In this document: piece after piece, positions 1 through 22,583 of the stretch
How positions within the stretch are numbered: position 1 is the first letter of the stretch
How the letters are laid out: each line of letters opens with the position of its first letter
Source of the DNA: a virus
Length of the DNA stretch: 22,583 nucleotides
Strand: one strand, 5' to 3'
Virus genome (UHGV): UHGV-1292143
Position numbers and translations under genes: made by a program
Notes under the pieces: model-generated
The model's input: only the letters and a program-made list of their open reading frames with translations
The model's database searches: none
Told to the model about the DNA's origin: nothing

Positions 1-202
1 CCCGGCATCCAACGCCATTCATGGCCATATCAATGATTTTCTGGTGCGTACCGGGCTGAGAGGCGGTGTAAGTGAACTGTAGTTGCCATGTTTTACGGCA
101 ATGAGAGCAGAGATAGCGCTGATGTCCGGCAGTGCTTTTGCCGTTACGCACCACGCCTTCAGTAGCGGAGCAGGAAGGACATCTGATGGAAATGGAAGCC
201 AC
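1..202 (-). CDS. insA: IS1 InsA, N-terminal part (3' end lies outside the window)
   Basis: Minus-strand frame starting at GTG (200-202) translates to [51 protein letters not shown]..., the InsA zinc-finger N-terminus; the start sits at IS1 position 56 as expected. Confidence 0.75.
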
Positions 203-257
203 GCAAGCACCTTAAAATCACCATCATACACTAAATCAGTAAGTTGGCAGCATTACC
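1..257 (-). mobile_element. IS1-family insertion sequence, partial; the element continues beyond the window start
   Basis: Reverse complement of 1-257 aligns to the first ~257 bp of IS1. The terminal inverted repeat at 235-257 has one mismatch to the canonical GGTGATGCTGCCAACTTACTGAT. By eye this copy is roughly 10% divergent from the canonical copy at the right edge. Confidence 0.85.
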
Positions 258-383
258 CAGATACCAGTCCCCCCATATCAAGAACATTGGCTAACGTATA
301 AGCGGCTTTTTGCTGGAATGATGGATCTTGTCCTGATTTAAGCCCAAACGCTCGACGTTGCGCTTCTGTATCATTCCAACCGG

Positions 384-902
384 TTAAGCGAATTCCCAAA
401 AACGCAAATCAACGATCGCTTCTTTGAATTCCGCGTCGTCTTCAGGTGGCAATGCTGCACGGCGCATCTCCAGCATTTCCATTGCCCAACCATCAAGCGG
501 CACGATACGCCATTGATAAGGTACTCCCTCTACAGGCACCTCAATATCGTCAATGAACGGTTCCACTTCCAGGACCTGGATATCTTCAGCCAGAGCATTC
601 ATATCGCAATCGTAATAATGCTCTTTACCGCAATGTTTACAGGTGTAGGTGAATGTCTCGACCGGTGTTTCACGGGAGCCGGTAAATATCCACCATAACG
701 CGGTAATCCGGTCCTGCGCCGTCCATGTCAGGGGATCATGTTTCGCGGGTTCAGCCAGCAAGGCTTTTAAATACGCCGTTGTCTGTTGTTCTTGTTCCTC
801 CGGTGTTATCGAGTTGAAACGCATCGCATCAGCAATATTTGGCTGACGGAACTGGATCAATTCAGTTGGCCGCGATGGTAGCGGGAAAAGGGGTAAAAGC
901 AT
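384..902 (-). CDS. hypothetical phage morphogenesis protein (172 aa, CKHCGKEHYYDCD cysteine cluster)
   Basis: ORF with GGAG Shine-Dalgarno 6 nt upstream of the ATG at 902; tightly packed behind 917-1528 and 1539-2105 in one minus-strand operon. Function not recognisable from sequence. Confidence 0.6.
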   Translation of the reverse strand: MLLPLFPLPSRPTELIQFRQPNIADAMRFNSITPEEQEQQTTAYLKALLAEPAKHDPLTWTAQDRITALWWIFTGSRETPVETFTYTCKHCGKEHYYDCDMNALAEDIQVLEVEPFIDDIEVPVEGVPYQWRIVPLDGWAMEMLEMRRAALPPEDDAEFKEAIVDLRFWEFA

Positions 903-916
903 CCTTGCTCCTTAAT

Positions 917-1528
917 TCAAAGAGAAAAACTAAAGCCCAGAAGGGAAGCCAAAGAACTTGAGGATTGGTTAAACGTGCTGTGCAATGCGAAGGTCATTGG
1001 GAATGACTTAAATTCCGTAACCTGATCCCGCGCATAGGTGACATCGCCGGTAGTGACCGGGAATACCGTCATCTCATTTTCCAGTTTGGTTAAGCCGGAA
1101 GACAGCAACCGATAAATACGCACATTGAGCAAATATTTAGACGGTATATTCCCGGTACCGTCCGGATTGATCACCCGACTTTTTGCCGTCTTAAACCAGT
1201 CCAAAACGAGGCCATCAACGGTATCCCTGACCATCATTGTTATCTGCCCAGGCGAACGCTCTGTTGGTTGAAGGATATTCCCTCCGCCGATTTTAATCGT
1301 TTCATATTCGATGCTGTAATCGTGGTAGGTAATGTCTTTGGCAAAGAAGTCTGCCCCCTCCAGTCCATCAACTTCGACAGAGAACTGCCATCCTTGCGCG
1401 AACAGCATTTTGTTCATGATGATTGACGTCAGCTTACCAACTTCCCGCTCACCAACGCCGGAGCCAAATAATGTCGTCGTTAATGCCGAAGATACATAAG
1501 ACTTTACTGAAGCAACATTAAGCCCCAT
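917..1528 (-). CDS. phage structural protein, possibly tail-tube or tube-initiator-like (203 aa)
   Basis: ORF in the operon with 384-902 and 1539-2105. Sequence pattern loosely resembles T4 gp19-type tube proteins; this is a by-eye impression, not a search result. Confidence 0.45.
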   Translation of the reverse strand: MGLNVASVKSYVSSALTTTLFGSGVGEREVGKLTSIIMNKMLFAQGWQFSVEVDGLEGADFFAKDITYHDYSIEYETIKIGGGNILQPTERSPGQITMMVRDTVDGLVLDWFKTAKSRVINPDGTGNIPSKYLLNVRIYRLLSSGLTKLENEMTVFPVTTGDVTYARDQVTEFKSFPMTFALHSTFNQSSSSLASLLGFSFSL

Positions 1529-1538
1529 ATCAGCCCCC

Positions 1539-2146
<608 letters not shown>

Positions 2147-2235
2147 ATGTCATTTGTCCATTGTGCCAACTGTTATTATGGATATCATAATTCATACGAA
2201 TCGCGCTGCTACAGGATGTATAGCAACCTTAATAA

Positions 2236-3495
2236 TTATTTGAATATATCAGTTATAGTTGGGTAATTATACATCTTAAGCTTATCTCTAAATTTCATAG
2301 AAAATATAGGGTCTACCTTACATCTGTGTAAGAGCTTTGCAATCCTTAGCTCCCTCTCATTCATAATATCTTTGTATTCGCTATCAATACTTTCCTGAAT
2401 TTGCTGATTCTCAACAGGAGACGGTTTAGTAATTTTATCCCATTGATAAGTTGGCTTCGTAGTGTAATTTAAACTATCATCATTTTGGAGTAATGCCTCA
2501 AGACGAGACTTAGCATTTTCATATAGCATTCTATCTTGGGGCAACATACTTGCAACACGCATTTCCATTTCAATTTCCGATACTATCATTTCAAGTTGAC
2601 GTTTTTCCGTTTCAATAGCTAAAAGAAATGGAAATAGGGCTTCTTGCTTAATCATTTGACAATTCAAATTATTGTTTATGCCACTAAGTAATTTTGTAAA
2701 TGAGAACTTCTTTAAAGGCTGCTGATTTATAACACTCTGTCTAACTGGCATTGTGTAGTTCGGTGTTTTTTCAAGTGTTTTCTTCACTTGCTCTATAGCA
2801 ACATTAGGAGTGTTGAAAACAGTCTTTGCTGGAATACGTAGCACCATAAACCCCTCCTTTATTGAATATTCATCACGAATACGATCTCGCTCTATTTGTT
2901 CTGGGGATGAATGCCATGCTGCACCATCAATTTCTATAATTTGGCGTCCATTTACGACAAAATCAAAACGATAACGCTTATAGGGCACTTGCATTTCAAG
3001 CACTAAGTCAGGAGAAACTAACATTCCAGATTTAGGTTTAAGATTAAACTCTGCAACCATTTTACGAAGAAATGCCTCCTCAGCCGGAGATTCGCAACCT
3101 TTGCAAAATATATCAAGCCAGTTTTCTGCGTCAGCGTCAACAGTTTGCCACCATGCTAACAGTCCACGTCGGTGTCCATATAATCGTTCATCTGACGGTT
3201 TTGTTAATGGCTTTGTTAACGGTTTAACTAAGGGTTCATTTAACGGCTTTAATAACGGCTTAAATAACGGCTTATTTAACGAATTTAATAACGATTTATT
3301 TAATGGTTTGATTGACGGTCTATTTGACGACTCAATCGGTGGTTTAGATGATGATTTGTTTTTTTTATCAAAACCTACGATAGTTATATATGCTACATAT
3401 AGCATCATGCCTGCAACAGGCCATACACATGGATAAATCACGTAACACAACAGTAATAGAACAATAGTCCCAAAAAATGTTAACTTCTTCCGCAT
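2236..3495 (-). CDS. membrane-anchored protein with DUF559/Vsr-like (PD-(D/E)xK-type) endonuclease-like domain (419 aa)
   Basis: N-terminus MRKK + hydrophobic hairpin (FFGTIVLLLLCYVIYPCVW / MMLYVAYITIVGF); Pro/Lys-rich tetrapeptide repeat linker; core YRFDFVVNGRQIIEIDGAAWHSSPEQIERDRIRDEYSIKEGFMVLRIP matches the DUF559 signature (RxDF ... IEIDG..H ... D..R ... G..VLR); C-terminal ~190 aa predicted helical, unknown. Confidence 0.6.
   Translation of the reverse strand: MRKKLTFFGTIVLLLLCYVIYPCVWPVAGMMLYVAYITIVGFDKKNKSSSKPPIESSNRPSIKPLNKSLLNSLNKPLFKPLLKPLNEPLVKPLTKPLTKPSDERLYGHRRGLLAWWQTVDADAENWLDIFCKGCESPAEEAFLRKMVAEFNLKPKSGMLVSPDLVLEMQVPYKRYRFDFVVNGRQIIEIDGAAWHSSPEQIERDRIRDEYSIKEGFMVLRIPAKTVFNTPNVAIEQVKKTLEKTPNYTMPVRQSVINQQPLKKFSFTKLLSGINNNLNCQMIKQEALFPFLLAIETEKRQLEMIVSEIEMEMRVASMLPQDRMLYENAKSRLEALLQNDDSLNYTTKPTYQWDKITKPSPVENQQIQESIDSEYKDIMNERELRIAKLLHRCKVDPIFSMKFRDKLKMYNYPTITDIFK
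3195..3356 (-). repeat. about 13 imperfect tandem 12-bp units inside the 2236-3495 CDS, encoding K-P-L-x tetrapeptide repeats
   Basis: Plus-strand units such as TTAATAACGGCT / TAAATAACGGCT / TATTTAACGAAT; translated on minus strand as LNKP LFKP LLKP LNEP LVKP LTKP LTKP. Confidence 0.8.
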
Positions 3496-3720
3496 ACCAA
3501 ACTCTTTGCATCAATAAAGGGGACTGGCTTATATAATCAAATCACATGCCCGAAATAAAAGATGACCAACACCAACGGAAATCACACTCTAAACTAATAT
3601 ACATTAACACTTAATATCGCCATCACAATTGATTGATTATGCTAATTTAAAAATGATATTTTTACAGAGAATATACAGCTCTACAAGATGACTATTACAC
3701 CAAAATTTAAAAAAATCATT

Positions 3721-3766
3721 GGCAACCTTGTAGAATTGATATTAACAATCGATTCTACGGGTTGCC
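3721..3766 (-). terminator. long inverted repeat (GGCAACCTTGTAGAAT-N15-ATTCTACGGGTTGCC) followed on the minus strand by a T-run; likely terminator of the 4874-3811 transcript
   Basis: 15-16 bp arms with one mismatch; minus-strand sequence after the hairpin is AATGATTTTTTTAAATTTTGG. The 15-nt loop is large for a terminator. Confidence 0.45.
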
Positions 3767-3810
3767 ATTTGCTACATAGAGTGTAATAAGAGAGGATGGT
3801 TCAACGGAAA

Positions 3811-4350
3811 TTACCACCAGCTACTGGCTTTTTTCTCCCTTGCTTTACCTTCGCTTTGCAATAAATCCTTACTCCCTGAAGAGATGTTACGATTTGCATC
3901 AGCTTCAGACTGAATCACATCAGTTCTTGCAGCCCTTTCCTTTAGCTCCTGCTCAATGAAATCGTTTTCTCTCTTAACTCGAGCAGCTTTCGCTTGTAGC
4001 TCAAGCTTCATTTTCTCAAGTTCTAATTTACGAAGCTCATCTTCATAAGCCTGATTTCGCTTTTTCTCTGCGGTCAATTCAGCTTCACGCTTCGCTCTGC
4101 GCTCATTTTCCGCCGCTATACGAGCTTTCTCGCGGGCATTTGCAGCTGCCGCAGCCCTCTCTCTTCTTAAACGTTCAGCATTTTCTTGCTTGCGAATTTG
4201 CTCTAGTCTGGCATCCTCCAGCTGCTGTTCTCTTGCTCGACCTTCACTTTCTGCCTGGGCAATAGCAGCTATTTGACTCTGCAATGAATTAGCAAATACA
4301 TTGCCTGTATTCAAAGCAGCCAAACATAAATAACAAATAATTTTCTTCAT
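3811..4350 (-). CDS. secreted highly charged ER/K-rich coiled-coil protein (179 aa)
   Basis: N-terminal signal peptide MKKIICYLCLAALNTGNVFA; mature part is E/R/K/A-rich helical (TolA-domain-II-like composition). Starts 11 nt after the stop of the upstream lipoprotein gene. Confidence 0.65.
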   Translation of the reverse strand: MKKIICYLCLAALNTGNVFANSLQSQIAAIAQAESEGRAREQQLEDARLEQIRKQENAERLRRERAAAAANAREKARIAAENERRAKREAELTAEKKRNQAYEDELRKLELEKMKLELQAKAARVKRENDFIEQELKERAARTDVIQSEADANRNISSGSKDLLQSEGKAREKKASSWW

Positions 4351-4361
4351 ATCTTATTGAG

Positions 4362-4874
4362 TTATTTTTTATCAGGACATGTAGCATTAGGTTGAATGCG
4401 CGTTTCGTTTTCTTTCGTTGAAATCAAAGCCGCGATTCCAGGGGCAAATTGGCAAGCTCTACCAACCTGTGTAGATGTATAGACTTTAGTACCTTCCTTG
4501 TAAGTAAGAGATACACCTTCAACAATTGATTTATCACTTACCATAGAACCAGCAGCTGCGCCAAGAGCTCCACCGCCAGCACCACCAGCAACTGCACCCA
4601 AGGTAGAAGTTCCTTTAATATTATATCCAGCAACACTACCAGCTACTGCACCGAGAACAGCACCGAAAGTCTGAGCTGCTTGTTTATTAGCTGTATTATC
4701 AACTTTTACTTTGGCTGGGAGAACAGAGATTATATTTACTACTCTTGTTTCTTGTTTTGAATTAAGTTGGGCTGTGTCGTACACATCTGCCGCATATTCA
4801 GCACCATTAGACTGACACCCTGAGAGAAAAATTGCAGAAACAACCATGACGCATAAAGAAGAAATTTTAGCCAT
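4362..4874 (-). CDS. SlyB/Pcp-like glycine-zipper outer-membrane lipoprotein (about 170 aa from the chosen start)
   Basis: Lipobox AIFLSG|C after a signal peptide; Gly/Ala zipper GAVLGAVAGSVAGYNIKGTSTLGAVAGGAGGGALGAAAGS; overall resemblance to E. coli SlyB. Start chosen at ATG 4872-4874 (MAKISS...); alternatives are 4883 or the track start 4934. Confidence 0.65.
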   Translation of the reverse strand: MAKISSLCVMVVSAIFLSGCQSNGAEYAADVYDTAQLNSKQETRVVNIISVLPAKVKVDNTANKQAAQTFGAVLGAVAGSVAGYNIKGTSTLGAVAGGAGGGALGAAAGSMVSDKSIVEGVSLTYKEGTKVYTSTQVGRACQFAPGIAALISTKENETRIQPNATCPDKK

Positions 4875-5163
4875 TAGAATCATCCCAGAAAAAAAATATA
4901 ATCCAAGAAAATCTATCACATAAGCCAAATACAAACAAGATTAATCCTATTGATGTATATCAATTATTATAAAAAATACGATCTTCATTGCTGAAGCTGC
5001 GTTATATTAAGTCTAAAAAAATCAACTATCGACATTATATGCTCTGCTAATAATTTACACTTGATTTAGTTGAGTTGGTTTAATATTGACACTAACTCAC
5101 TCTCTAATTATATACAATTTCCAATTTTATATGCGCATATATGGAAACCTATACCAACAGCAT

Positions 5164-5180
5164 GTTGCTCTAATAAATTT
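5164..5180 (+). promoter_or_regulatory. C1-repressor-type operator (P1 Op51-like) overlapping a promoter
   Basis: GTTGCTCTAATAAATTT, one mismatch to the P1 C1 operator consensus ATTGCTCTAATAAATTT as I recall it; TTGCTC acts as a -35 with TAAGTC 17 bp downstream (5188-5193). Confidence 0.6.
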
Positions 5181-5218
5181 GTCTTTTTAAGTCACGAATG
5201 CTATCTTTTCGCATCATA

Positions 5219-5247
5219 TTGACCTTTTAATCGTTCAGGCTTATAGT
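5219..5247 (+). promoter_or_regulatory. sigma70-type promoter for c4-icd-ant (-35 TTGACC, 17-bp spacer, -10 TATAGT)
   Basis: TTGACC at 5219-5224 and TATAGT at 5242-5247; sits downstream of the operator, as for the constitutive second promoter of P1 immI. Confidence 0.5.
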
Positions 5248-5367
5248 TCCGCCGTCGTAGCAAATTCTGCGACCGGGTTTAGCAGCCTGAATGATTGTGC
5301 GGACAGCCGCAGATATCCGATATTGCGGTATTTTTGTGTCCGTAAAACCGCGTTACGCCCAAATTAT

Positions 5368-5444
5368 GGTGGGACGTGATGGGGAGGCTTCGGCCTGCTG
5401 GTTTCACAATCGCCAGTCTGCTAACCCCGTCACGTCCTGCCACC
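5368..5444 (+). ncRNA. c4: C4-like antisense RNA (77 nt) of the immunity-I region
   Basis: GGTGGGACGTGATGGGG ... CCCCGTCACGTCCTGCCACC closes a long stem; internal hairpins AGGC-UUCG-GCCU and CUGG-UUUCACAAUCG-CCAG. Loop sequence CACAATC is complementary to GATTGTG at 5293-5299 and at 5477-5483, the latter just upstream of the icd GAGG Shine-Dalgarno (5483-5486). Confidence 0.55.
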
Positions 5445-5494
5445 TGTTTAGCAGCGGGTAGCAGGTTGTTAAACCTGATTGTGAGGCCGTAACT

Positions 5495-5716
5495 ATGGTT
5501 AATGCCAATCCTTACGCACGCCAAGAATTCATCTGGCGTTTCTATTCCTGTAAAAAACACCACTATCACTTCGTCATCGCAGCAACAGAAGACGAAGCAC
5601 GCTCTCAATTGCCTGATGGCCCCTGCATTTTTACTGCCCGTTTTTCAACTAACTCGCGCAATTCACTTAGTTACTGGAACCTCCCCTTCTCTGCCGACGT
5701 TCAGGGGGATTTATGA
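5495..5716 (+). CDS. icd: Icd-like small protein (73 aa), translationally coupled to ant
   Basis: 73-aa ORF whose stop overlaps the ant start (ATGA at 5713-5716); position downstream of c4 matches P1 immI organisation. Confidence 0.65.
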   Translation: MVNANPYARQEFIWRFYSCKKHHYHFVIAATEDEARSQLPDGPCIFTARFSTNSRNSLSYWNLPFSADVQGDL

Positions 5717-6747
5717 AAAAACCTCTCGTCACCCGTAATGAAATAGCCGAAGCGATCGCCCTGCATACAACCTGTATGCCGACACGGGAGATCCCCGGCG
5801 CAATTGCCAACTATTTCATGATAACCAGACGTTTTTATACCCGAACAGATAAGGCTGTGATCAACAAGCTACTGATAGCCGAGATCAGGGATTATTTGAT
5901 TGAACAAGGACGTCTACGTTACGCAACAGTGGCAGCAGAAATGAGAAAGGAGGCACACAGAGTGACCGGTAAAAATTTGAATATTGAAAAACCAGCACCT
6001 GTTACGTCAGCTACGCCAACACCAGCCGTGAATGTCATCCCCAACATCGGAGACACAATCGACAGCCAAACATTGTTGAAGATGGTCAATGAGGCACGGA
6101 AATTATGTAGCGAAAAACCAGTTCGCAATAATGATTTCATTGCCAGAGTTAAGGATGAACTTGAAGGAGAAACCTACGAAATTTTCGTAGGTCAAAAAAA
6201 CGGCGCAGAAATAGATATTATAACAATGACCTACAAACAAGCCCTGCGAGTTGCCGCGCGCGAGTCAAAAGCGGTCCGCCGTTCGCTGATCGACAAACTG
6301 GAAGAATTACAGCAGGCAAACTCCCCTACCCCATCGATCCCCCAGACATTACCAGAAGCCCTACGCCTGGCTGCCGAGTTAGCAGAACAGAAAATGCAGT
6401 TGGAACAACAGCTGGTGGCCGCAGCCCCTAAAGTCGATTTTGCCGACCGGGTATCAGTGGCCAATGGAATCCTGATCGGGAACTTTGCAAAGGTCGTTGG
6501 ACTTAAGCAAAACGCCCTTTTCTCATGGTTGCGCCAGAACGGCATTCTCATGGCTTTTGGTGCGCGCAAAAACGTACCGCGCCAACAGTACATCAACGCC
6601 GGGTATTTCACGGTGAAAGAAGTGGTGTTGGATGATGAAAATGGCTACCAGATACGGCTGACGCCCCAATTAACGGGTAAAGGCCAGCAGTGGTTAACTC
6701 GCAAGCTACTTGATGCTGGTTTGTTAAAACCAGTAGCAATAGGTTAA
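5713..6747 (+). CDS. ant: antirepressor Ant-like protein with C-terminal KilA-C/ANT domain (344 aa)
   Basis: C-terminal region PKVDFADRV...IGNFAKVVG...LFSWLRQNGIL...GYFTVKE...GKGQQWL is a KilA-C-type antirepressor domain; gene order c4-icd-ant. Confidence 0.65.
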   Translation: MKKPLVTRNEIAEAIALHTTCMPTREIPGAIANYFMITRRFYTRTDKAVINKLLIAEIRDYLIEQGRLRYATVAAEMRKEAHRVTGKNLNIEKPAPVTSATPTPAVNVIPNIGDTIDSQTLLKMVNEARKLCSEKPVRNNDFIARVKDELEGETYEIFVGQKNGAEIDIITMTYKQALRVAARESKAVRRSLIDKLEELQQANSPTPSIPQTLPEALRLAAELAEQKMQLEQQLVAAAPKVDFADRVSVANGILIGNFAKVVGLKQNALFSWLRQNGILMAFGARKNVPRQQYINAGYFTVKEVVLDDENGYQIRLTPQLTGKGQQWLTRKLLDAGLLKPVAIG

Positions 6748-6758
6748 CAAAAGAAAAA

Positions 6759-6784
6759 ACCTGCCAGCAAACTGACAGGTTTCT
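6759..6784 (+). terminator. rho-independent terminator after ant
   Basis: ACCTGCCAG-CAAA-CTGACAGGT hairpin (one mismatch) followed by TTCT. Confidence 0.5.
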
Positions 6785-6824
6785 GAGCAGATCGACCAAC
6801 CCGATCTGGATCGAGTTAGAAAAA

Positions 6825-6841
6825 TTTGCTCTAATAAATTT
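6825..6841 (+). promoter_or_regulatory. C1-repressor-type operator (P1 Op53-like) in front of kilA
   Basis: TTTGCTCTAATAAATTT; same extended promoter architecture as at 5164 (TTGCTC ... 17 bp ... TAAGTG). Confidence 0.6.
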
Positions 6842-6910
6842 CGTTTTCTAAGTGCAAAGAATCACCATTTCGAGCTGGTGATTGAAGGTTGATGCAAATT
6901 TGGAGAAAAA

Positions 6911-7711
6911 ATGCAACAAACATTCAATGCGGATATGAATATATCAAACCTTCATCAAAATGTCGATCCTTCAACCACTCTTCCCGTTATTTGTGGTGTT
7001 GAAATTACGACCGACCGCGCTGGCCGTTACAACCTTAATGCTCTACACAGAGCGAGCGGACTCGGTGCCCATAAAGCGCCAGCTCAATGGCTAAGAACGC
7101 TGTCAGCTAAACAGCTCATCGAAGAGCTTGAAAAAGAAACTATGCAGAATTGCATAGTTTCGTTCGAAGGCCGTGGCGGCGGCACTTTTGCCCATGAATT
7201 GCTCGCAGTGGAGTACGCTGGTTGGATTTCTCCCGCGTTTCGGCTGAAGGTAAACCAGACATTTATCGACTATCGAGCTGGAAGATTACAACCTGCTATT
7301 CCGCAGAGTCTCCCTGAAGCTCTCCGTTTGGCTGCCGAACTGGCAGAGCAAAAGCAACGGCTGGAGCAAAAAATGCTTATGGATGCACCTAAAGTCGAAT
7401 TCGCCGAACGCGTTGCTACCGCCAGCGGGGTTCTAATCGGCAACTATGCCAAAGTGCTCGGCCTGGGCCAAAACTATCTCTTCACCTGGTTGCGTGATAA
7501 CGGAATTCTGATCGCAACCGGTGAACGCAGGAACGTCCCCAAACAAGAATACATATCCCGTGGATATTTCACCCTTAAAGAAACCGTGATCGATACAAGC
7601 AATGGAAGCAGGATTTCTTTCACGACTCGTATAACCGGCAAAGGTCAGCAGTGGCTGATGAAGCGATTGCTTGATGCTGGTGTGCTGGTACCTGTCGCGG
7701 CAACGCGCTAA
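6911..7711 (+). CDS. kilA: KilA-like protein: KilA-N domain plus KilA-C domain (266 aa)
   Basis: N-terminal VICGVEITTDRAGRYNLNALHRASGLGAHKAPAQWLRT...FAHELLAVEYAGWISPAFRLKV (KilA-N-like); C-terminal domain about 65% identical to the Ant C-terminus; GGAGA Shine-Dalgarno before the ATG. Confidence 0.7.
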   Translation: MQQTFNADMNISNLHQNVDPSTTLPVICGVEITTDRAGRYNLNALHRASGLGAHKAPAQWLRTLSAKQLIEELEKETMQNCIVSFEGRGGGTFAHELLAVEYAGWISPAFRLKVNQTFIDYRAGRLQPAIPQSLPEALRLAAELAEQKQRLEQKMLMDAPKVEFAERVATASGVLIGNYAKVLGLGQNYLFTWLRDNGILIATGERRNVPKQEYISRGYFTLKETVIDTSNGSRISFTTRITGKGQQWLMKRLLDAGVLVPVAATR

Positions 7712-7740
7712 CAGACGTAGTAAGAACCACCAGCATTGTA

Positions 7741-8241
7741 ATGCTGGCTAAAGTCACTTTCCTGAGCTGTATAACGATGAGCGATTTTACTTTTTCTGGC
7801 TATGAATTGGCCTGCTTTGTAACACACTCCGGTCTATCCCGTAGCGCCGGGCATATCCTGTCGCAATGTGCAAATCTCGCGGCAACAACCAGTGAATACT
7901 TCATTCACAAGCCTCACCGCCTGATCGCGGCAGAAACTGGTTATAGCCAATCAACCGTCGTTCGTGCATTCCGTGAAGCTGTAAACAAAGGAATCCTGTC
8001 TGTAGAGATTGTTATCGGCGATCACCGTGAACGTCGCGCTAACCTGTACCGGTTTACACCATCCTTTTTGGCCTTCGCACAACAAGCCAAAAATGCGCTG
8101 ACTGAAAGCAAATTAAAGATCTCTTCAGCGGCAACCAAGGTTAAAGCTGTTATCGCTAAGACATTGGCTTTATTTAATTTTATATCCACACCCCATGTCA
8201 AAATGATACCCCCTCCCCCTGTCAGGATGACGTGGCAATAA
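7741..8241 (+). CDS. repL: RepL-like lytic replication protein, N-terminal reading frame (166 aa); appears truncated by a frameshift
   Basis: Immediately follows kilA as in P1; frame ends at 8239-8241 just after a CCCCCTCCCCCT tract. Confidence 0.55.
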   Translation: MLAKVTFLSCITMSDFTFSGYELACFVTHSGLSRSAGHILSQCANLAATTSEYFIHKPHRLIAAETGYSQSTVVRAFREAVNKGILSVEIVIGDHRERRANLYRFTPSFLAFAQQAKNALTESKLKISSAATKVKAVIAKTLALFNFISTPHVKMIPPPPVRMTWQ

Positions 8242-8585
8242 AGAATAAGAAGTCACAAGTTAAAAAAACAAAAAGATCAGTTTCCGGCGGTGCCGGAACG
8301 TCCAGACTCAAAAAATTGACTTCATGGATCGCTGAGGCAAAAGCAAAGGCTGACAATCTGCGGTTATCCCAAAAACGCGCTCAAAAACATGAGTTCAAGC
8401 AGAAAGTAGAGGCGGCTGCGCGGAAATATGCTTACCTGAAGAACAAGCGTTCGCCTGATATTGGCGGGATATCAAACTTCGATAACCTACCGCATTGCAT
8501 GACGGTAAACGAAGCTCTTAATGCGGTTTTAGCCAAAAATAAAGATAACGATCAATGGGGTATACCGGCGGGATTCAGAGGGTGA
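8232..8585 (+). CDS. continuation of repL in a different frame (117 aa), or a separate small basic protein
   Basis: Frame is open from 8178 with no ATG. Restoring 1 nt would fuse it to 7741-8241 to give 281 codons, the length I recall for P1 RepL. Confidence 0.4.
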   Translation: MAIKNKKSQVKKTKRSVSGGAGTSRLKKLTSWIAEAKAKADNLRLSQKRAQKHEFKQKVEAAARKYAYLKNKRSPDIGGISNFDNLPHCMTVNEALNAVLAKNKDNDQWGIPAGFRG

Positions 8586-8799
8586 TAGATTGCTCTAATC
8601 TGGAGTCACCTGGCGTTTTCAGTATGGATTTTCTTTGGCGCGGTCTGGCCATTAGGGATCATGTTTGCTGCAACGTTTCTTCTGATGTGGGTATTCACCC
8701 TTCCAGGTGATTTCTATAGAAAAAAAGCCAGACATTGATACAATCGCTGCGGGTGCTTGAGGCTATCTGCTTCAGGCATTACCCGAAAAGCAGATAGAA

Positions 8800-8871
8800 G
8801 AAAGCCCCAGATAACATTACGCGTCCTGCAAGACGCTTAACATTAATCTGAGGCAATATCTATGCTTAGCA
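8800..8871 (-). ncRNA. possible Sok-like antisense RNA
   Basis: Minus-strand promoter-like TTGACC (8901-8906) - 18 bp - TAATCT (8877-8882); the transcript would be complementary to the mok start region at 8862. Inferred from hok/sok architecture only. Confidence 0.3.
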
Positions 8872-9068
8872 TACGTAGATTAGCCTCTTACCGACCAAAA
8901 GGTCAAGGAGAAGCAGGCTATGAAGCAGCAAAAAGCGATGTTAATCGCTCTGATCGTCATCTGTTTAACCGTCATTGTGACGGCACTGGTAACGAGGAAA
9001 GACCTCTGCGAGGTACGAATCCGAACCGGCCAGACGGAGGTCACTGTCTTCACAGCCTACGAATCTGA
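8862..9068 (+). CDS. mok-like leader ORF overlapping hok in another frame
   Basis: 68-aa ORF starting upstream of hok and overlapping it, as in hok/mok/sok loci. Confidence 0.4.
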   Translation: MLSIRRLASYRPKGQGEAGYEAAKSDVNRSDRHLFNRHCDGTGNEERPLRGTNPNRPDGGHCLHSLRI

Positions 9069-9075
9069 AAGGTAA
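8920..9075 (+). CDS. hok: Hok/Gef-family type I toxin (51 aa)
   Basis: MKQQKAMLIALIVICLTVIVTALVTRKDLCEVRIRTGQTEVTVFTAYESER: N-terminal transmembrane helix plus conserved TRKDLCEV and FTAYE motifs; AAGGAG Shine-Dalgarno 9 nt upstream. Confidence 0.85.
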   Translation: MKQQKAMLIALIVICLTVIVTALVTRKDLCEVRIRTGQTEVTVFTAYESER

Positions 9076-9097
9076 GAGACCTGGCGGGGAGAGATCC

Positions 9098-10435
9098 CAT
9101 AAGCGCTAACTTAAGGGTTGAACCATCTGAAGAATGCGACGCCTCGGTGCCTCGTTAAGACGATGCCTCGCGTTCTTCAATTGCGTTTTGTAGGCTGTCA
9201 GGGATACTGTCCCACGAATGGCCACCTGTAAGCTCCAGATGACCATTTTTGTTATTCTCCACAACGAGTTAGTTCTTCTTTTCGGATCCGGCACTTCTGG
9301 GGGGGAAATCCAGCGATGGCTGGATTATGTCGTCAATTAAAAATGCGGCGAGTAGATTAGCAAATATCCACGCTTTCGCGAGTTCAGGTTCCTTTGCACG
9401 CAAAGCATCCAGGTGCAGCAAACTTTTGAGCCGCTTAAAAGCCAGTTCAATTTGCCATCGCAGACGGTAACAATCAGCCACTTGCTCTGCTGAATATTCA
9501 TCTTCCGGTAATGATGTTAGCAATAGCACATGGCCCGCTGCTTCCAGCGTTTCCGCCTGAACTACTCGTCCTTTTCGACGATTCTCGCTGAGCAGTCGGG
9601 TTTTACTGATTAATGCTTTTTCGGGAGGAAGTGATACGGCAATGAGACGTGCCGGAAAGGGAGCTCCGGCTTTTTTATTACCTGAATTGCCTATCATTAC
9701 AGTGGTTTCACCGTTCTTACCGCAATCCAGCCCGCGCAGAAAACCCATCATGTCAAAGCGCATTCCTTCTGCAGTTAACCAGCGCAATCCTCGCCAGTGA
9801 ACCCGGACGATATAATCAGCTTCTCCAAAAGCAAGTGAGCGGATACATTCGGGACGCGAACCGAATCCCCGGTCAGCAATGCGTATCTCGTCTGCCGTTT
9901 GCGCAAATCGGTCCAGCCGTTCAGCGTCTCTGCTGTCGGTTAGCTCAAAATCAGTGAACTGACAGGTATGAGGATCATATCCCATATGTAGTCGCCATTC
10001 AGCGCTGCCGCCCCCGGGCGCACTGATTGCTGTTCCATCGACAAGACGCAATCTCTTTCCGCTTGTACAACCCGTAACTGCGGCGCGTACAGCAAGTGTT
10101 TGTGCGGCAAGTATGCCAAACCAGTCGGCGGCATTCCGCAGCCGCTTCAGGAGAGCCACGTCAGATAATGTTGCAACGTCATGGAGCTGAGCCCATGCAG
10201 TGACTTCACGTAATGACATCCCCCCGGGCCGTAAGCCAGCCCCAGACGTAGCAGAGTTGCAGCATCACGAATTTCGCGGCGGCGGGTTAGAGCCCCGGCA
10301 TTACGTGCCGAAGTATCCAGTTCTTCGGGCTTACCAATATGGGCCAGAATTGCTGACCAGTTATCGTGAGAGTAATTCATCGGCACGTTAAATCATATCA
10401 GGCGTAATACCACAACCCTTAAGTTAGCGCTTATG
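9098..10435 (-). mobile_element. IS186-like insertion sequence (IS4 family), 1338 bp, with a 10-bp target duplication
   Basis: Perfect 23-bp terminal inverted repeats CATAAGCGCTAACTTAAGGGTTG; flanking direct repeat GGAGAGATCC (9088-9097 and 10436-10445) within a GGGG-N-CCCC target, typical for IS186. Confidence 0.85.
9269..10386 (-). pseudogene. IS186 transposase, split by a -1 frameshift in a G-run
   Basis: N-terminal 56 aa (MPMNYSHDNW...GPGG) and the 316-aa DDE body (MSLREV...YRLRWQIELAFKRLK) are in different frames. The junction is a C6 run at 10220-10225 (G6 on the coding strand); restoring one G makes a continuous ~372-codon ORF. Confidence 0.7.
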
Positions 10436-10491
10436 GGAGAGATCCCCGCCACTCTTCGTGTGTCAGGTATCCTCAATGCACCCTTTCCTCT

Positions 10492-10522
10492 CCAAATAAA
10501 AAAGCTCCCGAAGGAGCTTTAA
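10492..10522 (-). terminator. rho-independent terminator ending the minus-strand late operon
   Basis: Minus strand reads AAAGCTCC-TTCG-GGAGCTTT followed by TTTTTATTT, immediately after the stop of the 10540-11049 gene. Confidence 0.6.
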
Positions 10523-10539
10523 AATACAAGGGATGACTC

Positions 10540-11049
10540 TTAATCCCACTCAATCCAGTTGTAGACGATACGAAGTGACGGGCGCACAGCGGCAGTCACA
10601 TCTTCGGTACTAAAGTCGATTGCATCACTGTAGATTTTGCAGTCCAACATTTCAATTGTTGTAGCAGCTTTTGTCACAGCGTTAACCCCGGAAGCTTTGG
10701 ATTCAGGGGTAGCAGCCATCGTGATATCAACATAGTCCTTCGCCGCAATGCGATCCTTAATGAACTGAAGAATATCGCCTTCGATAGTCTCCACGCACTG
10801 GACCTGGATTTCCCCAGAGTTTCGAATTGCTCCGTGCTGGTTGAACTTCACACCATTCGGACCATAGTCCTCCACATCCTCTCGAGTCATTTCAGGGATT
10901 TGCGACGTGCGAACCAGTACGCTGATATCTTCATGGCCTGCAAAAGTGAGCTGGAATTCAGAAGATACCAGTCGTTCGCCTTTGGCCGCGTTGGCAGTAT
11001 AGCGGCCCTTAATAAATTTACGGTTTCCCTTAGTGTTATTGTGCCCCAT
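10540..11049 (-). CDS. phage tail tube-like protein (169 aa)
   Basis: Pattern resembles T4 gp19-family tube proteins (FQLTF... ; C-terminal LRIVYNWIEWD versus gp19 ...LALDYWE); AAGGA Shine-Dalgarno. Assignment from memory. Confidence 0.5.
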   Translation of the reverse strand: MGHNNTKGNRKFIKGRYTANAAKGERLVSSEFQLTFAGHEDISVLVRTSQIPEMTREDVEDYGPNGVKFNQHGAIRNSGEIQVQCVETIEGDILQFIKDRIAAKDYVDITMAATPESKASGVNAVTKAATTIEMLDCKIYSDAIDFSTEDVTAAVRPSLRIVYNWIEWD

Positions 11050-11060
11050 ATAAAATCCTT

Positions 11061-11642
11061 TTACTGGAACGCCCGAACAATATCGGAGCTGTTATATATC
11101 GAAGAACCGGTCAACTGGAGGTTGACGGTGTTTTTCAGGAAATATCCATTACTGTCCCTTGGCGCATCGAGATCAAAACTTAAGTCCTGGATGGCGACAT
11201 CGGTGATGTTGATCCGGCGACCAATGTTTAGCGTCACGCGCTCCGGGATTCGACCACCAACATTGGCCGCTTTTAGTTCCGGGCTAATCATGGCTGTCAA
11301 CGCGGCGATAGCGCCTGAAACTTCAATGAATGGATTGTTCAAAGCAATGAAAGTTACAGGCAGCGTGAACGTCGGCGGAGTCCCCCCTTCCCAAACCATT
11401 AAGCTATTCCAACGGGCAACCGACGTTGTTTCAGTACCTACTTGCACAAAACCACCCAGAGCACCAGAAACAGATCCCATGGACATACCGGTAAACGGCG
11501 CTTCCCAATTCTGGGCCATGTTCATTGCCGCTCCCTGGCTGATATATCCGGTAACCTGGTACTGAGAGTTCGTTAAAGTAACTTTCAGATATGGCGATAC
11601 ACCGTCAGCCTGGCTGTAAACCCCATAAGCTATAGGAGCCAT
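11061..11642 (-). CDS. phage late/virion protein of unknown function (193 aa)
   Basis: ORF in the late operon; start preceded by a GC hairpin rather than a canonical Shine-Dalgarno. Confidence 0.6.
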   Translation of the reverse strand: MAPIAYGVYSQADGVSPYLKVTLTNSQYQVTGYISQGAAMNMAQNWEAPFTGMSMGSVSGALGGFVQVGTETTSVARWNSLMVWEGGTPPTFTLPVTFIALNNPFIEVSGAIAALTAMISPELKAANVGGRIPERVTLNIGRRINITDVAIQDLSFDLDAPRDSNGYFLKNTVNLQLTGSSIYNSSDIVRAFQ

Positions 11643-11652
11643 TCAAGTTAAA

Positions 11653-11670
11653 GGCCGGAGTTCTCCGGCC
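11653..11670 (-). promoter_or_regulatory. GC-rich hairpin between the acidic-protein gene and the 193-aa gene
   Basis: GGCCGGAG / CTCCGGCC stem; on the minus strand it lies between an AGGAGG motif and the ATG at 11642. Confidence 0.4.
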
Positions 11671-11677
11671 TCCTCCT

Positions 11678-12493
11678 TTAGCCAAGGCGCTTACGGCGCA
11701 GTTTCATTGACTTTTTGCGGGCAAGTTTTGCCGCGCCGGTCTGGGCTTTTCGACGCACTTTTTTCAGCGCCGATTTTTGAGCCGCAGTCAGACGTTTTTT
11801 ACGCAGGCGTTTACGGATGAGTTTGATCTCACCGTTACGAACAACCTTCTTAAATGCTTCAGTCAGCATTTCATCAGAAGTGCCAGCAACAACAAACGCC
11901 GCTTCCAGTTCGTCGCGGTCGTCGCTATCTAAACCAGCGATAGAGGCACCAACATCAGCAGCTGCGTCGTCGTCTTCATCGTCAGCCAGTGCTTCGATCA
12001 GGTCATCATCTACACCGCATGCTGCGAGGAAGTTAGCAACATTTGCCCATGCTTCGTTATAGGCATCGTCCTGTTCTTCTGTAACTTCGGAGTCGTCGTC
12101 ATCAGAGATACCAGCGATAGCCTGAACGAAACCATCAAGGGAGTCGAAAGTCAGATCACCGCTATCAGCCCAGGCGAAAACGGCGTCGGCCGCATCACTC
12201 AACGCATTCTGCATAGCACTTCGATTTGCAGCTTCCAGAATCATCTGGTGCGCCTGTTCGACGGTCCATTCTTTACCGTCTTTCCCTTCCAGGATTTGCT
12301 CAGGAGCCGTGGCAGATGGAGCGTTATCGTTAGTCTGTGCCGCCGGTTCCGGATTATTATTAATAACCGGATCTGTTGTCGGTTCGGCGCTTGCTCGGGC
12401 AGACTCCATCAACTGCACAAGATCAGAGTTCAAAGCGAAACGAGACAGTCCATTCCCCAAAAATACCCCGGATTGAAAAAAGTTTTTGCTCAT
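11678..12493 (-). CDS. very acidic protein with a strongly basic C-terminal tail (271 aa); possible scaffold or internal virion protein
   Basis: D/E-rich body (many DDDD runs) and C-terminal KLIRKRLRKKRL...RRKRLG; AAGGA Shine-Dalgarno 7 nt upstream; starts 10 nt after the stop of 12503-14008. Confidence 0.65.
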   Translation of the reverse strand: MSKNFFQSGVFLGNGLSRFALNSDLVQLMESARASAEPTTDPVINNNPEPAAQTNDNAPSATAPEQILEGKDGKEWTVEQAHQMILEAANRSAMQNALSDAADAVFAWADSGDLTFDSLDGFVQAIAGISDDDDSEVTEEQDDAYNEAWANVANFLAACGVDDDLIEALADDEDDDAAADVGASIAGLDSDDRDELEAAFVVAGTSDEMLTEAFKKVVRNGEIKLIRKRLRKKRLTAAQKSALKKVRRKAQTGAAKLARKKSMKLRRKRLG

Positions 12494-12502
12494 TGTATTT
12501 CC

Positions 12503-14008
12503 TTACTTAATAAGCAGCGGTACGCCCTGGATACGACGGGCTACGCCAGTCGGGCAGCAGGCCCAGACTACTTCCCATTTATCGAATTCCGCCTGCGTAA
12601 CTTTCAGCACATACGGTTCTGTACCGTCAGCATCAGGATCACGAGGAGCCACCAGAGCGCCGGAGGCGACAAAGCGATCCAAAAGTTTGGTCATCCCTTT
12701 AGTCAGGCCAGACTCAGTAATGCCGTCCGGGTTATGCTTCATCTGTCGGGCTAACTGGACAAAGAAACGGCTGATTGCGTTCATCAGGGATGGGACGTGC
12801 TGGAAATGCAGATAGTTGTCCTGCGTGCAGCAAGTTAAAGCATCATCGATGATCATCTGGCCCGAAGTACCTACAGATACTTTATTGAGTCGGCCCTTGA
12901 CCATAGCTTCTTCGTCCGGGGTGTCTTCAGGATACAGCGGCTGAAGTGATGCACGAGCAATGACGGCACGTTCTTCACCAGCCGGTGAGTAATGCCAACC
13001 GCCGACATCGGAGTTTTTCTTGACGCCACGAGCTTTCGCCGCATACGCCGCGCCAGACAGACCGAAGACCACGCGGGATTGGGTCCATTTGTCTTTGCAG
13101 GAGAACGGGAAATGATAGACAGCACAGCTTACATAATCGGTACCAAGTAAACCGGTATCTTCAACAGCAGAGATCGCCGCATTGTCATAGCAACCCAGGC
13201 CGAGAACAGCGGTGTGCATGTACGGCGCATTGTTCAGCACTTTCACCGCACGCAGGTAAGCAGCAGTGGAAATGTTCGACTGATCGCCGTTGGTACCGCC
13301 AGTGAACGCCAGCGATTTTTTATTTGTTACTTTCGCCGTCGAAATCAGCTCTTCATTAACAACCGCGCGCAGATATTTAGAACGGGCTTCCAGAGCCGTA
13401 GGCAGATAACACAAGCGGCCCATGTCATCTTTCGCTTCTTCCGCCAAAGACACAGTGTGTGTCTCCAGGGTCGTTACCACACCGAGCGAAGTCGTCTGGG
13501 TCAGTTTTAAGAGGAAGCGTTCATTACCCGCGCTGTCCGCTGTTGCCGTTTCGATGGTTAACTCACGGGTAGGAGAAATACACGGATCACCATCATCAAC
13601 GTAGATAGCAAAGGCTTCGCCGCTATCAAGTTCAATTTCAGAACCGTATGGCAACGCACTGTAAGCCGGTTCGCCTGATTCATCGAACATAATAATCGGG
13701 AACTTCGCATCATCCGGAACAGCACGGACAACATAACCAGACGTTTGCTGAATAGCTTCGTACACATGGCGAATTGGTTCGAACTGTGAGCCGGAGGACG
13801 GCTTCAGCGGTTCGCCGAGAACATCTTCGTAATTGGACTCAGTAACCGCAAGAACAGTAAACGGCTTGCCACGCGCAAATACGCCAATACCAGCCCACAA
13901 GCTGCTATTTAATGCAACACCGGTAGATAACGTCGCATCGGCATTGATCGGGCTAACAGCGACACCGGATGCATTACCTAATGACTGTTGAATTGAATAT
14001 TGAGACAT
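12503..14008 (-). CDS. large late structural protein (501 aa), possibly tail sheath
   Basis: Size and position between the head-precursor gene and tube-like genes; function is inferred from gene order only. Confidence 0.5.
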   Translation of the reverse strand: MSQYSIQQSLGNASGVAVSPINADATLSTGVALNSSLWAGIGVFARGKPFTVLAVTESNYEDVLGEPLKPSSGSQFEPIRHVYEAIQQTSGYVVRAVPDDAKFPIIMFDESGEPAYSALPYGSEIELDSGEAFAIYVDDGDPCISPTRELTIETATADSAGNERFLLKLTQTTSLGVVTTLETHTVSLAEEAKDDMGRLCYLPTALEARSKYLRAVVNEELISTAKVTNKKSLAFTGGTNGDQSNISTAAYLRAVKVLNNAPYMHTAVLGLGCYDNAAISAVEDTGLLGTDYVSCAVYHFPFSCKDKWTQSRVVFGLSGAAYAAKARGVKKNSDVGGWHYSPAGEERAVIARASLQPLYPEDTPDEEAMVKGRLNKVSVGTSGQMIIDDALTCCTQDNYLHFQHVPSLMNAISRFFVQLARQMKHNPDGITESGLTKGMTKLLDRFVASGALVAPRDPDADGTEPYVLKVTQAEFDKWEVVWACCPTGVARRIQGVPLLIK

Positions 14009-14023
14009 AACTTTCCCTGTTAT

Positions 14024-14041
14024 GCGCCCCGCACGGGGCGC
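14024..14041 (-). promoter_or_regulatory. perfect 8-bp GC stem hairpin between the head-precursor and sheath-like genes
   Basis: GCGCCCCG / CGGGGCGC with no downstream U-run; likely an mRNA-stability or attenuation element rather than a full terminator. Confidence 0.4.
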
Positions 14042-14067
14042 TATGTTAAACGGAGAACTTCCCCTGA

Positions 14068-15774
14068 TTACTCAGAGTCACCGGCATCAATCGTGTCGCT
14101 GCTTATAAAGTTAAGCCCGCCTTTTTTGGCCATTGTCAGCGTTACACGAGTGAAGTAATCAGCGCCGTTGCGTGGGTGCATATCGTTGATAGCCGAACCC
14201 CACAGCGTGGTACGGTTGACCAGCACCGGAGTGGTCGGATGCTGGAACGGGATGGCCGGGACAGCATCACCAGTCACGAAGCCTGCTTTACCCGGATTTT
14301 CATCACGGACGTAGCACAGCACATCCATCGAGCTGAACTGAATGTTCTCTGTCGTTAAGTTCTTACAAATACCAGCAGGTACTTCGTACACTTTCACGTT
14401 ACCGAACAGGGTACCGATGTAGTGAACATACGGAGTCTGGATATAGTCTTCGGCTGGCTGGAAGAAATCCTTCGGCAACTGTTTGAAGAAAGATGCTGCA
14501 TCAGCACCAGCAAACATCCCCATCGCACCAGAAGATTTAACGCGCTCAATAATGTCGCGATATACAGTCTGGAATTTGCCACGAATGATGGTTGCCCATA
14601 CATCAAAGGACTGGTTAACCGGCAGAGCGATGTCAAAGGTGTCGGTCGCAAGAGTACGCCAGATCATGATGCGAAGACGCAGCATATCCTGTTCATGAGA
14701 CAGGTATTCCTTCAGGGTGCGGAACTGTAGGGAACCCAGGTCCAGACCAAATTCACGCTGTGCTACATACGCCGCCTGTACCGTGTGCTCAGCCGCGATA
14801 ACGAACTGACTTGGGAACAGGGTGTATTTCTTCATTTCGTGGTTGATCAGCGGGATCAGCTCAGGAGCGGCTTCAATATTGATTTCCGTCTCAATTGCGA
14901 TCTCAGTGCCTTTATCCGGCGCTTTGGAGAACGACAGGGCAATCTGACCAATGTTGTAGTTCAGAGAGCAGGTAACAGTGATTTGCTCACCAGCAGCATT
15001 AGTAAACGAGTGAAGTAGGCTGCCGGAACCGTTATCAACAACAGACTTAATACGGTTAACGTAGATGTTAGTGCGACCTTTTCGGATTGGTACATTCTGG
15101 CCTTCGAAGTCTTCCATCTTGAAGGTTGCGGTTTTGCTGGTGCCATCGGAGCTTGCCACCAGCACATAGCGGCGACGTAACTGGCTGTACACACCGACGG
15201 ATTGCATGTCCAGAACATCACCAGCAGCATAAGAACCAAAAGATGAACCTGCCACGTTAAAGACTTCATAGATGTCGGACTGGTCACGCGTAACCGGAAT
15301 GAAGGTACACGCATCAGCGGTAGCTGCCCCCAACTGAACAGGCAGGATCATCGCGAGGAATAAAGGCAGACGCATAACACCGTCAGAAACGCTCATCATC
15401 TCTGCTGCGACGGATTCCAGCATCGCTTTATTAGTGGCATCCATGCTATTGCGGGTGGACTCAATCAGGCAGTTTTCCAGCGTCTGGTGGCAGGAGGCCA
15501 GAATTTCCGGACGCGGCATAGATTTATGTGCTGCGGCGTAGTCAGCCAGTGCACTTGCCCACGCTGTAGCGATTTGAGCGGTGGCATTATCAGAGATACC
15601 CGCAAAAACCGGGTCTTTACGTGCAGCTTCAAGGATAGATGCGGCACGCGCGGCATCATCTTTAATGAATTGGTTATCAGTACCGAACTGCGCAGTGCTT
15701 GCCCAGCCAAGCACAGCTTTAGAGCGTTTTGCGATATCTGCAATACGATTCTGGTATTCGCGTAAGTTACTCAA
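14068..15774 (-). CDS. major head protein precursor (P1 gp23-like) with helical N-terminal delta-like domain (about 568 aa)
   Basis: N-terminal ~150 aa are helical/Ala-rich, then a large beta-rich body. Probable TTG start at 15772-15774 with AAGGAAGAG Shine-Dalgarno; the track start at 15795 has none. Sits next to parS/parB as I recall for P1 gene 23. Confidence 0.55.
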   Translation of the reverse strand: MSNLREYQNRIADIAKRSKAVLGWASTAQFGTDNQFIKDDAARAASILEAARKDPVFAGISDNATAQIATAWASALADYAAAHKSMPRPEILASCHQTLENCLIESTRNSMDATNKAMLESVAAEMMSVSDGVMRLPLFLAMILPVQLGAATADACTFIPVTRDQSDIYEVFNVAGSSFGSYAAGDVLDMQSVGVYSQLRRRYVLVASSDGTSKTATFKMEDFEGQNVPIRKGRTNIYVNRIKSVVDNGSGSLLHSFTNAAGEQITVTCSLNYNIGQIALSFSKAPDKGTEIAIETEINIEAAPELIPLINHEMKKYTLFPSQFVIAAEHTVQAAYVAQREFGLDLGSLQFRTLKEYLSHEQDMLRLRIMIWRTLATDTFDIALPVNQSFDVWATIIRGKFQTVYRDIIERVKSSGAMGMFAGADAASFFKQLPKDFFQPAEDYIQTPYVHYIGTLFGNVKVYEVPAGICKNLTTENIQFSSMDVLCYVRDENPGKAGFVTGDAVPAIPFQHPTTPVLVNRTTLWGSAINDMHPRNGADYFTRVTLTMAKKGGLNFISSDTIDAGDSE

Positions 15775-15825
15775 TTTACTCTTCCTTAAACACAAGGCAC
15801 TTGTGTGAATCCCTTTTCGGAAGAG

Positions 15826-15854
15826 ATTTTATTGAAAGTCACTTGTTGACTTTC
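15826..15854 (-). promoter_or_regulatory. candidate late promoter: palindrome GAAAGTCA-N5-TGACTTTC with a TAAAAT -10 hexamer 2 bp downstream
   Basis: Seen on the minus strand about 50 nt upstream of the head-gene start. Architecture (palindrome around -22/-25 plus -10, no -35) resembles P1 Lpa-dependent late promoters as I recall them. Confidence 0.35.
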
Positions 15855-15914
15855 TCGCGAAAAGTAATTTTTTAAATTTTTTGTGCGGGGAAGTGGACGG
15901 TGAATGCAGGCGTT

Positions 15915-15990
15915 AAATCGTGGGAATTTCAGTCTGAAATTCTCCTAAAAAACACATGCAAATCATAAGGTTAGTAATGAAATTGGTGCG
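15915..15990. other. parS: candidate parS centromere
   Basis: Immediately downstream of parB: inverted heptamer-like boxes AATTTCAG-T-CTGAAATT (15925-15941), an IHF-like site AATCATAAGGTTA (15961-15973), then AATGAAATTGG; compare P1 parS box A ATTTCAC with an internal IHF site. Confidence 0.45.
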
Positions 15991-16038
15991 GGACATTTTA
16001 GGAAGGGGAGGGGCTAACACCACCTCCCACCAGCGGGA

Positions 16039-17004
16039 TTATTCCCCAGCAGACATTTTCCCAATGATTTTTTTTATTGCTTCGTCAATTTCAGTTTGCA
16101 CTTCAGACGGGAGTCTGGAGAACTCGTAGGCGACAACCCGTTTTTTCGGATCGGACTTCTTTCGAGCATATTGGCGACGGTCAGAGAAGTCTCGCAGCTT
16201 CTCAACCACCACAGATTTAACCGGCGCGGGCTTCAGGCTTTTGCTTTCCGCTTTGAAGATAGCCAGTATCTTCGCTTTATCCTCTTTCGCGCCCTCAGTC
16301 TCTGCAATTCGTTCGCGCACCGTATCAACCAGCTCTTCAATAGGCACGCTTTTAGCGTTGGCATCCTCGGAGATCTGGAGCAGTAACTGGTAATCTGGCA
16401 GGGCGAGATCGCTGGCAACAGGGAAGACAGCAATCATCTCATCCGGCACCGCTGCCGCCTGGAACGCGCGCGTAACTTTAGCCTTTGAAATGTTCTCAGC
16501 GCGGGCGATCTCTTCTTTGGTCATGCTCTTACCATACATAACCTCGAAGCGTTTACCCAGTTCGCGCAGGGTGTGTTCGCGGGCTGTCTGGATATCAATG
16601 GCCAGCTGGCGTGCATCCGCCAGGCTGATCTCATCTTTCGTCACCAGAATCTCAAATTTCGTTTCATTGAAGATACACGCAGCGCGGCGACGTGATCCGT
16701 CCAATACCTCAATGCGCTCCCCAACCATACGACCGATAGCCGGGAAGAACTGTTGCAATTTAATGGTGCGGGAAATATCGCTTACCGACTCAGGGGTGAG
16801 CAGAGACTGATCGCGGCCGTTAACTGCCGGGTCAACGAACGTGCGCGACTCAATCTCACCACTCAGCACAACGGTAAGCAAAAATTTAGCCTGGCGGCCA
16901 GATTTTAGGGTAAAGGTTTTGGTGCCTTCACTGCCTTCAAGCATGCGAGCAAACTCGGAGCTATTCTTGCCCAGCACTCGTCCACGGGAAACTATTTTTT
17001 TCAT
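16039..17004 (-). CDS. parB: ParB partition protein, P1/P7 type (321 aa)
   Basis: Core ...FFPAIGRMVGERIEVLDGSRRRAACIF...KAKVTRAFQAAAVPDEMIAVFP... aligns with P1 ParB by eye at roughly 50% identity; ATGA overlap with the parA stop. Confidence 0.85.
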   Translation of the reverse strand: MKKIVSRGRVLGKNSSEFARMLEGSEGTKTFTLKSGRQAKFLLTVVLSGEIESRTFVDPAVNGRDQSLLTPESVSDISRTIKLQQFFPAIGRMVGERIEVLDGSRRRAACIFNETKFEILVTKDEISLADARQLAIDIQTAREHTLRELGKRFEVMYGKSMTKEEIARAENISKAKVTRAFQAAAVPDEMIAVFPVASDLALPDYQLLLQISEDANAKSVPIEELVDTVRERIAETEGAKEDKAKILAIFKAESKSLKPAPVKSVVVEKLRDFSDRRQYARKKSDPKKRVVAYEFSRLPSEVQTEIDEAIKKIIGKMSAGE

Positions 17005-18212
17005 GCCGCCTCACCCCTAACAAACTCAATTCGATCAAACACAGCCTTAGTGAAACGCTCGGCCTCGGTTCGTGCCTTCTTCAGCGCCTCTGCACTGCCT
17101 GGATACGATTGCGGGTTGGCACTGATTACGGTGTCGAAAGACTCGCCGCATCGCTCAAATCCATCCAGACGAGGCAGAGAAGAGTCCAGAATGTTGCTGG
17201 CGTAAACCTCACGCGCAAGGCTGTGTGATGTCTCGTGATCGCGCTTGCCGGTCATCTTCGACATAAAACCAATGCTGGCGCTTAAACGCGGTTCTACGCC
17301 TTCCTCCTCCAGTTGCTCCAGCATTTCTGGCAGACGGGTGAGATATTTCAGTGTTGAGTGGAAGTCAACCTGGGCTGGTGGGGTAGGGGTAAGCAGCAAA
17401 TCGCTGGCCGCCAGACCGTTGAGCAGGAACGGATCCAGGTGTGGACCGGTATCAATAAAGATAAAGTCATAATCATCCGCAACACGATCAATGATATTGC
17501 GTCGAAGGATTTCGTACTGATTTTGTCCGGGAAGATGCTCTTCAACCAGCTCTTTCCATTGGCTGGCAACAAAGCCATCGTCGATAGAGGCTGGAATCAC
17601 GTCTACGCCAGGAACGATGGTCGGACGAATCACCTCTTTGCGTAGCGTCTCCGCGTCCAAGTCGTTCAGCATCGCCTGCGCGGCGGTTTCCAGGATGGAA
17701 CCAATACTGTGAGTATGGTCGAGGAACATTGTGCTGGATGCCTGAGGGTCAAGGTCAATTACCAGAATGCGCAGATCGTGACGCAGTAAATCCTGATGCA
17801 CACGCAGAGCGTGCGCCAACGTGACTGTGGAAACCGTTTTGGATACGCCACCCTTCAGGTTTACGACAAAAATAACGTAAGGCGATTTGTGAATGTCGCG
17901 ATATTTTGGGATCTTACGGTGGGCATAGATATCAATGACGTTCTGGATGGTCAGCGCGTACTGTTCAACGTTACCGACCTGTTTCTTGTTGAACTGGTAC
18001 CCATCATCTTCCATCTCTTTGATGGCCTGCTCCACAATGCGGCGGCTCAGCTTCGGCAACTTTGCCACAGCGTTACGAGTGAACGTCTGATAATACTCGG
18101 TCTGATTGAACTCTTTGCGCTGATCTTCAATATCCTGACTCATGGCCTTAAGTAATGCGCTTGCACGAAGAGCTATGGTGCCGACACCGCCGTAATCGCG
18201 TTTCATCATCAT
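17001..18212 (-). CDS. parA: ParA partition ATPase, type Ia with N-terminal DNA-binding extension (about 400 aa)
   Basis: Deviant Walker A NLKGGVSKTVST, plus ...RILVIDLDPQ..., ...GFMSK..., LPRLDGFERCGESFDTVISANP; three consecutive ATGs at 18204-18212 behind an AAGGAG Shine-Dalgarno. Confidence 0.9.
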   Translation of the reverse strand: MMMKRDYGGVGTIALRASALLKAMSQDIEDQRKEFNQTEYYQTFTRNAVAKLPKLSRRIVEQAIKEMEDDGYQFNKKQVGNVEQYALTIQNVIDIYAHRKIPKYRDIHKSPYVIFVVNLKGGVSKTVSTVTLAHALRVHQDLLRHDLRILVIDLDPQASSTMFLDHTHSIGSILETAAQAMLNDLDAETLRKEVIRPTIVPGVDVIPASIDDGFVASQWKELVEEHLPGQNQYEILRRNIIDRVADDYDFIFIDTGPHLDPFLLNGLAASDLLLTPTPPAQVDFHSTLKYLTRLPEMLEQLEEEGVEPRLSASIGFMSKMTGKRDHETSHSLAREVYASNILDSSLPRLDGFERCGESFDTVISANPQSYPGSAEALKKARTEAERFTKAVFDRIEFVRGEAA

Positions 18213-18256
18213 CTCCTTATCATTTCGTATGAGTGAATTGTACGTTTGATTCTGCT

Positions 18257-18297
18257 ACGTGCAACTTATTTTGATTCGTGCGTAAATTATTGCACGT
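18257..18297 (-). promoter_or_regulatory. candidate par operator/promoter region (inverted repeat ACGTGCAA ... TTGCACGT)
   Basis: Inverted repeat directly upstream of parA; ParA-type autorepressor operators are imperfect inverted repeats at this position. Confidence 0.4.
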
Positions 18298-18299
18298 AA

Positions 18300-18600
18300 A
18301 GAAATGGCGATGAGGCTATTAGATGTGTGCTGGAGGGATGATGCAGGACCAGAATGTGCGATAGAGGGAAGTCGCATTGAATTATGTGTTGTGGAGGGAT
18401 CGCTGGTATCAAATATGTGCGCTGAAGGGAAAGATAGAAGATTAGATGTGCGCTGGAGGGAAACTTGGATGGTTAGATGTGTGCTGGAGGGAATGTCTGG
18501 GCAAACTGCGTGGCGCAACCCTCCAGCGCACACCAAAAACAGGAAAATGGGCAGGCATTCCCGGCAGCGCACATTTTTCAAATGCAGCTGCCCTCCAGCA
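18300..18600. repeat. incA-like array of ~19-bp RepA iterons (about 9 copies, both orientations)
   Basis: Repeated GATGTGTGCTGGAGGGAAA-like units with the last copies inverted; located downstream of repA. Confidence 0.8.
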
Positions 18601-18605
18601 CACAC

Positions 18606-19466
18606 TTATTCGGGAAGTTTCAGCTTTGGATTGCGAGAATGGACGATTACAAAACTTTCCCGGCCTTTCTTCTCAATTGAACAGTCGAGATAGCCGATTG
18701 TTTTAAGCTGTTCTATCGCTTTCTTAATGATACGGTTTTGCTCGCCAACAGCTGACTGCAAAGCCAGGCGCTCACGGATTCGCGCGAACGATAGCGGCAA
18801 CGGGTTCTGCGGAAGGCTTTCGATGAAAGTGTAAATGGCTTGTGCAGCTTCTTTCTTCGGAAGGGCACGCAAGGCGTGGTGTTGCAACAGAACGCGATAA
18901 TCAAGCTGGAACAGCTCCCAGAGCTTCGAATCGGCCTCCAGCTCTATCAGATCAAGGTCAGCATCAAAACGCCCGACCTTCAGCAGACCAGTCTGATAGC
19001 CGCCTTTAGCATCTTTTCCGCGCTTAAAAGCGATACCCTTGTTACGCAAGCGTCCAAGTGATTCATGAATGGTTAAACGCAGTTTCGCATCCAGACGTTT
19101 TGAGGGGAAACCACAGGCTTTAGCGAACTCCTGAAACGATAACTGGATGGTGTTTGAAGACAAGCCGTATTTGCTGAACGCGTAGATGACACCGATCCAC
19201 GTTTTGAAATCAGTATCCATATCGAGTCGAGGACCGGTGATTTTAATATCATCGTAACCCTCGGCTTTAGCTATCTCCAGCTGGGAAAACGCTTTGGTGG
19301 CATCAATCTCTTTACTTTCTCCTTTGCTCTTTGATGGCTTCGGAACGAATACCCCCAAGCGCATCAACGCTACAGGCTGCACAGTGTTGTTTGAATTAAC
19401 TGTTAGTTCTTTTGCCTTACTTTCAATGTCTGCGTAAAGAATATCGGAGATAAATGATTGATTCAT
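18606..19466 (-). CDS. repA: RepA plasmid-prophage replication initiator (286 aa)
   Basis: Flanked by iteron arrays on both sides; protein matches my recollection of P1 RepA very closely (not verified). Confidence 0.9.
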   Translation of the reverse strand: MNQSFISDILYADIESKAKELTVNSNNTVQPVALMRLGVFVPKPSKSKGESKEIDATKAFSQLEIAKAEGYDDIKITGPRLDMDTDFKTWIGVIYAFSKYGLSSNTIQLSFQEFAKACGFPSKRLDAKLRLTIHESLGRLRNKGIAFKRGKDAKGGYQTGLLKVGRFDADLDLIELEADSKLWELFQLDYRVLLQHHALRALPKKEAAQAIYTFIESLPQNPLPLSFARIRERLALQSAVGEQNRIIKKAIEQLKTIGYLDCSIEKKGRESFVIVHSRNPKLKLPE

Positions 19467-19756
19467 ATTACTTTTTCCGAATTATGTGGATAGTTTTTAT
19501 AAGTGGTGATAACTACCCAGGCTTTCCCGTCAGCACACATCCTATATCCCGCCAGCACACATTAGCAACCCGTCAGCACACATTTTTATCCCTCCAGCAC
19601 ACATCGTTTTCCCTCCAGCACACATCGCGATACACTTCTAAGCCAGACGTGGCGCGGCCTGCAACGATCAGGGATCTATATGGATCTAATTGGGATCTGT
19701 ATGGACCTAATTATTGGATCTACCCAGTGGATAATGTGGATAATGTGGATAAGTGA
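19467..19756. other. oriR-like plasmid origin: five incC iterons, GATC-containing heptamer repeats, tandem DnaA boxes
   Basis: Iterons at 19524-19628 (CCAGCACACAT cores); five GATC motifs at 19667-19725; TGTGGATAA-type DnaA boxes at 19728-19755 and near 19474-19490. Confidence 0.8.
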
Positions 19757-19780
19757 AAAACCGGCCAACATAGCCGGTTG
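19755..19780 (-). terminator. rho-independent terminator after the 19793-20185 gene
   Basis: Minus strand AACCGGC-TATGTTG-GCCGGTT followed by TTTTT. Confidence 0.5.
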
Positions 19781-19792
19781 GAAGGAAGGGTA

Positions 19793-20185
19793 TTATTCTA
19801 CGCTTTCGATAAGAAGACCATGTTCATAACATTTAAGCTCATCGCCTTCGTACAGGAATTGGTATCCAATACCACCATTTTCATGGACATTAGGGAATAA
19901 CTCATAACTCACTGAAGAGCAAATCACACCAATGCAGCGATCAACGCCTTCTCGTTCTTCAGTGCTGAAAAAATCCTCTTCGGTAAGGACATGAGTACAT
20001 TGCTCATCAGCATAGGTCGGAAATACATGCTCGATGCAATCCGGGTGTTTTAAACCAAGCTGATCGGCAAGCTCGAAAGCATGACGGTATTGTTCAGATC
20101 CTGGCTTGCCAACAGTGATGTGCTCAATTTTGTAGATTGAAGTTGCTTTGTTGATAGTTTGCTTTACTGTTACTTTATCAGACAT
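19793..20185 (-). CDS. hypothetical protein (130 aa)
   Basis: ORF ending next to oriR; no recognisable motif. Confidence 0.6.
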   Translation of the reverse strand: MSDKVTVKQTINKATSIYKIEHITVGKPGSEQYRHAFELADQLGLKHPDCIEHVFPTYADEQCTHVLTEEDFFSTEEREGVDRCIGVICSSVSYELFPNVHENGGIGYQFLYEGDELKCYEHGLLIESVE

Positions 20186-20196
20186 AAAAATCCCTT

Positions 20197-20448
20197 TTAG
20201 TTACCTCTGATAGCGCGGTTGTAATCATTAACGTTGCGATTCTTCCTGTTAATCCCCATCAGCATCGTTTCTGTATCGAGGATATACGCTGGCAGATCAT
20301 CAAAATATTCACTGCTAAACTCTGGCATCCTGCACATAAATGCACTTTTGGGGGCAGGGTGGTTAACCTTTGTCGGCGTCGGCGTTAAATTCGCTGATCG
20401 ACTGCCGGAGCAACCGCTGAGTGTCAGCAGGAATGCGCTGGCGAACAT
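20197..20448 (-). CDS. o-spanin (Rz1-like outer-membrane lipoprotein), overlapping the i-spanin gene in another frame
   Basis: Signal peptide with lipobox LTLSG|C (MFASAFLLTLSGC), Pro-rich mature part (TPTPTKVNHPAPK); start taken at ATG 20446-20448; overlaps the 3' 86 bp of the i-spanin gene. Confidence 0.6.
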   Translation of the reverse strand: MFASAFLLTLSGCSGSRSANLTPTPTKVNHPAPKSAFMCRMPEFSSEYFDDLPAYILDTETMLMGINRKNRNVNDYNRAIRGN

Positions 20449-20785
20449 TACCCGCCGCAACCAGTTGTTTCTGAACTTCAGCTTTTCGTTCCATTTGCCT
20501 GTCAGCATATTTGGCTTGTTCTGATTCATTTTTCACTTCCTGGCTGTGAAAATGTTGCTCTGCTTTGTTCATCGTCTCAATGGTCTGGTTAAGATCCATT
20601 ATTGACTTATCACGTTCCTTAACAGCCTGATCAAGACTGCCAATTTTCTCCATGGCTTGCTTTAGCTGATGACGTTCCCATGCAAACCCAGCACCAACAA
20701 GTGCGCAAATCAGAACAAGAACACCAGTAGCAGCAAGTTTCTCCTTCAAAGACAAAGCTGTTTTTAACGTAGAAAAGAATGACAT
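20363..20785 (-). CDS. i-spanin (Rz-like): N-terminal transmembrane anchor plus periplasmic coiled coil (140 aa)
   Basis: MSFFSTLKTALSLKEKLAATGVLVLICALVGAGFAW, then coiled-coil region; ATG at 20783-20785 with a strong AGGAGG Shine-Dalgarno (the track start at 20812 is an upstream TTG). Confidence 0.7.
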   Translation of the reverse strand: MSFFSTLKTALSLKEKLAATGVLVLICALVGAGFAWERHQLKQAMEKIGSLDQAVKERDKSIMDLNQTIETMNKAEQHFHSQEVKNESEQAKYADRQMERKAEVQKQLVAAGNVRQRIPADTQRLLRQSISEFNADADKG

Positions 20786-20824
20786 GTCTTCCTCCTGAAG
20801 AAAAATTATCAATGAAGTCCTTTG

Positions 20825-21613
20825 TTACTGTGCCGCTTTGTTTAATTCATCAAGAACAGAATCAGGAACCAAAGCGGCAACTGCGCTGGCTGTGCTGACC
20901 TTATTTGCTGATGCTTCCGCAAGCGCGGTACCGATAGCATGGTTATAAGCAGTTATGGCTACGTTGGCGCTTTCATTCGCTCGTTCATACTGCTGTTGTA
21001 ACGCAGTTGTGGGCGCTGTTGTCTGGTTGAAAACAACCCCAAACTGTTCAGTTGCTACTTTCAGAGATTCAATTTGCTCTTCTGTTAGTGCTGGTGGGGG
21101 AGTGGCAGTGCCGCCGCCTGAACCAGAGCCTGACGAGCTTCCTGAGCCAGTGTTAAGGGTCTGGTTAATCTCCCCCATAGCAGCGACTAAACTTGATGTA
21201 TTAAGCGCGTTAACAGCGTCCTCAAGCGATTTAGTAATATTCACATCACCAATGGCAATAGAGATCGGCAGTTCTGAAACTTCTCGCTCATTAGCACGGC
21301 AGTAAACATCCCAACCAATATCGAGTTGAAGCAGCATTGACAGATCTGCATAACCAGCCAACAGGTCCGCGTGCTTAGTTGCCAGTTCTCCAATGTTCGT
21401 TAAGCCGGTTGTGGTTGTTCTGATCGTTGAAACATAGCTGGTAATAGTGTCGGGATAGACAATTGTATCCAGAATTAATCCGGTCAATTCTTCTGCAAGC
21501 AGTTTTGCTGTGTTAGCACTGTTTCGTGCCGATGTTATGGCACCAGGTGTTTTCATCCCACCGGCGGCGGCCAATTTTTTATATGCGGATAACTGGTAGT
21601 CTTTTTCCAGCAT
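20825..21613 (-). CDS. hypothetical protein with central Gly/Ser-rich linker (262 aa)
   Basis: ATG at 21611-21613 with AGGAGA Shine-Dalgarno, 9 nt after the PAAR-like gene stop; linker NTGSGSSSGSGSGGGTATPPP between two predicted helical domains. Confidence 0.65.
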   Translation of the reverse strand: MLEKDYQLSAYKKLAAAGGMKTPGAITSARNSANTAKLLAEELTGLILDTIVYPDTITSYVSTIRTTTTGLTNIGELATKHADLLAGYADLSMLLQLDIGWDVYCRANEREVSELPISIAIGDVNITKSLEDAVNALNTSSLVAAMGEINQTLNTGSGSSSGSGSGGGTATPPPALTEEQIESLKVATEQFGVVFNQTTAPTTALQQQYERANESANVAITAYNHAIGTALAEASANKVSTASAVAALVPDSVLDELNKAAQ

Positions 21614-21621
21614 GATATCTC

Positions 21622-21906
21622 CTAACTTACCTGAACCAGGCCGTCTCCGGACGCTACGGTAGATCCGCATGAAACAGGGTCACCAACGCATACGATCCCT
21701 TTACCATTGACGGTAAACCATGCCCTGGTTGATATAGCTTGCCCACCGTGCGTACTGTTTCCATCGGTATGCTGTGCATATTGCTTACCATCAACTAACA
21801 CTTCGACTCCGTTGACTTTAAGTAGTGGTTCACTCTCTACAGGAGGCCTGGATGGGAATCCTCCGTGCCCCGAACAAATGCTGTCTTTTGTTGCAATACT
21901 TGCCAC
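21622..21906 (-). CDS. PAAR-like spike-tip protein (94 aa)
   Basis: Three repeats of the PAAR-type motif (ATKDSICSGHGG; AQHTDGNSTHGG; VCVGDPVSCGSTVASGDG); GTG start. Confidence 0.55.
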   Translation of the reverse strand: MASIATKDSICSGHGGFPSRPPVESEPLLKVNGVEVLVDGKQYAQHTDGNSTHGGQAISTRAWFTVNGKGIVCVGDPVSCGSTVASGDGLVQVS

Positions 21907-21986
21907 GTCATCACCAATTATTTGCTCTGGTTTTCGTTATTTTAACTTAGGTTACTTGTGGTCTAAATGGCGTCAACTATTGCATA

Positions 21987-22003
21987 ATTGCTCTAATAAA
22001 TAT
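21987..22003 (+). promoter_or_regulatory. third C1-repressor-type operator/promoter; its downstream gene is interrupted
   Basis: ATTGCTCTAATAAATAT with TATGTC 17 bp after the TTGCTC; same architecture as the operators at 5164 and 6825. Confidence 0.5.
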
Positions 22004-22074
22004 TGTTTTTTATGTCTTGTTTTCGGTACCATTCAGCCATCGCCCTTCAATGGGTATTTGTTTGGAGTCGTCAG

Positions 22075-22147
22075 ATGCAGATGGAGCTAATAAGCCGCAA
22101 AGAGTTCGATAGCCGTGTAACCAGCGGTGAACTCGACAACTTGCAGG
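22075..22147 (+). pseudogene. 5' fragment (about 24 codons) of an operator-controlled gene truncated by IS911-like insertion
   Basis: ATG at 22075 with GGAG upstream; reading frame MQMELISRKEFDSRVTSGELDNLQ runs into the IS end at 22148. Confidence 0.35.
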
Positions 22148-22478
22148 TGAAGTGGTTTACTGAATTTGGCCTCCTGAACAGAGGTGATATGCTCACCTCA
22201 GAACAACACAGGTGCTCCAATGAAAAAAAGAAATTTTAGCGCAGAGTTTAAACGCGAATCCGCTCAACTGGTTGTTGACCAGAAATACACGGTGGCAGAT
22301 GCCGCCAAAGCTATGGATGTTGGCCTTTCCACAATGACAAGATGGGTCAAACAACTGCGTGATGAGCGTCAGGGCAAAACACCAAAAGCCTCTCCGATAA
22401 CACCAGAACAAATCGAAATACGTAAGCTGAGGAAAAAGCTACAACGCATTGAAATGGAGAATGAAATATTAAAAAAGG
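22148..22478 (+). mobile_element. IS911-like (IS3 family) element, left 331 bp only; truncated by IS1
   Basis: Begins TGAAGTGG...; encodes an OrfA almost identical to IS911 OrfA as I recall it; sequence switches to the IS1 terminus at 22479. Confidence 0.75.
22220..22478 (+). CDS. IS3-family (IS911-like) OrfA helix-turn-helix protein, 3'-truncated
   Basis: [86 protein letters not shown], then interrupted. Confidence 0.75.
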
Positions 22479-22583
22479 GGTGATGCTGCCAACTTACTGA
22501 TTTAGTGTATGATGGTGTTTTTGAGGTGCTCCAGTGGCTTCTGTTTCTATCAGCTGTCCCTCCTGTTCAGCTACTGACGGGGT
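22479..22583 (+). mobile_element. IS1 (canonical sequence), left end only; element continues beyond the window
   Basis: GGTGATGCTGCCAACTTACTGATTTAGTGTATGATGGTG... matches the IS1 left terminus exactly as I recall it; insA GTG start at 22534. Confidence 0.9.

What the first reader, a model, noticed from the sequence alone, without database searches (positions are those of the whole stretch)
2150..5160. AT-rich three-gene envelope-directed island with a membrane-tethered nuclease-fold protein: candidate undescribed exclusion/defence module
Between the phage morphogenesis genes and the c4-icd-ant immunity region lies a ~3 kb segment that is visibly more AT-rich than the surrounding backbone (by eye, not computed). 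It carries three co-oriented genes whose products are all sorted to the cell envelope: a SlyB-like glycine-zipper lipoprotein (4362-4874), a signal-peptide-bearing ER/K-rich coiled-coil protein (3811-4350) and a membrane-anchored protein with a DUF559/Vsr-like PD-(D/E)xK nuclease fold (2236-3495). I do not recognise this combination as any named defence or exclusion system. In P1-type genomes this neighbourhood is where superinfection-exclusion (sim) functions sit, so a nuclease-armed envelope module here is a plausible superinfection-exclusion or abortive-infection system.
Basis: partly seen in the sequence, partly recalled or inferred. Interest (0 to 1): 0.85.

Follow-up and report, generated by a model that had tools for sequence, protein, structure and literature searches.

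The report
Membrane-tethered nuclease in P1 sim hotspot
In the slot where phage P1 keeps its superinfection-exclusion genes, this P1-like phage-plasmid carries two separable cargoes: a phage copy of the E. coli outer-membrane pair yfgH/yfgI (already known from phage P7) and a solitary, uncharacterised nuclease anchored to the inner membrane, which may cut incoming foreign DNA but has never been tested.

Summary
The island spans window 2164-5165, has 37% GC against 48.6% elsewhere, and carries three co-oriented minus-strand genes at the stated coordinates. It fills the simABC slot of a P1-like phage-plasmid that is 99.96% identical to E. coli pE2.

The interpretation as one three-gene system is not supported.
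- Two genes are 80-84% identical to P7 Upf50.0 and Upf50.5. They are mobile paralogues of the core chromosomal operon yfgH-yfgI. 163 of about 510 P1-like E. coli records carry that pair without the nuclease.
- The 419-aa gene lies in its own 1.6-kb cassette, bracketed by two copies of the late-promoter LPsit core. It persists where yfgI is deleted, and its homologues elsewhere are solitary genes.

It matches no PADLOC defence model over its full length, and I found no paper describing the family. The closest functional analogue is SNIPE, which has unrelated domains.

My best reading, at about 0.45, is a single-gene nuclease that cuts incoming DNA at the membrane. That function is untested.

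The parts
2164..5165 (-). AT-rich cargo island occupying the simABC slot of the P1-type backbone, between the late promoter LPsit/pmgC and the C1 operator Oc4/c4-icd-ant
   Evidence: Homology to P1 and to a sim-type plasmid stops at 2163 and resumes at 5166. GC is 0.370 against 0.486 elsewhere.
2137..2155 (-). LPsit core (-22 box AAATGACAT plus -10 TAGAAT), the resident late promoter of the pmgC-tub-pmgB operon and the downstream bracket of the nuclease cassette
   Evidence: Position corresponds to the LPsit annotated in P1 and P7. Confirmed by alignment and pattern search.
2236..3495 (-). 419-aa membrane-tethered DUF559/Vsr-fold nuclease gene (RefSeq WP_077250855.1, 'endonuclease domain-containing protein')
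3355..3495 (-). Codons 1-47: N-terminal hydrophobic helical hairpin (helices 3-20 and 22-47 around a near-invariant Pro22), flanked by MRKK and DKKNK. Predicted N-in/C-in inner-membrane anchor.
   Evidence: AF2 secondary structure. 53 of 54 homologues have a hydrophobic N-terminal stretch, mostly 30-42 aa.
3157..3354 (-). Codons 48-113: disordered basic linker (pI 10.6) rich in K-P-L repeats. It is about 55 aa longer than in other family members.
   Evidence: pLDDT below 50. Linker is 91 aa here against 26-48 aa in all but the near-identical P0002 allele (82 aa). pI.
3204..3303 (-). 12/24/36-nt tandem DNA repeats encoding the KPL linker; copy number varies between alleles
   Evidence: TRF. The L002 allele lacks 8 aa here.
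2770..3156 (-). Codons 114-242: Vsr-like PD-(D/E)xK (DUF559/MTES_1575) nuclease domain. Invariant residues are E135, E139, Q169, Y175, R176, D178, E188, D190, H195, R203, D204, R207 and D208.
2239..2769 (-). Codons 243-419: conserved all-helical C-terminal domain of unknown fold and function. It is the most variable part between close alleles.
   Evidence: pLDDT above 90 for long helices 266-315, 319-338 and 364-408. No PDB or BFVD match to this part. 26 of the 31 nonsynonymous changes between the two P1-type alleles fall here, and dS is 0.096 against 0.012 in the nuclease domain.
3727..3771 (-). Second, diverged copy of the LPsit core (AAATGGCAACCCGTAGAAT) with its hairpin, located just after the yfgI-like stop codon. 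It is the upstream bracket of the 1,615-bp nuclease cassette and a possible late promoter for the nuclease gene.
   Evidence: Alignment; pattern search finds exactly two sites, 0.16 expected by chance; direct repeat D2 at 84% identity with 1615-nt spacing.
3811..4350 (-). yfgI-like gene: 179-aa exported ER/K-rich coiled-coil protein (DUF5384), equivalent to P7 Upf50.0
   Evidence: Pfam E 6.5e-44; 80% identity to P7 Upf50.0; about 68% nt identity to chromosomal yfgI; phrog_1094.
4362..4874 (-). yfgH-like gene: 170-aa glycine-zipper outer-membrane lipoprotein (lipobox LSGC), equivalent to P7 Upf50.5
   Evidence: 84% identity to P7 Upf50.5; chromosomal yfgH match; weak glycine-zipper and TraT hits; phrog_1277.

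Best explanation
The island is two independent accessory modules stacked in the known variable 'sim' slot of P1-like phage-plasmids.

Module 1 (3811-4874) is a phage-borne paralogue pair of the core E. coli operon yfgH-yfgI. It encodes an outer-membrane glycine-zipper lipoprotein and an exported coiled-coil protein, and is the same pair P7 carries as upf50.5/upf50.0. Like the exported Sim proteins it replaces, it most plausibly alters or stabilises the lysogen's envelope. This is inferred.

Module 2 (about 2156-3771) is a 1.6-kb cassette bracketed by two LPsit copies. It encodes a solitary nuclease that I propose works as follows.
- An N-terminal hydrophobic hairpin holds it in the inner membrane with both ends in the cytoplasm.
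- A flexible basic linker tethers an intact Vsr/DUF559-type catalytic domain.
- A conserved but fast-evolving helical C-terminal domain acts as the specificity or regulatory part.
- Confinement to the membrane keeps the nuclease away from the nucleoid and places it where foreign DNA enters, so it cuts phage or plasmid DNA as it enters.

This would be functionally analogous to SNIPE but built from unrelated domains.

Shown: gene structure, fold, conservation, purifying selection and separability of the modules. Inferred: topology, nuclease activity, the target, and any defence phenotype.
For: Separability of the modules:
- P7 and 163 of 510 E. coli P1-like records carry the pair directly abutting LPsit, with no nuclease.
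- Only 15 records carry all three genes, and these are near-identical.
- In the sister lineages L002, L006 and L007, window 3594-4570 is deleted, removing yfgI and the 3' part of yfgH. The nuclease ORF stays intact in L002 and L006.
- A 315-bp gap containing an LPsit-like copy separates the nuclease from the pair.
- A P1-like contig about 28% diverged (L016) has the nuclease immediately upstream of LPsit-pmgC, but no yfgI in the 623 bp upstream of it.

Autonomy of the nuclease:
- In nine non-P1 contexts it has no conserved neighbour. These include a 3-kb Rop/ColE1-type plasmid where it is the only sizeable cargo gene.
- One homologue sits beside a type I R-M and a SoFic-like gene. Another sits beside a Lamassu-like LmuB/LmuC operon.

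Protein evidence:
- Pfam DUF559 scores above its cut-off.
- The motif residues D178, E188, D190 and H195 and the ERDRxRD stretch are invariant in 54 homologues. They align with the solved DUF559 protein 3hrl.
- dN/dS is 0.05 in the nuclease domain.
- The hydrophobic hairpin is present in 53 of 54 homologues, and both flanks are basic in this protein.
- The family is distinct but small: 221 clusters at E<=1e-30.

Locus and precedent:
- simABC is a documented low-GC variable region of P1-like phage-plasmids (PMC9603915), and sim is non-essential (PMC10695390).
- SNIPE shows that membrane tethering can both restrain a nuclease and aim it at injected DNA (bioRxiv 10.1101/2025.11.03.685801).
Against: - No experiment or phenotype exists for any family member that I could find.
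- PADLOC and NCBIfam match only the generic DUF559 core of Hhe and PDC-S37.
- Only 2 of about 9 non-P1 contexts are clearly defence islands.
- The gene is absent from all 50,697 deposited phage records. It is rare overall, at 29 plasmid records.
- IS91 has disrupted it in one plasmid, so it is dispensable.
- The only promoter-like element seen upstream is a copy of an Lpa-dependent late promoter. If it works, the gene would be expressed in lytic growth rather than in the lysogen, which fits a lysogen-protecting defence poorly.
- Topology rests on hydrophobicity, charge and AF2, not on a dedicated predictor or an assay.
- Each hairpin helix is short (17-25 aa), so monotopic insertion is possible.
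Confidence: 0.45

Rival explanations
1. The three genes form one envelope-spanning exclusion or abortive-infection system, in which the outer-membrane lipoprotein and periplasmic coiled-coil sense or block an infecting phage and hand over to the membrane nuclease.
For: The genes are co-oriented and adjacent in one low-GC island. The window-type yfgHI allele (about 80% identical to P7's) is found in this dataset only together with the nuclease or its deletion derivatives. The slot normally holds exported exclusion proteins.
Against: - The pair is common without the nuclease (163 records).
- The nuclease keeps an intact ORF after loss of yfgI and most of yfgH.
- In nine non-P1 contexts and in L016, no yfgHI-like gene is next to a homologue.
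- A 315-bp spacer with its own promoter-like element separates the units.
- The 15 three-gene records are one near-clonal lineage, so their linkage is by descent.
Confidence: 0.1
2. The cassette is a free-standing, homing-endonuclease-like selfish gene. A Vsr-family nuclease inserted between conserved phage genes cuts nuclease-less P1 relatives during co-infection, and spreads by recombinational repair.
For: - BFVD neighbours are phage DUF559 and homing-endonuclease proteins.
- The cassette sits intergenically, next to the highly conserved essential pmgC-tub operon. It is bracketed by 25-nt direct repeats of the LPsit core in this lineage, and a P1-like lineage about 28% diverged has the same gene position, a full LPsit copy downstream and a decayed hairpin upstream.
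- The upstream element resembles a late promoter, as is typical of phage free-standing homing genes (established knowledge from T4 seg/mob genes).
- Distribution is patchy.
Against: - The membrane hairpin is conserved in 53 of 54 homologues, which is unexpected for an enzyme that must reach replicating phage DNA.
- Most homologues lie in chromosomes and plasmids of Rhizobiales, Pseudomonas and Enterobacterales, not in phage genomes.
- No recognised DNA-binding module (NUMOD, HTH) was detected.
- The gene is absent from all deposited phage records.
Confidence: 0.15
3. It is a late lytic-cycle accessory function of the phage. Transcribed from the LPsit-like copy together with the tail genes, the nuclease acts during virion production, for example by excluding superinfecting DNA late in infection or by processing DNA at the membrane, rather than protecting the lysogen.
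For: - The only promoter-like element found in the 315 bp upstream is the LPsit-like copy. It has an intact -10 (TAGAAT) and 6 of 9 bases of the -22 box.
- No terminator lies between the gene and LPsit/pmgC.
- P1 late promoters depend on Lpa (PMC10695390).
Against: - Promoter function is untested, and the equivalent element in L016 is decayed (TAGCAT).
- Homologues on a 3-kb ColE1-type plasmid and in chromosomes have no Lpa, so they must be expressed otherwise.
- This host element looks defective as a phage, with pmgB truncated and repL frameshifted, yet the nuclease ORF is intact.
- The consensus scan is crude and could miss a sigma-70 promoter.
Confidence: 0.15
4. It is a housekeeping-type DNA repair or processing enzyme that merely happens to be mobile: a Vsr-like nicking activity acting on membrane-associated DNA, with no role in conflict.
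Against: - There is no linked cytosine methyltransferase in any context, as a Vsr-type role would predict.
- Distribution is sporadic and strain-variable, on mobile elements.
- The gene lies in a phage accessory hotspot.
- The C-terminal domain shows allele mosaicism, typical of conflict genes.
Confidence: 0.07

Closest known systems
Phage P7 Upf50.0/Upf50.5 and the E. coli chromosomal YfgI (DUF5384)/YfgH pair
   Same: Same gene order, same locus in the P1-type backbone, and 80% and 84% aa identity to the P7 proteins. About 68% nt identity to yfgH-yfgI, which is present in 5419 of 5426 E. coli genomes. Lipobox, glycine zipper and Sec signal are all retained. YfgH is described as a SlyB-like outer-membrane stabiliser (bioRxiv 10.64898/2025.12.22.696046).
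   Different: This is a diverged allele, about 20% from P7's. In this dataset it is seen only in the nuclease-carrying lineage. No function has been shown for the phage copies.
SNIPE (membrane-bound GIY-YIG nuclease that cleaves phage DNA during injection; Saxton et al., bioRxiv 10.1101/2025.11.03.685801)
   Same: A single polypeptide with an N-terminal inner-membrane anchor, a cytoplasmic nuclease, and an additional conserved domain that is more variable than the nuclease. Both are carried on mobile or defence loci. In both, membrane tethering is the plausible means of self/non-self discrimination.
   Different: There is no sequence or domain relationship. [quoted passage not shown] There is no DUF4041. 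The anchor is a two-helix hairpin (N-in/C-in) rather than a single pass with a periplasmic N-terminus. No defence phenotype is known.
P1 SimABC superinfection exclusion (superimmunity)
   Same: Exactly the same genomic slot between LPsit/pmgC and Oc4. Both are low-GC, non-essential cargo. The products are exported, as are the yfgH/yfgI-like proteins.
   Different: No detectable sequence similarity to SimA, SimB or SimC (best E 0.47). Sim contains no nuclease.
DUF559/Vsr-like endonucleases (NGO0050 3hrl; homing endonuclease I-Bth0305I 3r3p; E. coli Vsr 1cw0; C-terminal DUF559 modules of Hhe and PDC-S37)
   Same: Same catalytic fold and motifs.
   Different: Those proteins are soluble. They are stand-alone ~100-aa domains, homing enzymes with DNA-binding modules, or C-terminal effectors of very large helicases. 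None has the hydrophobic hairpin plus the ~175-aa helical domain that defines this family.

Membership tests
DUF559 / Vsr-like PD-(D/E)xK nuclease superfamily | Profile match above the curated threshold | tested here: met
   PF04480 scores 30.5 bits against a cut-off of 20.6. PF18741 scores 37.5 against 38.2, just below its cut-off.
DUF559 / Vsr-like PD-(D/E)xK nuclease superfamily | Vsr-type alpha/beta fold | tested here: met
DUF559 / Vsr-like PD-(D/E)xK nuclease superfamily | Conserved acidic/His motif residues (xDF ... ExDG ... H ... RDxxRD) | tested here: met
   D178, E188, D190, H195, R203, D204, R207 and D208 are invariant in 54 homologues and align to 3hrl.
DUF559 / Vsr-like PD-(D/E)xK nuclease superfamily | Demonstrated endonuclease activity | not testable with these tools
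   Needs biochemistry.
YfgH/YfgI (DUF5384) envelope pair, = P7 Upf50.5/Upf50.0 | DUF5384 profile match, and an adjacent glycine-zipper lipoprotein in the same order | tested here: met
   PF17358 E 6.5e-44. Both genes align to chromosomal yfgH-yfgI and to the P7 genes.
YfgH/YfgI (DUF5384) envelope pair, = P7 Upf50.5/Upf50.0 | Export signals (lipobox; Sec signal peptide) | tested here: met
   Read directly from the sequences...FLSG|CQS and ...NVFA|NS. P7 annotates signal peptides at the same places.
SNIPE | N-terminal membrane anchor with a cytoplasmic nuclease | tested here: inconclusive
   A hydrophobic hairpin with basic flanks predicts this arrangement. There is no topology assay, and the anchor type differs.
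SNIPE | DUF4041 domain | tested here: not met
   No DUF4041 hit even at E<=1.
SNIPE | GIY-YIG nuclease domain | tested here: not met
   The nuclease is of the Vsr/DUF559 fold.
P1 Sim (SimA/SimB/SimC) | Sequence homology to Sim proteins | tested here: not met
   BLASTP best E is 0.47.
P1 Sim (SimA/SimB/SimC) | Location between pmgC/LPsit and Oc4-c4 | tested here: met
Any PADLOC-DB v2 defence system | Full-length match to a defence protein model | tested here: not met
   Only local hits to the DUF559 core of PDC-S37 (E 1.1e-5) and Hhe, covering about 60-75 residues. Nothing significant for the other two proteins: only LmuB at E 0.15 for the DUF5384 protein, and none for the lipoprotein.
Restriction-modification | Cognate methyltransferase encoded next to the nuclease | tested here: not met
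   No methyltransferase is adjacent in the window or in most homologue contexts. The Pseudomonas type I hsdMS lies 5 kb away behind other genes. The RefSeq/PHROG label 'DNA methyltransferase' on the lipoprotein is a mis-annotation.
Free-standing homing endonuclease | Intergenic insertion between conserved phage genes, with its own promoter | tested here: inconclusive
   The position and the LPsit-like copy fit. Promoter activity is unknown.
Free-standing homing endonuclease | Soluble DNA-targeting enzyme that cleaves the cassette-less allele | not tested
   The conserved membrane hairpin argues against this. Cleavage of the cassette-less allele needs an experiment.

The most novel reading that the evidence does not exclude
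The 419-aa protein is the founding member of an undescribed family of single-gene, membrane-tethered Vsr-fold nucleases. The family has about 220 clusters at 50% identity across Proteobacteria. Its members would destroy incoming phage or plasmid DNA at the inner membrane, using the fast-evolving helical C-terminal domain to recognise the entry machinery or to gate the nuclease. This would be a second, evolutionarily independent solution to the SNIPE strategy. It is carried here as a late-promoter-bracketed cassette in the exclusion hotspot of P1-like phage-plasmids.
Probability: 0.4. Interest if true: 0.7.

Novelty: new variant of a known kind. Interest (0 to 1): 0.5.

Why it matters
If the nuclease is a defence protein, tethering a non-specific nuclease at the DNA-entry site would have evolved more than once from unrelated folds. 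It would add a compact single-gene system to the repertoire. It would also show that P1-like phage-plasmids, which are common vehicles of resistance genes in E. coli, swap exclusion and defence cargo at the sim slot.

Independently of that, the analysis tidies the locus. The sim slot has at least three allelic states: sim, the yfgHI-like pair, and the yfgHI-like pair plus the nuclease. About a third of P1-like elements carry a paralogue of a host outer-membrane stabiliser there, a lysogenic-conversion candidate that nobody has tested.

Tried and rejected
- Three-gene system: rejected on co-occurrence and on homologue contexts.
- Match to Sim proteins: none.
- Known defence systems: PADLOC and NCBIfam give only local DUF559-core hits.
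- Sequence search of PDB chains with the single protein: nothing relevant. The profile search gave only marginal hits to 3hrl and 3r3p; the fold searches were what settled the fold.
- Literature: no paper in the library mentions DUF5384. Searches for DUF559 with phage defence, and for MTES_1575, found nothing on this architecture. The 2026 domain-centric defence screen does not mention it.
- Promoters and terminators: the consensus scan found no sigma-70 promoter upstream of the nuclease or the pair on the coding strand, and no terminator between the genes. This crude scan cannot exclude either.
- Phage database: tblastn of the nuclease found no hit.
- One context look-up failed because the protein was not on record.

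Full report
**What is there.** The window is a P1-like phage-plasmid. Bases 6-19466 are 99.96% identical to E. coli plasmid pE2, NZ_CP086663.1, and the flanks are 96-98% identical to P1 and P7.
- Against P1 and a sim-type plasmid, the backbone ends at 2163 and resumes at 5166. The left junction lies just past the late promoter LPsit of the pmgC-tub operon. The right junction lies at the C1 operator Oc4.
- The island has 37.0% GC against 48.6% for the rest of the window. No other 3-kb window here falls below 44.9%.
- The simABC slot is already described as one of eight low-GC variable regions of P1-like phage-plasmids (PMC9603915). In P1 it is non-essential (PMC10695390).

**Two of the three genes are known.**
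- The 179-aa protein is DUF5384 (E 6.5e-44) and 80% identical to P7 Upf50.0.
- The 170-aa lipoprotein is 84% identical to P7 Upf50.5.
- P7 carries exactly this pair in exactly this slot.
- At about 68% nucleotide identity, both genes match the chromosomal operon yfgH-yfgI, which is present in 5419 of 5426 complete E. coli genomes.
- YfgH was recently described as a SlyB-like glycine-zipper lipoprotein that stabilises the outer membrane under stress (bioRxiv 10.64898/2025.12.22.696046).
- None of the three proteins resembles SimA, SimB or SimC.
- The common alternative cargo seen in the other plasmids (L004) is simply SimC/SimB.

**The three genes are not one unit.**
- A P7-type pair abutting LPsit, with no nuclease, is present in 163 of 510 matching E. 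coli records.
- The full three-gene island is present in only 15 records, all at least 99.5% identical over 3.15 kb. That is one recent lineage.
- A sister lineage about 5% diverged (L002, L006, L007 and others) has lost window 3594-4570. This removes all of yfgI and the 3' part of yfgH.
- In that lineage the nuclease ORF is intact in L002 and L006. IS91 interrupts it in L007, and IS1 sits just downstream of it in L006.
- Relative to P7, the extra DNA is window 2158-3811.

**The nuclease cassette is bracketed by promoter repeats.**
- The LPsit core AAATGACATCTCGTAGAAT lies at 2137-2155. A diverged copy, AAATGGCAACCCGTAGAAT with a similar hairpin, lies at 3752-3770, right after the yfgI-like stop codon where P7 has its single LPsit.
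- The copies form a 25-nt direct repeat at 84% identity, spaced 1615 nt apart.
- The closest non-identical relative of the nuclease is P0003, at 56% aa identity. It lies on a short contig (L016) that is also P1-like.
- On L016 the gene is followed by LPsit and the start of pmgC, and preceded by a decayed version of the hairpin. There is no yfgI in the 623 bp upstream.
- The nuclease is therefore a separate cassette that has sat at this position in at least two P1-like lineages.

**The nuclease protein.** AlphaFold2 with a 54-sequence alignment gives mean pLDDT 81. It predicts four parts:
- helices 3-20 and 22-47, forming the hydrophobic hairpin;
- a disordered segment, 48-111;
- a confident alpha/beta domain, 115-241;
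- a confident all-helical domain, 266-418.

The fold of the alpha/beta domain is settled.
- Foldseek agrees, with TM 0.78.
- E135, E139, D178, E188, D190, H195 and the R203-D204-x-x-R207-D208 stretch are invariant across 54 homologues. They align with 3hrl.

The membrane anchor is a family trait.
- 53 of 54 homologues have a hydrophobic N-terminal stretch, mostly 30-42 residues, with a near-invariant central proline.
- In this protein it is flanked by MRKK and DKKNK.
- A stretch that long, broken by a proline and basic on both sides, is best read as a helical hairpin with both ends in the cytoplasm.
- So the catalytic domain is predicted to be cytoplasmic and tethered to the inner membrane, not exported. 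This is an inference from hydrophobicity, charge and the AF2 model. No dedicated topology predictor or assay was available.
- The linker is 91 aa here, against 26-48 aa in every relative except the near-identical P0002 allele (82 aa).
- The extra length is a basic K-P-L repeat encoded by 12/24/36-nt tandem repeats at 3204-3303. It varies by 8 aa between the two P1-type alleles.

**Family and contexts.**
- A profile search of 1.84 billion representatives finds 221 proteins at E<=1e-30, mostly 340-410 aa and matched end to end. Only the generic DUF559 core matches beyond that. The family is distinct but small.
- Homologues occur in Pectobacterium, Pantoea, Pseudomonas, Mesorhizobium, Rhizobium and Roseomonas.
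- In nine non-P1 contexts the gene has no conserved neighbour. These contexts are:
  - a Pectobacterium islet beside fis/dusB;
  - a Pseudomonas region with type I hsdM/hsdS, a resolvase and a SoFic-like Fic protein;
  - a Mesorhizobium site next to a Lamassu-like LmuB/LmuC operon;
  - a plasmid near a TrwC relaxase;
  - ordinary-looking chromosomal sites;
  - 3-kb Rop/ColE1-type plasmids of E. coli and Shigella, where it is the only sizeable cargo gene.
- No deposited phage genome encodes it.

**Selection.**
- Between the window and L016 alleles, dN/dS is 0.05 in the nuclease domain, 0.33 in the C-terminal domain and 0.39 in the anchor.
- Between the two close P1-type alleles, 26 of 31 nonsynonymous changes fall in the C-terminal domain.
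- Synonymous divergence there is eight-fold higher than in the nuclease domain (0.096 against 0.012). This points to recombinational exchange of that domain.
- The gene is therefore functional and constrained, with a variable accessory domain.

**Most likely mechanism.** I read the island as two stacked, independent cargoes.
- The yfgH/yfgI-like pair is exported and probably changes envelope properties of the lysogen. This would be exclusion or outer-membrane robustness, by analogy with the exported Sim proteins it replaces. Nothing here tests it.
- The nuclease is most plausibly a single-gene system that cuts DNA at the cytoplasmic face of the inner membrane.
- The precedent is SNIPE, a TM-DUF4041-GIY-YIG protein that cleaves phage DNA during injection. 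Removing its anchor makes it toxic (bioRxiv 10.1101/2025.11.03.685801; review PMC12904381).
- The present protein shares that logic but none of the domains. It is an analogue, not a member.
- I put about 0.45 on this reading.

**Main uncertainties.**
- There is no phenotype for any family member.
- Only two contexts are clearly defence islands.
- The only promoter-like element upstream is a copy of an Lpa-dependent late promoter. That would imply lytic-phase expression.

**Rivals** (weights given in the rival section):
- a homing-endonuclease-like selfish cassette, which fits the position, the bracketing repeats and the fold relatives but not the conserved membrane anchor or the non-phage distribution;
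- a late lytic accessory role;
- a repair-type role.

**Novelty and score.**
- The island itself, the hotspot and two of its genes are already known or annotated.
- The nuclease family appears undescribed. It is not in PADLOC v2, and I found no literature on it.
- If it is a defence protein, it would be a new variant of the membrane-localised nuclease strategy.
- Interest is moderate at 0.5: a concrete, cheaply testable candidate, but with no functional evidence, and the headline three-gene idea does not hold.

Noticed in passing
window 3727-3771 and 2106-2156 (minus strand): The LPsit late-promoter core and its hairpin are present twice, as a 25-nt direct repeat at 84% identity spaced 1615 bp apart, bracketing the nuclease cassette. 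The upstream copy sits where P7 has its single LPsit. A roughly 28% diverged P1-like contig (L016) has an LPsit copy downstream of the nuclease homologue and a decayed hairpin upstream. Whether the upstream copy is an active Lpa-dependent promoter is unknown.
   Followed up: partly
window 1-902: pmgB, an essential morphogenetic gene in P1, is truncated to 172 codons against 293 in P1. An IS1 terminal inverted repeat (GGTAATGCTGCCAACTTACTGATTTAG, reverse strand) ends near position 257. This element is probably defective as a phage.
   Followed up: partly
window 7741-8585: Two overlapping ORFs (166 aa and 117 aa) correspond to a gene that RefSeq annotates in the near-identical (99.96%) pE2 as a frameshifted 'MarR family regulator'. 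By position, after kilA, this should be the lytic replication gene repL, so it too looks inactivated. Identity to RepL was not checked.
   Followed up: no
window about 8920-10380: By coordinate mapping to pE2, a frameshifted IS421 (IS4 family) transposase and a hokD type I toxin gene occupy the rlfA/rlfB variable region.
   Followed up: no
window 4362-4874; P7 NC_050152.1 upf50.5: RefSeq names the P7 orthologue 'DNA methyltransferase', and PHROG 1277 carries the same label. The protein is a 170-aa glycine-zipper lipoprotein homologous to YfgH, so this is a propagated mis-annotation that could falsely suggest an R-M pairing with the nuclease.
   Followed up: yes
window 3204-3303: 12/24/36-nt tandem repeats encode a K-P-L-rich disordered linker that differs by 8 aa between alleles. 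Most other family members lack this expansion, so tether length is evolving in the P1 lineage.
   Followed up: partly
L016 1-30: The contig carrying the closest nuclease relative begins with a REP-like palindromic element (GGATAAGGCGCTCACGCCGCATCCGGCA), about 600 bp upstream of the gene and in place of a yfgI-like gene. Recognition as REP-like is from memory.
   Followed up: no
window 5713-6747 and 6911-7711: The Ant1-like and KilA-like proteins share a nearly identical internal stretch (…PQ[ST]LPEALRLAAELAEQK…) and a similar C-terminal KilAC domain, so they are paralogous antirepressor-type genes side by side.
   Followed up: no

What the first reader, a model, noticed from the sequence alone, without database searches (positions are those of the whole stretch)
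3195..3356. Tandem 12-bp repeats encoding a (K-P-L-x)n linker inside the nuclease-domain gene
About 13 imperfect 12-bp units sit in frame between the membrane anchor and the DUF559 domain. A Pro/Lys-rich rigid spacer of variable unit number would set the distance of the nuclease domain from the membrane, and in-frame tandem repeats are slippage-prone, so copy number may vary between isolates.
Basis: seen in the sequence. Interest (0 to 1): 0.55.

Follow-up and report, generated by a model that had tools for sequence, protein, structure and literature searches.

The report
Variable-length linker in membrane-anchored nuclease
A real, in-frame 12-base tandem repeat encodes a Lys/Pro/Leu-rich flexible tether between the membrane anchor and the DNA-cutting domain of an uncharacterised cargo gene on a P1-like phage-plasmid; its unit number does differ among E. 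coli isolates (8, 11, 13 or 14), but this is an ordinary kind of linker length polymorphism, not an on/off switch.

Summary
Window 3190-3345 (minus strand) holds 13 head-to-tail 12-bp units, plus a degenerate 14th at 3178-3189. They lie in frame in a 419-aa ORF (2236-3495, minus strand) and encode (K-P-L-x)13. Lag-12 identity is 0.63, against a maximum of 0.53 in 5000 codon shuffles.

The array sits between a two-helix membrane hairpin (aa 2-45) and a Vsr/DUF559-type nuclease domain (aa 113-245). A helical C-terminal domain of unknown function follows.

The predicted copy-number variation exists. E. coli proteins with 8, 11, 13 and 14 units were found, and every difference is a whole unit. In complete plasmids only 13 and 11 units occur, and each goes with one allele lineage, so slippage is infrequent.

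About 170 more distant family members keep the hairpin, nuclease and C-terminal domain. Their linker is short, Pro-rich and non-repetitive (spacing mostly 21-32 aa, maximum 51, against 83 here).

AlphaFold2 models the array as disordered (pLDDT 36-42), so "rigid" is not supported.

The gene is a 1.65-kb AT-rich insertion in the superimmunity (sim) slot of a P1-like IncY phage-plasmid. A membrane-tethered exclusion or defence nuclease is the most likely role, but this is inferred only. Interest is modest.

The parts
2236..3495 (-). 419-aa ORF made of a membrane hairpin, the KPLx tether, a Vsr/DUF559 nuclease domain and a helical C-terminal domain. RefSeq annotates it as 'DUF559 / endonuclease domain-containing protein'.
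   Evidence: ORF list. Pfam DUF559 at 30.5 bits (cutoff 20.6) and MTES_1575 at 37.5 bits (cutoff 38.2). Identical CDS annotated in 9 plasmids. 66 homologue clusters besides its own.
3361..3492 (-). N-terminal two-helix hydrophobic hairpin (aa 2-45) with a Pro-containing turn YPCVWP. The flanks MRKK (+3) and DKKNK (+2) point to both ends being cytoplasmic.
   Evidence: AlphaFold2 helices 2-20 and 24-45, pLDDT 82-86. Flank charges read from the sequence. The hairpin, with a nearly invariant Pro22, is conserved across the family. Median hydrophobic span is 33 aa.
3190..3345 (-). Tandem array of 13 x 12 bp encoding (K-P-L-x)13, aa 51-102.
   Evidence: Predicted disordered, pLDDT 36-42. Net charge +7, with 11 Pro and 11 Leu in 52 aa.
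3178..3189 (-). Degenerate 14th unit (GAACGATTATAT, ERLY; 7 of 12 bases match the consensus).
3250..3273 (-). The two units (KPLF KPLL, 24 bp) that are missing from the 11-unit allele. The 14-unit variant carries an extra KPLL at this same place.
   Evidence: DNA and protein alignments with plasmids NZ_CP020936 and NZ_CP142045. P0078 sequence.
2761..3159 (-). Vsr-like PD-(D/E)xK nuclease domain (aa 113-245). The residues E135-S-P-A-E139, D178, E188, D190, H195, R203, D204, R207, D208 and R220 are invariant in the family.
2272..2700 (-). C-terminal helical domain (aa 266-408). It is conserved in the family but has no Pfam or PDB match, and it is the part that differs most between the two E. coli alleles.
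   Evidence: AlphaFold2 helices 266-315, 319-338, 364-394 and 396-408, pLDDT 94-98. No Pfam hit. Allele comparison.
2158..3811 (-). 1654-bp AT-rich cargo insertion (the gene plus its own flanks) relative to phage SJ46. It lies in the slot that holds simA-simB-simC in P1.
   Evidence: Local blastn breakpoints. P1 and SJ46 annotation. GC 0.34-0.37 against 0.47-0.50 in the flanks.

Best explanation
The feature is an in-frame minisatellite: 12-bp units, 13 copies here. It encodes a Lys/Pro/Leu-rich, intrinsically disordered tether. The tether joins a two-helix inner-membrane hairpin to a cytoplasm-facing Vsr/DUF559-type endonuclease domain.

The array arose by tandem duplication within the short Pro-rich linker that the whole protein family has. 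The likely mechanisms are replication slippage or unequal recombination between near-identical AAGCCGTTA units. The array still gains and loses whole units occasionally, and 8, 11, 13 and 14 units have been seen.

Because the unit is a multiple of three, the changes alter only tether length. The hairpin-to-domain linker (aa 43-112) spans about 50-74 residues across the variants, against about 13 in typical family members. They never alter the reading frame, so this is length polymorphism and not phase variation.

Shown here: the repeat, its frame, its position, its polymorphism, its absence from distant relatives, and intact nuclease motifs.

Inferred: the tether is tolerant of length change, so the variation is largely neutral or at most modulatory. 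It increases the reach of the nuclease from the membrane. The protein is lysogenic-conversion cargo of the P1-like phage-plasmid and acts as a membrane-tethered exclusion or defence nuclease against DNA entering at the inner membrane.
For: Repeat and statistics.

Frame and domain order.

Whole-unit polymorphism: an exact 24-bp gap between alleles. P0078 (423 aa) has an extra KPLL. P0090 (398 aa) lacks three units relative to the 410-aa allele. Both were seen in several independent accessions.

Proto-array and an independent KPSS duplication in 56%-identical Escherichia relatives.

Family-wide short linker: hairpin-to-CESPAE spacing is mostly 21-32 aa (overall 11-51) in about 170 representatives, against 83 here. 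The linker sequence is not conserved.

Disorder: pLDDT 36-42 for aa 48-112, while the flanking domains reach 82-98.

Relaxed constraint: 3 of the 4 substitutions in the first 400 nt between alleles are nonsynonymous changes inside the array, while aa 1-50 and 113-226 are identical.

Cytoplasmic orientation: both hairpin flanks are positively charged.

Active-site residues are invariant, and the fold is closest to DUF559, I-Bth0305I and Vsr.

Cargo status: AT-rich 1654-bp insertion in the sim slot. The gene occurs without its neighbours in other IncY plasmids. Relatives stand alone next to integrases in Pantoea and on a 3-kb ColE1-type plasmid.
Against: There is no experimental evidence on function, topology or linker behaviour.

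The K-P-L core is better kept than position x across units (11 of 39 versus 9 of 13 codons changed, Fisher p = 0.019). Synonymous variation occurs within K and P codons. Together these could mean that the tether sequence itself is selected and is not a mere spacer.

The family's otherwise tight spacing suggests that linker length matters elsewhere, so a 3- to 6-fold expansion may not be neutral.

No hit to any known defence system beyond weak local nuclease-domain matches (PADLOC PDC-S37 1.1e-5, Hhe 1.8e-3).

Two unit counts co-segregate with allele lineages in all complete plasmids, so ongoing slippage is documented only by rare variants from draft assemblies.
Confidence: 0.65

Rival explanations
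1. Adaptive molecular ruler. The KPLx array is a stiff polyproline-II-like rod. Its unit number is selected to set a precise distance between the membrane and the nuclease active site, and slippage supplies adaptive variants.
For: Pro recurs with strict 4-residue periodicity and the K-P-L core is conserved relative to position x. Unit number differs between lineages. The rest of the family keeps a narrow spacing, which implies that distance matters for this protein.
Against: AlphaFold2 gives no ordered structure. Pro every fourth residue is not the X-Pro pattern of known rigid spacers. Lengths of 8, 11, 13 and 14 units all persist in nature. Within each allele lineage the number is constant across 16 and 4 complete plasmids, so there is no sign of rapid tuning. 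dN/dS in the linker is about 0.9 on very few sites.
Confidence: 0.15
2. The array is a functional polycationic module and not a spacer. Its net charge is +7, or +11 over the whole linker, while the short linkers of relatives are neutral to acidic. It could bind DNA, capturing substrate for the adjacent nuclease, or lie on anionic phospholipids.
For: Charge counts. Relatives' linkers such as EDLKTPSIIPVPPAPTWRD are not basic. The position directly adjoins the nuclease domain.
Against: There is no homology to known DNA-binding repeats (no Pfam hit in aa 46-112). The family functions without it. The idea is purely compositional.
Confidence: 0.12
3. The hydrophobic segment is a single long transmembrane helix. 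The Pro-rich tether and nuclease would then be periplasmic, a TonB-like arrangement that acts on DNA in transit through the envelope.
For: The hydrophobic span is only 30-41 aa (median 33) in the family, which is short for two full transmembrane helices. The gene's neighbours in the slot are envelope proteins, a lipoprotein and the signal-peptide protein DUF5384.
Against: A nearly invariant Pro and the YPCVWP turn split the segment, and AlphaFold2 models a hairpin. The C-side flank DKKNKSSSK is positively charged, which the positive-inside rule places in the cytoplasm. There is no signal-peptidase-type site. The nuclease gene also occurs without those neighbours.
Confidence: 0.08
4. The repeat acts at the DNA level, as protein-binding iterons or through the antisense ORF 3101-3436. 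Alternatively, the reported copy-number variants are assembly artefacts.
For: The window contains genuine iteron arrays elsewhere (18415-18493 and 19523-19627). An antisense ORF of 111 aa spans the array. The 8- and 14-unit forms come from draft assemblies.
Against: All indels are whole 12-bp units and preserve the minus-strand frame. The minus-strand ORF has a conserved domain architecture in more than 200 relatives that lack the repeat. The antisense ORF is just the mirror image of the repeat. The 11- versus 13-unit difference is seen in many closed, complete plasmids. P0090 is reported under four separate accessions.
Confidence: 0.04

Closest known systems
DUF559 (PF04480) / Vsr-like PD-(D/E)xK endonucleases. 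Structures: NGO0050 (PDB 3hrl), the I-Bth0305I 'EDxHD' homing-endonuclease catalytic domain (3r3p) and E. coli Vsr (1cw0).
   Different: Those proteins are soluble, or are fused to DNA-binding, helicase or methylase modules. This one is tethered to a membrane hairpin through a repeat linker and carries an unannotated helical C-terminal domain. No substrate is known.
In-frame tandem-repeat (VNTR / minisatellite) length polymorphism in bacterial coding regions, and Pro-rich interdomain spacers such as the (Glu-Pro)n-(Lys-Pro)m region of TonB. This comparison rests on general knowledge.
   Same: Short in-frame units encode a Pro/Lys-rich segment between a membrane anchor and a functional domain. 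Unit number differs among isolates through whole-unit gain and loss.
   Different: Pro occurs every fourth residue, not every second. The segment is predicted to be disordered and most likely faces the cytoplasm, not the periplasm. The variation is infrequent and mostly fixed within lineages.
P1 superimmunity locus simA-simB-simC.
   Same: Same genomic slot and transcription direction, between the c4/Oc4 immunity region and pmgC. Both are accessory genes not needed for phage structure.
   Different: There is no sequence similarity: tblastn of the 419-aa protein against 50,697 phage records, P1 and P7 included, found nothing. SimC is annotated as the superimmunity protein, whereas this protein is a nuclease with an uncleaved hairpin anchor.
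Membrane-anchored or nuclease-bearing anti-phage proteins. Examples are Shedu variants with transmembrane N-termini (from general knowledge), and Hhe and PADLOC candidate PDC-S37, which contain a DUF559-like domain.
   Same: A single-gene module combines a PD-(D/E)xK-superfamily nuclease with a localisation or sensor part. It is carried on mobile elements and next to integrases.
   Different: Only weak local matches exist, limited to the nuclease domain (PDC-S37 1.1e-5 over 75 aa; Hhe 1.8e-3 in PADLOC and 3.5e-3 at 14.7 bits in NCBIfam, curated cutoff 2000). The nuclease family differs from Shedu's DUF4263. No defence phenotype has been reported; the literature searches found nothing.

Membership tests
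Tandem-repeat (VNTR-type) coding-length polymorphism | Three or more head-to-tail copies of a short unit, above chance | tested here: met
   13-14 units of 12 bp. Lag-12 identity 0.63 against a maximum of 0.53 in 5000 codon shuffles.
Tandem-repeat (VNTR-type) coding-length polymorphism | Unit length is a multiple of 3 and the array lies in the frame of a real gene | tested here: met
   12-bp units within the 419-aa ORF, which has a Pfam domain and more than 200 relatives.
Tandem-repeat (VNTR-type) coding-length polymorphism | Copy number differs among isolates by whole units | tested here: met
   8, 11, 13 and 14 units. In complete plasmids only 11 and 13 occur.
Phase-variable contingency locus (on/off switching by repeat slippage) | Unit-number change shifts the reading frame or alters promoter spacing | tested here: not met
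   The unit is 12 bp, and all observed variants keep the full downstream protein in frame.
Phase-variable contingency locus (on/off switching by repeat slippage) | High-frequency variation within clonal lineages | tested here: inconclusive
   No variation among 16 complete plasmids of one allele or among 4 of the other. Within-clone data (deep or long-read sequencing) are not available with these tools.
DUF559 / Vsr-like PD-(D/E)xK endonuclease | Profile match above the curated threshold | tested here: met
   PF04480 at 30.5 bits against a cutoff of 20.6. The related PF18741 scores 37.5 bits, just under its cutoff of 38.2.
DUF559 / Vsr-like PD-(D/E)xK endonuclease | Conserved catalytic-core residues present | tested here: met
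   E139, D178, E188, D190 and H195 are invariant in 54 family sequences. Their assignment as catalytic is by analogy and was not tested.
DUF559 / Vsr-like PD-(D/E)xK endonuclease | Vsr-like fold | tested here: met
DUF559 / Vsr-like PD-(D/E)xK endonuclease | Endonuclease activity | not testable with these tools
   Requires biochemistry.
Rigid Pro-rich spacer of the TonB type | X-Pro dipeptide repeats forming an extended stiff rod | tested here: not met
   Pro occurs every fourth residue. AlphaFold2 pLDDT is 36-42 with no regular structure. Actual stiffness is not testable here.
P1 Sim superimmunity proteins | Sequence homology to SimA, SimB or SimC | tested here: not met
   tblastn against the phage collection, which includes P1 and P7, gave no match. 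Only the genomic slot is shared.
Known anti-phage defence systems (PADLOC-DB 2.0, NCBIfam) | Full-length match to a system's protein model | tested here: not met
   Only 57-75-aa local hits to the nuclease part of PDC-S37 and Hhe.

The most novel reading that the evidence does not exclude
The hairpin + DUF559 + helical-domain family (about 220 representatives at 50% identity) would be an undescribed single-gene, membrane-tethered exclusion or defence nuclease. It is carried by phage-plasmids, small ColE1-type plasmids and chromosomal islands. Confinement near the membrane would spare the host nucleoid. The P1-plasmid lineage would then have used a slippage-prone KPLx array to lengthen, and occasionally retune, the reach of the nuclease toward entering DNA.
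Probability: 0.15. Interest if true: 0.6.

Novelty: new member of a known kind. Interest (0 to 1): 0.3.

Why it matters
The repeat itself is a textbook case of whole-unit slippage in a disordered linker, and it has some practical value. It is a simple length marker that separates the two allele lineages of this cargo gene in IncY/P1-like plasmids, many of which come from clinical, food and animal E. coli.

The more interesting point lies beyond the finding. The repeat marks an uncharacterised, conserved family of membrane-anchored Vsr-like nucleases. Here the gene occupies the superimmunity slot of a P1-like phage-plasmid, and elsewhere it is the sole cargo of 3-kb plasmids. If the protein proves to be an exclusion or defence nuclease, the natural series of 8-14 units, together with relatives that have about 13-residue linkers, would be a ready-made test of whether tether length limits what a membrane-bound nuclease can reach.

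Tried and rejected
1. Antisense ORF 3101-3436 (111 aa, NGLx repeats). Rejected as a mirror image of the repeat. The minus-strand ORF carries the conserved domains.

2. DNA-level iterons or binding sites. Rejected because indels are always whole in-frame units and relatives keep the protein without the repeat.

3. Phase variation. Rejected because the unit is 12 bp.

4. Homologues in sequenced phages. Megablast and tblastn against 50,697 phage records found nothing, so the gene is absent from P1, P7, SJ46, RCS47 and D6 as deposited.

5. Sequence search of the PDB found nothing significant (best E 0.057, to the unrelated Pcc1). The fold search was needed instead.

6. The PADLOC, NCBIfam and PHROGs libraries gave only weak nuclease-domain hits and no named system.

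7. Literature searches (DUF559 + transmembrane + phage; DUF559 + anti-phage; P1-like phage-plasmid defence hotspot) found no description of this protein.

Those variants are therefore known at the protein level only. P0022 was not on record.

9. The consensus promoter scan found no convincing minus-strand sigma-70 site in the 316-bp upstream region, and the region as a whole was not enriched above shuffles. Expression timing is unknown.

10. No PDB match was found for the C-terminal helical domain.
Full report
**1. The observation**

The sequence at 3178-3345 was read on both strands. On the minus strand it lies inside a 419-aa ORF (2236-3495). Cut into codon-phased 12-mers from K51, it gives 13 units: KPPI ESSN RPSI KPLN KSLL NSLN KPLF KPLL KPLN EPLV KPLT KPLT KPSD (window 3190-3345). 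A degenerate 14th unit, ERLY, follows at 3178-3189.

Each unit matches the consensus AAACCGTTAATT at 7-10 of 12 bases. Self-identity at lags 12, 24 and 36 is 0.63-0.67, against about 0.2-0.39 at other lags. In 5000 mononucleotide shuffles the best lag never exceeded 0.48. In 5000 codon shuffles, which keep amino-acid and codon composition, it never exceeded 0.53. Over the whole 22.6-kb window, 156-bp segments average 0.27 (sd 0.05), and the ten best all fall at this place.

Tandem Repeats Finder picks up only the best-conserved core: period 12 x 4.4 copies at 3241-3293 and period 36 x 2.6 copies at 3204-3298.

**2. The gene that contains it**

Pfam gives DUF559 (30.5 bits, cutoff 20.6) and the related REase_MTES_1575 (37.5 bits, just under 38.2) for aa 163-241.

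An AlphaFold2 model was built on a 54-sequence family alignment. It shows:
- Two N-terminal helices, 2-20 and 24-45, forming a hairpin (pLDDT 82-86).
- No structure and pLDDT 36-42 for aa 48-112, which is exactly the array plus short flanks.
- A confident alpha/beta domain at 113-245 (pLDDT about 95).
- A confident helical domain at 266-408 (pLDDT 94-98).

In the family alignment, E135-S-P-A-E139, D178, E188, D190, H195, R203, D204, R207, D208 and R220 are invariant. The nuclease core therefore looks intact.

The C-terminal helical domain has no Pfam or PDB counterpart.

The hairpin flanks are MRKK (+3) and DKKNK (+2), and the whole linker carries +11. By the positive-inside rule both ends, and hence the nuclease, face the cytoplasm. 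This is an inference, not a measurement.

**3. The replicon and the locus**

The window is a P1-like IncY phage-plasmid.
- PHROGs identify PmgB (384-902), the tail tube protein (917-1528) and PmgC (1539-2105).
- icd-ant1-ant2 follow at 5495-7711.
- P1-type iterons and DnaA boxes lie at 18.4-19.8 kb.
- The identical gene is annotated on 9 plasmids typed IncY where examined.

Local blastn against P1 and SJ46 shows about 95-99% identical flanks to P1. Window 2164-5165 replaces P1's simA-simB-simC. Phage SJ46 has the lipoprotein and the DUF5384 protein in that slot but lacks the nuclease gene.

Relative to SJ46, window 2158-3811 is a 1654-bp insertion. Its GC content is 0.34-0.37, against 0.47-0.50 for the backbone.

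In HB-Coli0-type plasmids the nuclease gene is present without the lipoprotein and DUF5384 genes, so it is an autonomous module. No sequenced phage in the 50,697-record collection has a homologue.

**4. Does the unit number vary?**

Yes. Complete plasmids and RefSeq E. coli genomes carry two alleles:

| Allele | Gene length | Units | PLSDB plasmids | RefSeq genomes |
|---|---|---|---|---|
| >=99% identical to the window | 1260 bp | 13 | 16 | 15 |
| about 94.5% identical | 1233 bp | 11 | 3 full-length + 1 truncated | 7 full-length + 1 truncated |

The DNA alignment shows that the shorter allele lacks exactly 24 bp, the units KPLF-KPLL (window 3250-3273). It also lacks one codon far downstream.

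Cluster members in the 15-billion-protein collection add two more forms:
- P0078 (423 aa, 2 contigs) has an extra KPLL at that same spot, giving 14 units.
- P0090 (398 aa, 4 contigs, four accessions) lacks three further units relative to the 410-aa allele, giving 8 units.

The 56%-identical proteins of Escherichia sp. E1130, E. coli and E. marmotae have only a proto-array (KPSN KQPH ESPL). In E. marmotae this carries its own KPSS duplication.

All changes are whole units flanked by near-identical AA(A/G)CCGTTA sequence, as expected for slippage or unequal recombination. Within each allele lineage, however, the number is constant across all closed plasmids. The rate must therefore be low.

**5. 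The wider family**

One search found 66 homologue clusters besides the window's own. A profile search of the 1.84-billion-protein representative library found 222 proteins at E <= 1e-30. Hosts include Pectobacterium, Pantoea, Pseudomonas, Rhizobium, Mesorhizobium and Roseomonas.

These proteins share the hairpin (with a nearly invariant Pro), the nuclease and the helical domain. Their linker is a short, non-repetitive, usually Pro-rich stretch such as KTPSIIPVPPAPTWRD.

I measured the spacing from the end of the hydrophobic segment to eight residues before the CESPAE motif. Among the non-E. coli-plasmid clusters it is 16-40 aa. In 108 further representatives it is 11-51 aa, with a median of about 25 and 95% between 20 and 32. 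The window protein has 83.

The array is thus a lineage-specific expansion of an ancestral short linker. The window allele and its 14-unit variant have the longest linkers seen.

Family members stand alone:
- In Pectobacterium, next to ASCH and Exo_endo_phos genes.
- In Pantoea, beside a site used by two different integrase-bearing elements.
- In Shigella and E. coli, as the only cargo of a 3-kb Rop/ColE1-type plasmid.

**6. How it most likely works**

Shown:
- An in-frame, polymorphic minisatellite.
- Predicted disorder.
- Strong positive charge.
- A position between the anchor and an apparently intact nuclease.

Inferred:
- The array is a flexible-to-extended tether. By my own polymer-scaling estimate, the expected end-to-end distance rises from about 2.5 nm for a 13-residue family-type linker to about 5.5-7 nm for the 50-74-residue linkers of the 8- to 14-unit variants. 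The maximum PPII-like extension rises from about 4 nm to 15-23 nm.
- Length changes are tolerated.

Evidence for tolerance:
- Four lengths coexist.
- The linker is the only part of the N-terminal 226 residues that differs between the alleles. It has 3 nonsynonymous changes, 1 synonymous change and the indel (dN/dS about 0.9 on few sites), while the hairpin and nuclease are identical.
- Linker sequence is unconserved across the family.

Evidence against pure neutrality:
- The K-P-L core is better kept than position x (Fisher p = 0.019).
- The rest of the family keeps a narrow spacing.

I therefore rank the readings as follows:

| Reading | Confidence |
|---|---|
| Tolerant tether with lineage-specific expansion | about 0.65 |
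| Adaptive ruler | about 0.15 |
| Polycationic DNA- or lipid-binding module | about 0.12 |
| Periplasmic, TonB-like orientation | about 0.08 |
| DNA-level element or assembly artefact | about 0.04 |

For the protein as a whole I propose a membrane-tethered exclusion or defence nuclease. The grounds are the sim-slot location, the AT-rich cargo character, its autonomy, and its carriage on small plasmids and next to integrases. This is inference only. No known defence model matches beyond the nuclease domain, and no paper describing it was found.

**7. Comparison with what is known, and verdict**

The nuclease domain is a member of DUF559/Vsr-like PD-(D/E)xK enzymes: threshold, motifs and fold were all tested and met. 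The repeat meets all three defining features of a coding VNTR. It fails the defining feature of a contingency (on/off) locus.

It is not a TonB-type X-Pro rod. It is not related to Sim proteins. It is not a member of any catalogued defence system.

The 'rigid spacer that sets the distance' reading is unsupported.

As a phenomenon this is a new example of a well-known kind, so interest is modest (0.3). The uncharacterised nuclease family that it marks is the more promising lead.

Noticed in passing
window 2236-2815 (aa 227-419 of the nuclease gene) versus L001 6001-7233: The two E. coli alleles are identical over aa 1-50 and 113-226 but differ at 23 of 192 aligned residues in aa 227-419 (dN/dS about 0.64-1.35). 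This suggests either a recombination breakpoint or faster evolution of the unannotated C-terminal helical domain.
   Followed up: partly
window 2164-5165: The P1 superimmunity genes simA, simB and simC are replaced here. In their place are a glycine-zipper-like lipoprotein (4362-4934, phrog_1277), a signal-peptide coiled-coil DUF5384 protein (3811-4350, phrog_1094) and the nuclease gene. Phage SJ46 has the first two only. This slot is evidently a cargo-exchange site in P1-like elements.
   Followed up: partly
window about 385-386: Homology to P1 jumps from inside pmgB to inside sit, so about 1.7 kb of P1 is missing. PmgB is truncated to 172 aa and the start of the Sit transglycosylase/tape-measure gene is removed. 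In the identical plasmid pE2 an IS1 lies close by. The element is probably a defective prophage that persists as a plasmid.
   Followed up: partly
L012 (NZ_CP058889.1, Shigella flexneri, 2998 bp) 1902-2960: A 3-kb Rop/ColE1-type plasmid carries a 52%-identical member of the same hairpin-nuclease family as its only sizeable cargo gene. The gene is unannotated in the record, and the matching E. coli cluster P0006 is also on roughly 3-kb contigs. A nuclease as the sole cargo of a small plasmid hints at a selfish, exclusion or defence role.
   Followed up: partly
L002 (NZ_CP142045.1, pL9-1) 6001-6708: The 11-unit allele is cut off after residue 242 by an IS91-family insertion. The hairpin, tether and nuclease domain remain but the C-terminal domain is lost.
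   Followed up: no
window 18415-18493, 19523-19627, 19672-19752: These are P1-type plasmid replication elements around repA (18606-19466, minus strand). They comprise iteron arrays with the core ATGTGCGCTGGAGGGAAA (periods 31 and 21) and three tandem GTGGATAAT DnaA-box-like units. They are known features of the P1 oriR/incC/incA region.
   Followed up: no
window 3101-3436 (+): A 111-aa antisense ORF runs through the array and reads as (N-G-L-x)n. It is a by-product of the repeat and there is no evidence that it is a gene.
   Followed up: yes
window about 8920-9075 (from pE2 annotation, L003 10386-10541): A hokD-type type I toxin gene lies downstream of the antirepressor genes. The window coordinates are derived from the offset to pE2 and were not checked directly in the window. 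The flanking pE2 region also carries an 'anti-phage deoxyguanosine triphosphatase', so this plasmid lineage has accumulated several accessory and defence-type genes.
   Followed up: no

What the first reader, a model, noticed from the sequence alone, without database searches (positions are those of the whole stretch)
4362..4874. Phage-plasmid-encoded SlyB-like lipoprotein adjacent to a periplasmic coiled-coil protein
SlyB-type glycine-zipper lipoproteins are host envelope-stress proteins. A mobile-element copy, translationally coupled to a secreted ER/K-rich helix-forming protein, suggests modification of the outer membrane or periplasm, for example blocking receptor access or DNA entry of competing phages.
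Basis: partly seen in the sequence, partly recalled or inferred. Interest (0 to 1): 0.5.

Follow-up and report, generated by a model that had tools for sequence, protein, structure and literature searches.

The report
Phage-plasmid copy of yfgH–yfgI envelope operon
A P1-like phage-plasmid carries its own diverged copy of the bacterial yfgH–yfgI gene pair (a SlyB-like outer-membrane lipoprotein plus a long periplasmic helix) at the site where phage P1 keeps its superinfection-exclusion genes, so it most likely remodels or toughens the host's outer membrane, but whether that also blocks other phages is untested.

Summary
Window 4362-4874 (-) encodes a 170-aa lipoprotein (lipobox LSGC, glycine zipper). 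Eleven bases downstream, 3811-4350 (-) encodes a 179-aa secreted, E/R/K/A-rich protein (Pfam DUF5384).

"SlyB-like" is correct only at superfamily level. SlyB is the sole significant solved relative by sequence, profile and fold. The pair is specifically a mobile copy of the E. coli core operon yfgH-yfgI (65% and 49% aa identity). It corresponds to Upf50.5/Upf50.0 of phage P7 (84% and 80%), annotated long ago with unknown function.

New here:
- The two genes are an obligate module: 79 of 79 informative loci across Proteobacteria.
- Copies from P1-like elements and from an unrelated myovirus prophage group apart from the Escherichia chromosomal genes.
- They are under strong purifying selection (dN/dS 0.04-0.06).
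- The cassette fills the hypervariable slot that holds simABC in P1. A third phage carries two other secreted proteins there.
- The partner is predicted to be one helix of about 24 nm, not a clear coiled coil.

Best reading: an accessory lysogenic-conversion module that builds YfgH/SlyB-type outer-membrane assemblies. Superinfection exclusion is a live but circumstantial rival. It is a new member of a known kind, of moderate interest.

The parts
4362..4874 (-). yfgH-like outer-membrane lipoprotein gene (170 aa). It has a signal peptide with lipobox LSGC, Gln at +2, a glycine-zipper helical hairpin at about residues 61-111, and a C-terminal beta domain with invariant Cys141/Cys166.
   Evidence: ORF and sequence. 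It is 65% identical to K-12 YfgH and 84% to P7 Upf50.5. SlyB is the only significant PDB relative. Secondary structure comes from the AF2 model.
3811..4350 (-). yfgI-like DUF5384 gene (179 aa). It has a cleavable-type signal peptide. The mature protein of about 158 aa is E/R/K/A-rich and predicted as one continuous helix of about 24 nm. The N-terminal half is variable and the C-terminal 75 residues are conserved, ending in SWW.
   Evidence: Pfam PF17358 at 150 bits. It is 49% identical to K-12 YfgI and 80% to P7 Upf50.0. The AF2 model has pLDDT 87 with a helix over residues 2-178.
4351..4361 (-). 11-nt spacer between the two genes (CTCAATAAGAT) with no Shine-Dalgarno sequence. This implies co-transcription and probably termination-reinitiation coupling.
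   Evidence: Read from the sequence. K-12 yfgI has AGGAGG at this position, whereas P7 and the prophage copies also lack an SD and have 3-12 nt gaps. Coupling itself is inferred.
4910..4938 (-). Candidate promoter of the cassette (TTGTTT, 17 nt, TGaTAGATT extended -10), partly conserved in P7. This is inferred only.
   Evidence: My reading of the window/P7 upstream alignment, with coordinates. The consensus scan found no minus-strand promoter at its threshold.
5164..5180 (+). C1 repressor operator (Oc4-type, GTTGCTCTAATAAATTT). It marks the right-hand boundary of the variable slot, and homology to P1 and P7 resumes at 5166.
   Evidence: Sequence, P1 and P7 operator annotation, and blast boundaries.
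2158..5165 (.). Low-GC variable 'sim slot' between pmgC and Oc4 (34-43% GC against 47-50% in the flanks). It holds the yfgHI-like cassette plus an extra 419-aa ORF.
   Evidence: Composition. Flanks are 98-99% identical to P1/P7 while the interior is diverged or absent. The simABC region is listed as variable region 4 of P1-like elements in PMC9603915.
2236..3495 (-). Additional cargo gene in the same slot, absent from P7. It encodes a 419-aa protein with N-terminal hydrophobic segments, Pro/Lys-rich repeats and a DUF559/MTES_1575 endonuclease-like domain. No functional link to the pair has been shown.
   Evidence: ORF, Pfam, weak PADLOC nuclease-domain hits, and a 1.65-kb insertion relative to P7.

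Best explanation
The two genes are an accessory ('moron', lysogenic-conversion) copy of the conserved bacterial envelope module yfgH-yfgI. It is carried in the hypervariable slot next to the immI immunity region of a P1-like phage-plasmid.

Proposed mechanism:
1. The cassette is transcribed leftward from its own promoter in the AT-rich 290 bp upstream. It lies outside the late tail operon, so it is probably expressed in the plasmid-prophage state. This step is inferred.
2. The first product is exported, lipidated at Cys20 and sorted to the outer membrane, because it has Gln rather than Asp at +2. This is read from the sequence and the established Lol sorting rule.
3. Like its relatives YfgH and SlyB, it inserts a glycine-zipper helical hairpin and oligomerises into rings. 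These rings enclose outer-membrane proteins and lipid patches and stabilise the membrane. This is inferred from homology and fold.
4. The second product is translated by coupling and secreted. It forms a helical rod of about 24 nm. Its conserved C-terminal third presumably works with the lipoprotein, while the variable but length-conserved N-terminal part acts as a spacer. This is inferred from obligate gene linkage and the predicted structure.

The net effect is a carrier cell with a reinforced or altered outer membrane. It supplies the function outright in hosts that lack the chromosomal operon, such as Salmonella Typhimurium.
For: Identity:
- 65% and 49% aa identity to K-12 YfgH and YfgI over full length.
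- Chromosomal yfgHI is present in 5419 of 5426 complete E. coli genomes at about 68% nt identity to the window cassette.

Superfamily and fold: SlyB is the only significant solved relative. Foldseek gives E 2.3e-7, TM 0.70 and 142 aligned columns.

Module: 79 of 80 genome loci with a DUF5384 gene have the YfgH-like lipoprotein directly upstream on the same strand. They span Gamma-, Beta- and Alphaproteobacteria, and the 80th locus is a 336-nt contig.

Functional constraint: dN/dS is 0.06 and 0.04 between the window and P7 alleles.

Accessory status:
- The cassette sits in a low-GC island in a known variable region.
- It shows allelic divergence of about 76-82% nt inside 98-99% identical backbones.
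- About 188 P1-like plasmids carry it, 24 of them from Salmonella.
- A second, unrelated temperate myovirus carries the pair at its prophage end, at two different integration sites.
- A ColE1-type plasmid also carries it.

Function of the relative: deleting yfgH sensitises cells to SDS/EDTA. YfgH co-purifies with BamA, LptD, OmpF/C/A and LamB and is modelled as SlyB-like rings (bioRxiv 10.64898/2025.12.22.696046). S. Typhimurium lacks orthologues (PMC11619404).
Against: - Nothing here shows expression in lysogens. The promoter is only a weak consensus match that the scan tool did not call.
- The lipoprotein model has low confidence (pLDDT 57, and below 50 across the zipper). The fold match therefore rests mainly on the beta domain and overall topology.
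- Oligomeric rings and any YfgH-YfgI contact are not demonstrated, even for the chromosomal proteins. The preprint calls its oligomer evidence predictive and never mentions YfgI.
- E. coli hosts already carry yfgHI, so 'more of the same' is not an obvious benefit.
- The phage copies form their own lineage with derived features: Lys at the hairpin tip, an SWW C-terminus and loss of the Shine-Dalgarno sequence. This hints at a specialised role.
- The slot's only characterised occupant, sim, is an exclusion system.
Confidence: 0.5

Rival explanations
1. Superinfection exclusion. The phage-evolved YfgH/YfgI pair is the functional counterpart of P1 Sim. By ringing outer-membrane receptor proteins or LPS patches, or by placing a periplasm-length rod under them, it would prevent incoming phages from completing adsorption or passing DNA through the envelope. 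Alternatively it could protect progeny from debris.
For: - It occupies the same slot as simABC, bounded by pmgC and the C1 operator.
- The 7 sim-bearing and 11 yfgHI-bearing phage records do not overlap.
- A third cassette in that slot, in Ro157c2YLVW, also encodes two signal-peptide proteins, so the slot consistently carries exported proteins.
- The phage copies form a separate clade. It has 98/100 bootstrap support for the partner and 50/100 for the lipoprotein. Both trees place it outside the Escherichia chromosomal clade, which is supported at 100/100.
- The clade has shared derived features.
- In the myovirus prophage the pair sits directly after the tail-fibre genes at the prophage end, a typical place for conversion genes.
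- YfgH binds OmpC/F/A, LamB and TonB-dependent receptors. From my own knowledge, these are classic phage receptors.
Against: - There is no homology to SimC (hhalign probabilities 1.5% and 0.3%).
- There is no PADLOC hit.
- No paper links SlyB-type proteins to exclusion.
- The slot is a general recombination hot spot, so position is weak evidence.
- Selection is strongly purifying, with no sign of an arms race.
- SlyB-type rings sit in the plane of the membrane and would not obviously cover receptor loops. This last point is inference.
Confidence: 0.28
2. The pair has a role in the element's own lytic cycle. It would hold the outer membrane together until the programmed end of lysis or reduce vesicle shedding, so that progeny are not lost to LPS-bearing debris.
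For: - The cassette is transcribed in the same direction as the late tail operon and lies immediately upstream of it.
- No terminator-like site follows it.
- A yfgH mutant shows more blebbing and outer-membrane shedding (preprint introduction).
Against: - In P7 the late promoter LPsit lies downstream of the cassette, so the cassette is not part of the late operon.
- The sim genes in the same slot are dispensable for P1 plaque formation (PMC10695390).
- This window's element has a disrupted tail operon and a split repL, yet keeps an intact, 100%-conserved cassette. That points to selection in the plasmid state.
Confidence: 0.08
3. The pair is a two-component spanin-like lysis system, with an outer-membrane lipoprotein and a periplasmic helical protein that fuse the membranes at lysis.
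For: The only support is a superficial resemblance: a lipoprotein next to a helical envelope protein.
Against: - Both proteins are orthologue-level relatives of core chromosomal genes in a non-prophage context (guaA-yfgI-yfgH-yfgG) across Proteobacteria.
- The gene order is lipoprotein first.
- The lipoprotein is 170 aa with a glycine zipper, not a short proline-rich o-spanin.
- The partner has a cleavable-type signal peptide rather than a membrane anchor.
- The genes are not in a lysis cassette.
Confidence: 0.02
4. The lipoprotein is a TraT-like surface-exclusion or serum-resistance protein.
For: The best Pfam hit by E-value is TraT (2.8e-5). TraT decamers rank 2-4 in the fold search.
Against: - The TraT Pfam score of 24.5 bits is below the gathering cut-off of 31.
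- The family profile finds no TraT chain in the PDB even at E 10.
- The Foldseek hits have E 0.08-0.18 with rmsd of about 16 Å.
- The TraT family has no DUF5384 partner.
Confidence: 0.03

Closest known systems
E. coli K-12 YfgH / YfgI (chromosomal operon between guaA and yfgG)
   Same: - Same two genes, in the same order, with a short spacer.
- 65% and 49% aa identity over full length.
- Same lipobox, glycine zipper and Cys pair.
- Same DUF5384 architecture and length (179 aa).
   Different: - This copy is carried on a phage-plasmid.
- It belongs to a separate phage clade nearest to Xenorhabdus and Pantoea chromosomal copies.
- It has Lys at the hairpin tip where enterobacterial chromosomal copies have Gly.
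- The partner ends in SWW instead of WF[NKD].
- The partner lacks the AGGAGG ribosome-binding site.
- The promoter region is unrelated.
Phage P7 Upf50.5 / Upf50.0 (also in SJ46, RCS47, phi456, JL22 and about 168 plasmids)
   Same: Same genes in the same slot of the same kind of element. Both were annotated in 2002-2004 as an outer-membrane lipoprotein and a membrane protein of unknown function similar to K-12 proteins.
   Different: - The window carries a second, rarer allele: 84% and 80% aa identity and about 76% nt identity, found in about 20 plasmids.
- Synonymous sites between the alleles are near saturation.
- The window has an extra 419-aa endonuclease-domain ORF inserted downstream.
SlyB (PhoPQ-regulated lipoprotein; cryo-EM 7OJF/7OJG, rings around BamA and lipid nanodomains)
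   Same: It has the same overall architecture: lipid anchor, strand, glycine-zipper hairpin and beta domain. It is the only significant solved relative by sequence, profile and fold.
   Different: - Only about 25% identity.
- SlyB has no DUF5384 partner gene and lacks the conserved Cys pair.
- According to the YfgH preprint, suppressor genetics differ: Mla pathway for slyB, clsA for yfgH.
P1 SimA/SimB/SimC (superimmunity / superinfection exclusion)
   Same: - Identical genomic position and orientation, between pmgC and the C1 operator of c4.
- Both encode exported proteins.
- Both are non-essential accessory cargo.
- The two cassettes are mutually exclusive in the phage records.
   Different: There is no detectable homology. 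Sim has an experimentally described exclusion phenotype, whereas this pair has none tested.
Phage-encoded receptor-blocking lipoproteins (T5 Llp, Cor of phi80/N15); recalled from memory, not tested here
   Same: They are phage-encoded outer-membrane lipoproteins that act on outer-membrane proteins.
   Different: Those are small single proteins that plug FhuA. No sequence or fold relation was tested or seen, and they have no periplasmic partner.

Membership tests
YfgH family (glycine-zipper OM lipoprotein) | Full-length sequence similarity to E. coli YfgH | tested here: met
   65% identity over 163 aa, E 2.7e-78. About 68% nt identity to yfgHI in 5419 of 5426 E. coli genomes.
YfgH family (glycine-zipper OM lipoprotein) | Lipobox with outer-membrane sorting signal | tested here: met
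   LSGC at residues 17-20 with Gln at +2. Actual localisation cannot be tested here.
YfgH family (glycine-zipper OM lipoprotein) | Glycine-zipper 2TM domain (Pfam PF05433/PF13441/PF13488) above curated threshold | tested here: inconclusive
   The window protein scores 15.7-17.2 bits against cut-offs of 24-29. The GxxxG/A pattern is nevertheless conserved, and many close homologues carry precomputed PF13441/PF05433 hits.
YfgH family (glycine-zipper OM lipoprotein) | DUF5384 (yfgI) gene immediately downstream on the same strand | tested here: met
   The gap is 11 nt in the window. The same arrangement is found in 79 of 80 genome loci.
YfgH family (glycine-zipper OM lipoprotein) | Outer-membrane stabilisation phenotype (SDS/EDTA tolerance, OMP retention) | not testable with these tools
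   Known only for chromosomal YfgH (bioRxiv 10.64898/2025.12.22.696046).
YfgI / DUF5384 (PF17358) | Pfam model above gathering score | tested here: met
   150 bits against a cut-off of 25, E 6.5e-44, covering profile positions 5-145 of 145. 49% identity to K-12 YfgI.
SlyB superfamily | Sequence and profile similarity to SlyB over full length | tested here: met
   phmmer gives E 1.1e-5 for residues 9-162 against 5-154 of 155. The family profile gives E 8.7e-10. This is remote homology, not orthology.
SlyB superfamily | Same fold as the solved SlyB protomer | tested here: met
   Foldseek to 7ojf_A gives E 2.3e-7, probability 1.00, TM 0.58 (query) and 0.70 (target), rmsd 3.6 Å over 142 columns. 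Caveat: the model has mean pLDDT 57 and the hairpin is below 50.
SlyB superfamily | Oligomeric ring enclosing OMPs or lipid nanodomains | not testable with these tools
   No multimer prediction is available here. For YfgH itself this rests only on AlphaFold3 models in the preprint.
TraT surface-exclusion lipoprotein (PF05818) | Pfam model above gathering score, or a significant match to solved TraT | tested here: not met
   24.5 bits is below the cut-off of 31. The profile search of the PDB returns no TraT chain at E ≤ 10. Foldseek gives E 0.08-0.18 with rmsd of about 16 Å.
P1 Sim superinfection-exclusion system | Homology to SimC | tested here: not met
   hhalign probability is 1.5% against the partner family and 0.3% against the lipoprotein family.
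P1 Sim superinfection-exclusion system | Same locus, exported products | tested here: met
   Both lie between pmgC and Oc4, and both carry signal peptides. This shows positional analogy only.
P1 Sim superinfection-exclusion system | Blocks infection after adsorption | not testable with these tools
   This needs plating, adsorption and DNA-entry assays.
Two-component spanin | Membrane-anchored i-spanin plus short o-spanin lipoprotein in a lysis cassette | tested here: not met
   The partner has a cleavable-type signal peptide. The lipoprotein is 170 aa with a glycine zipper. Gene order is reversed, the genes are not near lysis genes, and the homologues are core chromosomal genes.
Known anti-phage defence systems (PADLOC-DB 2.0) | Match to any defence-protein model | tested here: not met
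   Neither protein has a hit at E ≤ 0.01.

The most novel reading that the evidence does not exclude
The phage-borne yfgHI lineage is a previously unrecognised kind of superinfection-exclusion or receptor-shielding system. It would have been derived by capture and specialisation of a housekeeping outer-membrane nanodomain module. A SlyB-type ring would corral receptor proteins or LPS, and a roughly 24-nm periplasm-length helix docked beneath it would obstruct tail-tube or DNA passage. It would be interchangeable with P1 sim at the same locus. The clade-specific changes (Lys at the membrane-distal hairpin tip, the C-terminal Trp-Trp, and translational coupling) would be the adaptations for that role.
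Probability: 0.25. Interest if true: 0.75.

Novelty: new member of a known kind. Interest (0 to 1): 0.4.

Why it matters
YfgH has only just been proposed as a second SlyB-like outer-membrane stabiliser, and YfgI has no assigned mechanism. This work adds three points.
- The two genes are an obligate pair across Proteobacteria.
- Temperate phages of two unrelated types, plus a small plasmid, have repeatedly recruited the pair.
- In P1-like elements it alternates with the sim exclusion genes.

This yields two concrete, cheap hypotheses. YfgI is a functional partner of YfgH and should be studied with it. And the phage copy alters phage susceptibility or envelope robustness of lysogens. P1-like phage-plasmids are widespread in E. 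coli and Salmonella from animals and humans and often carry resistance genes, so a cargo that hardens the outer membrane could affect fitness and tolerance of carriers to bile, detergents or antimicrobials. If the module merely duplicates a host function, the finding is ordinary cargo.

Tried and rejected
- **TraT lead.** TraT was the best Pfam E-value and ranked 2-4 in the fold search. I rejected it because the score is below the curated cut-off, the profile search of the PDB finds no TraT, and the rmsd is about 16 Å.
- **'Lambdoid phage TL-2011b also carries the pair'.** Rejected. Its copy is 100% identical to K-12 YfgH/YfgI. The last 3.5 kb of that record is 99% identical to the K-12 chromosome, including yfgG, so it is host flank. 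The same artefact explains about 57 IMG/VR contigs that have chromosomal-type yfgHI about 530 nt from the contig end.
- **PHROG 1277 label 'DNA methyltransferase'.** This is an annotation error. The label has also been copied into RefSeq phage records.
- **Solved structures for the partner.** There were none, by sequence or by profile. I did not run a fold search on a single long helix because it would be uninformative.
- **PADLOC.** No hits for the pair.
- **Literature.** No paper mentions DUF5384, upf50.5 or upf50.0. None links SlyB with superinfection exclusion. The P1 genome paper (PMC523184) is not held.
- **Promoter and terminator scan.** It found nothing on the minus strand. The promoter I propose is a hand reading of a two-sequence alignment.
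- **Homology between SimC and either protein.** None found.
- **Spanin reading.** Rejected on architecture and on the chromosomal, non-prophage distribution.
- **Lost call.** One bootstrap script returned no answer and was rerun with a faster distance method.
Full report
**1. What is in the sequence**

On the minus strand, window 4362-4874 is an ATG-to-TAA ORF of 170 aa. It starts MAKISSLCVMVVSAIFLSGC. The only lipobox is LSGC at residues 17-20, and the residue after the lipidated Cys is Gln, so there is no Asp inner-membrane retention signal. Residues 66-112 are a dense GxxxG/A glycine zipper. Two cysteines, C141 and C166, are invariant in 64 homologues.

Eleven nucleotides downstream, 3811-4350 encodes 179 aa with a signal-peptide-like N-terminus (…NTGNVFA|NS). 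Its mature part is 69% E/R/K/A/Q/D. RefSeq annotates both CDSs identically in plasmid pTetA_020022, which is 99.97% identical to window 3-10966.

The window as a whole is a P1-like phage-plasmid. It contains pmgB/tub/pmgC, the C4 antisense RNA and its targets, icd, ant, kilA, repL, hok/sok, tail sheath, parB/parA and repA.

**2. What the proteins are**

Pfam gives only sub-threshold hits for the lipoprotein: TraT at 24.5 bits against a cut-off of 31, and glycine-zipper families at about 16-17 bits. The partner is a clear DUF5384 match at 150 bits. PHROGs place both in phage families 1277 and 1094, and 1277 carries the erroneous label 'DNA methyltransferase'.

A tblastn search against phages finds the pair in P7, where it is annotated Upf50.5 and Upf50.0. 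It also finds it in SJ46, RCS47, phi456, JL22 and three other P1-like records, at 84% and 80% aa identity.

A distant DNA search of 5426 complete E. coli genomes hits 5419 of them at about 68% identity, on the chromosomal genes annotated yfgH and yfgI. Direct comparison with a K-12-type chromosome gives 65% identity (E 3e-78) to YfgH and 49% (E 5e-59) to YfgI, both over full length. The pair is therefore a mobile copy of the yfgH-yfgI operon.

**3. Is it SlyB-like?**

At superfamily level, yes.
- SlyB (7OJF/7OJG) is the only significant PDB match by single sequence. E is 1.1e-5 and nearly the whole of both proteins aligns.
- It is also the only match with a 64-sequence family profile, at E 8.7e-10.
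- The AlphaFold2 model has low confidence (mean pLDDT 57, hairpin below 50). Its topology is strand 42-59, helices 61-85 and 92-111, then a beta domain.
- Foldseek against the PDB returns SlyB as the only significant hit: E 2.3e-7, TM 0.70 normalised to the target, 142 columns.

TraT decamers come next in the fold search but are not significant, and the profile search does not find them.

The partner has no solved relative. It is predicted with good confidence (pLDDT 87) as one uninterrupted helix over residues 2-178. That corresponds to about 24 nm for the mature chain.
- Heptad signal is weak, and residues 62-100 contain almost no hydrophobic positions.
- Family length is tightly conserved: median 179, interquartile range 176-181.
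- The N-terminal half varies in sequence, while the last 75 residues or so are conserved.

'Helix-forming' is supported. 'Coiled-coil' is not shown.

**4. The pair is an obligate module**

A scan of one genome per species found 80 loci with a DUF5384 gene. In 79 of them a YfgH-like lipoprotein ORF lies directly upstream on the same strand, and the exception is a 336-nt contig. The loci span Enterobacterales, Pasteurellales, Aeromonadales, Vibrionales, Pseudomonadales, Moraxellales, Nitrosomonas, two alphaproteobacteria and one verrucomicrobial MAG.

The recent preprint that characterises YfgH as a SlyB-like outer-membrane stabiliser reports SDS/EDTA sensitivity of the mutant and suppression by clsA. 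It also reports co-purification with BamA, LptD, OmpF/C/A, LamB, FyuA and ShuA, and ring models from AlphaFold3. It does not mention YfgI.

The only phenotype on record for yfgI is nalidixic-acid sensitivity (PMC3536626). In S. Typhi the operon (srgIL) is SdiA-regulated, and S. Typhimurium lacks it (PMC11619404).

**5. Genomic setting**

Homology to P1 and P7 backbones is 96-99% on both sides. It stops at window 2157/2163 (the pmgC side) and resumes at 5166, which is the C1 operator Oc4. The interval between is a low-GC island of 34-43%, against 47-50% in the flanks.

The same interval holds different cargo in different elements.
- In P1 it holds simA-simB-simC, the superimmunity/exclusion genes.
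- In P7 it holds upf50.5-upf50.0.
- In Ro157c2YLVW it holds two unrelated ORFs that both begin with signal peptides.

A survey of 77 P1-like elements lists simABC as one of eight hypervariable regions (PMC9603915). In the phage collection, the 7 sim-bearing and 11 yfgHI-bearing records do not overlap. In PLSDB about 188 plasmids carry the lipoprotein at 80% identity or more: 168 have the P7 allele and 20 the window allele. SimC is found in 141 plasmids. SimC shows no homology to either protein.

The window differs from P7 in two ways.
- It carries a diverged allele of the cassette, at about 76-82% nt identity with synonymous sites near saturation. dN/dS is 0.06 for the lipoprotein and 0.04 for the partner, which indicates old alleles exchanged by recombination under strong purifying selection.
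- It has a 1.65-kb insertion encoding a 419-aa protein with hydrophobic N-terminal segments, Pro/Lys repeats and a DUF559 endonuclease-like domain.

**6. Other mobile copies**

A 72%-identical lipoprotein with its DUF5384 partner lies at the end of a myovirus prophage that has lambda-like head genes and P2-like tail genes. It sits directly after the tail-fibre and DUF4376 genes. In several E. coli assemblies this prophage is integrated next to aspS/yecD, and in strain 52F4 it is integrated in ompW, so the pair travels with the prophage.

A 7.5-kb ColE1-type mobilisable plasmid carries the lipoprotein and a DUF5384 gene with an in-frame stop.

Neighbour-joining trees of both proteins place the P1-like and myovirus copies together.
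- Bootstrap support for this phage clade is 98/100 for the partner and 50/100 for the shorter, more conserved lipoprotein.
- Both trees place the phage copies outside the Escherichia chromosomal clade, which has 100/100 support.
- The nearest chromosomal relatives are from Xenorhabdus and Pantoea.

All four phage copies share three features.
- They have a Lys at the tip of the zipper hairpin, where enterobacterial chromosomal copies have Gly.
- The partner's C-terminus is SWW rather than WF[N/K/D].
- They have no Shine-Dalgarno sequence before the partner gene, whereas K-12 has AGGAGG.

Two apparent further phage occurrences are artefacts. TL-2011b and about 57 IMG/VR contigs contain the host's own yfgHI as flanking DNA beside a prophage integration site.

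**7. Interpretation**

Firm conclusions:
- The genes are real and constrained.
- The lipoprotein belongs to the YfgH branch of the SlyB superfamily, and its partner is YfgI/DUF5384.
- The two always travel together.
- This copy is accessory cargo in a recombination hot spot of a P1-like element.

Inferred steps:
- outer-membrane localisation;
- ring formation;
- contact between the two proteins;
- expression in the lysogen from a weak extended -10-like promoter at about 4910-4938, which the scan tool did not call;
- translational coupling.

The most economical reading is a lysogenic-conversion module that reinforces or alters the outer membrane of the carrier (confidence about 0.5). This fits the persistence of an intact cassette in an element whose tail operon and repL are damaged. 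It also fits the cassette's presence in Salmonella plasmids, although one search lists those hosts only as Salmonella enterica, not by serovar. Only S. Typhimurium is reported to lack the operon.

The main rival, at about 0.28, is that the phage lineage has been specialised for superinfection exclusion. The arguments for it are the slot, the exported nature of all three known cassettes there, the separate clade with derived features, and the fact that YfgH binds proteins that serve as phage receptors. None of this is direct evidence.

Spanin and TraT readings fail their membership tests.

**8. Novelty and score**

The genes have been annotated in P7 for two decades, and the family is known. 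This is a new member (a second allele) of a known kind, with an untested role in the phage context. Interest is moderate at 0.4. A specialist would not be surprised by a membrane-protein moron. However, the obligate YfgH-YfgI pairing, the periplasm-length helix and the alternation with sim make two open questions directly testable: what YfgI does, and what phages gain from SlyB-type proteins.

Noticed in passing
window 2236-3495 (-): A 419-aa ORF lies on a 1.65-kb insertion (2158-3811) that P7 lacks. It has two N-terminal hydrophobic segments, KPLxKP-type Pro/Lys repeats, and then a DUF559/MTES_1575 endonuclease-like domain. PADLOC gives weak hits to the nuclease domains of PDC-S37 and Hhe. 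A membrane-anchored nuclease in the sim slot could be a defence or exclusion gene.
   Followed up: partly
L173 3227-4402 (phage vB_EcoM-Ro157c2YLVW, same slot): This is a third, unrelated cassette between pmgC and the C1 operator. Its two ORFs, of 215 and 158 aa, both have N-terminal signal peptides and no informative Pfam match. All three known occupants of this slot therefore encode exported proteins.
   Followed up: partly
window 1-902: An IS1 end lies at about 1-256 and a 130-nt sit fragment at 257-386. pmgB is truncated to 172 of about 276 aa. The tail operon is therefore disrupted, as in pTetA_020022, and the element is probably a defective phage-plasmid.
   Followed up: partly
window 7741-8585 (+): repL is split into two overlapping ORFs, 7741-8241 and 8232-8585. 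The nearly identical plasmid annotates it as frameshifted. Lytic replication may be impaired, or this may be a sequencing error.
   Followed up: no
L005 (TL-2011b) and L116-L172 (IMG/VR contigs): Many 'viral' records contain the host's own yfgH-yfgI about 530 nt from a contig end, because a prophage integrates beside guaA/yfgI and the predicted boundaries overshoot. This contaminates PHROGs 1277 and 1094. The wrong name 'DNA methyltransferase' has spread to RefSeq phage records.
   Followed up: yes
window 3811-4350 and 4362-4874; L001, L087, L088, L092: Three features are shared by all four phage copies and are absent from chromosomal enterobacterial copies. There is a Lys at the hairpin tip of the lipoprotein (NIKGTS against NVGSGS). 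The partner ends in SWW rather than WF[N/K/D]. There is no Shine-Dalgarno sequence before the partner gene. Whether these are functional is unknown.
   Followed up: partly
L086 (pZF34-7kb, ColE1-type plasmid) 836-1943: This small mobilisable plasmid carries a YfgH-like gene and a DUF5384 gene interrupted by an in-frame stop. An identical lipoprotein appears on a 7.7-kb contig labelled Acinetobacter sp. YH16052 (L009), which is probably the same plasmid.
   Followed up: partly
window 8751-8925 (+): A sok antitoxin RNA scores 114 bits against Rfam. In the related plasmid a hok-type toxin is annotated nearby, so this is a post-segregational killing module inserted after repL.
   Followed up: no
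window 20197-20529 (-) and 20825-21670 (-): The backbone's own lipoprotein mlp (labelled 'Rz-like spanin / lipoprotein' by PHROGs) lies close to ppfA. This is a second lipoprotein plus putative periplasmic protein pair on the same element, also of unknown function.
   Followed up: no
BFVD hits to model m22f8ed399a25: A few other viral proteins share the SlyB-like glycine-zipper fold at E < 1e-3, for example a YMGG-like protein of Pseudomonas jumbo phage Phabio and several unnamed entries. Phage-encoded SlyB-like proteins may therefore be more widespread than P1-like elements.
   Followed up: no

What the first reader, a model, noticed from the sequence alone, without database searches (positions are those of the whole stretch)
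5164..5716. Complete immunity-I-type antisense circuit: 77-nt C4-like RNA with two complementary target sites
A 77-nt structured RNA (5368-5444) carries the loop sequence CACAATC, which is complementary to GATTGTG both upstream in the precursor (5293-5299) and again next to the icd ribosome-binding site (5477-5486). This is the arrangement by which C4 RNA blocks icd/ant translation in P1/P7. The specificity-determining loop sequences can be compared with P1 and P7 to predict immunity type.
Basis: partly seen in the sequence, partly recalled or inferred. Interest (0 to 1): 0.45.

Follow-up and report, generated by a model that had tools for sequence, protein, structure and literature searches.

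The report
P7-type C4 antisense immunity module
This is the well-known C4 antisense-RNA switch of phage P1/P7, here in its P7 specificity on a P1-like phage-plasmid; it keeps the phage's antirepressor silent during lysogeny, is real and intact, and is already textbook knowledge.

Summary
Window 5368-5444 (+) encodes a 77-nt RNA that hits Rfam C4 (RF01695, 69.8 bits against a cut-off of 45). The upstream a1/b1 motif (RF03163) is also found at 5241-5293. Region 5166-5720 is 99.3% identical to phage P7 immI and 94.8% to P1. The window itself is an IncY P1-like phage-plasmid.

Besides b' (UCACAAUC, 5404-5411; targets b1 5293-5299 and b2 5477-5484, which overlaps the icd Shine-Dalgarno) there is a' (CUGCUAA, 5418-5424; targets a1 5279-5285 and a2 5448-5454). 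All six sites are identical to P7. All differ from P1 by compensatory changes, so the predicted immunity-I type is P7.

The three-helix fold is supported by covariation in 73 distinct C4-like RNAs: 95% of cells paired, 18 of 28 pairs changed on both sides, 0 of 500 shuffles as good. The RNA-target pairing covaries as well. Own targets match in 64-78% of loci, against 1-3% for non-cognate ones.

Verdict: an already known element. It differs from P7 C4 by one stem substitution that preserves the pair. Interest is low.

Side observations: natural P1-like elements mix two a-types with five b-types, and repL downstream is frameshifted.

The parts
5164..5180 (+). C1 repressor operator (Op51 / Oc4), GTTGCTCTAATAAATTT
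   Evidence: Aligns with the annotated protein_bind features of P7 (L002 2999-3015) and P1 (L003 2999-3015); 15 of 17 positions are identical in all three. Homology to P1/P7 begins here.
5179..5207 (+). Promoter P2c4 (former P51a), overlapped by the operator. The window has a private A->C at 5183 in the annotated -35 (TTGTAT -> TTGTCT)
   Evidence: Mapped from the P1 annotation (L003 3014-3042) through alignment A1. The 5183 C is seen in 3 of 87 loci.
5219..5247 (+). Promoter P1c4 (former P51b): -35 TTGACC, 17-nt spacer, -10 TATAGT
   Evidence: It is the only sigma-70-like site found in 4900-6000 (10 of 12 matches) and coincides with the P1 annotation L003 3054-3082.
5241..5293 (+). c4-a1b1 structured leader motif (two hairpins; a1 lies in the loop of the second)
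   Evidence: Rfam RF03163, 55.5 bits against gathering 46.7, E = 9e-12, full length 1-53.
5279..5285 (+). a1 target site TTAGCAG (complement of a')
   Evidence: Maps to the P1 misc_binding a1 (L003 3114-3120). P7-type sequence.
5293..5300 (+). b1 target site GATTGTG(C) (7-nt complement of b')
   Evidence: Maps to the P1 misc_binding b1 (L003 3128-3135). Exact match. P7-type.
5368..5444 (+). Mature C4 antisense RNA, 77 nt. It starts with GGU and ends with CCACC. Helix 1 pairs 5368-5384 with 5425-5441; hairpin 2 is 5385-5396; hairpin 3 is 5397-5417
   Evidence: Rfam RF01695 at 5362-5447, 69.8 bits against 45. Equals the P7 c4 misc_RNA. Fold, covariation. It differs from P7/P1 C4 in the scaffold only at 5374 (G->A), which turns a G.U into an A-U pair with U5435.
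5404..5411 (+). b' recognition element UCACAAUC in the loop of hairpin 3
   Evidence: Unpaired in the MFE and in the consensus fold. Complementary to b1 and b2. P7-type.
5418..5424 (+). a' recognition element CUGCUAA in the single-stranded joint between hairpin 3 and the 3' strand of helix 1
   Evidence: Unpaired in the MFE. Complementary to a1 and a2. P7-type.
5448..5454 (+). a2 target site TTAGCAG, 4 nt after the C4 3' end
   Evidence: Maps to the P1 misc_binding a2 (L003 3282-3288). Exact match. The position is conserved across the family.
5477..5484 (+). b2 target site GATTGTGA, overlapping the icd Shine-Dalgarno GAGG (5483-5486)
   Evidence: Maps to the P1 misc_binding b2 (L003 3311-3318). 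Exact match. 8-nt complement to b'. Duplex -10.0 kcal/mol, against about -5 with the P1 target.
5495..5716 (+). icd (73 aa, cell-division inhibitor); its translation is the direct target of C4
   Evidence: ORF. 71/73 identical to P7 Icd. Annotated as Icd-like in the identical plasmid.
5713..6747 (+). ant1 (344 aa) with in-frame ant2 (probable GTG start at 5962): the antirepressor, the regulated output. Its start overlaps the icd stop (ATGA)
   Evidence: 93% identical to P7 Ant1. Pfam ANT/KilAC, 1e-30. The P7 ant2 start maps to 5962, where the window has GTG instead of ATG.

Best explanation
This is the immI (secondary immunity) operon of a P1-family phage-plasmid, with phage P7 specificity. 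From promoters controlled by the C1 repressor (operator 5164-5180), one transcript carries a structured leader with sites a1/b1, then the C4 RNA, then sites a2/b2, icd and ant1/ant2. The 77-nt C4 RNA (5368-5444) is cut out of this transcript; in P1/P7 the 5' cut is made by RNase P. Its two single-stranded elements, b' (hairpin-3 loop) and a' (joint region), pair in trans with b2 and a2 on the same kind of mRNA. Because b2 overlaps the icd ribosome-binding site, icd translation is blocked. Because ant expression depends on icd translation (overlapping stop/start here; in P1 also through premature transcription termination), antirepressor is not made and C1 keeps the prophage quiescent. Since a'/b' and all four targets are identical to P7 and differ from P1 by compensatory changes, this element should give P7-type immI immunity. 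It should silence an incoming P7-type ant operon, but a P1-type one less well or not at all. Shown here: sequence identity, fold, covariation of fold and of RNA-target pairing, intact icd/ant. Inferred from published P1/P7 work: processing, translational block, coupling to ant, immunity phenotype.
For: Rfam C4 and c4-a1b1 are above gathering scores. The region is 99.3% identical to P7 immI, with the c4 annotation on exactly 5368-5444. All six a/b sites are identical to P7 and compensatorily different from P1. The fold is stable, z = -5.9. RNAalifold on an independent MAFFT alignment of 73 distinct C4-like RNAs gives the same three helices: 95.3% of cells paired, 18 of 28 pairs changed on both sides, 0 of 500 shuffles reaching this, and slid controls at 30-50% paired. 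In 87 P1-like loci, a1/a'/a2 and b1/b'/b2 always change together, with one exception. In 55 non-redundant a'/b' combinations, a perfect complement of at least 7 nt in the locus's own downstream region occurs for 78% (b) and 64% (a), against 3.4% and 1.1% for non-cognate pairs, at fixed distances from C4. Cognate b'/b2 duplex is -10.0 against about -5 kcal/mol. icd and ant1 are intact. The host replicon is IncY with P1 tail-tube, repA and parAB neighbours. Mechanism as summarised in PMC5320573 and PMC8198154.
Against: There is no expression or processing data for this element, so function rests on homology. The element may be partly defective, because repL is frameshifted; whether it still runs a lysis/lysogeny decision is unknown. 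Two private substitutions (5183 in the P51a -35, 5374 in helix 1) are untested. A second a-like site (TAGCAGG, 5459-5465) pairs with a' about as well as a2 does and is also present in P1 mRNA, so a' alone may not discriminate P1 from P7 targets. The homolog set for the fold test was retrieved with a pattern that fixes GGGG, TTCG and GCCGGTTT, so helix 3 and parts of helices 1-2 could not vary on the 5' side by construction.
Confidence: 0.95

Rival explanations
1. The module is an inert relic. The phage-plasmid is defective (locked in the plasmid state) and the C4 circuit no longer regulates anything useful.
For: repL, the lytic replication initiator just downstream, carries a 1-nt deletion in a C-run that splits it into two ORFs. 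No CDS is listed there in the identical plasmid. P1-like plasmids with modified or lost ImmI and repL are documented (PMC6906374).
Against: Every functional element of the circuit is intact and matches P7: operator, both promoters, a1/b1, C4, a2/b2, SD, icd and ant1. The single change in C4 preserves pairing. Icd and Ant/KilA are toxic or destabilising if derepressed, so C4 would stay under selection even in a defective prophage. The frameshift may be a homopolymer sequencing error.
Confidence: 0.04
2. The immunity specificity is not P7-type but P1-type, hybrid or new.
For: Natural P1-like elements do carry hybrid and additional types. Of 87 loci, 11 are a(P1)+b(P7), 8 are a(P7)+b(P1), and there are three further b-types.
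Against: In the window all six sites are letter-for-letter those of P7. It falls in the commonest class (32 of 87 loci), which includes P7 itself.
Confidence: 0.01
3. The 5290-5490 stretch encodes a small protein (c4 was once annotated as a CDS) and the complementary heptamers are coincidental.
For: Mechanical ORFs overlap it (5291-5461 +, 56 aa; 5376-5492 +, 38 aa; 5279-5608 -, 109 aa). An old P1 record annotates c4 as a CDS (X15639). The heptamer count across the window equals chance.
Against: Variation among homologs is confined to the a/b elements and is compensatory between RNA and targets. Stems covary. Covariance-model hits are above the curated thresholds. Published work showed that c4 acts as an RNA (Citron & Schuster 1990, cited).
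Confidence: 0.005

Closest known systems
Phage P7 c4 / immI operon (AF503408, c4 51057-51133)
   Same: Same architecture and coordinates: operator, two promoters, a1/b1, 77-nt C4, a2/b2, icd, ant1/2. All six recognition sites are identical. 99.3% DNA identity over 5166-5720.
   Different: There are four nucleotide differences in 5164-5500, of which the first two lie in the operator's variable 5' end. G->A at 5374 in helix 1 turns G.U into A-U, and A->C at 5183 lies in the P51a -35. Icd has 2 aa changes and Ant1 is 93% identical with a 4-aa deletion. The Ant2 start codon is GTG instead of ATG. The left flank is different.
Phage P1 c4 / immI operon (AF234172, c4 48343-48419)
   Same: Same scaffold, same positions of all elements, same downstream genes; 94.8% identity.
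   Different: Heteroimmune specificity. P1 has b' CACUAAC with b1/b2 GTTAGTG, and a' CUGUCAA with a1/a2 TTGACAG. The window has the P7 versions. P1 has the sim genes on the left flank.
Rfam C4 family RF01695 and c4-a1b1 RF03163 in other phages and prophages (D6, lambdoid prophages with isrK, others)
   Same: Three-helix fold, UUCG-capped hairpin 2, variable b' loop and a' joint, conserved CCACC 3' end. The a2 site lies 4-13 nt and the b2 site 33-43 nt after the RNA, and a1/b1 lie upstream.
   Different: Different a'/b' sequences and different downstream genes: D6 has a Roi-like antirepressor, and L089/L090 have an isrK-type leader instead of c4-a1b1.
C4-like sRNAs of Acinetobacter baumannii (PMC5320573)
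   Same: Same Rfam motif, apparently processed from longer transcripts at a GGW site.
   Different: They are multi-copy chromosomal sRNAs with unknown targets, not part of an icd-ant immunity operon.

Membership tests
C4 antisense RNA (Rfam RF01695) | Covariance-model score above the curated gathering threshold over the full model | tested here: met
   69.8 bits against 45, model positions 1-87 of 87, E = 5.6e-12 at 5362-5447 +.
C4 antisense RNA (Rfam RF01695) | Three-helix fold (long closing helix, UUCG hairpin, second hairpin) supported by covariation | tested here: met
   MFE fold z = -5.9. RNAalifold on 73 distinct homologs gives the same fold. 95.3% of cells paired, 18 of 28 pairs with double-sided changes, 0 of 500 shuffles, slid controls 30-50%. 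Caveats: within the P1-like group itself the stems are invariant, and the retrieval pattern fixed part of helix 3.
P1/P7 immI antisense circuit | Two single-stranded elements a' and b' complementary to a2 and b2 downstream on the same transcript, with b2 at the icd ribosome-binding site | tested here: met
   a' 5418-5424 with a2 5448-5454 (7 nt). b' 5404-5411 with b2 5477-5484 (8 nt), overlapping SD GAGG 5483-5486, ATG 5495.
P1/P7 immI antisense circuit | Upstream duplicate targets a1/b1 in a structured leader (Rfam RF03163) | tested here: met
   RF03163 55.5 bits against 46.7 at 5241-5293. a1 5279-5285, b1 5293-5299. a1/b1 covary with a'/b' family-wide.
P1/P7 immI antisense circuit | RNA-target complementarity maintained by compensatory change among homologs | tested here: met
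   2 a-types x 5 b-types in 87 P1-like loci, always matched (one exception). Cognate against non-cognate match rates are 64-78% against 1-3% in 55 combinations.
P1/P7 immI antisense circuit | C1-controlled operator/promoter upstream; icd and ant1/ant2 downstream with translational coupling | tested here: met
   Operator and promoters align with the annotated P1/P7 features. Icd is 97% and Ant1 93% identical to P7. The icd stop overlaps the ant1 start (ATGA at 5713-5716). Coupling itself is inferred.
P1/P7 immI antisense circuit | Processing of the precursor to a 77 +/- 1 nt RNA by RNase P (GGW at the 5' end, CCA-like 3' end) | not testable with these tools
   The sequence features are present: GGU at 5368-5370, CCACC at 5440-5444, and the CCACC is nearly invariant in the family. 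The published basis is summarised in PMC5320573. No RNA data are available.
P7 immunity-I specificity class | a', b', a1, b1, a2 and b2 identical to P7 and different from P1 | tested here: met
   Alignment A1. The window falls in the class of 32 of 87 loci that includes P7.
P7 immunity-I specificity class | Repression of P7-type but not P1-type ant expression in vivo (heteroimmunity phenotype) | not testable with these tools
   Only duplex energies could be computed: b' cognate -10.0 against about -5 kcal/mol. a' of P7 type can also pair with a second site present in P1 mRNA.

The most novel reading that the evidence does not exclude
The window's circuit is ordinary, but the comparison set suggests that P1-family phage-plasmids carry a combinatorial repertoire of immI specificities. 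At least two a-types and five b-types assort freely (eight matched combinations, including natural P1/P7 hybrids), so antisense-RNA immunity would diversify by module shuffling much as repressor/operator specificities do. The window lineage adds two private changes: a -35 change towards consensus in P51a, and a G.U -> A-U change in helix 1. With a frameshifted repL, these might mark tuning of C4 dosage in a plasmid-locked element. I found no paper in the searchable library that catalogues these types, but the older subscription literature and the D6 genome paper could not be read.
Probability: 0.3. Interest if true: 0.35.

Novelty: already known. Interest (0 to 1): 0.1.

Why it matters
For annotation, it identifies the window as a P1-family phage-plasmid with P7-type secondary immunity. 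It also flags an RNA gene and four target sites that protein-centred pipelines omit; the RefSeq-derived table for the identical plasmid lists nothing between the membrane-protein gene and icd. Biologically it adds nothing new about mechanism. The by-product is mildly useful for predicting which P1-like resistance-carrying phage-plasmids exclude one another: strict three-way covariation of a1/a'/a2 and b1/b'/b2 across many loci, with free assortment of a- and b-types.

Tried and rejected
1. Chance test of the heptamers. GATTGTG occurs 4 times against 3.75 expected, and TTAGCAG 7 times against 3.06, so raw counts are not evidence and the argument was moved to position, structure and covariation.

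2. Stem covariation inside the P1-like group. There are only 9 distinct C4 sequences in about 88 loci and the stems are invariant, so this was uninformative. More distant C4s had to be fetched with a core pattern from viral contigs. About a dozen of those matches were not C4 and were filtered out.

3. Genome-contig scan with Icd. It returned only 4 loci, one of them a doubtful 44% match in a Phycisphaerae MAG (L007) with no C4 hit. Not pursued.

4. First assumption from the plasmid hits, that this was a conjugative plasmid that had captured a phage module. Rejected: the replicon is IncY, with P1 tail-tube, repA and parAB genes.

5. Primary papers (Citron & Schuster 1992 PMC312442; Heinrich 1994 PMC196329; Lobocka 2004 PMC523184) are not held. 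The mechanism is therefore cited through secondary summaries and my own knowledge.

6. A second a-like site, TAGCAGG at 5459-5465, was considered as a real extra target. It is not conserved in the ACGAATG-type loci, so it was treated as probably fortuitous.

7. The terminator scan found none in 4900-6000. This is consistent with C4 being released by processing rather than by termination, but it is not evidence for that.

Full report
**1. What is in the sequence**

The stretch 5164-5716 reads as the first-stage reader said. GATTGTG is on the + strand at 5293-5299 and 5477-5483, and its complement CACAATC is at 5405-5411. The second GATTGTG runs into AGG (5484-5486), and an ATG at 5495 opens a 73-codon ORF ending at 5716.

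The 77 nt at 5368-5444 fold into a long closing helix that encloses two hairpins. The energy is -45.5 kcal/mol, z = -5.9, and none of 200 shuffles folds as well. CACAAUC lies in the 9-nt loop of the second hairpin.

The heptamer count by itself is not above chance in the window: 4 found, 3.75 expected. The case therefore rests on arrangement, structure and comparative evidence.

**2. Identity**

A scan of the whole window against Rfam at gathering thresholds gives three hits:
- C4 antisense RNA (RF01695) at 5362-5447 +, 69.8 bits against a cut-off of 45, full model.
- c4-a1b1 (RF03163) at 5241-5293 +, 55.5 bits against 46.7.
- sok at 8751-8925.

BLAST against phage genomes shows that 5166-5720 is 99.3% identical to phage P7 and 94.8% to P1. 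The P7 record's c4 misc_RNA (51057-51133) maps exactly to 5368-5444, and its C1 operator maps to 5164-5180.

The window as a whole is 100% identical to a set of roughly 90-100 kb E. coli plasmids typed IncY. P1 tail-tube homologues lie on one side, and parB, parA and repA at the far end. It is therefore a P1-family phage-plasmid, not a conjugative plasmid that captured a phage module, which was my first thought on seeing the plasmid hits.

**3. Full anatomy**

The richly annotated P1 record was mapped through the three-way alignment:

| Element | Window coordinates | Sequence or note |
|---|---|---|
| Operator Op51 | 5164-5180 | GTTGCTCTAATAAATTT |
| Promoter P51a / P2c4 | 5179-5207 | overlapped by the operator |
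| Promoter P51b / P1c4 | 5219-5247 | TTGACC-17-TATAGT; the only sigma-70-like site found by the scan |
| a1 | 5279-5285 | TTAGCAG, in the loop of the second hairpin of the c4-a1b1 motif |
| b1 | 5293-5300 | GATTGTG(C) |
| C4 RNA | 5368-5444 | 77 nt |
| b' | 5404-5411 | UCACAAUC |
| a' | 5418-5424 | CUGCUAA |
| a2 | 5448-5454 | TTAGCAG |
| b2 | 5477-5484 | GATTGTGA, overlapping the Shine-Dalgarno GAGG |
| icd | 5495-5716 | 73 aa |
| ant1 | 5713-6747 | start overlaps the icd stop (ATGA) |

Icd is 71/73 identical to P7 Icd and Ant1 is 93% identical. Ant1 carries the KilAC/ANT domain.

**4. Immunity type**

P1 and P7 differ at each of the six sites, and the differences compensate one another:

| Site | P1 | P7 and window |
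|---|---|---|
| b1/b2 | GTTAGTG | GATTGTG |
| b' | CACUAAC | CACAAUC |
| a1/a2 | TTGACAG | TTAGCAG |
| a' | CUGUCAA | CUGCUAA |

The window is identical to P7 at all six sites.

Computed duplex energies are -10.0 kcal/mol for cognate b'/b2 and about -5 for the non-cognate pair. The predicted immI specificity is therefore P7-type.

One nuance concerns a'. A second a-like site (TAGCAGG, 5459-5465) pairs with P7-type a' about as well as a2 does, and it exists in P1 mRNA too. It is not conserved in other P1-like types, so I regard it as fortuitous.

**5.

Within P1-like elements the scaffold is invariant. There are only 9 distinct C4 sequences in about 88 loci, and all variation lies in a'/b' plus two stem positions that keep pairing. 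This says nothing either way.

I therefore fetched more distant C4-like RNAs from viral contigs with a core pattern, filtered out non-C4 matches, and aligned 73 distinct sequences with MAFFT.
- RNAalifold, which was not given any structure, returns the same three helices, with 18 of 28 pairs showing double-sided changes.
- Counting on that structure gives 95.3% of cells paired and a covariation score of 0.449 against 0.204 in shuffles. No shuffle out of 500 reaches the observed value on any of the five measures.
- Sliding the 3' partners by 1-3 columns drops pairing to 30-50%.

Caveat: the retrieval pattern fixed GGGG, TTCG and GCCGGTTT, so the 5' strand of helix 3 could not vary. MAFFT also slightly misplaces a gap in hairpin 2 for the P1-like rows, which accounts for most of the "unpaired" cells there.

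**6. Covariation of the RNA-target pairing**

In 87 P1-like loci retrieved through Icd there are two a-types (TTAGCAG, TTGACAG) and five b-types (GATTGTG, GTTAGTG, ACTTACG, ACGAATG, ACTTGTG). In every locus but one, b1, b' and b2 carry the same type, and a1, a' and a2 carry the same type.

The a- and b-types assort freely, giving eight matched combinations. These include a(P1)+b(P7) in 11 loci and a(P7)+b(P1) in 8. The window's class, a(P7)+b(P7), is the commonest at 32 loci and contains P7 itself.

I then extended the test to 55 non-redundant a'/b' combinations, including distant C4s. The table gives the share of loci with a perfect complement of at least 7 nt:

| Pairing | Own locus | Non-cognate loci |
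|---|---|---|
| b' with downstream region (b2) | 78% | 3.4% |
| a' with downstream region (a2) | 64% | 1.1% |
| b' with upstream region (b1) | 69% | 2.0% |
| a' with upstream region (a1) | 71% | 2.2% |

Positions are fixed: a2 lies a few nt after the RNA and b2 about 33-43 nt after it. The upstream a1/b1 sites are thus conserved by selection as strongly as the downstream ones, although their role is less clear in the literature. The P1 record itself calls them "putative".

**7. Mechanism**

The following is established knowledge for P1/P7. It is cited from summaries that I could read (PMC5320573; PMC8198154; PMC8546580) and from my own knowledge of Citron & Schuster 1990/1992, Hartmann et al. 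1995, Riedel et al. 1993 and Biere et al. 1992, which are not held in the library.
- c4, icd and ant are co-transcribed from C1-controlled promoters.
- C4 is processed to 77 +/- 1 nt, with RNase P making the 5' end at a GGW motif.
- The a' and b' elements pair with a2/b2, and b' partly occludes the icd ribosome-binding site.
- ant expression depends on icd translation.
- Ant1/Ant2 antagonise the C1 repressor, and Icd blocks cell division.

The window has the sequence prerequisites for each step: GGU at 5368, CCACC at the 3' end, b2 over the SD, and an overlapping icd stop and ant1 start. None of the steps was or could be observed here.

**8. Differences from P7**

In 5164-5500 the window differs from P7 at four positions:
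- Two lie in the variable first two bases of the operator.
- 5183 is A->C in the annotated -35 of P51a (TTGTAT -> TTGTCT, one step closer to TTGACA).
- 5374 is G->A in helix 1, which converts a G.U into an A-U pair with U5435.

The last two changes are private to this plasmid lineage (3 of 87 loci). Icd has C7Y and G72D, and the Ant2 start codon is GTG rather than ATG. None of these changes alters the interpretation.

**9. Rivals**

- A protein-coding reading of the c4 region (mechanical ORFs; an old CDS annotation in X15639) is excluded by the RNA-type covariation.
- A non-P7 specificity is excluded at sequence level.
- The element may be defective, because repL is frameshifted. This does not make the circuit inert, since all of its parts are intact and its targets are toxic if derepressed.

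**10. Verdict**

The finding is real, correctly interpreted, somewhat incompletely described, and already known. It is the P7-type C4/immI module, one stem substitution away from the reference. Interest is low.

The only mildly new material is the catalogue of freely assorting a- and b-types among natural P1-like elements. I could not find it described in the searchable library, but it may well exist in literature I could not read.

Noticed in passing
window 7741-8586 (frameshift near 8191): repL, the lytic replication initiator (98.5% identical to P7), has a 1-nt deletion in a C-run: CACACCCCCATG becomes CACACCCCATG. This splits the 281-aa protein into ORFs 7741-8241 and 8232-8585. No CDS is listed here in the identical plasmid. 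It is either a genuinely plasmid-locked element or a homopolymer error shared by many records.
   Followed up: partly
window 8751-8925 (+) and following: A hok/sok type I toxin-antitoxin locus (Rfam sok, 114 bits; hokD CDS in the identical plasmid) starts just after the point where P7 homology ends (about 8599, right after the operator downstream of repL). It occupies the position of P1 rlfA/rlfB. An IS4-family/DDE transposase ORF (9269-10219, minus strand) follows.
   Followed up: partly
loci L004-L087 (P1-like immI regions from viral and genome contigs): immI specificities are modular. Two a-types and five b-types occur in eight matched combinations, including natural P1/P7 hybrids: a(P1)+b(P7) in 11 loci and a(P7)+b(P1) in 8. 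D6 is a(P1)+b(ACTTACG).
   Followed up: yes
L016:1-460 (IMGVR_UViG_2565956613_000015): This is the one locus where C4 does not match its own target. b1 and b' are ACGAATG-type but b2 is GTTAGTG (P1-type), with a crossover between a2 and b2. It is either a naturally derepressed recombinant or an assembly chimera of two co-resident elements.
   Followed up: partly
window 5962-5964: The Ant2 internal start codon is GTG here (ATG in P7), preceded by a strong AAGGAGG. Ant1 also has a 4-aa deletion and a cluster of substitutions around residues 150-175 relative to P7.
   Followed up: no
window 5183 and 5374: There are two substitutions private to this plasmid lineage (3 of 87 loci). A->C in the annotated -35 of promoter P51a moves it towards consensus. 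G->A in C4 helix 1 turns a G.U pair into A-U.
   Followed up: partly
window 5459-5465: A second a-like site, TAGCAGG, lies 5 nt after a2 and pairs with P7-type a' as well as a2 does (-8.8 kcal/mol). It is also present in P1 mRNA but not in the ACGAATG-type loci, so it is probably fortuitous.
   Followed up: partly
window 2236-4934 (minus strand): The left flank of immI differs from both P1 (sim genes) and P7. It holds a DUF5384 protein (3811-4350) and a glycine-zipper/TraT-like lipoprotein (4362-4934) in the position of P7 upf50.0/50.5. In addition, a 419-aa DUF559/REase_MTES_1575-like protein (2236-3495) sits between them and the tail-tube genes.
   Followed up: no
L089:514-709 and L090:1417-1496: In lambdoid-type contigs the C4 RNA is preceded by an isrK-family leader (Rfam RF01394) instead of c4-a1b1, with P1-type a sites and a different b' (UCUUUGUG / CACAAAGA). 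b1 there pairs only with a G.U wobble.
   Followed up: no

Follow-up and report, generated by a model that had tools for sequence, protein, structure and literature searches.

The window analyzed here, a 22,583-nt stretch of DNA (UHGV virus genome UHGV-1292143), is an IS1-to-IS1 block of a P1-derived IncY plasmid, and contains the c4 antisense RNA, icd, ant, kilA, a repL pseudogene, hok/sok, IS421, five ORFs of the P1 morphogenesis region, parB, parA, and repA. Both of its ends (1-258 and ~22534-22583) are IS1 fragments, and a window bounded in this way looks like a short-read contig that was broken at repeats. The features that bear on repL are as follows:

6825-6841, plus strand: C1 operator Op53/OrepL, overlapping promoter P53/PkilA; a 17-mer that matches P1 exactly.
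6911-7711, plus strand: kilA, first gene of the kilA-repL operon; intact, 266 aa.
7741-8585, plus strand: repL pseudogene; 845 nt, against 846 nt (281 aa) in intact alleles.
7741-8241, plus strand: upstream repL frame; 166 aa, made up of RepL residues 1-151 and 15 out-of-frame residues (HVKMIPPPPVRMTWQ); TAA at 8239-8241.
8182-8190, plus strand: DnaA box 1 of oriL; ATATCCACA in the window and TTATCCACA in P1, one mismatch.
8191-8194, plus strand: the lesion, a run of four Cs where P1 and ~500 related plasmids have five (alignment column 451; allele counts).
8209-8220, plus strand: C5-T-C5-T tract; wild-type, identical in the window, P1, and CP056627.
8232-8585, plus strand: downstream repL frame; 117 codons, corresponding to RepL residues 165-281; GTG at 8232 is the sole possible start.
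8236-8278, plus strand: AT2, a 43-bp A/T-rich segment that matches P1 exactly, with the 13-mer GATCTTTTTGTTT on the minus strand.
8751-8925: sok (Rfam sok, 114 bits).
8920-9075: hokD.
16039-19466: IncY maintenance module repA, parA, and parB (annotated RepA, AAA ATPase, and ParB).

The left IS1 truncates the P1 "morphogenetic protein" gene (ORF 384-902, minus strand). The immI elements of P1 are found at 5241-5447, upstream of icd-ant, and consist of the C4 antisense RNA (RF01695) and its a1/b1 targets (RF03163). Homology to P1 stops inside the C1 operator Orlf (~8600), just past the repL stop, and between 8586 and 9075 the P1 genes rlfA, rlfB, and pmgF are replaced by a membrane-protein gene fragment (8622-8738) and the hok/sok type I toxin-antitoxin. 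Further downstream is IS421 (~9099-10434), whose minus-strand transposase gene (9269-10381) has a 1-nt homopolymer deletion (CCCCCC-GGG) at ~10225 relative to the intact copy in pNDM-M121; this transposase is marked "frameshifted" by RefSeq in pE2, pfosA3, and pTetA_020022. An intact ORF of 501 aa on the minus strand (12503-14008) is a probable homolog of P1 gene 22, which encodes the tail sheath. The corresponding gene of pXD35003 is at 5459-6964 of L019, and that of pE2 is 6 nt shorter.

In P1, repL (NC_005856, 50726-51571; 846 nt, 281 aa) is annotated as encoding the initiator at oriL, with the origin located within the gene itself. The P1 kilA-repL region is ~98% identical to that of the window, and matches to it were found in 21 phage and 629 plasmid records. 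Across its 845 nt, the window repL is ~98% identical to P1 repL at the nucleotide level with a single gap of 1 nt, and the first-pass annotation was correct in taking the gene for P1 repL. It had also described a RepL-like ORF (7741-8241) that stops just after CCCCCTCCCCCT (8209-8220) and a second frame (8232-8585) that continues without its own ATG; both descriptions were confirmed, as the upstream ORF ends at the listed TAA and the downstream one begins at a GTG, preceded at a distance of 4 nt by an AGGA. Adding one C computationally yields an 846-nt ORF of 281 codons, in agreement with the earlier proposal that a single restored nucleotide would give the length of P1 RepL, and the restored translation falls in the cluster of P1 RepL. 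Both repL fragments have precomputed hits to PF26868 (Phage_P1_RepL). Local scans of Pfam and NCBIfam did not return PF26868, and gave only sub-threshold hits to MarR_2 and HTH_36. Some annotation runs name the downstream 8232-8585 frame as a separate 117-aa "RepL."

The position of the frameshift is slightly different from that first proposed. It had been assigned to the C5-T-C5-T tract within an interval spanning 8178-8241; the missing C does fall inside that interval, but 15 nt upstream of the tract, which is unchanged. Alignment of the window to P1, to CP056627 (the nearest intact allele), and to the identical plasmid CP047005 showed exactly one indel. It is in the C-run at 8191-8194, which comes directly after ...TATCCACA and reads ACACCCCATG in the window and ACACCCCCATG in P1. 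The 1-nt deletion falls in codon 152, and the frame is lost after codon 151; the C5-T-C5-T tract, which encodes T-P-S-P in the native frame, consequently reads PPPP in the shifted one. A frameshift in the C5-T-C5-T tract of this window is ruled out by the alignment. The mechanism first proposed does exist, but in other elements. Chance is not an issue, as the allele is a single defined difference from ~500 close relatives.

The segment that carries the deletion also contains an imperfect direct repeat (8191-8232), CCCC(C)ATGTCAAAATGA / CCCCCTGTCAGGATGA, which encodes PPCQND / SPCQDD, and the deletion is in copy 1. This repeat is kept at the DNA level even in RepL homologs that are ~48% identical as proteins (L014-L016). 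It could be an iteron-like RepL site beside AT2, or merely a conserved peptide repeat. A repeat search of 8100-8400 gave nothing significant beyond weak two-copy matches.

Huan et al. (2023) mapped the target of RepL to AT2, an A/T-rich segment with a 13-mer, and an 88-bp fragment (T5) was sufficient in trans as a RepL target, while mutations in the IHF/AT1 site and in the DnaA boxes had little effect (PMC9948254). In the supplement of that study, AT1 is located at nt 415-438, DnaA box 1 at nt 441-450 (Supplementary Figure 1), and AT2 at nt ~495-540, and the 88-bp minimal RepL target has the C5-T-C5-T tract at its 5' end, where the T5 primer begins. In the window, DnaA box 1 is immediately 5' of the shortened C-run, and the sequence from 8209 to ~8296 (the 88-bp minimal target, including AT2) is identical to P1. 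The deletion falls between DnaA box 1 and the minimal target, leaving the mapped cis-acting origin unchanged, and the premature TAA sits within AT2. Since the oriL core is intact and downstream of the deletion, the origin could still respond to RepL supplied in trans. Upstream of kilA, the -35 and -10 boxes of P53 are conserved, and the operon should remain repressible by C1, because Op53 matches P1 exactly.

RepL belongs to a small family (PF26868), for which 13 clusters were found. Relatives that are 46-50% identical are single ORFs of 261-283 aa, and the ORF was uninterrupted in 10 of 10 full-length representatives. A genuinely short RepL followed by a separate downstream gene, which the first-pass annotation had considered as another way to account for the two frames, was seen in no homolog, near or distant (~500 close relatives and the family alignment). 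In the alignment of the family, the N-terminal region is highly conserved, and an ARKYAYL stretch is conserved in the C-terminal half. Between them is a double motif, PPCQND..PSPCQ(D/N)D (residues 151-164), the columns of which are at least 90% conserved in proteins with identities as low as 47%. The AlphaFold model of RepL (mean pLDDT 62) has a confident winged-helix (wHTH) domain at residues 13-148, a disordered region at 149-190, and a long helix at 187-236; a Foldseek search with this model gave weak matches to MarR-type winged helices only. According to this model, the 166-aa product retains the whole predicted wHTH domain. It lacks the PPCQND/PSPCQDD motif and ARKYAYL, and the 117-codon frame also lacks the Cys motif. 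RepL is needed for replication from oriL (PMC9948254; also GenBank notes). Given the conservation of the lost motifs and the loss of the C-terminal part of the protein, RepL-driven initiation at oriL is most likely abolished. No truncation series of the RepL protein is known to have been published, and PMC9948254 was found to contain none. CRISPRi knock-down of P1 repL produced no plating defect (EOP 0.71), a result that its authors treat as a false negative, that is, a missed essential gene; it leaves the essentiality of RepL for plaque formation not beyond question.

The C4 allele is present in many records. An 87-nt probe over the site matched 12 of 513 PLSDB plasmids exactly, and the other ~500 differ from it by a one-base gap. 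The region was found in 514 of 5,426 complete E. coli genomes, and 12 records have the exact C4 sequence. In NCBI, Logan, and ENA data, a 154-aa form of the truncated protein (internal ATG start) was found on at least 171 contigs, the exact 166-aa product on 16 contigs, and the exact 117-aa product on 95 contigs; the truncated protein is indexed there in 365 blocks, many of which are draft contigs. The sources of the allele include chicken, duck, swine, human blood, meat, and salad, as well as a food isolate of Cronobacter sakazakii. Sequences that are identical or nearly identical to the window, including the C4 allele, are found in pE2 (CP086663), pCrono684-2 (CP080596), pTetA_020022 (CP032890), pfosA3 (CP047005), pNDM-M121 (CP083586), and pXD35003 (CP089136). 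For the identical sequence in pTetA_020022, pfosA3, pE2, and pXD35003, RefSeq gives the label "MarR family transcriptional regulator, frameshifted." Public annotation thus already flags this repL as a pseudogene, and it is in this sense an ordinary and known one; literature searches found no paper that mentions the repL frameshift.

Two backbones carry the allele: one of the window type, with IS421 after hok, and one of the pXD35003 type, without IS421. They are ~1% divergent in kilA and the 5' part of repL, and identical in the 3' part of repL. As the frameshift is common to both branches, it predates their split, and because pXD35003 has the repL frameshift without having IS421, the repL lesion is older than the IS421 insertion. 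pNDM-M121 (L004) has 7 SNPs relative to the window within 95 bp of kilA (7284-7378), the rest of the 21 kb being nearly identical, and this cluster looks like a short recombination patch. There is also an IS903B insertion in pNDM-M121 that is absent from the window.

The plasmids that carry the allele have lost much else of the phage. Over the region read, pE2 (RefSeq) is 100% identical to the window. Its lysozyme gene is frameshifted and truncated, its helicase and Ref genes are truncated, its recombinase gene is frameshifted, and IS1 interrupts a morphogenetic gene; its full RefSeq annotation is devoid of genes for a terminase, a tape-measure protein, or tail fibres. It also has ~50 kb of cargo, including tet(A), qnrS1, dfrA14, TEM-135, floR, and a DMSO reductase cluster. 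According to RefSeq, pXD35003 retains a terminase gene, the late promoter-activating protein, and the maturation control protein, and is otherwise gutted, with an internal stop in its probable homolog of the tail-sheath gene (P1 gene 22). Plasmids identical over the region are without most virion genes, and by this comparison the carrier of the window is not an otherwise functional prophage. In the literature, pCrono684-2, pE2, pNDM-M121, and pTetA_020022 are presented as phage-like plasmids, each having an intact RCS47-like prophage and a complete set of proteins for building the phage (PMC9603571). This "intact prophage" for pCrono684-2 and its relatives is not borne out by RefSeq, which annotates many phage pseudogenes in pE2.

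These data suggest, with a probability of roughly 0.9, that the window carries a genuine, vertically inherited 1-bp deletion, and that repL is a pseudogene in a decaying lineage of P1-derived plasmids. In this reading, the inherited C5-to-C4 change at 8191-8194 would have turned the gene for the initiator of the P1 lytic replicon into a pseudogene. The C4 allele would then mark a lineage of IncY plasmids that derive from P1, confer multidrug resistance, and reside in E. coli and Cronobacter; the records examined are from China. The lineage would be maintained by RepA/ParAB, phd-doc, and hok-sok, most of the virion, lysis, and packaging genes having been lost or broken already. The repL frameshift would be one of the steps by which a phage-plasmid decayed to a plain plasmid, and may have been neutral or mildly favored.

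Other repL alleles, on other haplotypes, have independent -1 frameshifts within ~90 bp of the same segment. The second C5 of the C5-T-C5-T tract is less one C in P0058 (28 contigs) and P0071 (5 contigs), and the first C5 is less one C in P0061 (2 contigs); a C5-T-C4 allele is present in 4 complete E. coli records. An A4 run is less one A in P0059 (7 contigs), T6 is reduced to T5 in P0017 and P0048, and A5 is reduced to A4 in P0069. CP184147 is among the other elements in which repL has an independent -1 frameshift. A C-terminal "RepL" fragment of 89 aa, P0018, was found on 210 contigs. An A5-to-A6 allele (P0047) was considered as a common second lineage and rejected, as it occurs in 0 PLSDB plasmids and its exact protein is on one contig.

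From these alleles, it may be proposed that the truncation was selected, either because a wHTH-only product binds oriL and blocks lytic replication of the element itself or of superinfecting P1-like phages, or because the loss of toxic RepL-driven runaway replication makes the resistance plasmid more stable; this is unlikely. At least five other independent -1 alleles, in other elements or haplotypes, fall within ~90 bp; in all of them the wHTH is retained and the frame runs to the same TAA. A passage of PMC9948254 describes high RepL activity as possibly cytotoxic, and kilA, c1, and Op53 are still intact. However, the segment is dense in homopolymers (T6 in P1, followed by C5, C5, C5, A7, and A5), and mutational bias alone could suffice. 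Every -1 shift in the segment must reach the same stop, and in the carriers examined the decay extends to many unrelated genes. The more specific form of the proposal, in which the ~90-bp oriL segment is a recurrent target of -1 shifts (at least 6 alleles) and a wHTH-only RepL (residues 1 to ~150/164) is selected as a toxicity shut-off or as an oriL-binding inhibitor of superinfecting P1-like phages, is likewise unlikely; the clustering of frameshifts may reflect homopolymer density alone.

It is very unlikely that RepL activity has been kept, whether by a split protein, consisting of the wHTH (1-151) and residues 165-281 restarted at the GTG at 8232, or by ribosomal -1 or transcriptional slippage on the C-rich stretch that restores a full-length product. 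The break is at the end of the confident wHTH, in a segment that AlphaFold predicts to be disordered, and the AGGA before the GTG, together with the overlap of the GTG frame with the stop of the first ORF, would make translational coupling possible. Around and after the shift, the codons are ACA CCC CAT GTC AAA ATG ATA CCC CCT CCC CCT GTC, and the CCC-CCU-CCC-CCU stretch could permit rare spontaneous -1 slippage. In the P site, tRNA-Pro paired with CCU could shift to the -1 CCC, and ribosomes are stalled by PPPP stretches. Against these mechanisms, the linker motif that is conserved most strongly (residues 152-164) would be missing from both pieces of a split protein or altered in a slipped one, the two-ORF layout is found in none of the ~500 close relatives or the distant homologs, efficient transcriptional slippage needs C runs longer than 4-5, and the host plasmids show general gene decay. 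Programmed ribosomal recoding was rejected, as the two-frame layout is not conserved and the zero frame has no in-phase canonical X XXY YYZ heptamer in the stretch from the shift to the stop. Phase variation was also rejected, since it would need a run longer than 4-5 bases and the allele shows stable linkage to a haplotype.

The first-pass annotation had offered two alternatives, inactivation of lytic replication or a homopolymer error in sequencing; inactivation is supported, and the error is rejected because the allele recurs on many records. That the true molecule has C5 and an intact repL, the C4 run being an error of sequencing or assembly, is extremely improbable, although a 1-nt homopolymer deletion is the classic type of error, a second such difference is present in the IS421 transposase gene of the window, and some frameshifted repL variants in the databases look error-prone (P0076 has several frameshifts, and P0047 is a singleton). 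The same allele is found in at least 12 finished plasmids, which differ in laboratory, host, and year, in addition to the contigs counted above, and it is linked to a haplotype. Illumina sequencing is not prone to errors in a run as short as 4-5 bases, and a systematic error specific to this context is excluded because ~500 relatives with the same flanks read C5.

The inheritance of a pseudogenized repL has consequences for how these plasmids are described. repL is widely used as a PCR and in-silico marker of "P1-like phage-plasmids," and in this lineage the gene appears to be dead and the phage genome gutted. The lineage carries tet(A), qnrS1, floR, TEM, oqxAB, and rmtB, as well as NDM via a cointegrate, and transduction of the element itself as a phage should not be credited with the spread of these resistance genes. 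With its intact oriL, the plasmid could still be amplified by RepL made by a P1-like phage in the same cell. The recurrent frameshifts in the same short segment of other elements offer a minor clue to the way in which phage-plasmids turn into plasmids by decay.

Compared with P1, the window has the same kilA-repL replicon: an operon with kilA upstream, an exact P53/Op53, the AT2/13-mer core, and the C5-T-C5-T tract. In contrast to P1, the window is without one C at 8191-8194, its ORF is split into 166 aa and 117 codons, and DnaA box 1 has a mismatch. Downstream of repL, P1 has rlfA and rlfB, whereas the window has hok/sok and IS421. Another P1-derived IncY replicon that was kept as a plasmid, with its lytic-replication and virion functions lost, is pJIE250-3 (PMC6906374). 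IS-mediated gain of cargo is a feature common to pJIE250-3 and to the phage-plasmid-to-plasmid transitions described elsewhere (PMC10879196), and is shared by the lineage of the window. In pJIE250-3 the whole lytic module has been deleted (Venturini et al., 2019), while the window retains a frameshifted repL together with an intact oriL.

What the first reader, a model, noticed from the sequence alone, without database searches (positions are those of the whole stretch)
8862..10445. hok/mok type I toxin locus with IS186 inserted 22 bp past the hok stop
A Hok/Gef-family toxin gene with overlapping mok frame is followed almost immediately by a complete IS186 with a 10-bp target duplication. In hok mRNAs the 3' end is needed for the fold-back regulation that makes killing post-segregational, so an insertion here should uncouple or inactivate the system, echoing the insertion-inactivated chromosomal hok loci of E. 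coli. Hok-type loci are not part of the canonical P1 backbone as I remember it.
Basis: partly seen in the sequence, partly recalled or inferred. Interest (0 to 1): 0.55.

Follow-up and report, generated by a model that had tools for sequence, protein, structure and literature searches.

The report
IS186-split hok/sok toxin locus
A small plasmid-addiction toxin gene (hok/sok) carried by a P1-like phage-plasmid has been cut off from its 3' control elements by the insertion sequence IS186, at the same hairpin hot spot IS186 hit in the E. coli K-12 chromosomal hok genes; it is a real but largely familiar case.

Summary
A 1338-bp IS186 lies at 9098-10435 with 23-bp perfect inverted repeats. A 10-bp duplication, GGAGAGATCC, flanks it, and it starts 22 bp after the hok stop.

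IS-free alleles in other P1-like phages and plasmids match the reconstructed empty site. The IS sits inside a GC hairpin (GGCGGGGA-GAGA-UCCCCGCC), which is a perfect IS186 target (GGGG-N6-CCCC).

The insertion splits the stem-loop that in R1 hok protects the active mRNA. It also moves the fold-back element (fbi, 10471-10483) and the terminator 1.35 kb away. The reconstructed mRNA pairs its 5' end with the fbi (P = 0.99); chimeric transcripts do not.

K-12 hokC::IS186A is at the homologous position, also 22 bp from the stop and in the same orientation. hokE::IS186B lies in the same hairpin, inverted.

In PLSDB, about 227 plasmids keep this hok intact. About 161 carry this junction and 34 carry IS186 at the same site in the opposite orientation, so the site is a recurrent hot spot.

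Canonical P1 has rlfA-rlfB-pmgF in this slot. The same IS186 insertion was already noted in pSvP1, without the link to hok. Loss of post-segregational killing is inferred, not tested. This is a new member of a known kind, of modest interest.

The parts
8717..8744 (+). Putative hok promoter: -35 TAGAAA, 16-nt spacer, TG-extended -10 TACAAT, just upstream of the mRNA 5' end
   Evidence: Consensus scan, 9 of 12 matches with TG. The position relative to the conserved 5' end GGGTGCTTGAGG is shared with homologues. Function is inferred.
8751..8762 (+). hok mRNA 5' end, the tac element GGGUGCUUGAGG
   Evidence: Start of the Rfam RF01794 match. Conserved in all homologues aligned. Pairs with 10471-10483 in the reconstructed mRNA.
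8751..8925 (+). hok mRNA leader, carrying the mok Shine-Dalgarno sequence and the Sok target; matches the Rfam 'sok' family
   Evidence: RF01794, 114.3 bits, E = 1.1e-25.
8788..8870 (-). Predicted Sok antisense RNA. Its promoter is -35 TTGACC at 8906-8901 and -10 TAATCT at 8882-8877. The RNA covers the mok start and Shine-Dalgarno sequence, then forms a long stem-loop followed by GGGGCUUUCUUCU
   Evidence: Placed by homology with the annotated K-12 sokC, which begins 8 nt inside mokC. The antisense sequence folds to -34.7 kcal/mol. The ends are approximate and inferred.
8862..9068 (+). mok (modulator of killing) reading frame, 68 aa, overlapping hok
   Evidence: ORF list and translation. The arrangement matches mokC/hokC in K-12.
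8920..9075 (+). hok toxin gene, 51 aa; RefSeq calls it HokD-type
   Evidence: Pfam PF01848, E = 2.4e-22. RefSeq product 'type I toxin-antitoxin system toxin HokD' in identical plasmid copies.
9083..9097 (+). 5' arm of the split GC hairpin (GGCGGGGA...) together with the left copy of the 10-bp target duplication (9088-9097)
9098..10435 (-). IS186, 1338 bp. The transposase is read on the minus strand, towards hok, and is split into ORFs 10386-10147 and 10219-9269 by a 1-bp deletion at 10226-10228
   Evidence: 99.9% identical to K-12 IS186A. DDE_Tnp_1 and the IS4-family model match. Frameshift located.
10436..10450 (+). Right copy of the target duplication (10436-10445) together with the 3' arm of the hairpin (CCGCC)
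10471..10483 (+). Displaced fold-back inhibition element (fbi) CCUCAAUGCACCC, complementary to the mRNA 5' end
   Evidence: Duplex and minimum-free-energy pairing. Conserved in homologues as CCTCAA(C/T)GCACCC. Same layout as R1-type hok.
10501..10520 (.). Terminator hairpin AAAGCTCCCGAAGGAGCTTT. It was formerly the end of the hok transcript and still lies directly behind the convergent gene bplB (10540-11049, minus strand)
   Evidence: Terminator-like site on the minus strand. Hairpin present in the reconstructed mRNA fold.

Best explanation
The window is a P1-like phage-plasmid. Its variable slot between repL and bplB holds a hok/mok/sok type I toxin-antitoxin cassette where canonical P1 has rlfA-rlfB-pmgF.

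IS186 transposed into its preferred target, GGGG-N6-CCCC, making the usual 10-bp duplication. That target is the GC stem-loop lying 7-27 nt after the hok stop codon.

The insertion leaves the hok promoter, the leader, mok, hok and the antisense Sok gene untouched. It does two things to the hok transcript. It destroys the terminal stem-loop that shields the processed, translatable mRNA from 3' exonucleases. It also removes the fbi element and the terminator, which now lie 1.35 kb downstream.

As a result, hok transcripts run into IS186 and cannot form the 5'-3' fold-back that normally stores the mRNA as a long-lived, untranslatable, Sok-resistant pool. With no such pool left to outlive Sok after plasmid loss, and with an unprotected 3' end, the cassette should no longer kill plasmid-free segregants. 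What remains is a disarmed toxin gene still covered by its antitoxin RNA.

Shown here: the anatomy, the empty-site alleles, the target match, loss of the predicted end-pairing, and the recurrence of the event. Inferred: the transcript fate and the loss of post-segregational killing.
For: - Anatomy and duplication.
- Empty-site alleles match the window minus the IS and one duplication copy, with no gap at the former insertion point (99-99.5% identical over ~630 bp). PLSDB holds 227 plasmids with the intact site.
- Folding: the minimum-free-energy structure of the reconstructed mRNA pairs nt 1-12 with 10471-10483, and the ensemble probability is 0.99. Chimeric hok-IS186 transcripts ending at nine different points mostly fold the 5' end locally, exactly as the fbi-less mRNA does (P <= 0.07 in eight of the nine; 0.42 for an end at 9400).
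- Homology: the hairpin and fbi are conserved in homologous hok loci and are laid out as in R1-type hok.
- Experimental precedent in R1 hok: 19 of 22 loss-of-function 3'-UTR substitutions break a C-G pair of this terminal stem, and the truncated mRNA then disappears (PMC9841398). The tac/fbi mechanism is summarised in the same paper.
- Chromosomal parallel: K-12 hokC::IS186A has the same position, spacing and orientation; hokE::IS186B is in the same hairpin, inverted.
- Target rule: all IS186 targets examined are GGGG-N6-CCCC with a GG-N6-CC duplication.
- Recurrence: 161 plasmids and 190 of 5426 complete E. coli genomes carry this junction. Another 34 plasmids carry IS186 at the same nucleotide in the opposite orientation, with different IS-internal polymorphisms and a different flanking haplotype.
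- For K-12 gef (= hokC), IS186 is reported to disrupt the fbi and normal processing (PMC3562002).
Against: - There are no RNA or phenotype data for this allele.
- The same secondary source reports that K-12 gef, with the identical IS186 orientation, is still transcribed and regulated by its antisense RNA, with the mRNA ending inside the IS. The transcript therefore exists and may keep some activity.
- Thermodynamic folding showed no difference in predicted accessibility of the mok Shine-Dalgarno sequence between intact and chimeric RNAs (0.17 in both). The predicted translational state is thus not resolved in silico.
- One arbitrary 3' end (9400) gave partial pairing of the 5' end with IS sequence (P = 0.42).
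- The hok ORF stays intact in every IS-bearing copy inspected. That is compatible with recent insertion but also with retained function.
- IS-free chromosomal hok loci are reported not to mediate post-segregational killing anyway (bioRxiv 10.1101/2025.08.07.668861). The intact plasmid allele may therefore never have been a killer.
Confidence: 0.78

Rival explanations
1. The cassette is still a working, regulated toxin-antitoxin system. The hok transcript acquires a new 3' end inside IS186, remains stable enough, and Sok still controls it. Killing, or some other role such as phage exclusion or stress response, is retained or only retuned.
For: - K-12 gef with the same IS186 orientation is reported as transcribed, regulated by Sof RNA, and terminating inside the IS about 200 bp past the stop (PMC3562002).
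- An imperfect hairpin followed by a T-run lies at about 9219-9256 on the + strand, and a terminator-like site lies at 9651-9670.
- The promoter, mok, hok and sok are unchanged relative to intact alleles: 100% identity over 427 nt to NZ_CP089136.
- hok ORFs are intact in all IS-bearing copies checked.
Against: - The fold-back partner is absent from any transcript ending inside the IS.
- Single C-G disruptions of the homologous terminal stem abolish R1 hok toxicity, and here the whole stem is split.
- From my recollection of Pedersen and Gerdes 1999, which I could not retrieve, the K-12 IS-bearing loci were regarded as inactivated.
Confidence: 0.14
2. Same molecular lesion, but the high frequency is adaptive rather than a mutational hot-spot effect. 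On this view, disarming hok while keeping Sok is selected in phage-plasmids. Possible reasons are removal of a costly or abortive-infection-like toxin, or provision of Sok as an anti-addiction immunity against related hok loci.
For: - About 46% of this hok allele in PLSDB is IS-disrupted (161 + 34 against 227 intact).
- There were at least two independent hits.
- The Sok gene and promoter are always retained.
- The lineage persists even with a dead transposase.
Against: - IS186 target specificity alone predicts recurrent hits, and in this window the reconstructed hairpin is the only GGGG-N3-7-CCCC motif.
- PLSDB counts are inflated by clonal redundancy.
- No fitness data exist.
Confidence: 0.1
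3. The hok-IS186 junction was imported by recombination with a chromosomal hokC::IS186 locus rather than made by transposition into the plasmid. Alternatively, it is an assembly artefact.
For: Identical spacing (22 bp) and orientation to K-12 hokC::IS186A.
Against: - Both flanks match the plasmid's own empty-site allele, with no gap at the insertion point, and carry a perfect 10-bp duplication, GGAGAGATCC. hokC has GGAGTGATCC and many substitutions in hok.
- The junction is present in more than 160 independently assembled plasmids.
Confidence: 0.02

Closest known systems
E. coli K-12 hokC (gef)/sokC with IS186A, and hokE/sokE with IS186B (chromosomal hok loci described by Pedersen and Gerdes 1999; that paper is cited from memory)
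   Same: - Hok/Gef toxin with an overlapping mok and an antisense Sok.
- IS186 inside the homologous GC hairpin, 22 bp (hokC) or 21 bp (hokE) after the stop.
- 10-bp GG-N6-CC duplication.
- hokC has the same IS orientation as the window.
- The fbi is left on the far side of the IS.
   Different: - The window's locus is on a P1-like phage-plasmid, not the chromosome.
- The toxin is HokD/RelF-like; the nucleotide alignment with hokC shows many substitutions.
- The leader has an extra 16-18-nt hairpin.
- The duplication sequence differs (GGAGAGATCC against GGAGTGATCC), so this is an independent event.
- This IS copy has a frameshifted transposase.
hok/sok (parB) of plasmid R1
   Same: - Same gene layout and the same order of RNA elements: 5' tac, mok, hok, a GC stem-loop just after the stop, fbi, terminator.
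- 5'-3' end pairing is predicted in both.
- The mechanism is taken from this system.
   Different: - R1 hok is intact and is a proven post-segregational killer.
- Its hairpin, GGCGGGCGCAGGCCCGCC, lacks the GGGG-N6-CCCC IS186 target.
- The window's copy has lost the stem-loop and the fbi from the transcript.
IS186B insertion in the P1-like plasmid pSvP1 (Venturini et al. 2019, PMC6906374)
   Same: Same element and same 10-bp direct repeat: GGATCTCTCC is the reverse complement of GGAGAGATCC. [quoted passage not shown]
   Different: That paper does not identify the toxin as hok or discuss the hok mRNA. It attributes the absence of rlfA-rlfB-pmgF to the IS. IS-free relatives also lack those genes and the duplication is intact, so the substitution predates the IS.
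[quoted passage not shown] 2001; cited through PMC3045373)
   Same: Repeated spontaneous insertion at a single site in either orientation. The lon upstream region carries GGGGGAAACATCCCC, the same motif class as the hok hairpin.
   Different: The insertion there knocks down a promoter. Here it severs a 3' UTR.

Membership tests
[quoted passage not shown] | Small hydrophobic Hok/Gef toxin (Pfam PF01848) | tested here: met
   E = 2.4e-22, 78.7 bits against a cut-off of 22. The NCBIfam Hok subfamily model hits at 49.5 bits, below its cut-off of 73. RefSeq names identical copies HokD.
[quoted passage not shown] | Overlapping upstream mok reading frame to which hok translation is coupled | tested here: met
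   ORF 8862-9068 overlaps hok 8920-9075 in a different frame, as mokC/hokC do. The coupling itself is not testable here.
[quoted passage not shown] | cis-encoded antisense Sok RNA across the mok start, and a conserved leader | tested here: met
   Rfam RF01794, 114.3 bits. Antisense promoter-like TTGACC-18-TAATCT and a stem-loop of -34.7 kcal/mol. Expression was not tested.
[quoted passage not shown] | 5' tac paired with 3' fbi in the full-length mRNA (fold-back inhibition) | tested here: not met
   Met only in the reconstructed pre-insertion mRNA (P = 0.99). In the window as it stands the fbi is 1348 bp further away and is absent from transcripts that end within the IS.
[quoted passage not shown] | GC-rich terminal stem-loop just after the hok stop that stabilises the processed mRNA | tested here: not met
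   The stem GGCGGGGA/UCCCCGCC is split between 9083-9097 and 10446-10450. Its importance comes from R1 data.
[quoted passage not shown] | Post-segregational killing or plasmid stabilisation | not testable with these tools
   Needs stability and rifampicin assays.
IS186 (IS4 family) | Near-identity to the reference IS186, with 23-bp terminal inverted repeats | tested here: met
   99.925% over 1339 bp to K-12 IS186A; inverted repeats perfect for 23 bp.
IS186 (IS4 family) | 10-bp duplication in a GGGG-N6-CCCC target | tested here: met
   The restored target is cgGGGGAGAGATCCCCg. The pattern is the same at hokC and at IS186C, where both flanks were read; the hokE left flank fits it; and the same motif lies upstream of lon.
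IS186 (IS4 family) | Intact DDE transposase of 370 aa | tested here: not met
   A 1-bp deletion splits it into 79 and 316 aa. Sister plasmids carry an intact 1339-bp copy.
P1-like phage-plasmid (Punavirus, IncY) | P1 gene order immI(c4)-kilA-repL ... bplB-pmgG-21-22-23-par-rep | tested here: met
   C4 RNA and its a1b1 targets. 97.6% identity of repL to P1. Flanks match P1-like phages and IncY plasmids.

The most novel reading that the evidence does not exclude
The conserved GC stem-loop behind HokC/D/E-type hok genes acts as a built-in IS186 landing pad, and its repeated use is selected. On this reading, IS186 converts a killer module into a Sok-only 'anti-addiction' or immunity module, or removes a toxin that harms the phage-plasmid's lytic or plasmid life. 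That would explain why almost half of the P1-type hok alleles in public plasmids are disrupted at one nucleotide, in both orientations, while Sok and the hok ORF are always kept.
Probability: 0.1. Interest if true: 0.55.

Novelty: new member of a known kind. Interest (0 to 1): 0.3.

Why it matters
The result shows that the IS186 lesion known from the K-12 chromosomal hok genes is not a laboratory-strain oddity. It recurs on a widespread family of P1-like phage-plasmids, many of which carry resistance genes, at the same nucleotide and in both orientations.

It has practical consequences. Annotation pipelines label these copies 'HokD toxin', and surveys count them as stability modules. About half are probably non-functional, which matters for predicting plasmid persistence.

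It also corrects a published reading in which the IS was said to have deleted rlfA-rlfB-pmgF.

Finally, the collection offers natural matched pairs of alleles with and without the IS. These would allow a test of what the hok 3' stem-loop and fbi contribute outside plasmid R1.

Tried and rejected
- **IS186 consensus-target paper.** SaiSree et al. 2001 (PMC95536) is not held, and a text search for the consensus returned only noise. I derived the target rule from the sequences themselves instead.
- **Pedersen and Gerdes 1999.** The paper could not be retrieved, so statements from it are marked as memory. A secondary summary was used.
- **Predicting translation state.** I tried to read it from the unpaired probability of the mok Shine-Dalgarno sequence. 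It was 0.16-0.17 in all constructs, so equilibrium folding does not resolve the open/closed switch.
- **Covariation test for tac/fbi.** The available homologues are invariant at both elements apart from one G-C to G-U change in hokC. They offer conservation but no covariation.
- **Mapping R1 positions G345 and C358.** The R1-type copy I retrieved has leader indels that shift the numbering by a few nucleotides. The assignment to the GC stem therefore rests on it being the only C-G stem in that stretch.
- **Frameshifts as sequencing errors.** I considered whether the IS and repL frameshifts were homopolymer errors. This was rejected because they are shared by plasmids sequenced in different laboratories, while sister lineages have the intact runs.
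- **Import from the chromosome.** Recombinational import of the hokC::IS186 junction was considered and rejected.
- **Counts.** The first empty-site query (427 nt) could not separate intact from disrupted alleles at the 80% coverage threshold. Shorter junction-spanning queries were used instead.
Full report
**What is there**

The window is a P1-like phage-plasmid. It carries the immI C4 antisense RNA and its a1b1 targets. It also carries kilA, repL (97.6% identical to P1 repL), bplB, pmgG and genes 21-23. Its flanks match Punavirus genomes and IncY plasmids.

Within the finding's coordinates I confirm the following:
- A Hok/Gef toxin ORF at 8920-9075 (51 aa; Pfam PF01848, E = 2.4e-22).
- An overlapping mok frame at 8862-9068.
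- A leader matching Rfam 'sok' RF01794 at 8751-8925 (114.3 bits).
- An IS186 at 9098-10435 with 23-bp perfect inverted repeats, flanked by the 10-bp direct repeat GGAGAGATCC (9088-9097 and 10436-10445).
- Exactly 22 nt between the hok TAA and the IS.

The IS is 99.9% identical to K-12 IS186A.

**The insertion is real and the pre-insertion allele exists**

Deleting the IS and one repeat copy gives a sequence that aligns with no gap at the former insertion point to the hok region of phage phi456 and of 'Punavirus P1' MH422554 (99-99.5% identical over ~630 bp). It is 100% identical over 427 nt to plasmid NZ_CP089136.

Canonical P1 (NC_005856) has rlfA, rlfB and pmgF between repL and bplB, and no hok. 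The hok cassette is therefore an accessory substitution in a subset of P1-like elements. The IS came later.

Venturini et al. 2019 recorded the same IS186B, with the direct repeat GGATCTCTCC (the reverse complement), in pSvP1. They called the neighbour an 'antibacterial toxin' and blamed the IS for the loss of rlfA-rlfB-pmgF (PMC6906374). The intact duplication and the IS-free relatives show that the substitution predates the IS.

**What the IS hit**

The restored site reads GGTAA-GAGACCT-GGCGGGGA-GAGA-TCCCCGCC-ACTCTTCGTGTGTCAGGTAT-CCTCAATGCACCC-...-terminator.

The 8-9-bp GC stem-loop begins 7 nt after the stop. The IS lies in its loop and 3' arm.

The sequence CCUCAAUGCACCC (10471-10483) is the complement of the mRNA 5' end GGGUGCUUGAGG (8751-8762). 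In the minimum-free-energy structure of the reconstructed 427-nt mRNA the two ends pair. In the ensemble, nt 1-12 pair with the downstream region at probability 0.99.

The 5' end, the hairpin and the fbi are conserved in hok loci of Rac-type and other prophages and in reconstructed K-12 hokC. An R1-type hok locus shows the same order: stop, GC hairpin, fbi, terminator, with end-pairing.

The mechanism known from R1 is as follows. The tac/fbi stem keeps the full-length mRNA closed, untranslated and refractory to Sok. Slow 3' processing removes the fbi, after which the RNA refolds, becomes translatable and binds Sok (PMC9841398).

In the same study, 19 of 22 loss-of-function substitutions in the 3' UTR broke a C-G pair of the terminal stem of the truncated mRNA. 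That RNA then disappeared, which was ascribed to 3'-5' exoribonucleases.

The IS in this window therefore removes both 3' determinants from the transcript.

**Predicted consequence**

I folded chimeric transcripts (hok plus IS186 sequence) ending at nine positions between 9097 and 9682. They fold nt 1-12 locally onto nt 20-34, exactly as the reconstructed mRNA does once the fbi is cut off. Long-range pairing is at most 0.07, except for an arbitrary end at 9400, where it is 0.42.

The stable, inert mRNA reservoir that post-segregational killing depends on should therefore not form, and the 3' end is unprotected. The promoter, mok, hok and the predicted Sok gene lie upstream of the IS and are unchanged. 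The Sok gene has -35 TTGACC at 8906-8901 and -10 TAATCT at 8882-8877, and the RNA spans roughly 8870 to 8788 on the minus strand.

I conclude that this is a disarmed toxin gene still covered by its antitoxin. This step is inference.

Three caveats apply:
- A secondary source states that K-12 gef, which has IS186 in the same orientation, is still transcribed. It is regulated by its antisense RNA and terminates inside the IS (PMC3562002).
- Equilibrium folding did not show a change in accessibility of the mok Shine-Dalgarno sequence.
- Even IS-free chromosomal hok loci are reported not to give post-segregational killing.

**Comparison with the known cases**

K-12 hokC::IS186A has 22 nt (GAGCAACGGCGGGGAGTGATCC) between the stop and the IS. 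It has the same IS orientation as the window, the duplication GGAGTGATCC, and its fbi (CTTCAACGCACCC) beyond the IS.

hokE::IS186B has 21 nt between the stop and the IS, with the IS in the opposite orientation. The differing duplication and the many hok substitutions show an independent event rather than an imported junction.

Every IS186 target I could inspect is GGGG-N6-CCCC with a GG-N6-CC duplication:
- the window;
- hokC;
- IS186C, in the nupC terminator.

The lon-promoter hot-spot region carries GGGGGAAACATCCCC. That hot spot is known to be hit at one site in either orientation (PMC3045373, citing SaiSree 2001).

The restored hairpin is the only such motif in the 22.6-kb window. The R1 hok hairpin, GGCGGGCGCAGGCCCGCC, lacks it.

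**Recurrence**

- The window's junction occurs in 161 PLSDB plasmids and in 190 of 5426 complete E. coli genomes.
- A 160-nt probe spanning the intact site finds 227 plasmids.
- A synthetic junction with the IS flipped finds 34 plasmids at 100% identity.

One of the flipped copies (NZ_CP081715) has the same 10-bp duplication. It has different IS-internal polymorphisms and a different flanking haplotype, and it lacks the window's frameshift. There were therefore at least two independent insertions.

Among same-orientation copies there are two sub-lineages:
- One sub-lineage matches the window. It has Hok Met7, a frameshifted transposase and a frameshifted repL. Examples are pLR-25_1 and a Cronobacter plasmid; pTetA_020022 is annotated with both frameshifts.
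- The other sub-lineage has Hok Ile7 and an intact 1339-bp IS. Upstream it has IS3 or IS30 remnants in place of repL. Examples are pMRE162, pHFQ1 and plasmid C of strain S30.

The counts use 80% coverage thresholds on a redundant database and are approximate.

**Verdict**

The kind of event is known: IS186 in the 3' hairpin of hok. This particular insertion has been catalogued before, without being understood.

What is new, and modest:
- the link to the hok mRNA elements;
- the demonstration that the plasmid site is a recurrent, bidirectional hot spot;
- the estimate that about 46% of this hok allele in public plasmids is disrupted.

I could find no paper making this link.

Noticed in passing
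window 7741-8585 (frameshift at 8187-8197): repL, the lytic-replication initiator that contains oriL, is split into 166-aa and 117-aa ORFs by a 1-bp deletion in a C5 run relative to P1 and phi456. The same frameshift is annotated in pTetA_020022 and pLR-25_1, and the deletion is present in the pLR-25_1 and Cronobacter pCrono684-2 sequences I checked. It is therefore a real lineage marker, and the lytic replicon is probably defective.
   Followed up: partly
window 10217-10231 (GGG at 10226-10228): The IS186 transposase is frameshifted by a 1-bp deletion and leaves ORFs of 79 and 316 aa. Sister plasmids with the same insertion carry an intact 1339-bp IS. This copy is therefore probably immobile unless complemented in trans.
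   Followed up: yes
L014 (NZ_CP081715.1) 1901-3238, and 33 further PLSDB plasmids: IS186 at the identical nucleotide with the identical 10-bp duplication, but in the opposite orientation. The IS-internal polymorphisms and the flanking SNPs differ, so this is an independent hit on the same hairpin.
   Followed up: yes
window 9058-9061: The Hok Tyr47 codon TAC is followed by G, giving a TACG motif of the kind edited A-to-I by TadA in hokB and reportedly in hokC, hokD and hokE. Editing there would recode Tyr to Cys (bioRxiv 10.1101/2025.08.07.668861; coordinates).
   Followed up: no
window about 8819-8836: The hok leader carries an extra 16-18-nt hairpin (GCGTCCTGCAAGACGC) that is absent from K-12 hokC and appears as an insertion relative to the Rfam sok model. 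On the antisense strand it lengthens the predicted Sok stem-loop. It is shared with Rac-type and lambdoid prophage hok loci.
   Followed up: partly
window 8586-8750: The left boundary of the hok cassette. Homology to phi456 and MH422554 starts only at about 8621. RefSeq annotates a truncated 'membrane domain protein' remnant in the corresponding stretch of pTetA_020022. The repL-hok junction thus differs between P1-like elements.
   Followed up: no
window 5241-5293 and 5362-5447: The P1 immI elements, C4 antisense RNA and its a1b1 target, are present and score above the Rfam gathering thresholds. These are ordinary P1 immunity features.
   Followed up: no
L006 (pTetA_020022) 10790-14754: A close relative of the window carries an IS3-family element interrupted by a group II intron (ltrA), just beyond the IS186 where the window has an intact bplB-pmgG. 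The region is a repeated target for mobile elements.
   Followed up: no

Follow-up and report, generated by a model that had tools for sequence, protein, structure and literature searches.

The IS186 element in the window, by which we mean the whole analysed stretch of 22,583 nucleotides of viral DNA (UHGV virus genome UHGV-1292143), is a genuine member of its family but a defective copy. What it lacks is the single uninterrupted 370-residue transposase reading frame that marks an autonomous copy. With a probability of about 0.88, we regard it as a vertically inherited pseudogene, which inserted intact and later lost one C in one sub-lineage of the plasmid that carries it. It is an ordinary insertion sequence pseudogene, already known and annotated as 'frameshifted' in RefSeq. 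The features on which the argument rests are collected in Table 1.

Table 1. Features of the IS186 insertion and its surroundings (window coordinates).
Feature	Position	Strand	Remarks
hokD-like type I toxin gene	8920..9075	+	PGAP annotation; IS 22 nt downstream
Target-site duplication GGAGAGATCC, left	9088..9097	.	10 bp, identical to 10436-10445
IS186 (IS4 family; PGAP 'IS4-like element IS421 family')	9098..10435	-	1338 bp; intact element 1339 bp
Terminal inverted repeat CATAAGCGCTAACTTAAGGGTTG, transposase 3' end	9098..9120	.	perfect 23-bp reverse complement of 10413-10435
Transposase pseudogene, whole span	9269..10380	-	PGAP, flagged 'frameshifted'
316-codon ORF with DDE catalytic domain	9269..10219	-	starts at Met55 of the intact protein
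N-terminal frame	10147..10380	-	54 authentic codons (to about 10219), 23 out-of-frame codons, stop
Coding-strand G6 run (CCCCCC on the + strand)	10220..10225	-	wild-type length
Lesion site	10226..10228	-	coding C run of 3 bases (+ strand GGG), against 4 (+ strand GGGG) in intact copies
Terminal inverted repeat, transposase 5' end	10413..10435	.	perfect 23-bp partner of 9098-9120
Target-site duplication GGAGAGATCC, right	10436..10445	.	10 bp, identical to 9088-9097

The assignment to IS186 is secure. The element encodes an IS4-type DDE transposase, has the 23-bp inverted repeats and the sequence identity of the family, and is bounded by a duplication of about 10 bp at a G/C-flanked target. A preliminary description of this DNA had reported perfect ends and a target duplication, and both the 23-bp repeats and the two 10-bp copies are confirmed. 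Alignment to the IS186 copy of E. coli K-12 MG1655 gives 1338 identical positions out of 1339, with a single 1-nt gap and no mismatches. The window copy thus shares with K-12 IS186 (IS186A/B, insL) its inverted repeats, the 10-bp duplication at a GGGG-N6-CCCC site, and the DDE_Tnp_1 and transpos_IS4_1 signatures; it differs in that one C is absent from a tract of four C and six G residues (C4G6) and the 370-residue reading frame is broken after codon 54.

The target of the insertion was a hairpin, GGCGGGGA-GAGA-TCCCCGCC, that constitutes a GGGG-N6-CCCC site, with GGAGAGATCC sitting within GGGG-AGAGAT-CCCC. The same GGGG-N6-CCCC pattern was found at five other IS186 copies that we inspected, and SaiSree et al. 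are said to have given GGGG(N6/7)CCCC as the IS186 target consensus in 2001. The empty site could be examined directly in one related plasmid, NZ_CP016549.1, which has a single copy of GGAGAGATCC and equals the window minus the element and one duplicate, except for one single-nucleotide polymorphism. IS186 thus arrived by clean transposition. Further P1-like plasmids match the flank only, as would fit an empty site, NZ_CP016549.1 being the one among them examined in this way. An IS186B copy with the direct repeat GGATCTCTCC has been described in the P1-like plasmid pSvP1 (Venturini et al. 2019, PMC6906374). It appears to be the same insertion site: GGATCTCTCC is GGAGAGATCC read on the other strand, the position between the lytic-replication module and bplB is the same, and in both plasmids rlfA/rlfB/pmgF have been replaced by a small toxin gene. 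The frameshift is not mentioned in the pSvP1 paper (PMC6906374).

The target hairpin lies 12-22 nt downstream of the hokD-like gene. The left junction of the element is 90.8% identical to the chromosomal mokC/hokC-IS186 junction, and the right junction aligns to K-12 at about position 15340-15422. On the K-12 chromosome, IS186 likewise follows hokC (gef) and hokE and occupies the homologous position in the 3' region of these hok genes; the window gene differs in being a plasmid-borne hokD-like copy with the target hexamer AGAGAT, where the K-12 chromosomal hexamer is AGTGAT. Chromosomal hokE and another Hok/Gef gene also directly adjoin an IS186 copy in chromosomal records described below. The hairpin at the 3' end of hok genes looks like a hot spot that IS186 has struck repeatedly. 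In the literature, such insertions are presumed to disrupt the element responsible for fold-back inhibition in hok mRNA (PMC3562002).

The transposase is encoded in two frames. The upstream frame starts at the ATG at 10380 (or, alternatively, at the GTG at 10386), reads MNYSHDNW...LAYGPGG, and then proceeds in the wrong frame as far as a stop at 10147. The second frame opens with an ATG directly after the G run, and its 316-residue product matches the DDE_Tnp_1 family (PF01609) with E = 1e-26. The preliminary description had divided the protein into a 56-residue N-terminus and a 316-residue DDE body in different frames; the body and the change of frame stand, but the N-terminal part has 54 residues from the annotated ATG and reaches 56 only if the GTG is used. 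Adding one base yields a protein of 370 residues, the length that PGAP gives for intact copies (WP_001300563.1), and the repaired translation is identical to that of the intact pLKSZ04 copy. This repaired protein scores 133.3 bits against the NCBIfam model transpos_IS4_1 (NF033592; cut-off, 115 bits) over residues 17-350. Given the span of the model, the deletion parts a conserved N-terminal portion of the transposase from the DDE domain. A sequence search of the PDB for a structural homologue that might reveal the role of the N-terminal 54 residues returned nothing usable (best E = 0.27).

The break falls at 10219-10230. The plus strand reads CAT CCCCCC GGG CC at 10217-10230, which corresponds to GG CCC GGGGGG ATG on the coding (minus) strand. 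Intact copies, namely that of K-12 MG1655 and the two same-site copies that we inspected base by base (pLKSZ04 and pNDM-M121), read GGC CCC GGG GGG ATG, or C4G6. The window reads GGC CCG GGG GGA TG, or C3G6, and an 80-nt query from the window accordingly aligned to 81 nt in other IS186 copies. It follows that what the window lacks is one C from the four-base run adjacent to the G run. The annotation agrees with this division: in PGAP/RefSeq, C3G6 copies are 'frameshifted' pseudogenes and C4G6 copies encode intact WP_001300563.1. The break had originally been placed in the G run itself, as a G6 where a G7 would give a continuous frame. A 1-nt deletion is indeed present, but six G residues are the wild-type number, and we reject the reading of G6 as a shortened G7 on the strength of the base-by-base comparison, which puts the extra base of intact copies in the C run. 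A seventh G would bring back the frame and, by coincidence, an unchanged protein, yet it is not the natural sequence. An obvious long run can therefore mislead, and the lost base was located only by comparison with intact copies. A second and longer homopolymer near the 3' end of the transposase gene, at 9298-9304 (G7 on the plus strand, C7 on the coding strand), has its wild-type length in the window.

The window belongs to a P1-like (IncY) phage-plasmid. Between 60 and 75% of its length aligns with phages P1 and P7 at about 97% identity, and positions 6-19466 (19.4 kb) are 100% identical in more than 10 E. coli plasmids, including pTetA_020022, pLR-25_1 and OQ534120-OQ534123. Both ends of the window (1-260 and 22147-22583) lie outside the alignment with P1 and P7. 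They resemble each other in inverted orientation, with about 86% identity over 100 nt, and in related records the corresponding positions are annotated as IS1-family transposases beside a truncated morphogenetic gene, which suggests that this segment of P1 backbone is bracketed by IS1 copies. Compared with P7 (8600-10100), the window contains at 8586-9087 a truncated 'membrane domain protein' fragment and the hokD-like gene. In this plasmid group, the two take the place of the genes that P1 and P7 carry between repL and the tail-tube-like genes, that is, rapA/rapB in P7 and rlfA/rlfB/pmgF in P1; the same gene replacement was reported for pSvP1 by Venturini et al. 2019 (Sci Rep, PMC6906374).

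To see how the C3G6 allele is distributed, we used a set of 5426 complete E. coli genomes, in which 2767 records contain 8458 IS186 copies. About 40% of complete E. coli genomes have the element, the median copy number being three. The exact in-frame C4G6 81-mer is present in 2658 of the 2767 IS186-bearing records, and the exact C3G6 80-mer in 13. Nine of these 13 are the same P1-like plasmid with the element at the same site. In PLSDB, C3G6 was matched in 11 among 924 plasmids, all belonging to the same P1-like lineage, and the two collections together hold 14 distinct plasmid records with C3G6 at that site. Their hosts and countries vary, as do the sequencing sources where these are recorded: the isolates come from human, chicken, duck and salad, there are records from China and Ecuador, and one plasmid is from a Cronobacter sakazakii isolated from food. 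Insertions at the same site were counted by the right junction, since the left junction also matches chromosomal hokC-IS186 junctions and is unusable for this purpose. The right junction is found in 219 E. coli genomes, and the C3G6 80-mer is absent from all but nine of them. The four remaining C3G6 copies are chromosomal and occupy four loci (Hok/Gef-cas3, entD-hokE, fiu-ybiX and mokC-dnaJ).

These counts bear on the most serious alternative, namely that the plasmid truly carries C4G6 and that a homopolymer base was dropped in base-calling or polishing. Several observations speak for it. The tract consists of two abutting homopolymers, and other tract lengths occur in public assemblies, with exact C4G5 in 78 and C4G7 in five of the 2767 IS186-bearing records; all length variants add up to about 96 record-level matches, counted per variant, so that a record may count twice. 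The G run is thus the commoner place of apparent frameshifts in general, though not in the window. Many of the C4G5 cases are in older long-read assemblies, as judged by accession series, and may be base-calling errors. The presence of C3G6 at four chromosomal loci likewise indicates that the tract attracts errors as well as, possibly, real mutations, and one of these chromosomal copies has a second homopolymer deletion, the run equivalent to 9298-9304 being two bases shorter, which suggests a noisy, error-prone assembly. At least one member of the plasmid lineage, pE2 (CP086663), was sequenced with Oxford Nanopore data only (PMC8889117), a platform prone to homopolymer deletions. Finally, the repL gene of the same plasmid was also struck in a homopolymer. 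Against all this, 14 separate records of one plasmid lineage share the allele, which is absent from about 200 other records with the element at the same site. C3G6 co-segregates with a backbone that is 100% identical, whereas an error driven by sequence context should strike many of the 8458 IS186 copies and is seen beyond these plasmids in only four records. Because the allele tracks the plasmid clade, a context-driven error is disfavoured. The preliminary description had left a sequencing artefact as an alternative; with the same allele and backbone recurring in plasmids from varied hosts and countries, one of them in Cronobacter, such an artefact seems unlikely as the source of C3G6.

A different reading of the length variants is that they are real, and that the C4G6 tract at codons 51-54 is a recurrent mutational switch that repeatedly turns individual copies of IS186 off, and perhaps on again. 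At least five different loci have C3G6 alone. Even so, we think it very improbable that the tract acts in this way. If the length variants were real mutations, the tract would be a built-in, slippage-driven limiter of IS186 activity.

It is more doubtful still that full-length transposase continues to be made at a low level from the C3G6 copy, by slippage of the ribosome or of RNA polymerase. The deletion itself has created a site that fits the formal X_XXY_YYZ pattern, and either a -1 ribosomal slip on C_CCG_GGG (or on G_GGG_GGA) or slippage of RNA polymerase would regenerate exactly GPGG-MSLREV and hence the wild-type protein. The layout also resembles that of the IS1 and IS3 families, whose -1 frameshifting transposases are encoded by two ORFs, which lie in different frames and overlap in a homopolymeric stretch. 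However, the two-frame layout is common to all functional IS1 and IS3 copies, whereas functional IS186 copies have one continuous ORF; the in-frame tract is the norm for IS186, which speaks against any programming, and the two-frame state is neither conserved nor functional. The window copy also differs from IS1 and IS3 in having no A-rich slippery motif and no stimulatory RNA structure downstream. The 103 nt from the site onward fold with a minimum free energy of -31.8 kcal/mol, compared with a mean of -33.1 kcal/mol for shuffled sequences (z = 0.42), and 126 of 200 shuffles fold at least as well as the real sequence. Heptamers made of G and C only are, moreover, poor shift sites in E. coli. 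IS4-family transposases are not known for frameshifting, and a literature search found no report of it for IS186. Programmed frameshifting was therefore rejected, given C4G6 in 2658 and C3G6 in 13 of the 2767 records and the lack of downstream structure. The preliminary description had asked whether reference copies carry the same G6 run together with a transposase made by programmed frameshifting; they do carry the G6 run, but within one continuous ORF.

Least probable of all is that the 316-residue ORF yields, from Met55, a truncated transposase that inhibits other IS186 copies by analogy with Tn5 Inh, which is without the 55 N-terminal residues of Tn5 transposase and inhibits that enzyme: the ATG lies exactly at the break and the ORF keeps the whole DDE domain, but the G run abuts the ATG and leaves no usable Shine-Dalgarno spacing, and an allele confined to one plasmid clade and singletons (13/2767 records) bears no sign of selection.

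We return to the vertically inherited pseudogene and to the order in which it would have arisen. The lytic replication initiator gene repL (window 7741-8585) is also a pseudogene, its lesion at 8191-8194 being a shortening of C5 to C4, with CACACCCCATG in the window and CACACCCCCATG in P7 and NZ_CP016549.1. The preliminary description had remarked that both disruptions sit in homopolymers, and this holds, with C5 reduced to C4 in repL and C4 to C3 in the transposase gene. Over 21 kb, the plasmid pNDM-M121 matches the window with 99.93% identity; the two differ by 13 mismatches and one gap, the latter being the transposase C. It has the repL C5-to-C4 frameshift together with an intact C4G6 transposase, and the repL event must therefore be the older of the two. 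The transposase C loss is found only in the 14-record sub-lineage. These comparisons between related plasmids support an order in which the intact IS186 insertion (219 genomes) came first, the loss of the repL C second, and the loss of the transposase C last. They also bear out the earlier proposal of an intact insertion followed by inactivation: the junction shared by 219 genomes is mostly without C3G6, and pNDM-M121 preserves the intact version in a nearly identical plasmid.

In the sequence of events that we propose, IS186 would have transposed intact into the GGGG-N6-CCCC hairpin just downstream of the hokD-like gene of a P1-like (IncY) phage-plasmid. Later, in one plasmid sub-lineage, one C would have been lost from the C4 part of the C4G6 tract at transposase codons 51-54, the likely cause being replication slippage in a short homopolymer. 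The deletion puts the DDE catalytic body out of frame, so that the copy can encode at most a 77-residue peptide, of which 54 residues are authentic. The internal ATG, if it is used at all, would give an N-terminally truncated protein. The copy presumably makes no transposase any more. Since the ends are intact, it should in principle be movable, but only by the transposase of a second IS186 element in its host. A preference for acting in cis is known from IS4-family transposases, for example those of IS10 and IS50. If the same cis preference applies to IS186 by analogy, the window copy is probably a stable fossil.

The importance of this finding is small in itself, as it concerns one defective IS copy among thousands. 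It does illustrate that homopolymer frameshifts need not be assembly errors. Two alleles, C3G6 and the C5-to-C4 change of repL, serve as clean lineage markers for an IncY/P1-like multidrug-resistance plasmid that has spread globally, in a group that includes pTetA_020022, pE2 and pLR-25_1. If RepL is non-functional, this widespread multidrug-resistance plasmid lineage may have lost the capacity for lytic replication as a phage.

What the first reader, a model, noticed from the sequence alone, without database searches (positions are those of the whole stretch)
15772..15860. Head-precursor gene probably starts at TTG, behind a palindromic late-promoter-like element
The only good ribosome-binding site (AAGGAAGAG) precedes a TTG at 15772-15774, not the track start at 15795. 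Upstream is GAAAGTCA-N5-TGACTTTC followed by TAAAAT with no -35, the layout expected for activator-dependent late promoters. The N-terminal ~150 aa look like a scaffold-type delta domain that would be removed on maturation.
Basis: partly seen in the sequence, partly recalled or inferred. Interest (0 to 1): 0.35.

Follow-up and report, generated by a model that had tools for sequence, protein, structure and literature searches.

The report
Known P1 capsid gene start and promoter

Summary
The window is a P1/P7-like punavirus, 97-99% identical to P1 and P7. All features lie on the minus strand.

- **Start codon.** The TTG at 15774..15772 follows AAGGAAGAG (15787..15779). It is exactly the start annotated for gene 23 in P1 and P7. 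Orthologues down to 37% identity begin at the same place.
- **Promoter.** The palindrome GAAAGTCA-N5-TGACTTTC (15854..15834) and TAAAAT (15831..15826) are real. The conserved unit, however, is the canonical P1 late-promoter box AAGTGACTT (15844..15836), then N4, then the -10. This is annotated as LP23. It has been used experimentally as an Lpa-dependent reporter promoter.
- **Extended palindrome.** The other ten P1 late promoters lack the 21-bp palindrome. Some diverged orthologues have lost its outer half.
- **Delta domain.** It is published: cryo-EM does not resolve residues 1-124, and Pro cleaves the N-terminus. Its length is about 120 aa (invariant MLE120|S), not about 150.

Verdict: correct reading, already known, low interest.

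One unreported possibility remains. The 7 nt between the -10 and the predicted +1 (CTCTTCC) are perfectly complementary to the Shine-Dalgarno sequence. Read-through RNA from parAB would therefore be translationally silent and LP23 RNA active, as in T4 late genes. The second late promoter in the window, LPsit, shows this design more convincingly.

The parts
14068..15774 (-). Gene 23, major capsid protein precursor: 568 aa, 62.3 kDa, TTG start at 15774..15772, stop included.
   Evidence: ORF and translation. The P1 and P7 CDS have the same start and length. About 99% identical to PDB 9ukm Gp23, differing at 3 residues.
15415..15774 (-). Codons 1-120: N-terminal delta (scaffolding) domain, removed on maturation. 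The likely cleavage is after the invariant E120 in MLE|S.
   Evidence: Cryo-EM does not resolve residues 1-124, and Pro processing is reported (PMC12810830). E120 is invariant and M118 nearly so in 17 orthologues. The AF2 model predicts helices at 4-25, 40-52, 62-83, 89-108 and 115-119, at low confidence. The mature protein would be 49.3 kDa.
15779..15787 (-). Shine-Dalgarno sequence AAGGAAGAG, 4 nt before the TTG.
   Evidence: Sequence. Nearly invariant in 78 close relatives. Orthologues carry an SD at the equivalent place.
15826..15844 (-). Late promoter LP23: -22 box AAGTGACTT (15844..15836), spacer TCAA (15835..15832), -10 TAAAAT (15831..15826).
   Evidence: Exact match to AAGTNACTT-N4-TANNNT. 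Identical to the annotated LP23 of P1 and P7. Fits the alignment of the 11 P1 late promoters. Used as an Lpa-dependent reporter (PMC8546580).
15834..15854 (-). Its right arm overlaps the Lpa box; the left arm contains the conserved TCAAC that flanks the box.
   Evidence: the repeat finder I3. Not present at the other P1 late promoters. Outer half of the left arm lost in JK004, L131 and L185.
15817..15819 (-). Predicted transcription start of LP23, 7-9 nt after the -10. G15818 would put the box centre at -22. Not mapped experimentally.
   Evidence: Inferred from promoter geometry. Distant orthologues keep a -10-like hexamer about 7 nt before a conserved (C/T)(G/C)AAAAG motif.
15819..15825 (-). 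CTCTTCC between the -10 and the predicted +1. It is perfectly complementary to the SD core GGAAGAG (15785..15779), so it is a candidate anti-SD present only in read-through RNA.
   Evidence: the repeat finder I1. The MFE of the long RNA pairs it with the SD. Unpaired probability of the SD core is 0.17 in read-through RNA and 0.76 in LP23-initiated RNA. Only 0.07% of random 7-mers match as well.
15790..15806 (-). Leader hairpin ACACAAG-TGC-CTTGTGT. The non-used TTG (15795..15793) lies in its 3' arm.
   Evidence: the repeat finder I5; folds.
16039..17004 (-). parB, with parS between it and LP23. This prophage-expressed operon lies upstream on the same strand.
   Evidence: ORF list; P1 and P7 annotation. 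No terminator-like site before gene 23.

Best explanation
This is the 5' end of the P1/P7 late operon that begins with gene 23 (major capsid protein).

- **Transcription.** In lytic growth the phage activator Lpa, together with host RNA polymerase, uses the -35-less late promoter LP23. LP23 consists of the box AAGTGACTT centred near -22, a 4-nt spacer and the -10 TAAAAT. Transcription is predicted to start at about 15818 and to give a leader of about 44 nt.
- **Translation.** Ribosomes bind AAGGAAGAG and initiate at TTG 15774. The product is a 568-aa, 62-kDa precursor.
- **Maturation.** Its helical N-terminal ~120 residues act as an internal scaffold (delta domain). The prohead protease Pro removes them, probably after E120, leaving an HK97/T4-gp23-type mature capsid protein.

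Shown here or in the literature: sequence identity with annotated P1 and P7, conservation of the start, Lpa-dependent reporter use of LP23, and absence of residues 1-124 from the capsid structure. Inferred: the exact +1, the exact cleavage bond, and use of TTG rather than another codon.
For: - Identity of the window. It is 97-99% identical to P1 and P7.
- Annotation. P1 and P7 place the gene 23 CDS start and LP23 (-22 region plus -10) at exactly these bases.
- Promoter match. LP23 matches the late-promoter pattern with no mismatch, as only LPs and LPdar otherwise do in P1.
- Experimental use. A 'PL23' reporter plasmid is described as dependent on Lpa and reports the lytic pathway (PMC8546580). 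P1 has 11 late promoters with a conserved 9-bp inverted repeat described as the Lpa site (PMC10695390).
- Own promoter. CRISPRi targeting of parA or parB leaves plating unaffected although gene 23 is essential, and that paper reports polar CRISPRi effects. This fits a promoter downstream of parB.
- No alternative signals. No sigma-70-type promoter is found in the intergenic region.
- Start codon. The SD is at optimal spacing. Orthologue N-termini coincide. JK004 has an in-frame TGA upstream. Start codons at this position are TTG, ATG or GTG in different lineages. The PDB sequences 9ukm and 9vl4 begin MSNLREYQ.
- Delta domain. PMC12810830, invariant E120, helical prediction.
Against: - In P1 the promoter is annotated only as 'predicted', and I found no mapped 5' end in the searchable literature.
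- The start codon has no direct protein evidence. It cannot have any from virions, because the N-terminus is cleaved off.
- Pfam gives no hit for the window protein at E <= 0.01, although some orthologues carry weak PF07068 (Gp23) hits.
- The AF2 model is of low confidence (mean pLDDT 57).
- lpa and pro are not in this window, so their presence in this particular element is assumed from its near-identity to P1 and P7.
Confidence: 0.9

Rival explanations
1. Translation starts at the upstream TTG (15795..15793), the longest-ORF start, which would add seven residues (MCLRKSK).
For: It is the first ATG/GTG/TTG after the in-frame stop, so the mechanical ORF list reports it.
Against: - No SD is at a usable distance.
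- The codon lies in the 3' arm of a 7-bp hairpin.
- The curated P1 and P7 annotations do not use it.
- The seven extra residues have no counterpart in any orthologue.
- JK004 has an in-frame TGA between the equivalent positions.
Confidence: 0.03
2. The full 21-bp palindrome GAAAGTCA-N5-TGACTTTC is itself a functional unit: a dimeric-protein operator, or an RNA hairpin in par read-through transcripts. On this view it is not an accident of the Lpa box and its TCAAC flank.
For: - The arms are a perfect 8 bp.
- The left arm lies inside the block that is nearly invariant in 78 close relatives, with variation starting just upstream of it.
- Three relatives at 80% identity keep the left arm (L027, L117, L120).
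- It forms a stable hairpin in the fold of the long RNA.
Against: - None of the other ten P1 late promoters has it.
- JK004, L131 and L185 have GTTTGTCA or GCTTGTCA, and L027 has TTGC in the right arm. All of these keep the box, spacer and -10.
- Two close relatives carry C to T in the last base of the right arm.
- 8-bp inverted repeats are not rare in the window.
- It is not followed by a T-run, so it is not a terminator.
Confidence: 0.1
3. Gene 23 is expressed mainly from upstream transcription, either par operon read-through or the sigma-70 promoters 'P1 23' and 'P2 23' predicted in the P1 record, rather than from LP23.
For: - The P1 record lists two predicted sigma-70 promoters in parS and the intergenic region.
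- No terminator-like site lies between parB and gene 23.
Against: - The scan finds no sigma-70-type promoter in the window's intergenic region.
- The -35 hexamer of 'P1 23' (TTGTCA in P1) reads TTTTCG here.
- CRISPRi targeting of parA or parB has no effect on plating although gene 23 is essential (PMC10695390).
- The LP23 reporter is described as Lpa-dependent (PMC8546580).
- Read-through RNA is predicted to have its SD sequestered.
Confidence: 0.05
4. Add-on to the main explanation, not exclusive of it. LP23 sits inside the 5' arm of an SD-occluding structure, so only LP23-initiated mRNA is translatable. Read-through RNA from the prophage-expressed par operon would be translationally silent, and possibly terminated by Rho.
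For: - CTCTTCC (-7..-1) and GGAAGAG (SD) form a perfect 7-bp match.
- Unpaired probability of the SD core is 0.17 in long RNA and 0.76 in short RNA. In the group at 80% identity it is 0.01-0.39 against 0.68-0.80.
- That group has a different SD (AGGACAA) with a correspondingly different discriminator (TTGTCCT or GTCCT).
- Orthologues at 56-62% identity that keep P1-type promoters have CGAGCC/GGCTCG and variants at the same position.
- LPsit in this window shows the same design strongly and with a compensatory change.
- The T4 precedent is established (PMC3014915).
Against: - Against random P1 31-mers the LP23 duplex is unremarkable (p = 0.31), as it is against shuffled upstream sequence (p = 0.36).
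- Across all 11 P1 late promoters only LPsit and LPpac stand out.
- Covariation in the short-leader group is not significant: four of six pairs are invariant and 301 of 500 shuffles score as well. The model predicts no accessibility switch in that group.
- L020 lacks the complementarity, and L013 breaks it with one SD substitution.
- The +1 is not mapped.
- A composition-preserving null gives only about 1 in 35 for the P1 7-mer (my own permutation count, not a tool result).
Confidence: 0.35

Closest known systems
Bacteriophage P1 gene 23 and late promoter LP23 (NC_005856 57067..58773 and 58825..58843), and the same features in P7 (AF503408)
   Same: The sequence from CGAGAAAGTCA through the start codon is identical to P1; P7 differs at one base just before the TTG. 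It has the same TTG start, the same 568-aa product (3 substitutions relative to P1) and the same position downstream of parB and parS.
   Different: Upstream of the promoter the window follows the P7-type parS/parB sequence rather than P1. The P1 'P1 23' -35 hexamer is not conserved here.
P1 Lpa-dependent late promoters (LPs, LPdar, LPlyz, LPsit, LPpac, LP26, LPmat, LPpro, LPhot, LPpmgL)
   Same: The same architecture: a (T)NAC flank, the 9-bp box AAGTNACTT, a 4-nt spacer, a TANNNT -10 and no -35. LP23 is a perfect-consensus member.
   Different: Only LP23 has the extended 8+5+8 palindrome. LP23 is still labelled 'predicted' in the record, and I found no mapped start for it in the searchable literature.
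Capsid proteins with a fused N-terminal scaffolding (delta) domain: HK97 gp5 and T5 pb8. T4 gp23, cleaved by the gp21 protease, is a further comparison.
   Same: A helical N-terminal region of about 100-160 aa that a prohead protease removes during maturation. P1 has no separate scaffold gene. The mature part has an HK97 fold with a T4-like insertion domain (PMC12810830). The candidate cleavage motif MLE|S resembles the T4 (L/I)xE motif (my own knowledge; motif positions).
   Different: The exact cleavage bond is not established by anything I could read. Pfam gives no hit for the window protein.
T4 genes e, soc, 49 and I-TevI: a late promoter lies inside the 5' arm of an RBS-sequestering hairpin
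   Same: The sequence complementary to the SD lies at or upstream of the late transcription start. Long transcripts would therefore occlude the SD and late transcripts would not (PMC3014915).
   Different: In T4 this has been demonstrated experimentally. Here it is only predicted, and for LP23 the single-sequence statistics are weak. P1 uses an activator-dependent sigma-70 promoter, not a gp55 promoter.

Membership tests
P1-type Lpa-dependent late promoter | 9-bp inverted-repeat box AAGTNACTT centred about -22 | tested here: met
   AAGTGACTT at 15844..15836, with no mismatch. Identical to the annotated -22 region of LP23.
P1-type Lpa-dependent late promoter | -10 hexamer TANNNT 4 nt downstream of the box, and no -35 hexamer | tested here: met
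   TCAA spacer followed by TAAAAT at 15831..15826. The sigma-70 scan finds nothing in 15650..16150.
P1-type Lpa-dependent late promoter | Located upstream of a late (morphogenesis, lysis or packaging) operon | tested here: met
   It lies 51 nt upstream of gene 23, which is followed by 22 (sheath) and 21 on the same strand.
P1-type Lpa-dependent late promoter | Activity depends on Lpa (gp10) | not testable with these tools
   Reported for P1 'PL23' reporter plasmids (PMC8546580). lpa is not in this window.
P1-type Lpa-dependent late promoter | Transcription start about 7 nt downstream of the -10 | not testable with these tools
   No 5'-end data found. Distant orthologues keep a -10-like hexamer about 7 nt before a conserved CGAAAAG-type motif.
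P1 gp23 / T4-gp23-like HK97-fold major capsid protein | Sequence identity to a structurally solved capsid protein | tested here: met
   The 568-aa alignment to PDB 9ukm/9vl4 Gp23 shows 3 differences. The HK97 fold with an insertion domain is described in PMC12810830.
P1 gp23 / T4-gp23-like HK97-fold major capsid protein | Pfam PF07068 (Gp23) match | tested here: not met
   No Pfam family at E <= 0.01 for the window protein. Only weak precomputed hits exist on some orthologues. The family assignment rests on the solved structure, not on Pfam.
Capsid protein with N-terminal delta (scaffolding) domain | The N-terminal segment is absent from the mature capsid and is removed by the prohead protease | not testable with these tools
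   From the literature: residues 1-124 are unresolved, and processing by Pro is cited (PMC12810830).
Capsid protein with N-terminal delta (scaffolding) domain | Predominantly helical or coiled-coil N-terminal region, followed by a conserved cleavage motif | tested here: met
   Five helices are predicted within residues 4-119, at low pLDDT. E120 is invariant and M118 nearly invariant. MLE|S sits at 118-121.
Authentic start codon | SD at 4-9 nt, a conserved N-terminus, and no conserved coding sequence upstream | tested here: met
   AAGGAAGAG-TAAA-TTG. N-termini align across 17 sequences. An in-frame TGA lies upstream in JK004. Leader sequences diverge while the coding sequence is conserved.
T4-type late-promoter-in-hairpin translational gating | SD paired in transcripts that start upstream and free in late-promoter transcripts | tested here: inconclusive
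   Predicted for the window and for the group at 80% identity. Not predicted for the short-leader group. Not significant against random 31-mers. No significant covariation.
T4-type late-promoter-in-hairpin translational gating | Upstream transcription actually reads into the gene | not testable with these tools
   The par operon lies on the same strand and no terminator-like site is found. There are no RNA data.

The most novel reading that the evidence does not exclude
The late promoters of P1-type phages may be built into translational insulators, as in T4.

At LP23 the seven bases between the -10 and +1 (CTCTTCC, 15825..15819) form a perfect anti-Shine-Dalgarno sequence. RNA entering gene 23 from the prophage-expressed parAB operon would then be translationally silent, and possibly terminated by Rho. 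RNA initiated at LP23 lacks the anti-SD and would be translated.

The second late promoter in the window, LPsit, has a 10-11-bp version: CTCGTAGAAT(C) pairs with (G)ATTCTACGAG over the pmgC SD. Relatives show a compensatory G-C to A-U change inside the -10 hexamer itself. I found no description of this for P1 in the searchable literature.
Probability: 0.35. Interest if true: 0.4.

Novelty: already known. Interest (0 to 1): 0.12.

Why it matters
For annotation, the result is simple. Automated longest-ORF calls for P1-like prophages should start the capsid gene at the TTG (window 15774), not seven codons upstream. The promoter should be labelled LP23.

Biologically nothing new follows from the finding as written.

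The one point that could matter is the possible anti-SD design. It would explain how a plasmid prophage keeps structural genes silent when they lie directly downstream of constitutively transcribed maintenance operons (par, sim) with no terminator in between. It would also extend a T4 paradigm to a temperate, activator-dependent system.

Tried and rejected
- **General anti-SD rule for all P1 late promoters.**
  - The SD-accessibility test with shuffled upstream sequence found only LPsit significant (p = 0.015), with LP23 at p = 0.36.
  - The duplex-energy test against random P1 31-mers found LPsit (z = -5.6) and LPpac (p = 0.02), with LP23 at p = 0.31 and a summed z that is not significant.
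  - I therefore rejected this as a general rule.
- **Covariation in the short-leader orthologues.**
  - 94% of cells are paired, but four of six pairs are invariant and 301 of 500 shuffles score as well.
  - This gives no statistical support.
- **Extended palindrome as the conserved unit.** Rejected, because the other late promoters lack it and diverged orthologues have lost its outer half.
- **Rfam.** No family matches in 15600..16100 at E <= 1.
- **Pfam.** No hit on the protein.
- **Primary P1 genome paper.** It could not be read, because the library does not hold it.
- **Literature on a mapped LP23 start or a P1 leader hairpin.** Nothing found.
- **Phage D6.**
  - Its pmgC has no promoter in front of it.
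  - Its capsid-gene leader is of the distant type.
  - D6 was therefore uninformative for the P1-type box.
- **Structure prediction.** The full-protein model is low confidence (mean pLDDT 57), so I used only its secondary structure and ran no fold search.
Full report
**What the window is.**
A megablast of 14000..16100 finds P1, P7 and other punaviruses at 97-99% identity. The features in the finding lie on the minus strand. The surrounding genes, all on the minus strand, are:
- parA (17001..18212) and parB (16039..17004), followed by parS;
- a 264-nt non-coding interval;
- the capsid gene (14068..15774);
- the sheath gene 22 (12503..14008) and gene 21.

**Checking the observation.**
Read on the minus strand, the interval contains:
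- GAAAGTCA (15854..15847), ACAAG, TGACTTTC (15841..15834)
- AA, then TAAAAT (15831..15826)
- a 38-nt stretch, then AAGGAAGAG (15787..15779), TAAA, TTG (15774..15772)

The repeat finder reports the 8-bp arms as perfect. The longest-ORF start, the 'track start', is another in-frame TTG at 15795..15793. The in-frame stop that bounds the ORF is the TAA inside TAAAAT. No sigma-70-type promoter and no intrinsic terminator is found between parB and the gene.

An 8-bp inverted repeat alone is not unusual. There are 18 hits (about 11 distinct repeats) in the window, against a mean of 4.5 in shuffles. The statistically meaningful signal is the zero-mismatch match to AAGTNACTT-N4-TANNNT. It is unique in the window and shared by only two other sites in the 94.8-kb P1 genome, the established promoters LPs and LPdar.

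**The start codon.**
- The P1 RefSeq record starts gene 23 ('major capsid protein', 568 aa) at exactly this TTG, and so does P7. The DNA from the promoter through codon 15 is identical to P1; P7 differs at one base just before the TTG.
- The PDB entries for P1 Gp23 begin MSNLREYQ.
- An alignment of 17 orthologues at 37-80% identity, from Salmonella, Cronobacter, Pantoea, Nissabacter, Citrobacter, Xenorhabdus and others, shows all N-termini within one or two residues of this position.
- In Cronobacter phage JK004 the equivalent TTG is preceded five codons upstream by an in-frame TGA. The longer reading is therefore impossible there.
- Different lineages use TTG, ATG or GTG at this position.
- The upstream TTG (15795) has no SD and lies in the 3' arm of the hairpin ACACAAG/CTTGTGT.

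One practical correction: virion N-terminal sequencing cannot test it, because the N-terminus is removed.

**The promoter.**
P1 and P7 annotate 'predicted late promoter LP23' with a -22 region and a -10. These map to window 15844..15836 (AAGTGACTT) and 15831..15826 (TAAAAT). I extracted the 11 annotated P1 late promoters. They share (T)NAC-AAGTGACTT-N4-TANNNT, and LP23 is a perfect example.

Its centre (15844) lies 4 bp upstream of the centre of the 9-bp box (15840). Its right arm overlaps the right half of the box, and its left arm contains the conserved TCAAC flank. Three observations show it is not the conserved unit:
- None of the other ten promoters has such an extension.
- In relatives at 80% protein identity, the box, spacer and -10 are kept while the outer left arm changes (GTTTGTCA or GCTTGTCA) or the right arm changes (TTGC).
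- Relatives at 56-62% identity keep a P1-type box (ATGTAACTT) with a different flank.

The functional element is therefore the known box, described as the Lpa-binding site (PMC10695390). The long palindrome is most likely incidental, although in 78 close relatives the left arm lies inside the nearly invariant block.

Functional support comes from the literature. [quoted passage not shown] CRISPRi targeting of parA or parB does not reduce plating although gene 23 is essential, and that paper reports polar CRISPRi effects; this fits a promoter downstream of parB (PMC10695390). I found no mapped 5' end. By geometry, +1 should be at about 15818, which places the box centre at -22.

**The delta domain.**
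The 2026 cryo-EM study of P1 reports that the N-terminal 124 residues of gp23 are not resolved. It says this is consistent with processing by the prohead protease Pro, that the region is predicted as a coiled coil like the HK97 and T5 scaffolding domains, and that P1 lacks a separate scaffold protein (PMC12810830).

Results here agree. E120 is invariant and M118 nearly so in the orthologue alignment. The motif MLE|S sits at 118-121. A low-confidence AF2 model predicts helices through residue 119. Cleavage after E120 would give 13.0-kDa and 49.3-kDa products.

**Something the annotation does not say.**
The seven bases between the -10 and the predicted +1, CTCTTCC (15825..15819), are the exact complement of the SD core GGAAGAG (15785..15779).
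- An RNA starting upstream folds with these paired. RNAs starting at 15819 or 15818 leave the SD open.
- The unpaired probability of the SD core is 0.17 in long RNA and 0.76 in short RNA.
- The par operon lies upstream on the same strand with no terminator-like site.

This is the design known from T4 genes e, soc, 49 and I-TevI (PMC3014915).

Comparative evidence is mixed.
- For: the lineage at 80% identity has a different SD (AGGACAA) and a matching discriminator (TTGTCCT in L185, GTCCT in the others), with a predicted switch of 0.01-0.39 to 0.68-0.80.
- Partly for: the lineage at 56-62% identity has CGAGCC/GGCTCG, AAAGCC/GGCTTT and CAAGCC/GGCTTG directly after the -10. However, covariation there is not significant and no accessibility switch is predicted.
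- Against: Pantoea L020 lacks the complementarity, and Kluyvera L013 breaks it with one substitution.
- Against: single-sequence tests with longer upstream segments are not significant for LP23 (p = 0.31-0.36).
- Against: across all 11 P1 late promoters the pattern is not general. Only LPsit and LPpac stand out.

LPsit, also in this window, is a much stronger case. CTCGTAGAAT(C) (2146..2136, the spacer, the -10 and one further base) pairs with (G)ATTCTACGAG (2122..2112), which overlaps the pmgC SD. The duplex energy is -19.7 kcal/mol, z = -5.6. In JK004/Salmonella-type relatives the -10 is TAAAAT and the downstream arm is ATTTTACGAG. That is a compensatory G-C to A-U change, while the loop varies freely across 80 contigs.

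I rate the anti-SD reading for LP23 at about 0.35. It is an add-on to the main explanation, not an alternative to it.

**Comparison with what is known, and verdict.**
The finding is the P1 gene 23 start, LP23 and the gp23 propeptide. All are annotated or published, so the novelty class is 'already known'.
- The 9-bp box, not the 21-bp palindrome, is the conserved element.
- The propeptide is about 120 aa.
- The proposed virion-protein test cannot work.

Interest is low. The only open, modestly interesting thread is the possible promoter-embedded anti-SD, which needs 5'-end mapping and translational fusions.

Noticed in passing
window 2112..2155 (minus strand), upstream of pmgC (ATG 2105..2103): The late promoter LPsit has box AAATGACAT, spacer CTCG and -10 TAGAAT. 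Its spacer, -10 and one further base, CTCGTAGAAT(C), are perfectly complementary to (G)ATTCTACGAG, which overlaps the pmgC Shine-Dalgarno sequence (-19.7 kcal/mol, z = -5.6 against random P1 31-mers). JK004/Salmonella-type relatives have TAAAAT paired with ATTTTACGAG, a compensatory change, while the loop varies. This looks like a T4-style design in which the late promoter lies inside an RBS-occluding hairpin.
   Followed up: partly
window 21939..21957 (minus strand): AAGTAACCT-aagt-TAAAAT has one mismatch to the late-promoter pattern. It lies 32 nt upstream of the GTG of the upfC-like ORF (21622..21906). P1 NC_005856 has no equivalent at one mismatch or fewer, and no late promoter is annotated there. 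It may be an extra late promoter in this lineage.
   Followed up: partly
window 12503..14008 (minus strand): The tail-sheath gene 22 encodes 501 aa instead of 529. It has an in-frame 28-aa deletion matching P1 gp22 residues 282-309 and is otherwise about 98% identical. I do not know whether the sheath is functional.
   Followed up: partly
L010-L012, L014-L019, L021, L022, L025, L028, L191 (capsid-gene leaders of relatives at 42-61% identity): These relatives lack the P1-type box but share two features. One is a -10-like hexamer about 7 nt before a conserved (C/T)(G/C)AAAAG motif. The other is a local hairpin pairing CCCU/CCUU with the SD (for example GCCCT-gaatta-AGGGC). One subgroup shares an upstream motif GTACAAACCGC, possibly the site for a different late activator.
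   Followed up: no
L023, L024, L026, L110, L111 (orthologues at 56-62% identity): In these relatives a strong terminator-like GC hairpin with a T-run (for example AAAGGCGCGAAAGCGCCTTTTTCTTT) lies about 40-50 nt upstream of the P1-type late promoter of the capsid gene. The window and P1 have no terminator between parB and gene 23.
   Followed up: no
window 15764..15782 (plus strand): A one-mismatch match to the late-promoter pattern (AAGTTACTC-aatt-TACTCT) lies antisense across the gene 23 start codon. It is also present in P1 and is probably chance.
   Followed up: no
window 15924..15942: The perfect 9-bp inverted repeat GAATTTCAG-a-CTGAAATTC is the known pair of ParB box-A sites of parS, in the P7-type sequence. 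It is not part of the promoter.
   Followed up: yes
L013 (Kluyvera cryocrescens contig) and about 11 IMG/VR loci: Natural variants exist in the otherwise invariant leader. L013 has SD GGATGAG instead of GGAAGAG. About 11 loci have AACTTG instead of AAATTG directly before the start codon, as in P7.
   Followed up: no

What the first reader, a model, noticed from the sequence alone, without database searches (positions are those of the whole stretch)
15915..19756. Mosaic maintenance module: P1-like RepA/iterons/oriR combined with a divergent ParAB and its own parS-like site
RepA and its incC/incA iterons look like P1, but ParA and ParB are only about half identical to my recollection of the P1 proteins, and the parS-like site uses AATTTCAG/CTGAAATT boxes around an IHF-like site. 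This implies the same replicon type with a different partition specificity, relevant for coexistence with other P1/P7-type plasmids.
Basis: partly seen in the sequence, partly recalled or inferred. Interest (0 to 1): 0.4.

Follow-up and report, generated by a model that had tools for sequence, protein, structure and literature searches.

The report
Phage P7 partition cassette on P1 replicon
This stretch is the well-studied plasmid-maintenance region of a P1/P7-family phage-plasmid: the P1/P7 replication module joined to the phage P7 partition genes and centromere, a combination described decades ago and common in E. coli, so it is ordinary.

Summary
Window 15,912-19,752 contains parS, parB, parA, the par operator, incA, repA, incC and oriR in the P1/P7 order. 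RepA is 286/286 identical to both P1 and P7. ParA (403/403) and ParB (321/321) are identical to phage P7. They are only 57.1% and 39.9% identical to P1, and 89.3% and 66.9% identical to pMT1. ParA also matches the crystallised P7 ParA sequence (PDB 3EZ9/3EZF).

The "divergent ParAB" is simply P7 par.

One wrinkle: the 137 bp around parS differ from reference P7 at 40 positions. None of these fall in boxes B1, A1, A2, A3 or B2. Both box B hexamers, which set specificity, are P7-type (GTCCCG and TTCCCA). The changes lie in the IHF spacer, box A4 and the flanks, and an IHF consensus site is retained. This allele is the commoner one (about 128 of 235 PLSDB plasmids with P7-type parS). The same ParB protein occurs with both alleles, and the pattern was already reported for pTZ20_1P (PMC6906374).

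The cassette occurs in 212 of 5,426 complete E. coli genomes. The shared IncY replicon still limits coexistence with P1 or P7.

The parts
15912..15994 (-). parS centromere, P7 type. Read on the minus strand: box B1 GTCCCG (15,989-94), box A1 ATTTCAT (15,977-83), IHF site (15,961-73), box A2 ATTTCAG (15,934-40), box A3 CTGAAAT (15,926-32), box B2 TTCCCA (15,921-26), box A4 ATTTAAC (15,912-18).
   Evidence: Aligned to the annotated P7 and P1 parS, with coordinates. There are no differences from P7 in B1, A1, A2, A3 or B2, 4 in the IHF site and 2 in A4. The A2/A3 inverted repeat is 9 nt, 100% complementary, with 1 nt between the arms. AATCATAAGGTTA has 1 mismatch to WATCAANNNNTTR.
15886..16022 (.). 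A 137-bp patch covering parS and its flanks that differs from reference P7 at 40 positions. It is an allelic variant of the P7-type centromere region, most likely acquired by recombination.
   Evidence: 40 of 137 positions differ here, against 1 of 966 in parB and 4 of 1,212 in parA. About 128 of 235 PLSDB plasmids carry this allele at >=95% identity.
16039..17004 (-). parB, the centromere-binding protein (321 aa).
   Evidence: 321/321 identical to P7 ParB; 39.9% to P1; 66.9% to pMT1. Pfam PF08775 ParB, E = 6.4e-33. Residues 137-316 align to the P1 ParB structures 2NTZ and 1ZX4.
17001..18212 (-). parA, a type Ia partition ATPase and operon autorepressor (403 aa; overlaps parB by 4 nt).
   Evidence: 403/403 identical to P7 ParA; 57.1% to P1; 89.3% to pMT1. 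Full-length match to PDB 3EZ9/3EZF, 886.6 bits. Pfam HTH_54 plus AAA_31.
18213..18321 (-). par promoter and operator region, P7 type, with the inverted repeat TACGTGCAA / TTGCACGTA at 18,256-64 and 18,290-98.
   Evidence: 3 differences from P7 in 109 nt; not alignable with P1, which also has about 165 extra bases here. Inverted repeat. P7 and P1 operators are reported as dissimilar, with spaced inverted-repeat motifs bound by ParA (PMC8465637).
18322..18606 (.). incA copy-number control locus: nine 19-bp RepA iterons, six in one orientation and three in the other.
   Evidence: The iteron scan finds 9 sites with the same spacing and orientation as in P1 and P7. 29 of 285 positions differ from P7 and 41 from P1, whereas P7 and P1 differ from each other at only 15. 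This is a third incA allele.
18606..19466 (-). repA, the iteron-binding replication initiator (286 aa).
   Evidence: 286/286 identical to both P1 and P7. The 9 nucleotide differences from P7 are all synonymous. Pfam Rep3_N.
19523..19752 (-). oriR: incC iterons (19,523-19,626), a GATC-rich region, and three tandem DnaA boxes (19,727-19,752).
   Evidence: Aligned to the annotated P1 and P7 oriR; iterons. A 9-bp tandem duplication gives three copies of TTATCCAC(A), against two in P1 and P7.

Best explanation
This is the plasmid-maintenance region of a P1/P7-family (Punavirus) phage-plasmid. It consists of the IncY RepA-iteron replicon and the phage P7 allele of the type Ia ParABS partition cassette.

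Likely mechanism, inferred from the characterised P1 and P7 systems:
- RepA binds the five incC iterons in oriR and initiates theta replication with host DnaA. The nine incA iterons restrain copy number.
- ParB dimers and host IHF assemble on parS. The ParB helix-turn-helix contacts the box A heptamers. The C-terminal dimer domain contacts the box B hexamers, whose sequence (TTCCCA/GTCCCG here) sets P7 specificity rather than P1 or pMT1 specificity.
- The ParB-parS complex stimulates nucleoid-bound ParA-ATP, and this positions sister plasmids on either side of the division plane.
- ParA also represses the parAB operon, binding the P7-type operator through its N-terminal HTH domain.

The parS region carries a common natural allele. 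It differs from the reference P7 sequence in the IHF spacer, box A4 and the flanks, but not in the specificity-determining boxes. I therefore predict P7 partition specificity.
For: Shown by computation:
- The region aligns with P7 over its whole length at 97.7%.
- ParA, ParB and RepA are 100% identical to P7.
- ParA matches the crystallised P7 ParA sequence, 3EZ9/3EZF.
- Domain content is type Ia: HTH_54 plus AAA_31 in ParA, PF08775 in ParB.
- parS has the BA-IHF-AABA layout of the annotated P7 and P1 sites.
- Box B is TTCCCA/GTCCCG as in P7, not TCGCCA (P1) or TCACCA (pMT1).
- There are no differences from P7 in B1, A1, A2, A3 or B2.
- Across 8 P7-type parS alleles, A1, A3 and B2 are invariant, B1 is invariant apart from one substitution in one sequence, and A2 keeps its 3' part (TCAG). 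The spacer and A4 vary.
- The same ParB protein (WP_000725192.1 = P7 ParB) occurs with both parS alleles, and ParA is invariant.
- An IHF consensus site is retained at 15,961-73.
- 9 incA iterons are present, and 4 incC iterons are found by scan plus the fifth seen in the alignment.
- The operator is P7-type.
- The cassette is in 212 of 5,426 complete E. coli genomes, and plasmids identical to the window over 6-19,466 are typed IncY.

From the literature:
- parS architecture, box B as discriminator, and box B2 as sufficient for incompatibility specificity (PMC10999674).
- The same parAB, 3'-parB and 5'-parA identity pattern described for pTZ20_1P (PMC6906374).
- The P7 operator (PMC8465637).
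Against: Nothing contradicts this identification. The caveats are:
- Box A4 has a C-to-A change in its core (ATTTAAC, against GTTTCAC in P7 and ATTTCAC in P1).
- The IHF spacer is about 50% different from reference P7, so quantitative differences in complex formation cannot be excluded.
- incA carries substitutions inside several iterons.
- The simple sigma-70 scan found no promoter in 15,800-19,800. That scan is strict, and the region differs from the characterised P7 operator at only 3 of 109 positions.
- Function was not tested, and the primary P7 par papers could not be read here.
Confidence: 0.95

Rival explanations
1. The variant parS allele (divergent IHF spacer, altered box A4) defines a third partition specificity or incompatibility type, distinct from reference P7 even though ParAB are identical.
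For: 40 of 137 positions differ from P7 around parS, while parAB differ at 5 of about 2,170, so the cis site was exchanged independently of the genes. Venturini et al. suggested 'potential modification of replicon function' for the same pattern (PMC6906374).
Against: Both box B hexamers and boxes A1-A3 are identical to P7, and box B is the discriminator (PMC10999674). The identical ParB protein occurs with both alleles, and the few ParB substitutions seen elsewhere do not track the allele. A protein that recognises both sites cannot tell them apart, so incompatibility should be shared.
Confidence: 0.03
2. The par locus is a decaying remnant. The box A4 mutation and spacer changes have inactivated the centromere, and the plasmid relies on other stability functions.
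For: Box A4 core changed to ATTTAAC. A degraded P7-type cassette does exist elsewhere: a frameshifted parB on the IncHI plasmid pHum4b.
Against: parA and parB are intact and identical to functional P7 proteins. The minimal A2-A3-B2 site is intact (requirement from PMC10999674). A good IHF site is retained. The allele is the commoner one among P7-type plasmids, about 128 of 235, which would not be expected of a dead centromere.
Confidence: 0.02
3. The cassette has P1 or pMT1 specificity rather than P7 specificity.
For: It belongs to the same family with the same overall layout. ParA is 89.3% identical to pMT1 ParA.
Against: ParB is 39.9% identical to P1 and 66.9% to pMT1, against 100% to P7. 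Box B is TTCCCA, against TCGCCA (P1) and TCACCA (pMT1).
Confidence: 0.005

Closest known systems
Phage P7 parA-parB-parS partition system (GenBank AF503408 and X17529; ParA structures PDB 3EZ9/3EZF)
   Same: ParA 403/403 and ParB 321/321 identical. Operator differs at 3 of 109 nt. parS boxes B1, A1, A2, A3 and B2 are identical, with the same BA-IHF-AABA layout and the same position between gene 23 and incA.
   Different: 40 of 137 nt differ in the parS region (IHF spacer, box A4, flanks). This is an allele shared with about 128 PLSDB plasmids.
Phage P1 parABS (NC_005856)
   Same: Same family (type Ia, the P1par family), the same gene order and parS architecture, and the same flanking replicon with identical RepA.
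   Different: ParA 57.1% and ParB 39.9% identical. Box B is TCGCCA, against TTCCCA/GTCCCG here. The operator is unrelated, and P1 has about 165 extra bases between incA and Ppar.
Yersinia pestis pMT1 parABS (NC_003134)
   Same: Same P1par family and the same parS layout. ParA is 89.3% identical.
   Different: ParB 66.9% identical. Box B is TCACCA. It sits on an IncFIB replicon rather than IncY.
P1-like phage-plasmid pTZ20_1P (Venturini et al. 2019, PMC6906374), and plasmids such as pTetA_020022 (NZ_CP032890)
   Same: pTZ20_1P is reported with parAB 99.8% identical to P7, 81% identity 3' of parB and 91.6% 5' of parA, which is the same pattern as here. NZ_CP032890 is 100% identical to the window over 6-19,466, including parS.
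   Different: None relevant to this module. Cargo and IS content differ elsewhere.
IncY P1/P7 RepA-iteron replicon (oriR, incC, incA)
   Same: RepA identical. Five incC and nine incA iterons in the same positions and orientations. GATC repeats and DnaA boxes present.
   Different: Three tandem DnaA boxes rather than two (a 9-bp duplication). The incA allele differs from P7 at 29 of 285 positions.

Membership tests
P7-type member of the P1par family (type Ia ParABS) | ParA with an N-terminal operator-binding HTH domain and a deviant Walker-A ATPase domain | tested here: met
   Pfam HTH_54 (E = 3.8e-37) and AAA_31 (E = 8.1e-24). Full-length match to P7 ParA, PDB 3EZ9/3EZF.
P7-type member of the P1par family (type Ia ParABS) | ParB with the P1-ParB-family HTH and C-terminal dimer/box B-binding domain | tested here: met
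   Pfam PF08775, E = 6.4e-33. Residues 137-316 align to the P1 ParB structures 2NTZ and 1ZX4.
P7-type member of the P1par family (type Ia ParABS) | parS immediately downstream of parB with box B/box A - IHF site - box A/A/B/A architecture | tested here: met
   All seven elements were located at 15,912-15,994 by alignment to the annotated P7 and P1 sites. IHF consensus with 1 mismatch.
P7-type member of the P1par family (type Ia ParABS) | P7-specific box B discriminator hexamers (not the P1 or pMT1 forms) | tested here: met
   B1 GTCCCG and B2 TTCCCA are identical to P7. P1 has TCGCCA and pMT1 has TCACCA.
P7-type member of the P1par family (type Ia ParABS) | ParB and ParA sequences of the P7 species, including the C-terminal discriminator-recognition region of ParB | tested here: met
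   321/321 and 403/403 identical to AF503408.
P7-type member of the P1par family (type Ia ParABS) | P7-type par operator upstream of parA | tested here: met
   3 differences from P7 in 109 nt. Inverted repeat TACGTGCAA/TTGCACGTA present.
P7-type member of the P1par family (type Ia ParABS) | Stabilises a low-copy plasmid and exerts P7-specific, not P1-specific, partition incompatibility | not testable with these tools
   Needs plasmid stability and incompatibility assays.
P1-type par (P1 specificity) | Box B TCGCCA and a P1-species ParB | tested here: not met
   Box B differs at 2 of 6 positions (B2) and 6 of 6 (B1). ParB is 39.9% identical.
pMT1-type par | Box B TCACCA and a pMT1-species ParB | tested here: not met
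   ParB 66.9% identical; box B differs.
IncY P1/P7 RepA-iteron replicon | RepA initiator of the P1 type | tested here: met
   286/286 identical to P1 and P7.
IncY P1/P7 RepA-iteron replicon | Five incC iterons in oriR and nine incA iterons downstream of repA, with P1 spacing and orientation | tested here: met
   Nine incA sites and four incC sites found with <=5 mismatches. The fifth incC iteron (AATGTGTGCTGACGGGTTG) is seen in the alignment.
IncY P1/P7 RepA-iteron replicon | DnaA boxes and GATC repeats in oriR | tested here: met
   Alignment to the annotated oriR of P1 and P7. There are three tandem DnaA boxes here, against two in P1 and P7.

The most novel reading that the evidence does not exclude
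In this lineage the two cis-acting incompatibility determinants, parS (40 of 137 nt) and incA (29 of 285 nt), were replaced by recombination, while the trans-acting proteins ParA, ParB and RepA stayed identical to P7. If these replacements change site strength, for example IHF-dependent ParB loading or RepA titration, they could alter how the element competes with co-resident P1/P7 relatives without changing nominal specificity.
Probability: 0.05. Interest if true: 0.3.

Novelty: already known. Interest (0 to 1): 0.06.

Why it matters
It matters little. The P1 and P7 par systems are the textbook example of homologous partition cassettes with different species specificity on the same replicon, and this window is a routine natural copy of the P7 version. 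The practical value is correct annotation. The element should be predicted to be partition-compatible with P1-type par but replicon-incompatible (IncY) with both P1 and P7. The sequence variation around parS should not be mistaken for a new specificity.

Tried and rejected
- **Primary literature.** I tried to read the primary P7/P1par papers and the P1 genome paper by DOI or PMC id (Dabrazhynetskaya 2005 and 2009, Radnedge 1998, Dunham 2009, Lobocka 2004). None is held. Statements about them rest on titles seen in reference lists, on secondary descriptions or on my own knowledge, marked as such.
- **Donor of the parS patch.** I looked for a donor among other par types. A sensitive blastn of the parS region against PLSDB found only 235 records. 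All nine records I inspected were P7-type par contexts. I did not check the par context of the other records, and no donor was identified.
- **ParB/parS co-variation.** I tested whether ParB residues co-vary with the parS allele. They do not. The identical ParB occurs with both alleles, and the few substitutions seen elsewhere (S160N, S212A, S219N and others) are not allele-specific.
- **Promoter scan.** The sigma-70 consensus scan found no promoter in 15,800-19,800. I treat this as uninformative, because the known PrepA and Ppar regions are conserved by alignment.
- **P1 or pMT1 specificity.** Considered and rejected on box B sequence and ParB identity.
Full report
**What is there.** A megablast of window 15,000-20,500 against phage records aligns end to end with phage P7 (AF503408) at 97.7% identity. 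It covers only 57% of the query against reference P1, in two pieces. The annotated P7 and P1 regions give the gene order, read on the minus strand: gene 23, parS, parB, parA, par operator, incA, repA, incC/oriR, upfA. The window has the same order. parB is at 16,039-17,004, parA at 17,001-18,212 and repA at 18,606-19,466.

**Proteins.** By global alignment, RepA is 286/286 identical to both P1 and P7. ParA is 403/403 and ParB 321/321 identical to P7. Against Yersinia pestis pMT1, ParA is 89.3% and ParB 66.9% identical. ParA matches the PDB chains 3EZ9/3EZF over its full length at 886.6 bits; the P1 ParA entries 3EZ2/3EZ6/3EZ7 score about 520 bits. Pfam finds HTH_54 plus AAA_31 in ParA, which is the type Ia architecture, the P1-family ParB domain PF08775 in ParB, and Rep3_N in RepA.

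**Centromere.** parS lies at 15,912-15,994 and has the same layout as the annotated P1 and P7 sites: B1-A1, IHF site, A2-A3-B2-A4. These two boxes are adjacent rather than flanking the IHF site, so that part of the description is slightly off. The 21-nt A2-A3-B2 core occurs once, against zero expected by chance. The box B hexamers are GTCCCG and TTCCCA, identical to P7. P1 has TCGCCA in both positions and pMT1 has TCACCA. According to PMC10999674, boxes A2-A3 and B2 form the minimal site, box B is the discriminator between related par systems, and box B2 determines partition incompatibility. On that basis the site is P7-type.

**The wrinkle: a variant parS allele.** The window's differences from P7 are strongly clustered:
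- parS patch (15,886-16,022): 40 of 137 positions
- incA: 29 of 285
- parB: 1 of 966
- parA: 4 of 1,212
- par operator: 3 of 109
- repA: 9 of 861, all synonymous

Within parS there are no differences in B1, A1, A2, A3 or B2, 4 in the IHF site and 2 in A4, which is ATTTAAC here. The IHF site remains a good consensus match: AATCATAAGGTTA has 1 mismatch to WATCAANNNNTTR.

I aligned eight P7-type parS alleles drawn from across the identity range. Boxes A1, A3 and B2 are invariant. B1 is invariant apart from one substitution in one sequence, and A2 keeps its 3' part (TCAG). The spacer and A4 vary. The same ParB protein (P7 ParB = WP_000725192.1) is found with both the reference allele and the window allele. 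ParA is invariant, and the few ParB substitutions in other plasmids do not follow the parS allele.

The window allele is the commoner one. Of 235 PLSDB plasmids with a P7-type parS, 128 are >=95% identical to it and about 106 fall in the 60-90% band that contains the reference allele. The contrast between 29% divergence in the patch and 0.2% in the adjacent genes points to allelic exchange by recombination rather than mutation in place; this is my inference.

Venturini et al. [quoted passage not shown]

**Replicon.** An iteron scan finds the nine incA iterons (18,322-18,606; six in one orientation, three in the other) and the incC iterons (19,523-19,626) at the P1/P7 positions (the fifth incC iteron is seen). 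oriR keeps the GATC repeats. A 9-bp tandem duplication gives three tandem DnaA boxes (19,727-19,752) where P1 and P7 have two. This is a minority allele but not a unique one: 23 PLSDB plasmids are >=99% identical over this stretch. The incA allele differs from both P1 and P7, which are nearly identical to each other there.

**Operator.** The 109 nt upstream of parA are P7-type, with 3 differences, and cannot be aligned with P1. They contain the inverted repeat TACGTGCAA/TTGCACGTA with 25 nt between the arms. This fits the spaced inverted-repeat motifs proposed as ParA-dimer binding sites in the P7 promoter (PMC8465637).

**How it works (inferred from the characterised P1 and P7 systems).** RepA and DnaA initiate replication at oriR, and the incA iterons limit copy number. 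ParB and IHF assemble on parS, with the HTH contacting box A and the C-terminal domain contacting box B. The complex stimulates nucleoid-bound ParA-ATP, which positions the plasmids. ParA autoregulates the operon at the P7-type operator. None of this was tested here. It follows from sequence identity with proteins and sites that have been characterised.

**Distribution and context.** The par cassette (15,880-18,353) occurs at >=95% identity in 212 of 5,426 complete E. coli genomes, mostly on plasmids. Many plasmids are 100% identical to the window over 6-19,466, and one 372-kb plasmid matches 99.9% of the whole window. The representatives I inspected are typed IncY. The window as a whole is a P1/P7-family phage-plasmid segment, 75% covered by P7 at 97.1% identity, and homology ends at 22,147 where an IS3-family element begins.

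**Verdict.** The 'divergent ParAB with its own parS' is the classical P7 par cassette, whose distinct specificity from P1 has been studied since the late 1980s. From my own knowledge, the key papers are Ludtke et al. 1989, Hayes and Austin 1993, and Radnedge et al. 1996 and 1998. The Radnedge 1998, Dabrazhynetskaya 2005/2009 and Dunham 2009 titles were seen in reference lists. The coexistence argument is limited because the shared IncY replicon should still make the element incompatible with P1 and P7. Novelty: already known. Interest: low.

Noticed in passing
window 19,727-19,752 (insertion placed at 19,727-19,735 by the alignment): A 9-bp tandem duplication gives three tandem DnaA boxes (TTATCCACA TTATCCACA TTATCCAC, minus strand) at the edge of oriR, where P1 and P7 have two. 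It is a minority allele: 23 PLSDB plasmids are >=99% identical over 19,660-19,800, and most others align at about 90-94%, consistent with lacking the 9 bp (132 of 141 nt aligned in the examples listed).
   Followed up: partly
window 18,322-18,606 (incA): This incA allele differs from P7 at 29 and from P1 at 41 of 285 positions, while P1 and P7 differ from each other at only 15. Substitutions fall inside several iterons as well as in the spacers, yet RepA is identical. The origin of the allele and any effect on copy number are unknown.
   Followed up: partly
window 15,500-15,800 (5' part of gene 23): Fine-scale mosaicism. This stretch is 100% identical to P1 but only 94-98% identical to P7, immediately next to the P7-type par cassette.
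   Followed up: no
L009 (NZ_OR724977.1, pHum4b, IncHI1B/IncHI2A) 1,480-3,167: A P7-type par remnant on a 291-kb IncHI plasmid. ParA fragments are 99-100% identical. parB is broken into several frames and unannotated. A parS with an intact A2-A3-B2 core is present, followed by gene 23 promoter-like sequence. A centromere without a working ParB could interfere with, or depend on, co-resident P7-type elements.
   Followed up: partly
window 22,148-22,583: Homology with P1 and P7 ends at 22,147. An IS3-family transposase orfA (99 aa, resembling IS911 OrfA from memory) starts at 22,184, so an IS insertion or junction lies here.
   Followed up: no
E. coli genome collection, e.g. NZ_LR134222.1 4,724,565-4,727,038: 10 of the 215 places where the cassette occurs are on records labelled as chromosomes, including a 100% identical copy in NCTC11129. 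This could reflect an integrated phage-plasmid or a mis-assembled or mis-labelled replicon.
   Followed up: no
window 17,001-18,212: RefSeq/PGAP annotates this ParA as 401 aa, starting at the third ATG of MMMKRDY. The P7 GenBank record and the PDB construct use 403 aa. This is an annotation difference only.
   Followed up: yes
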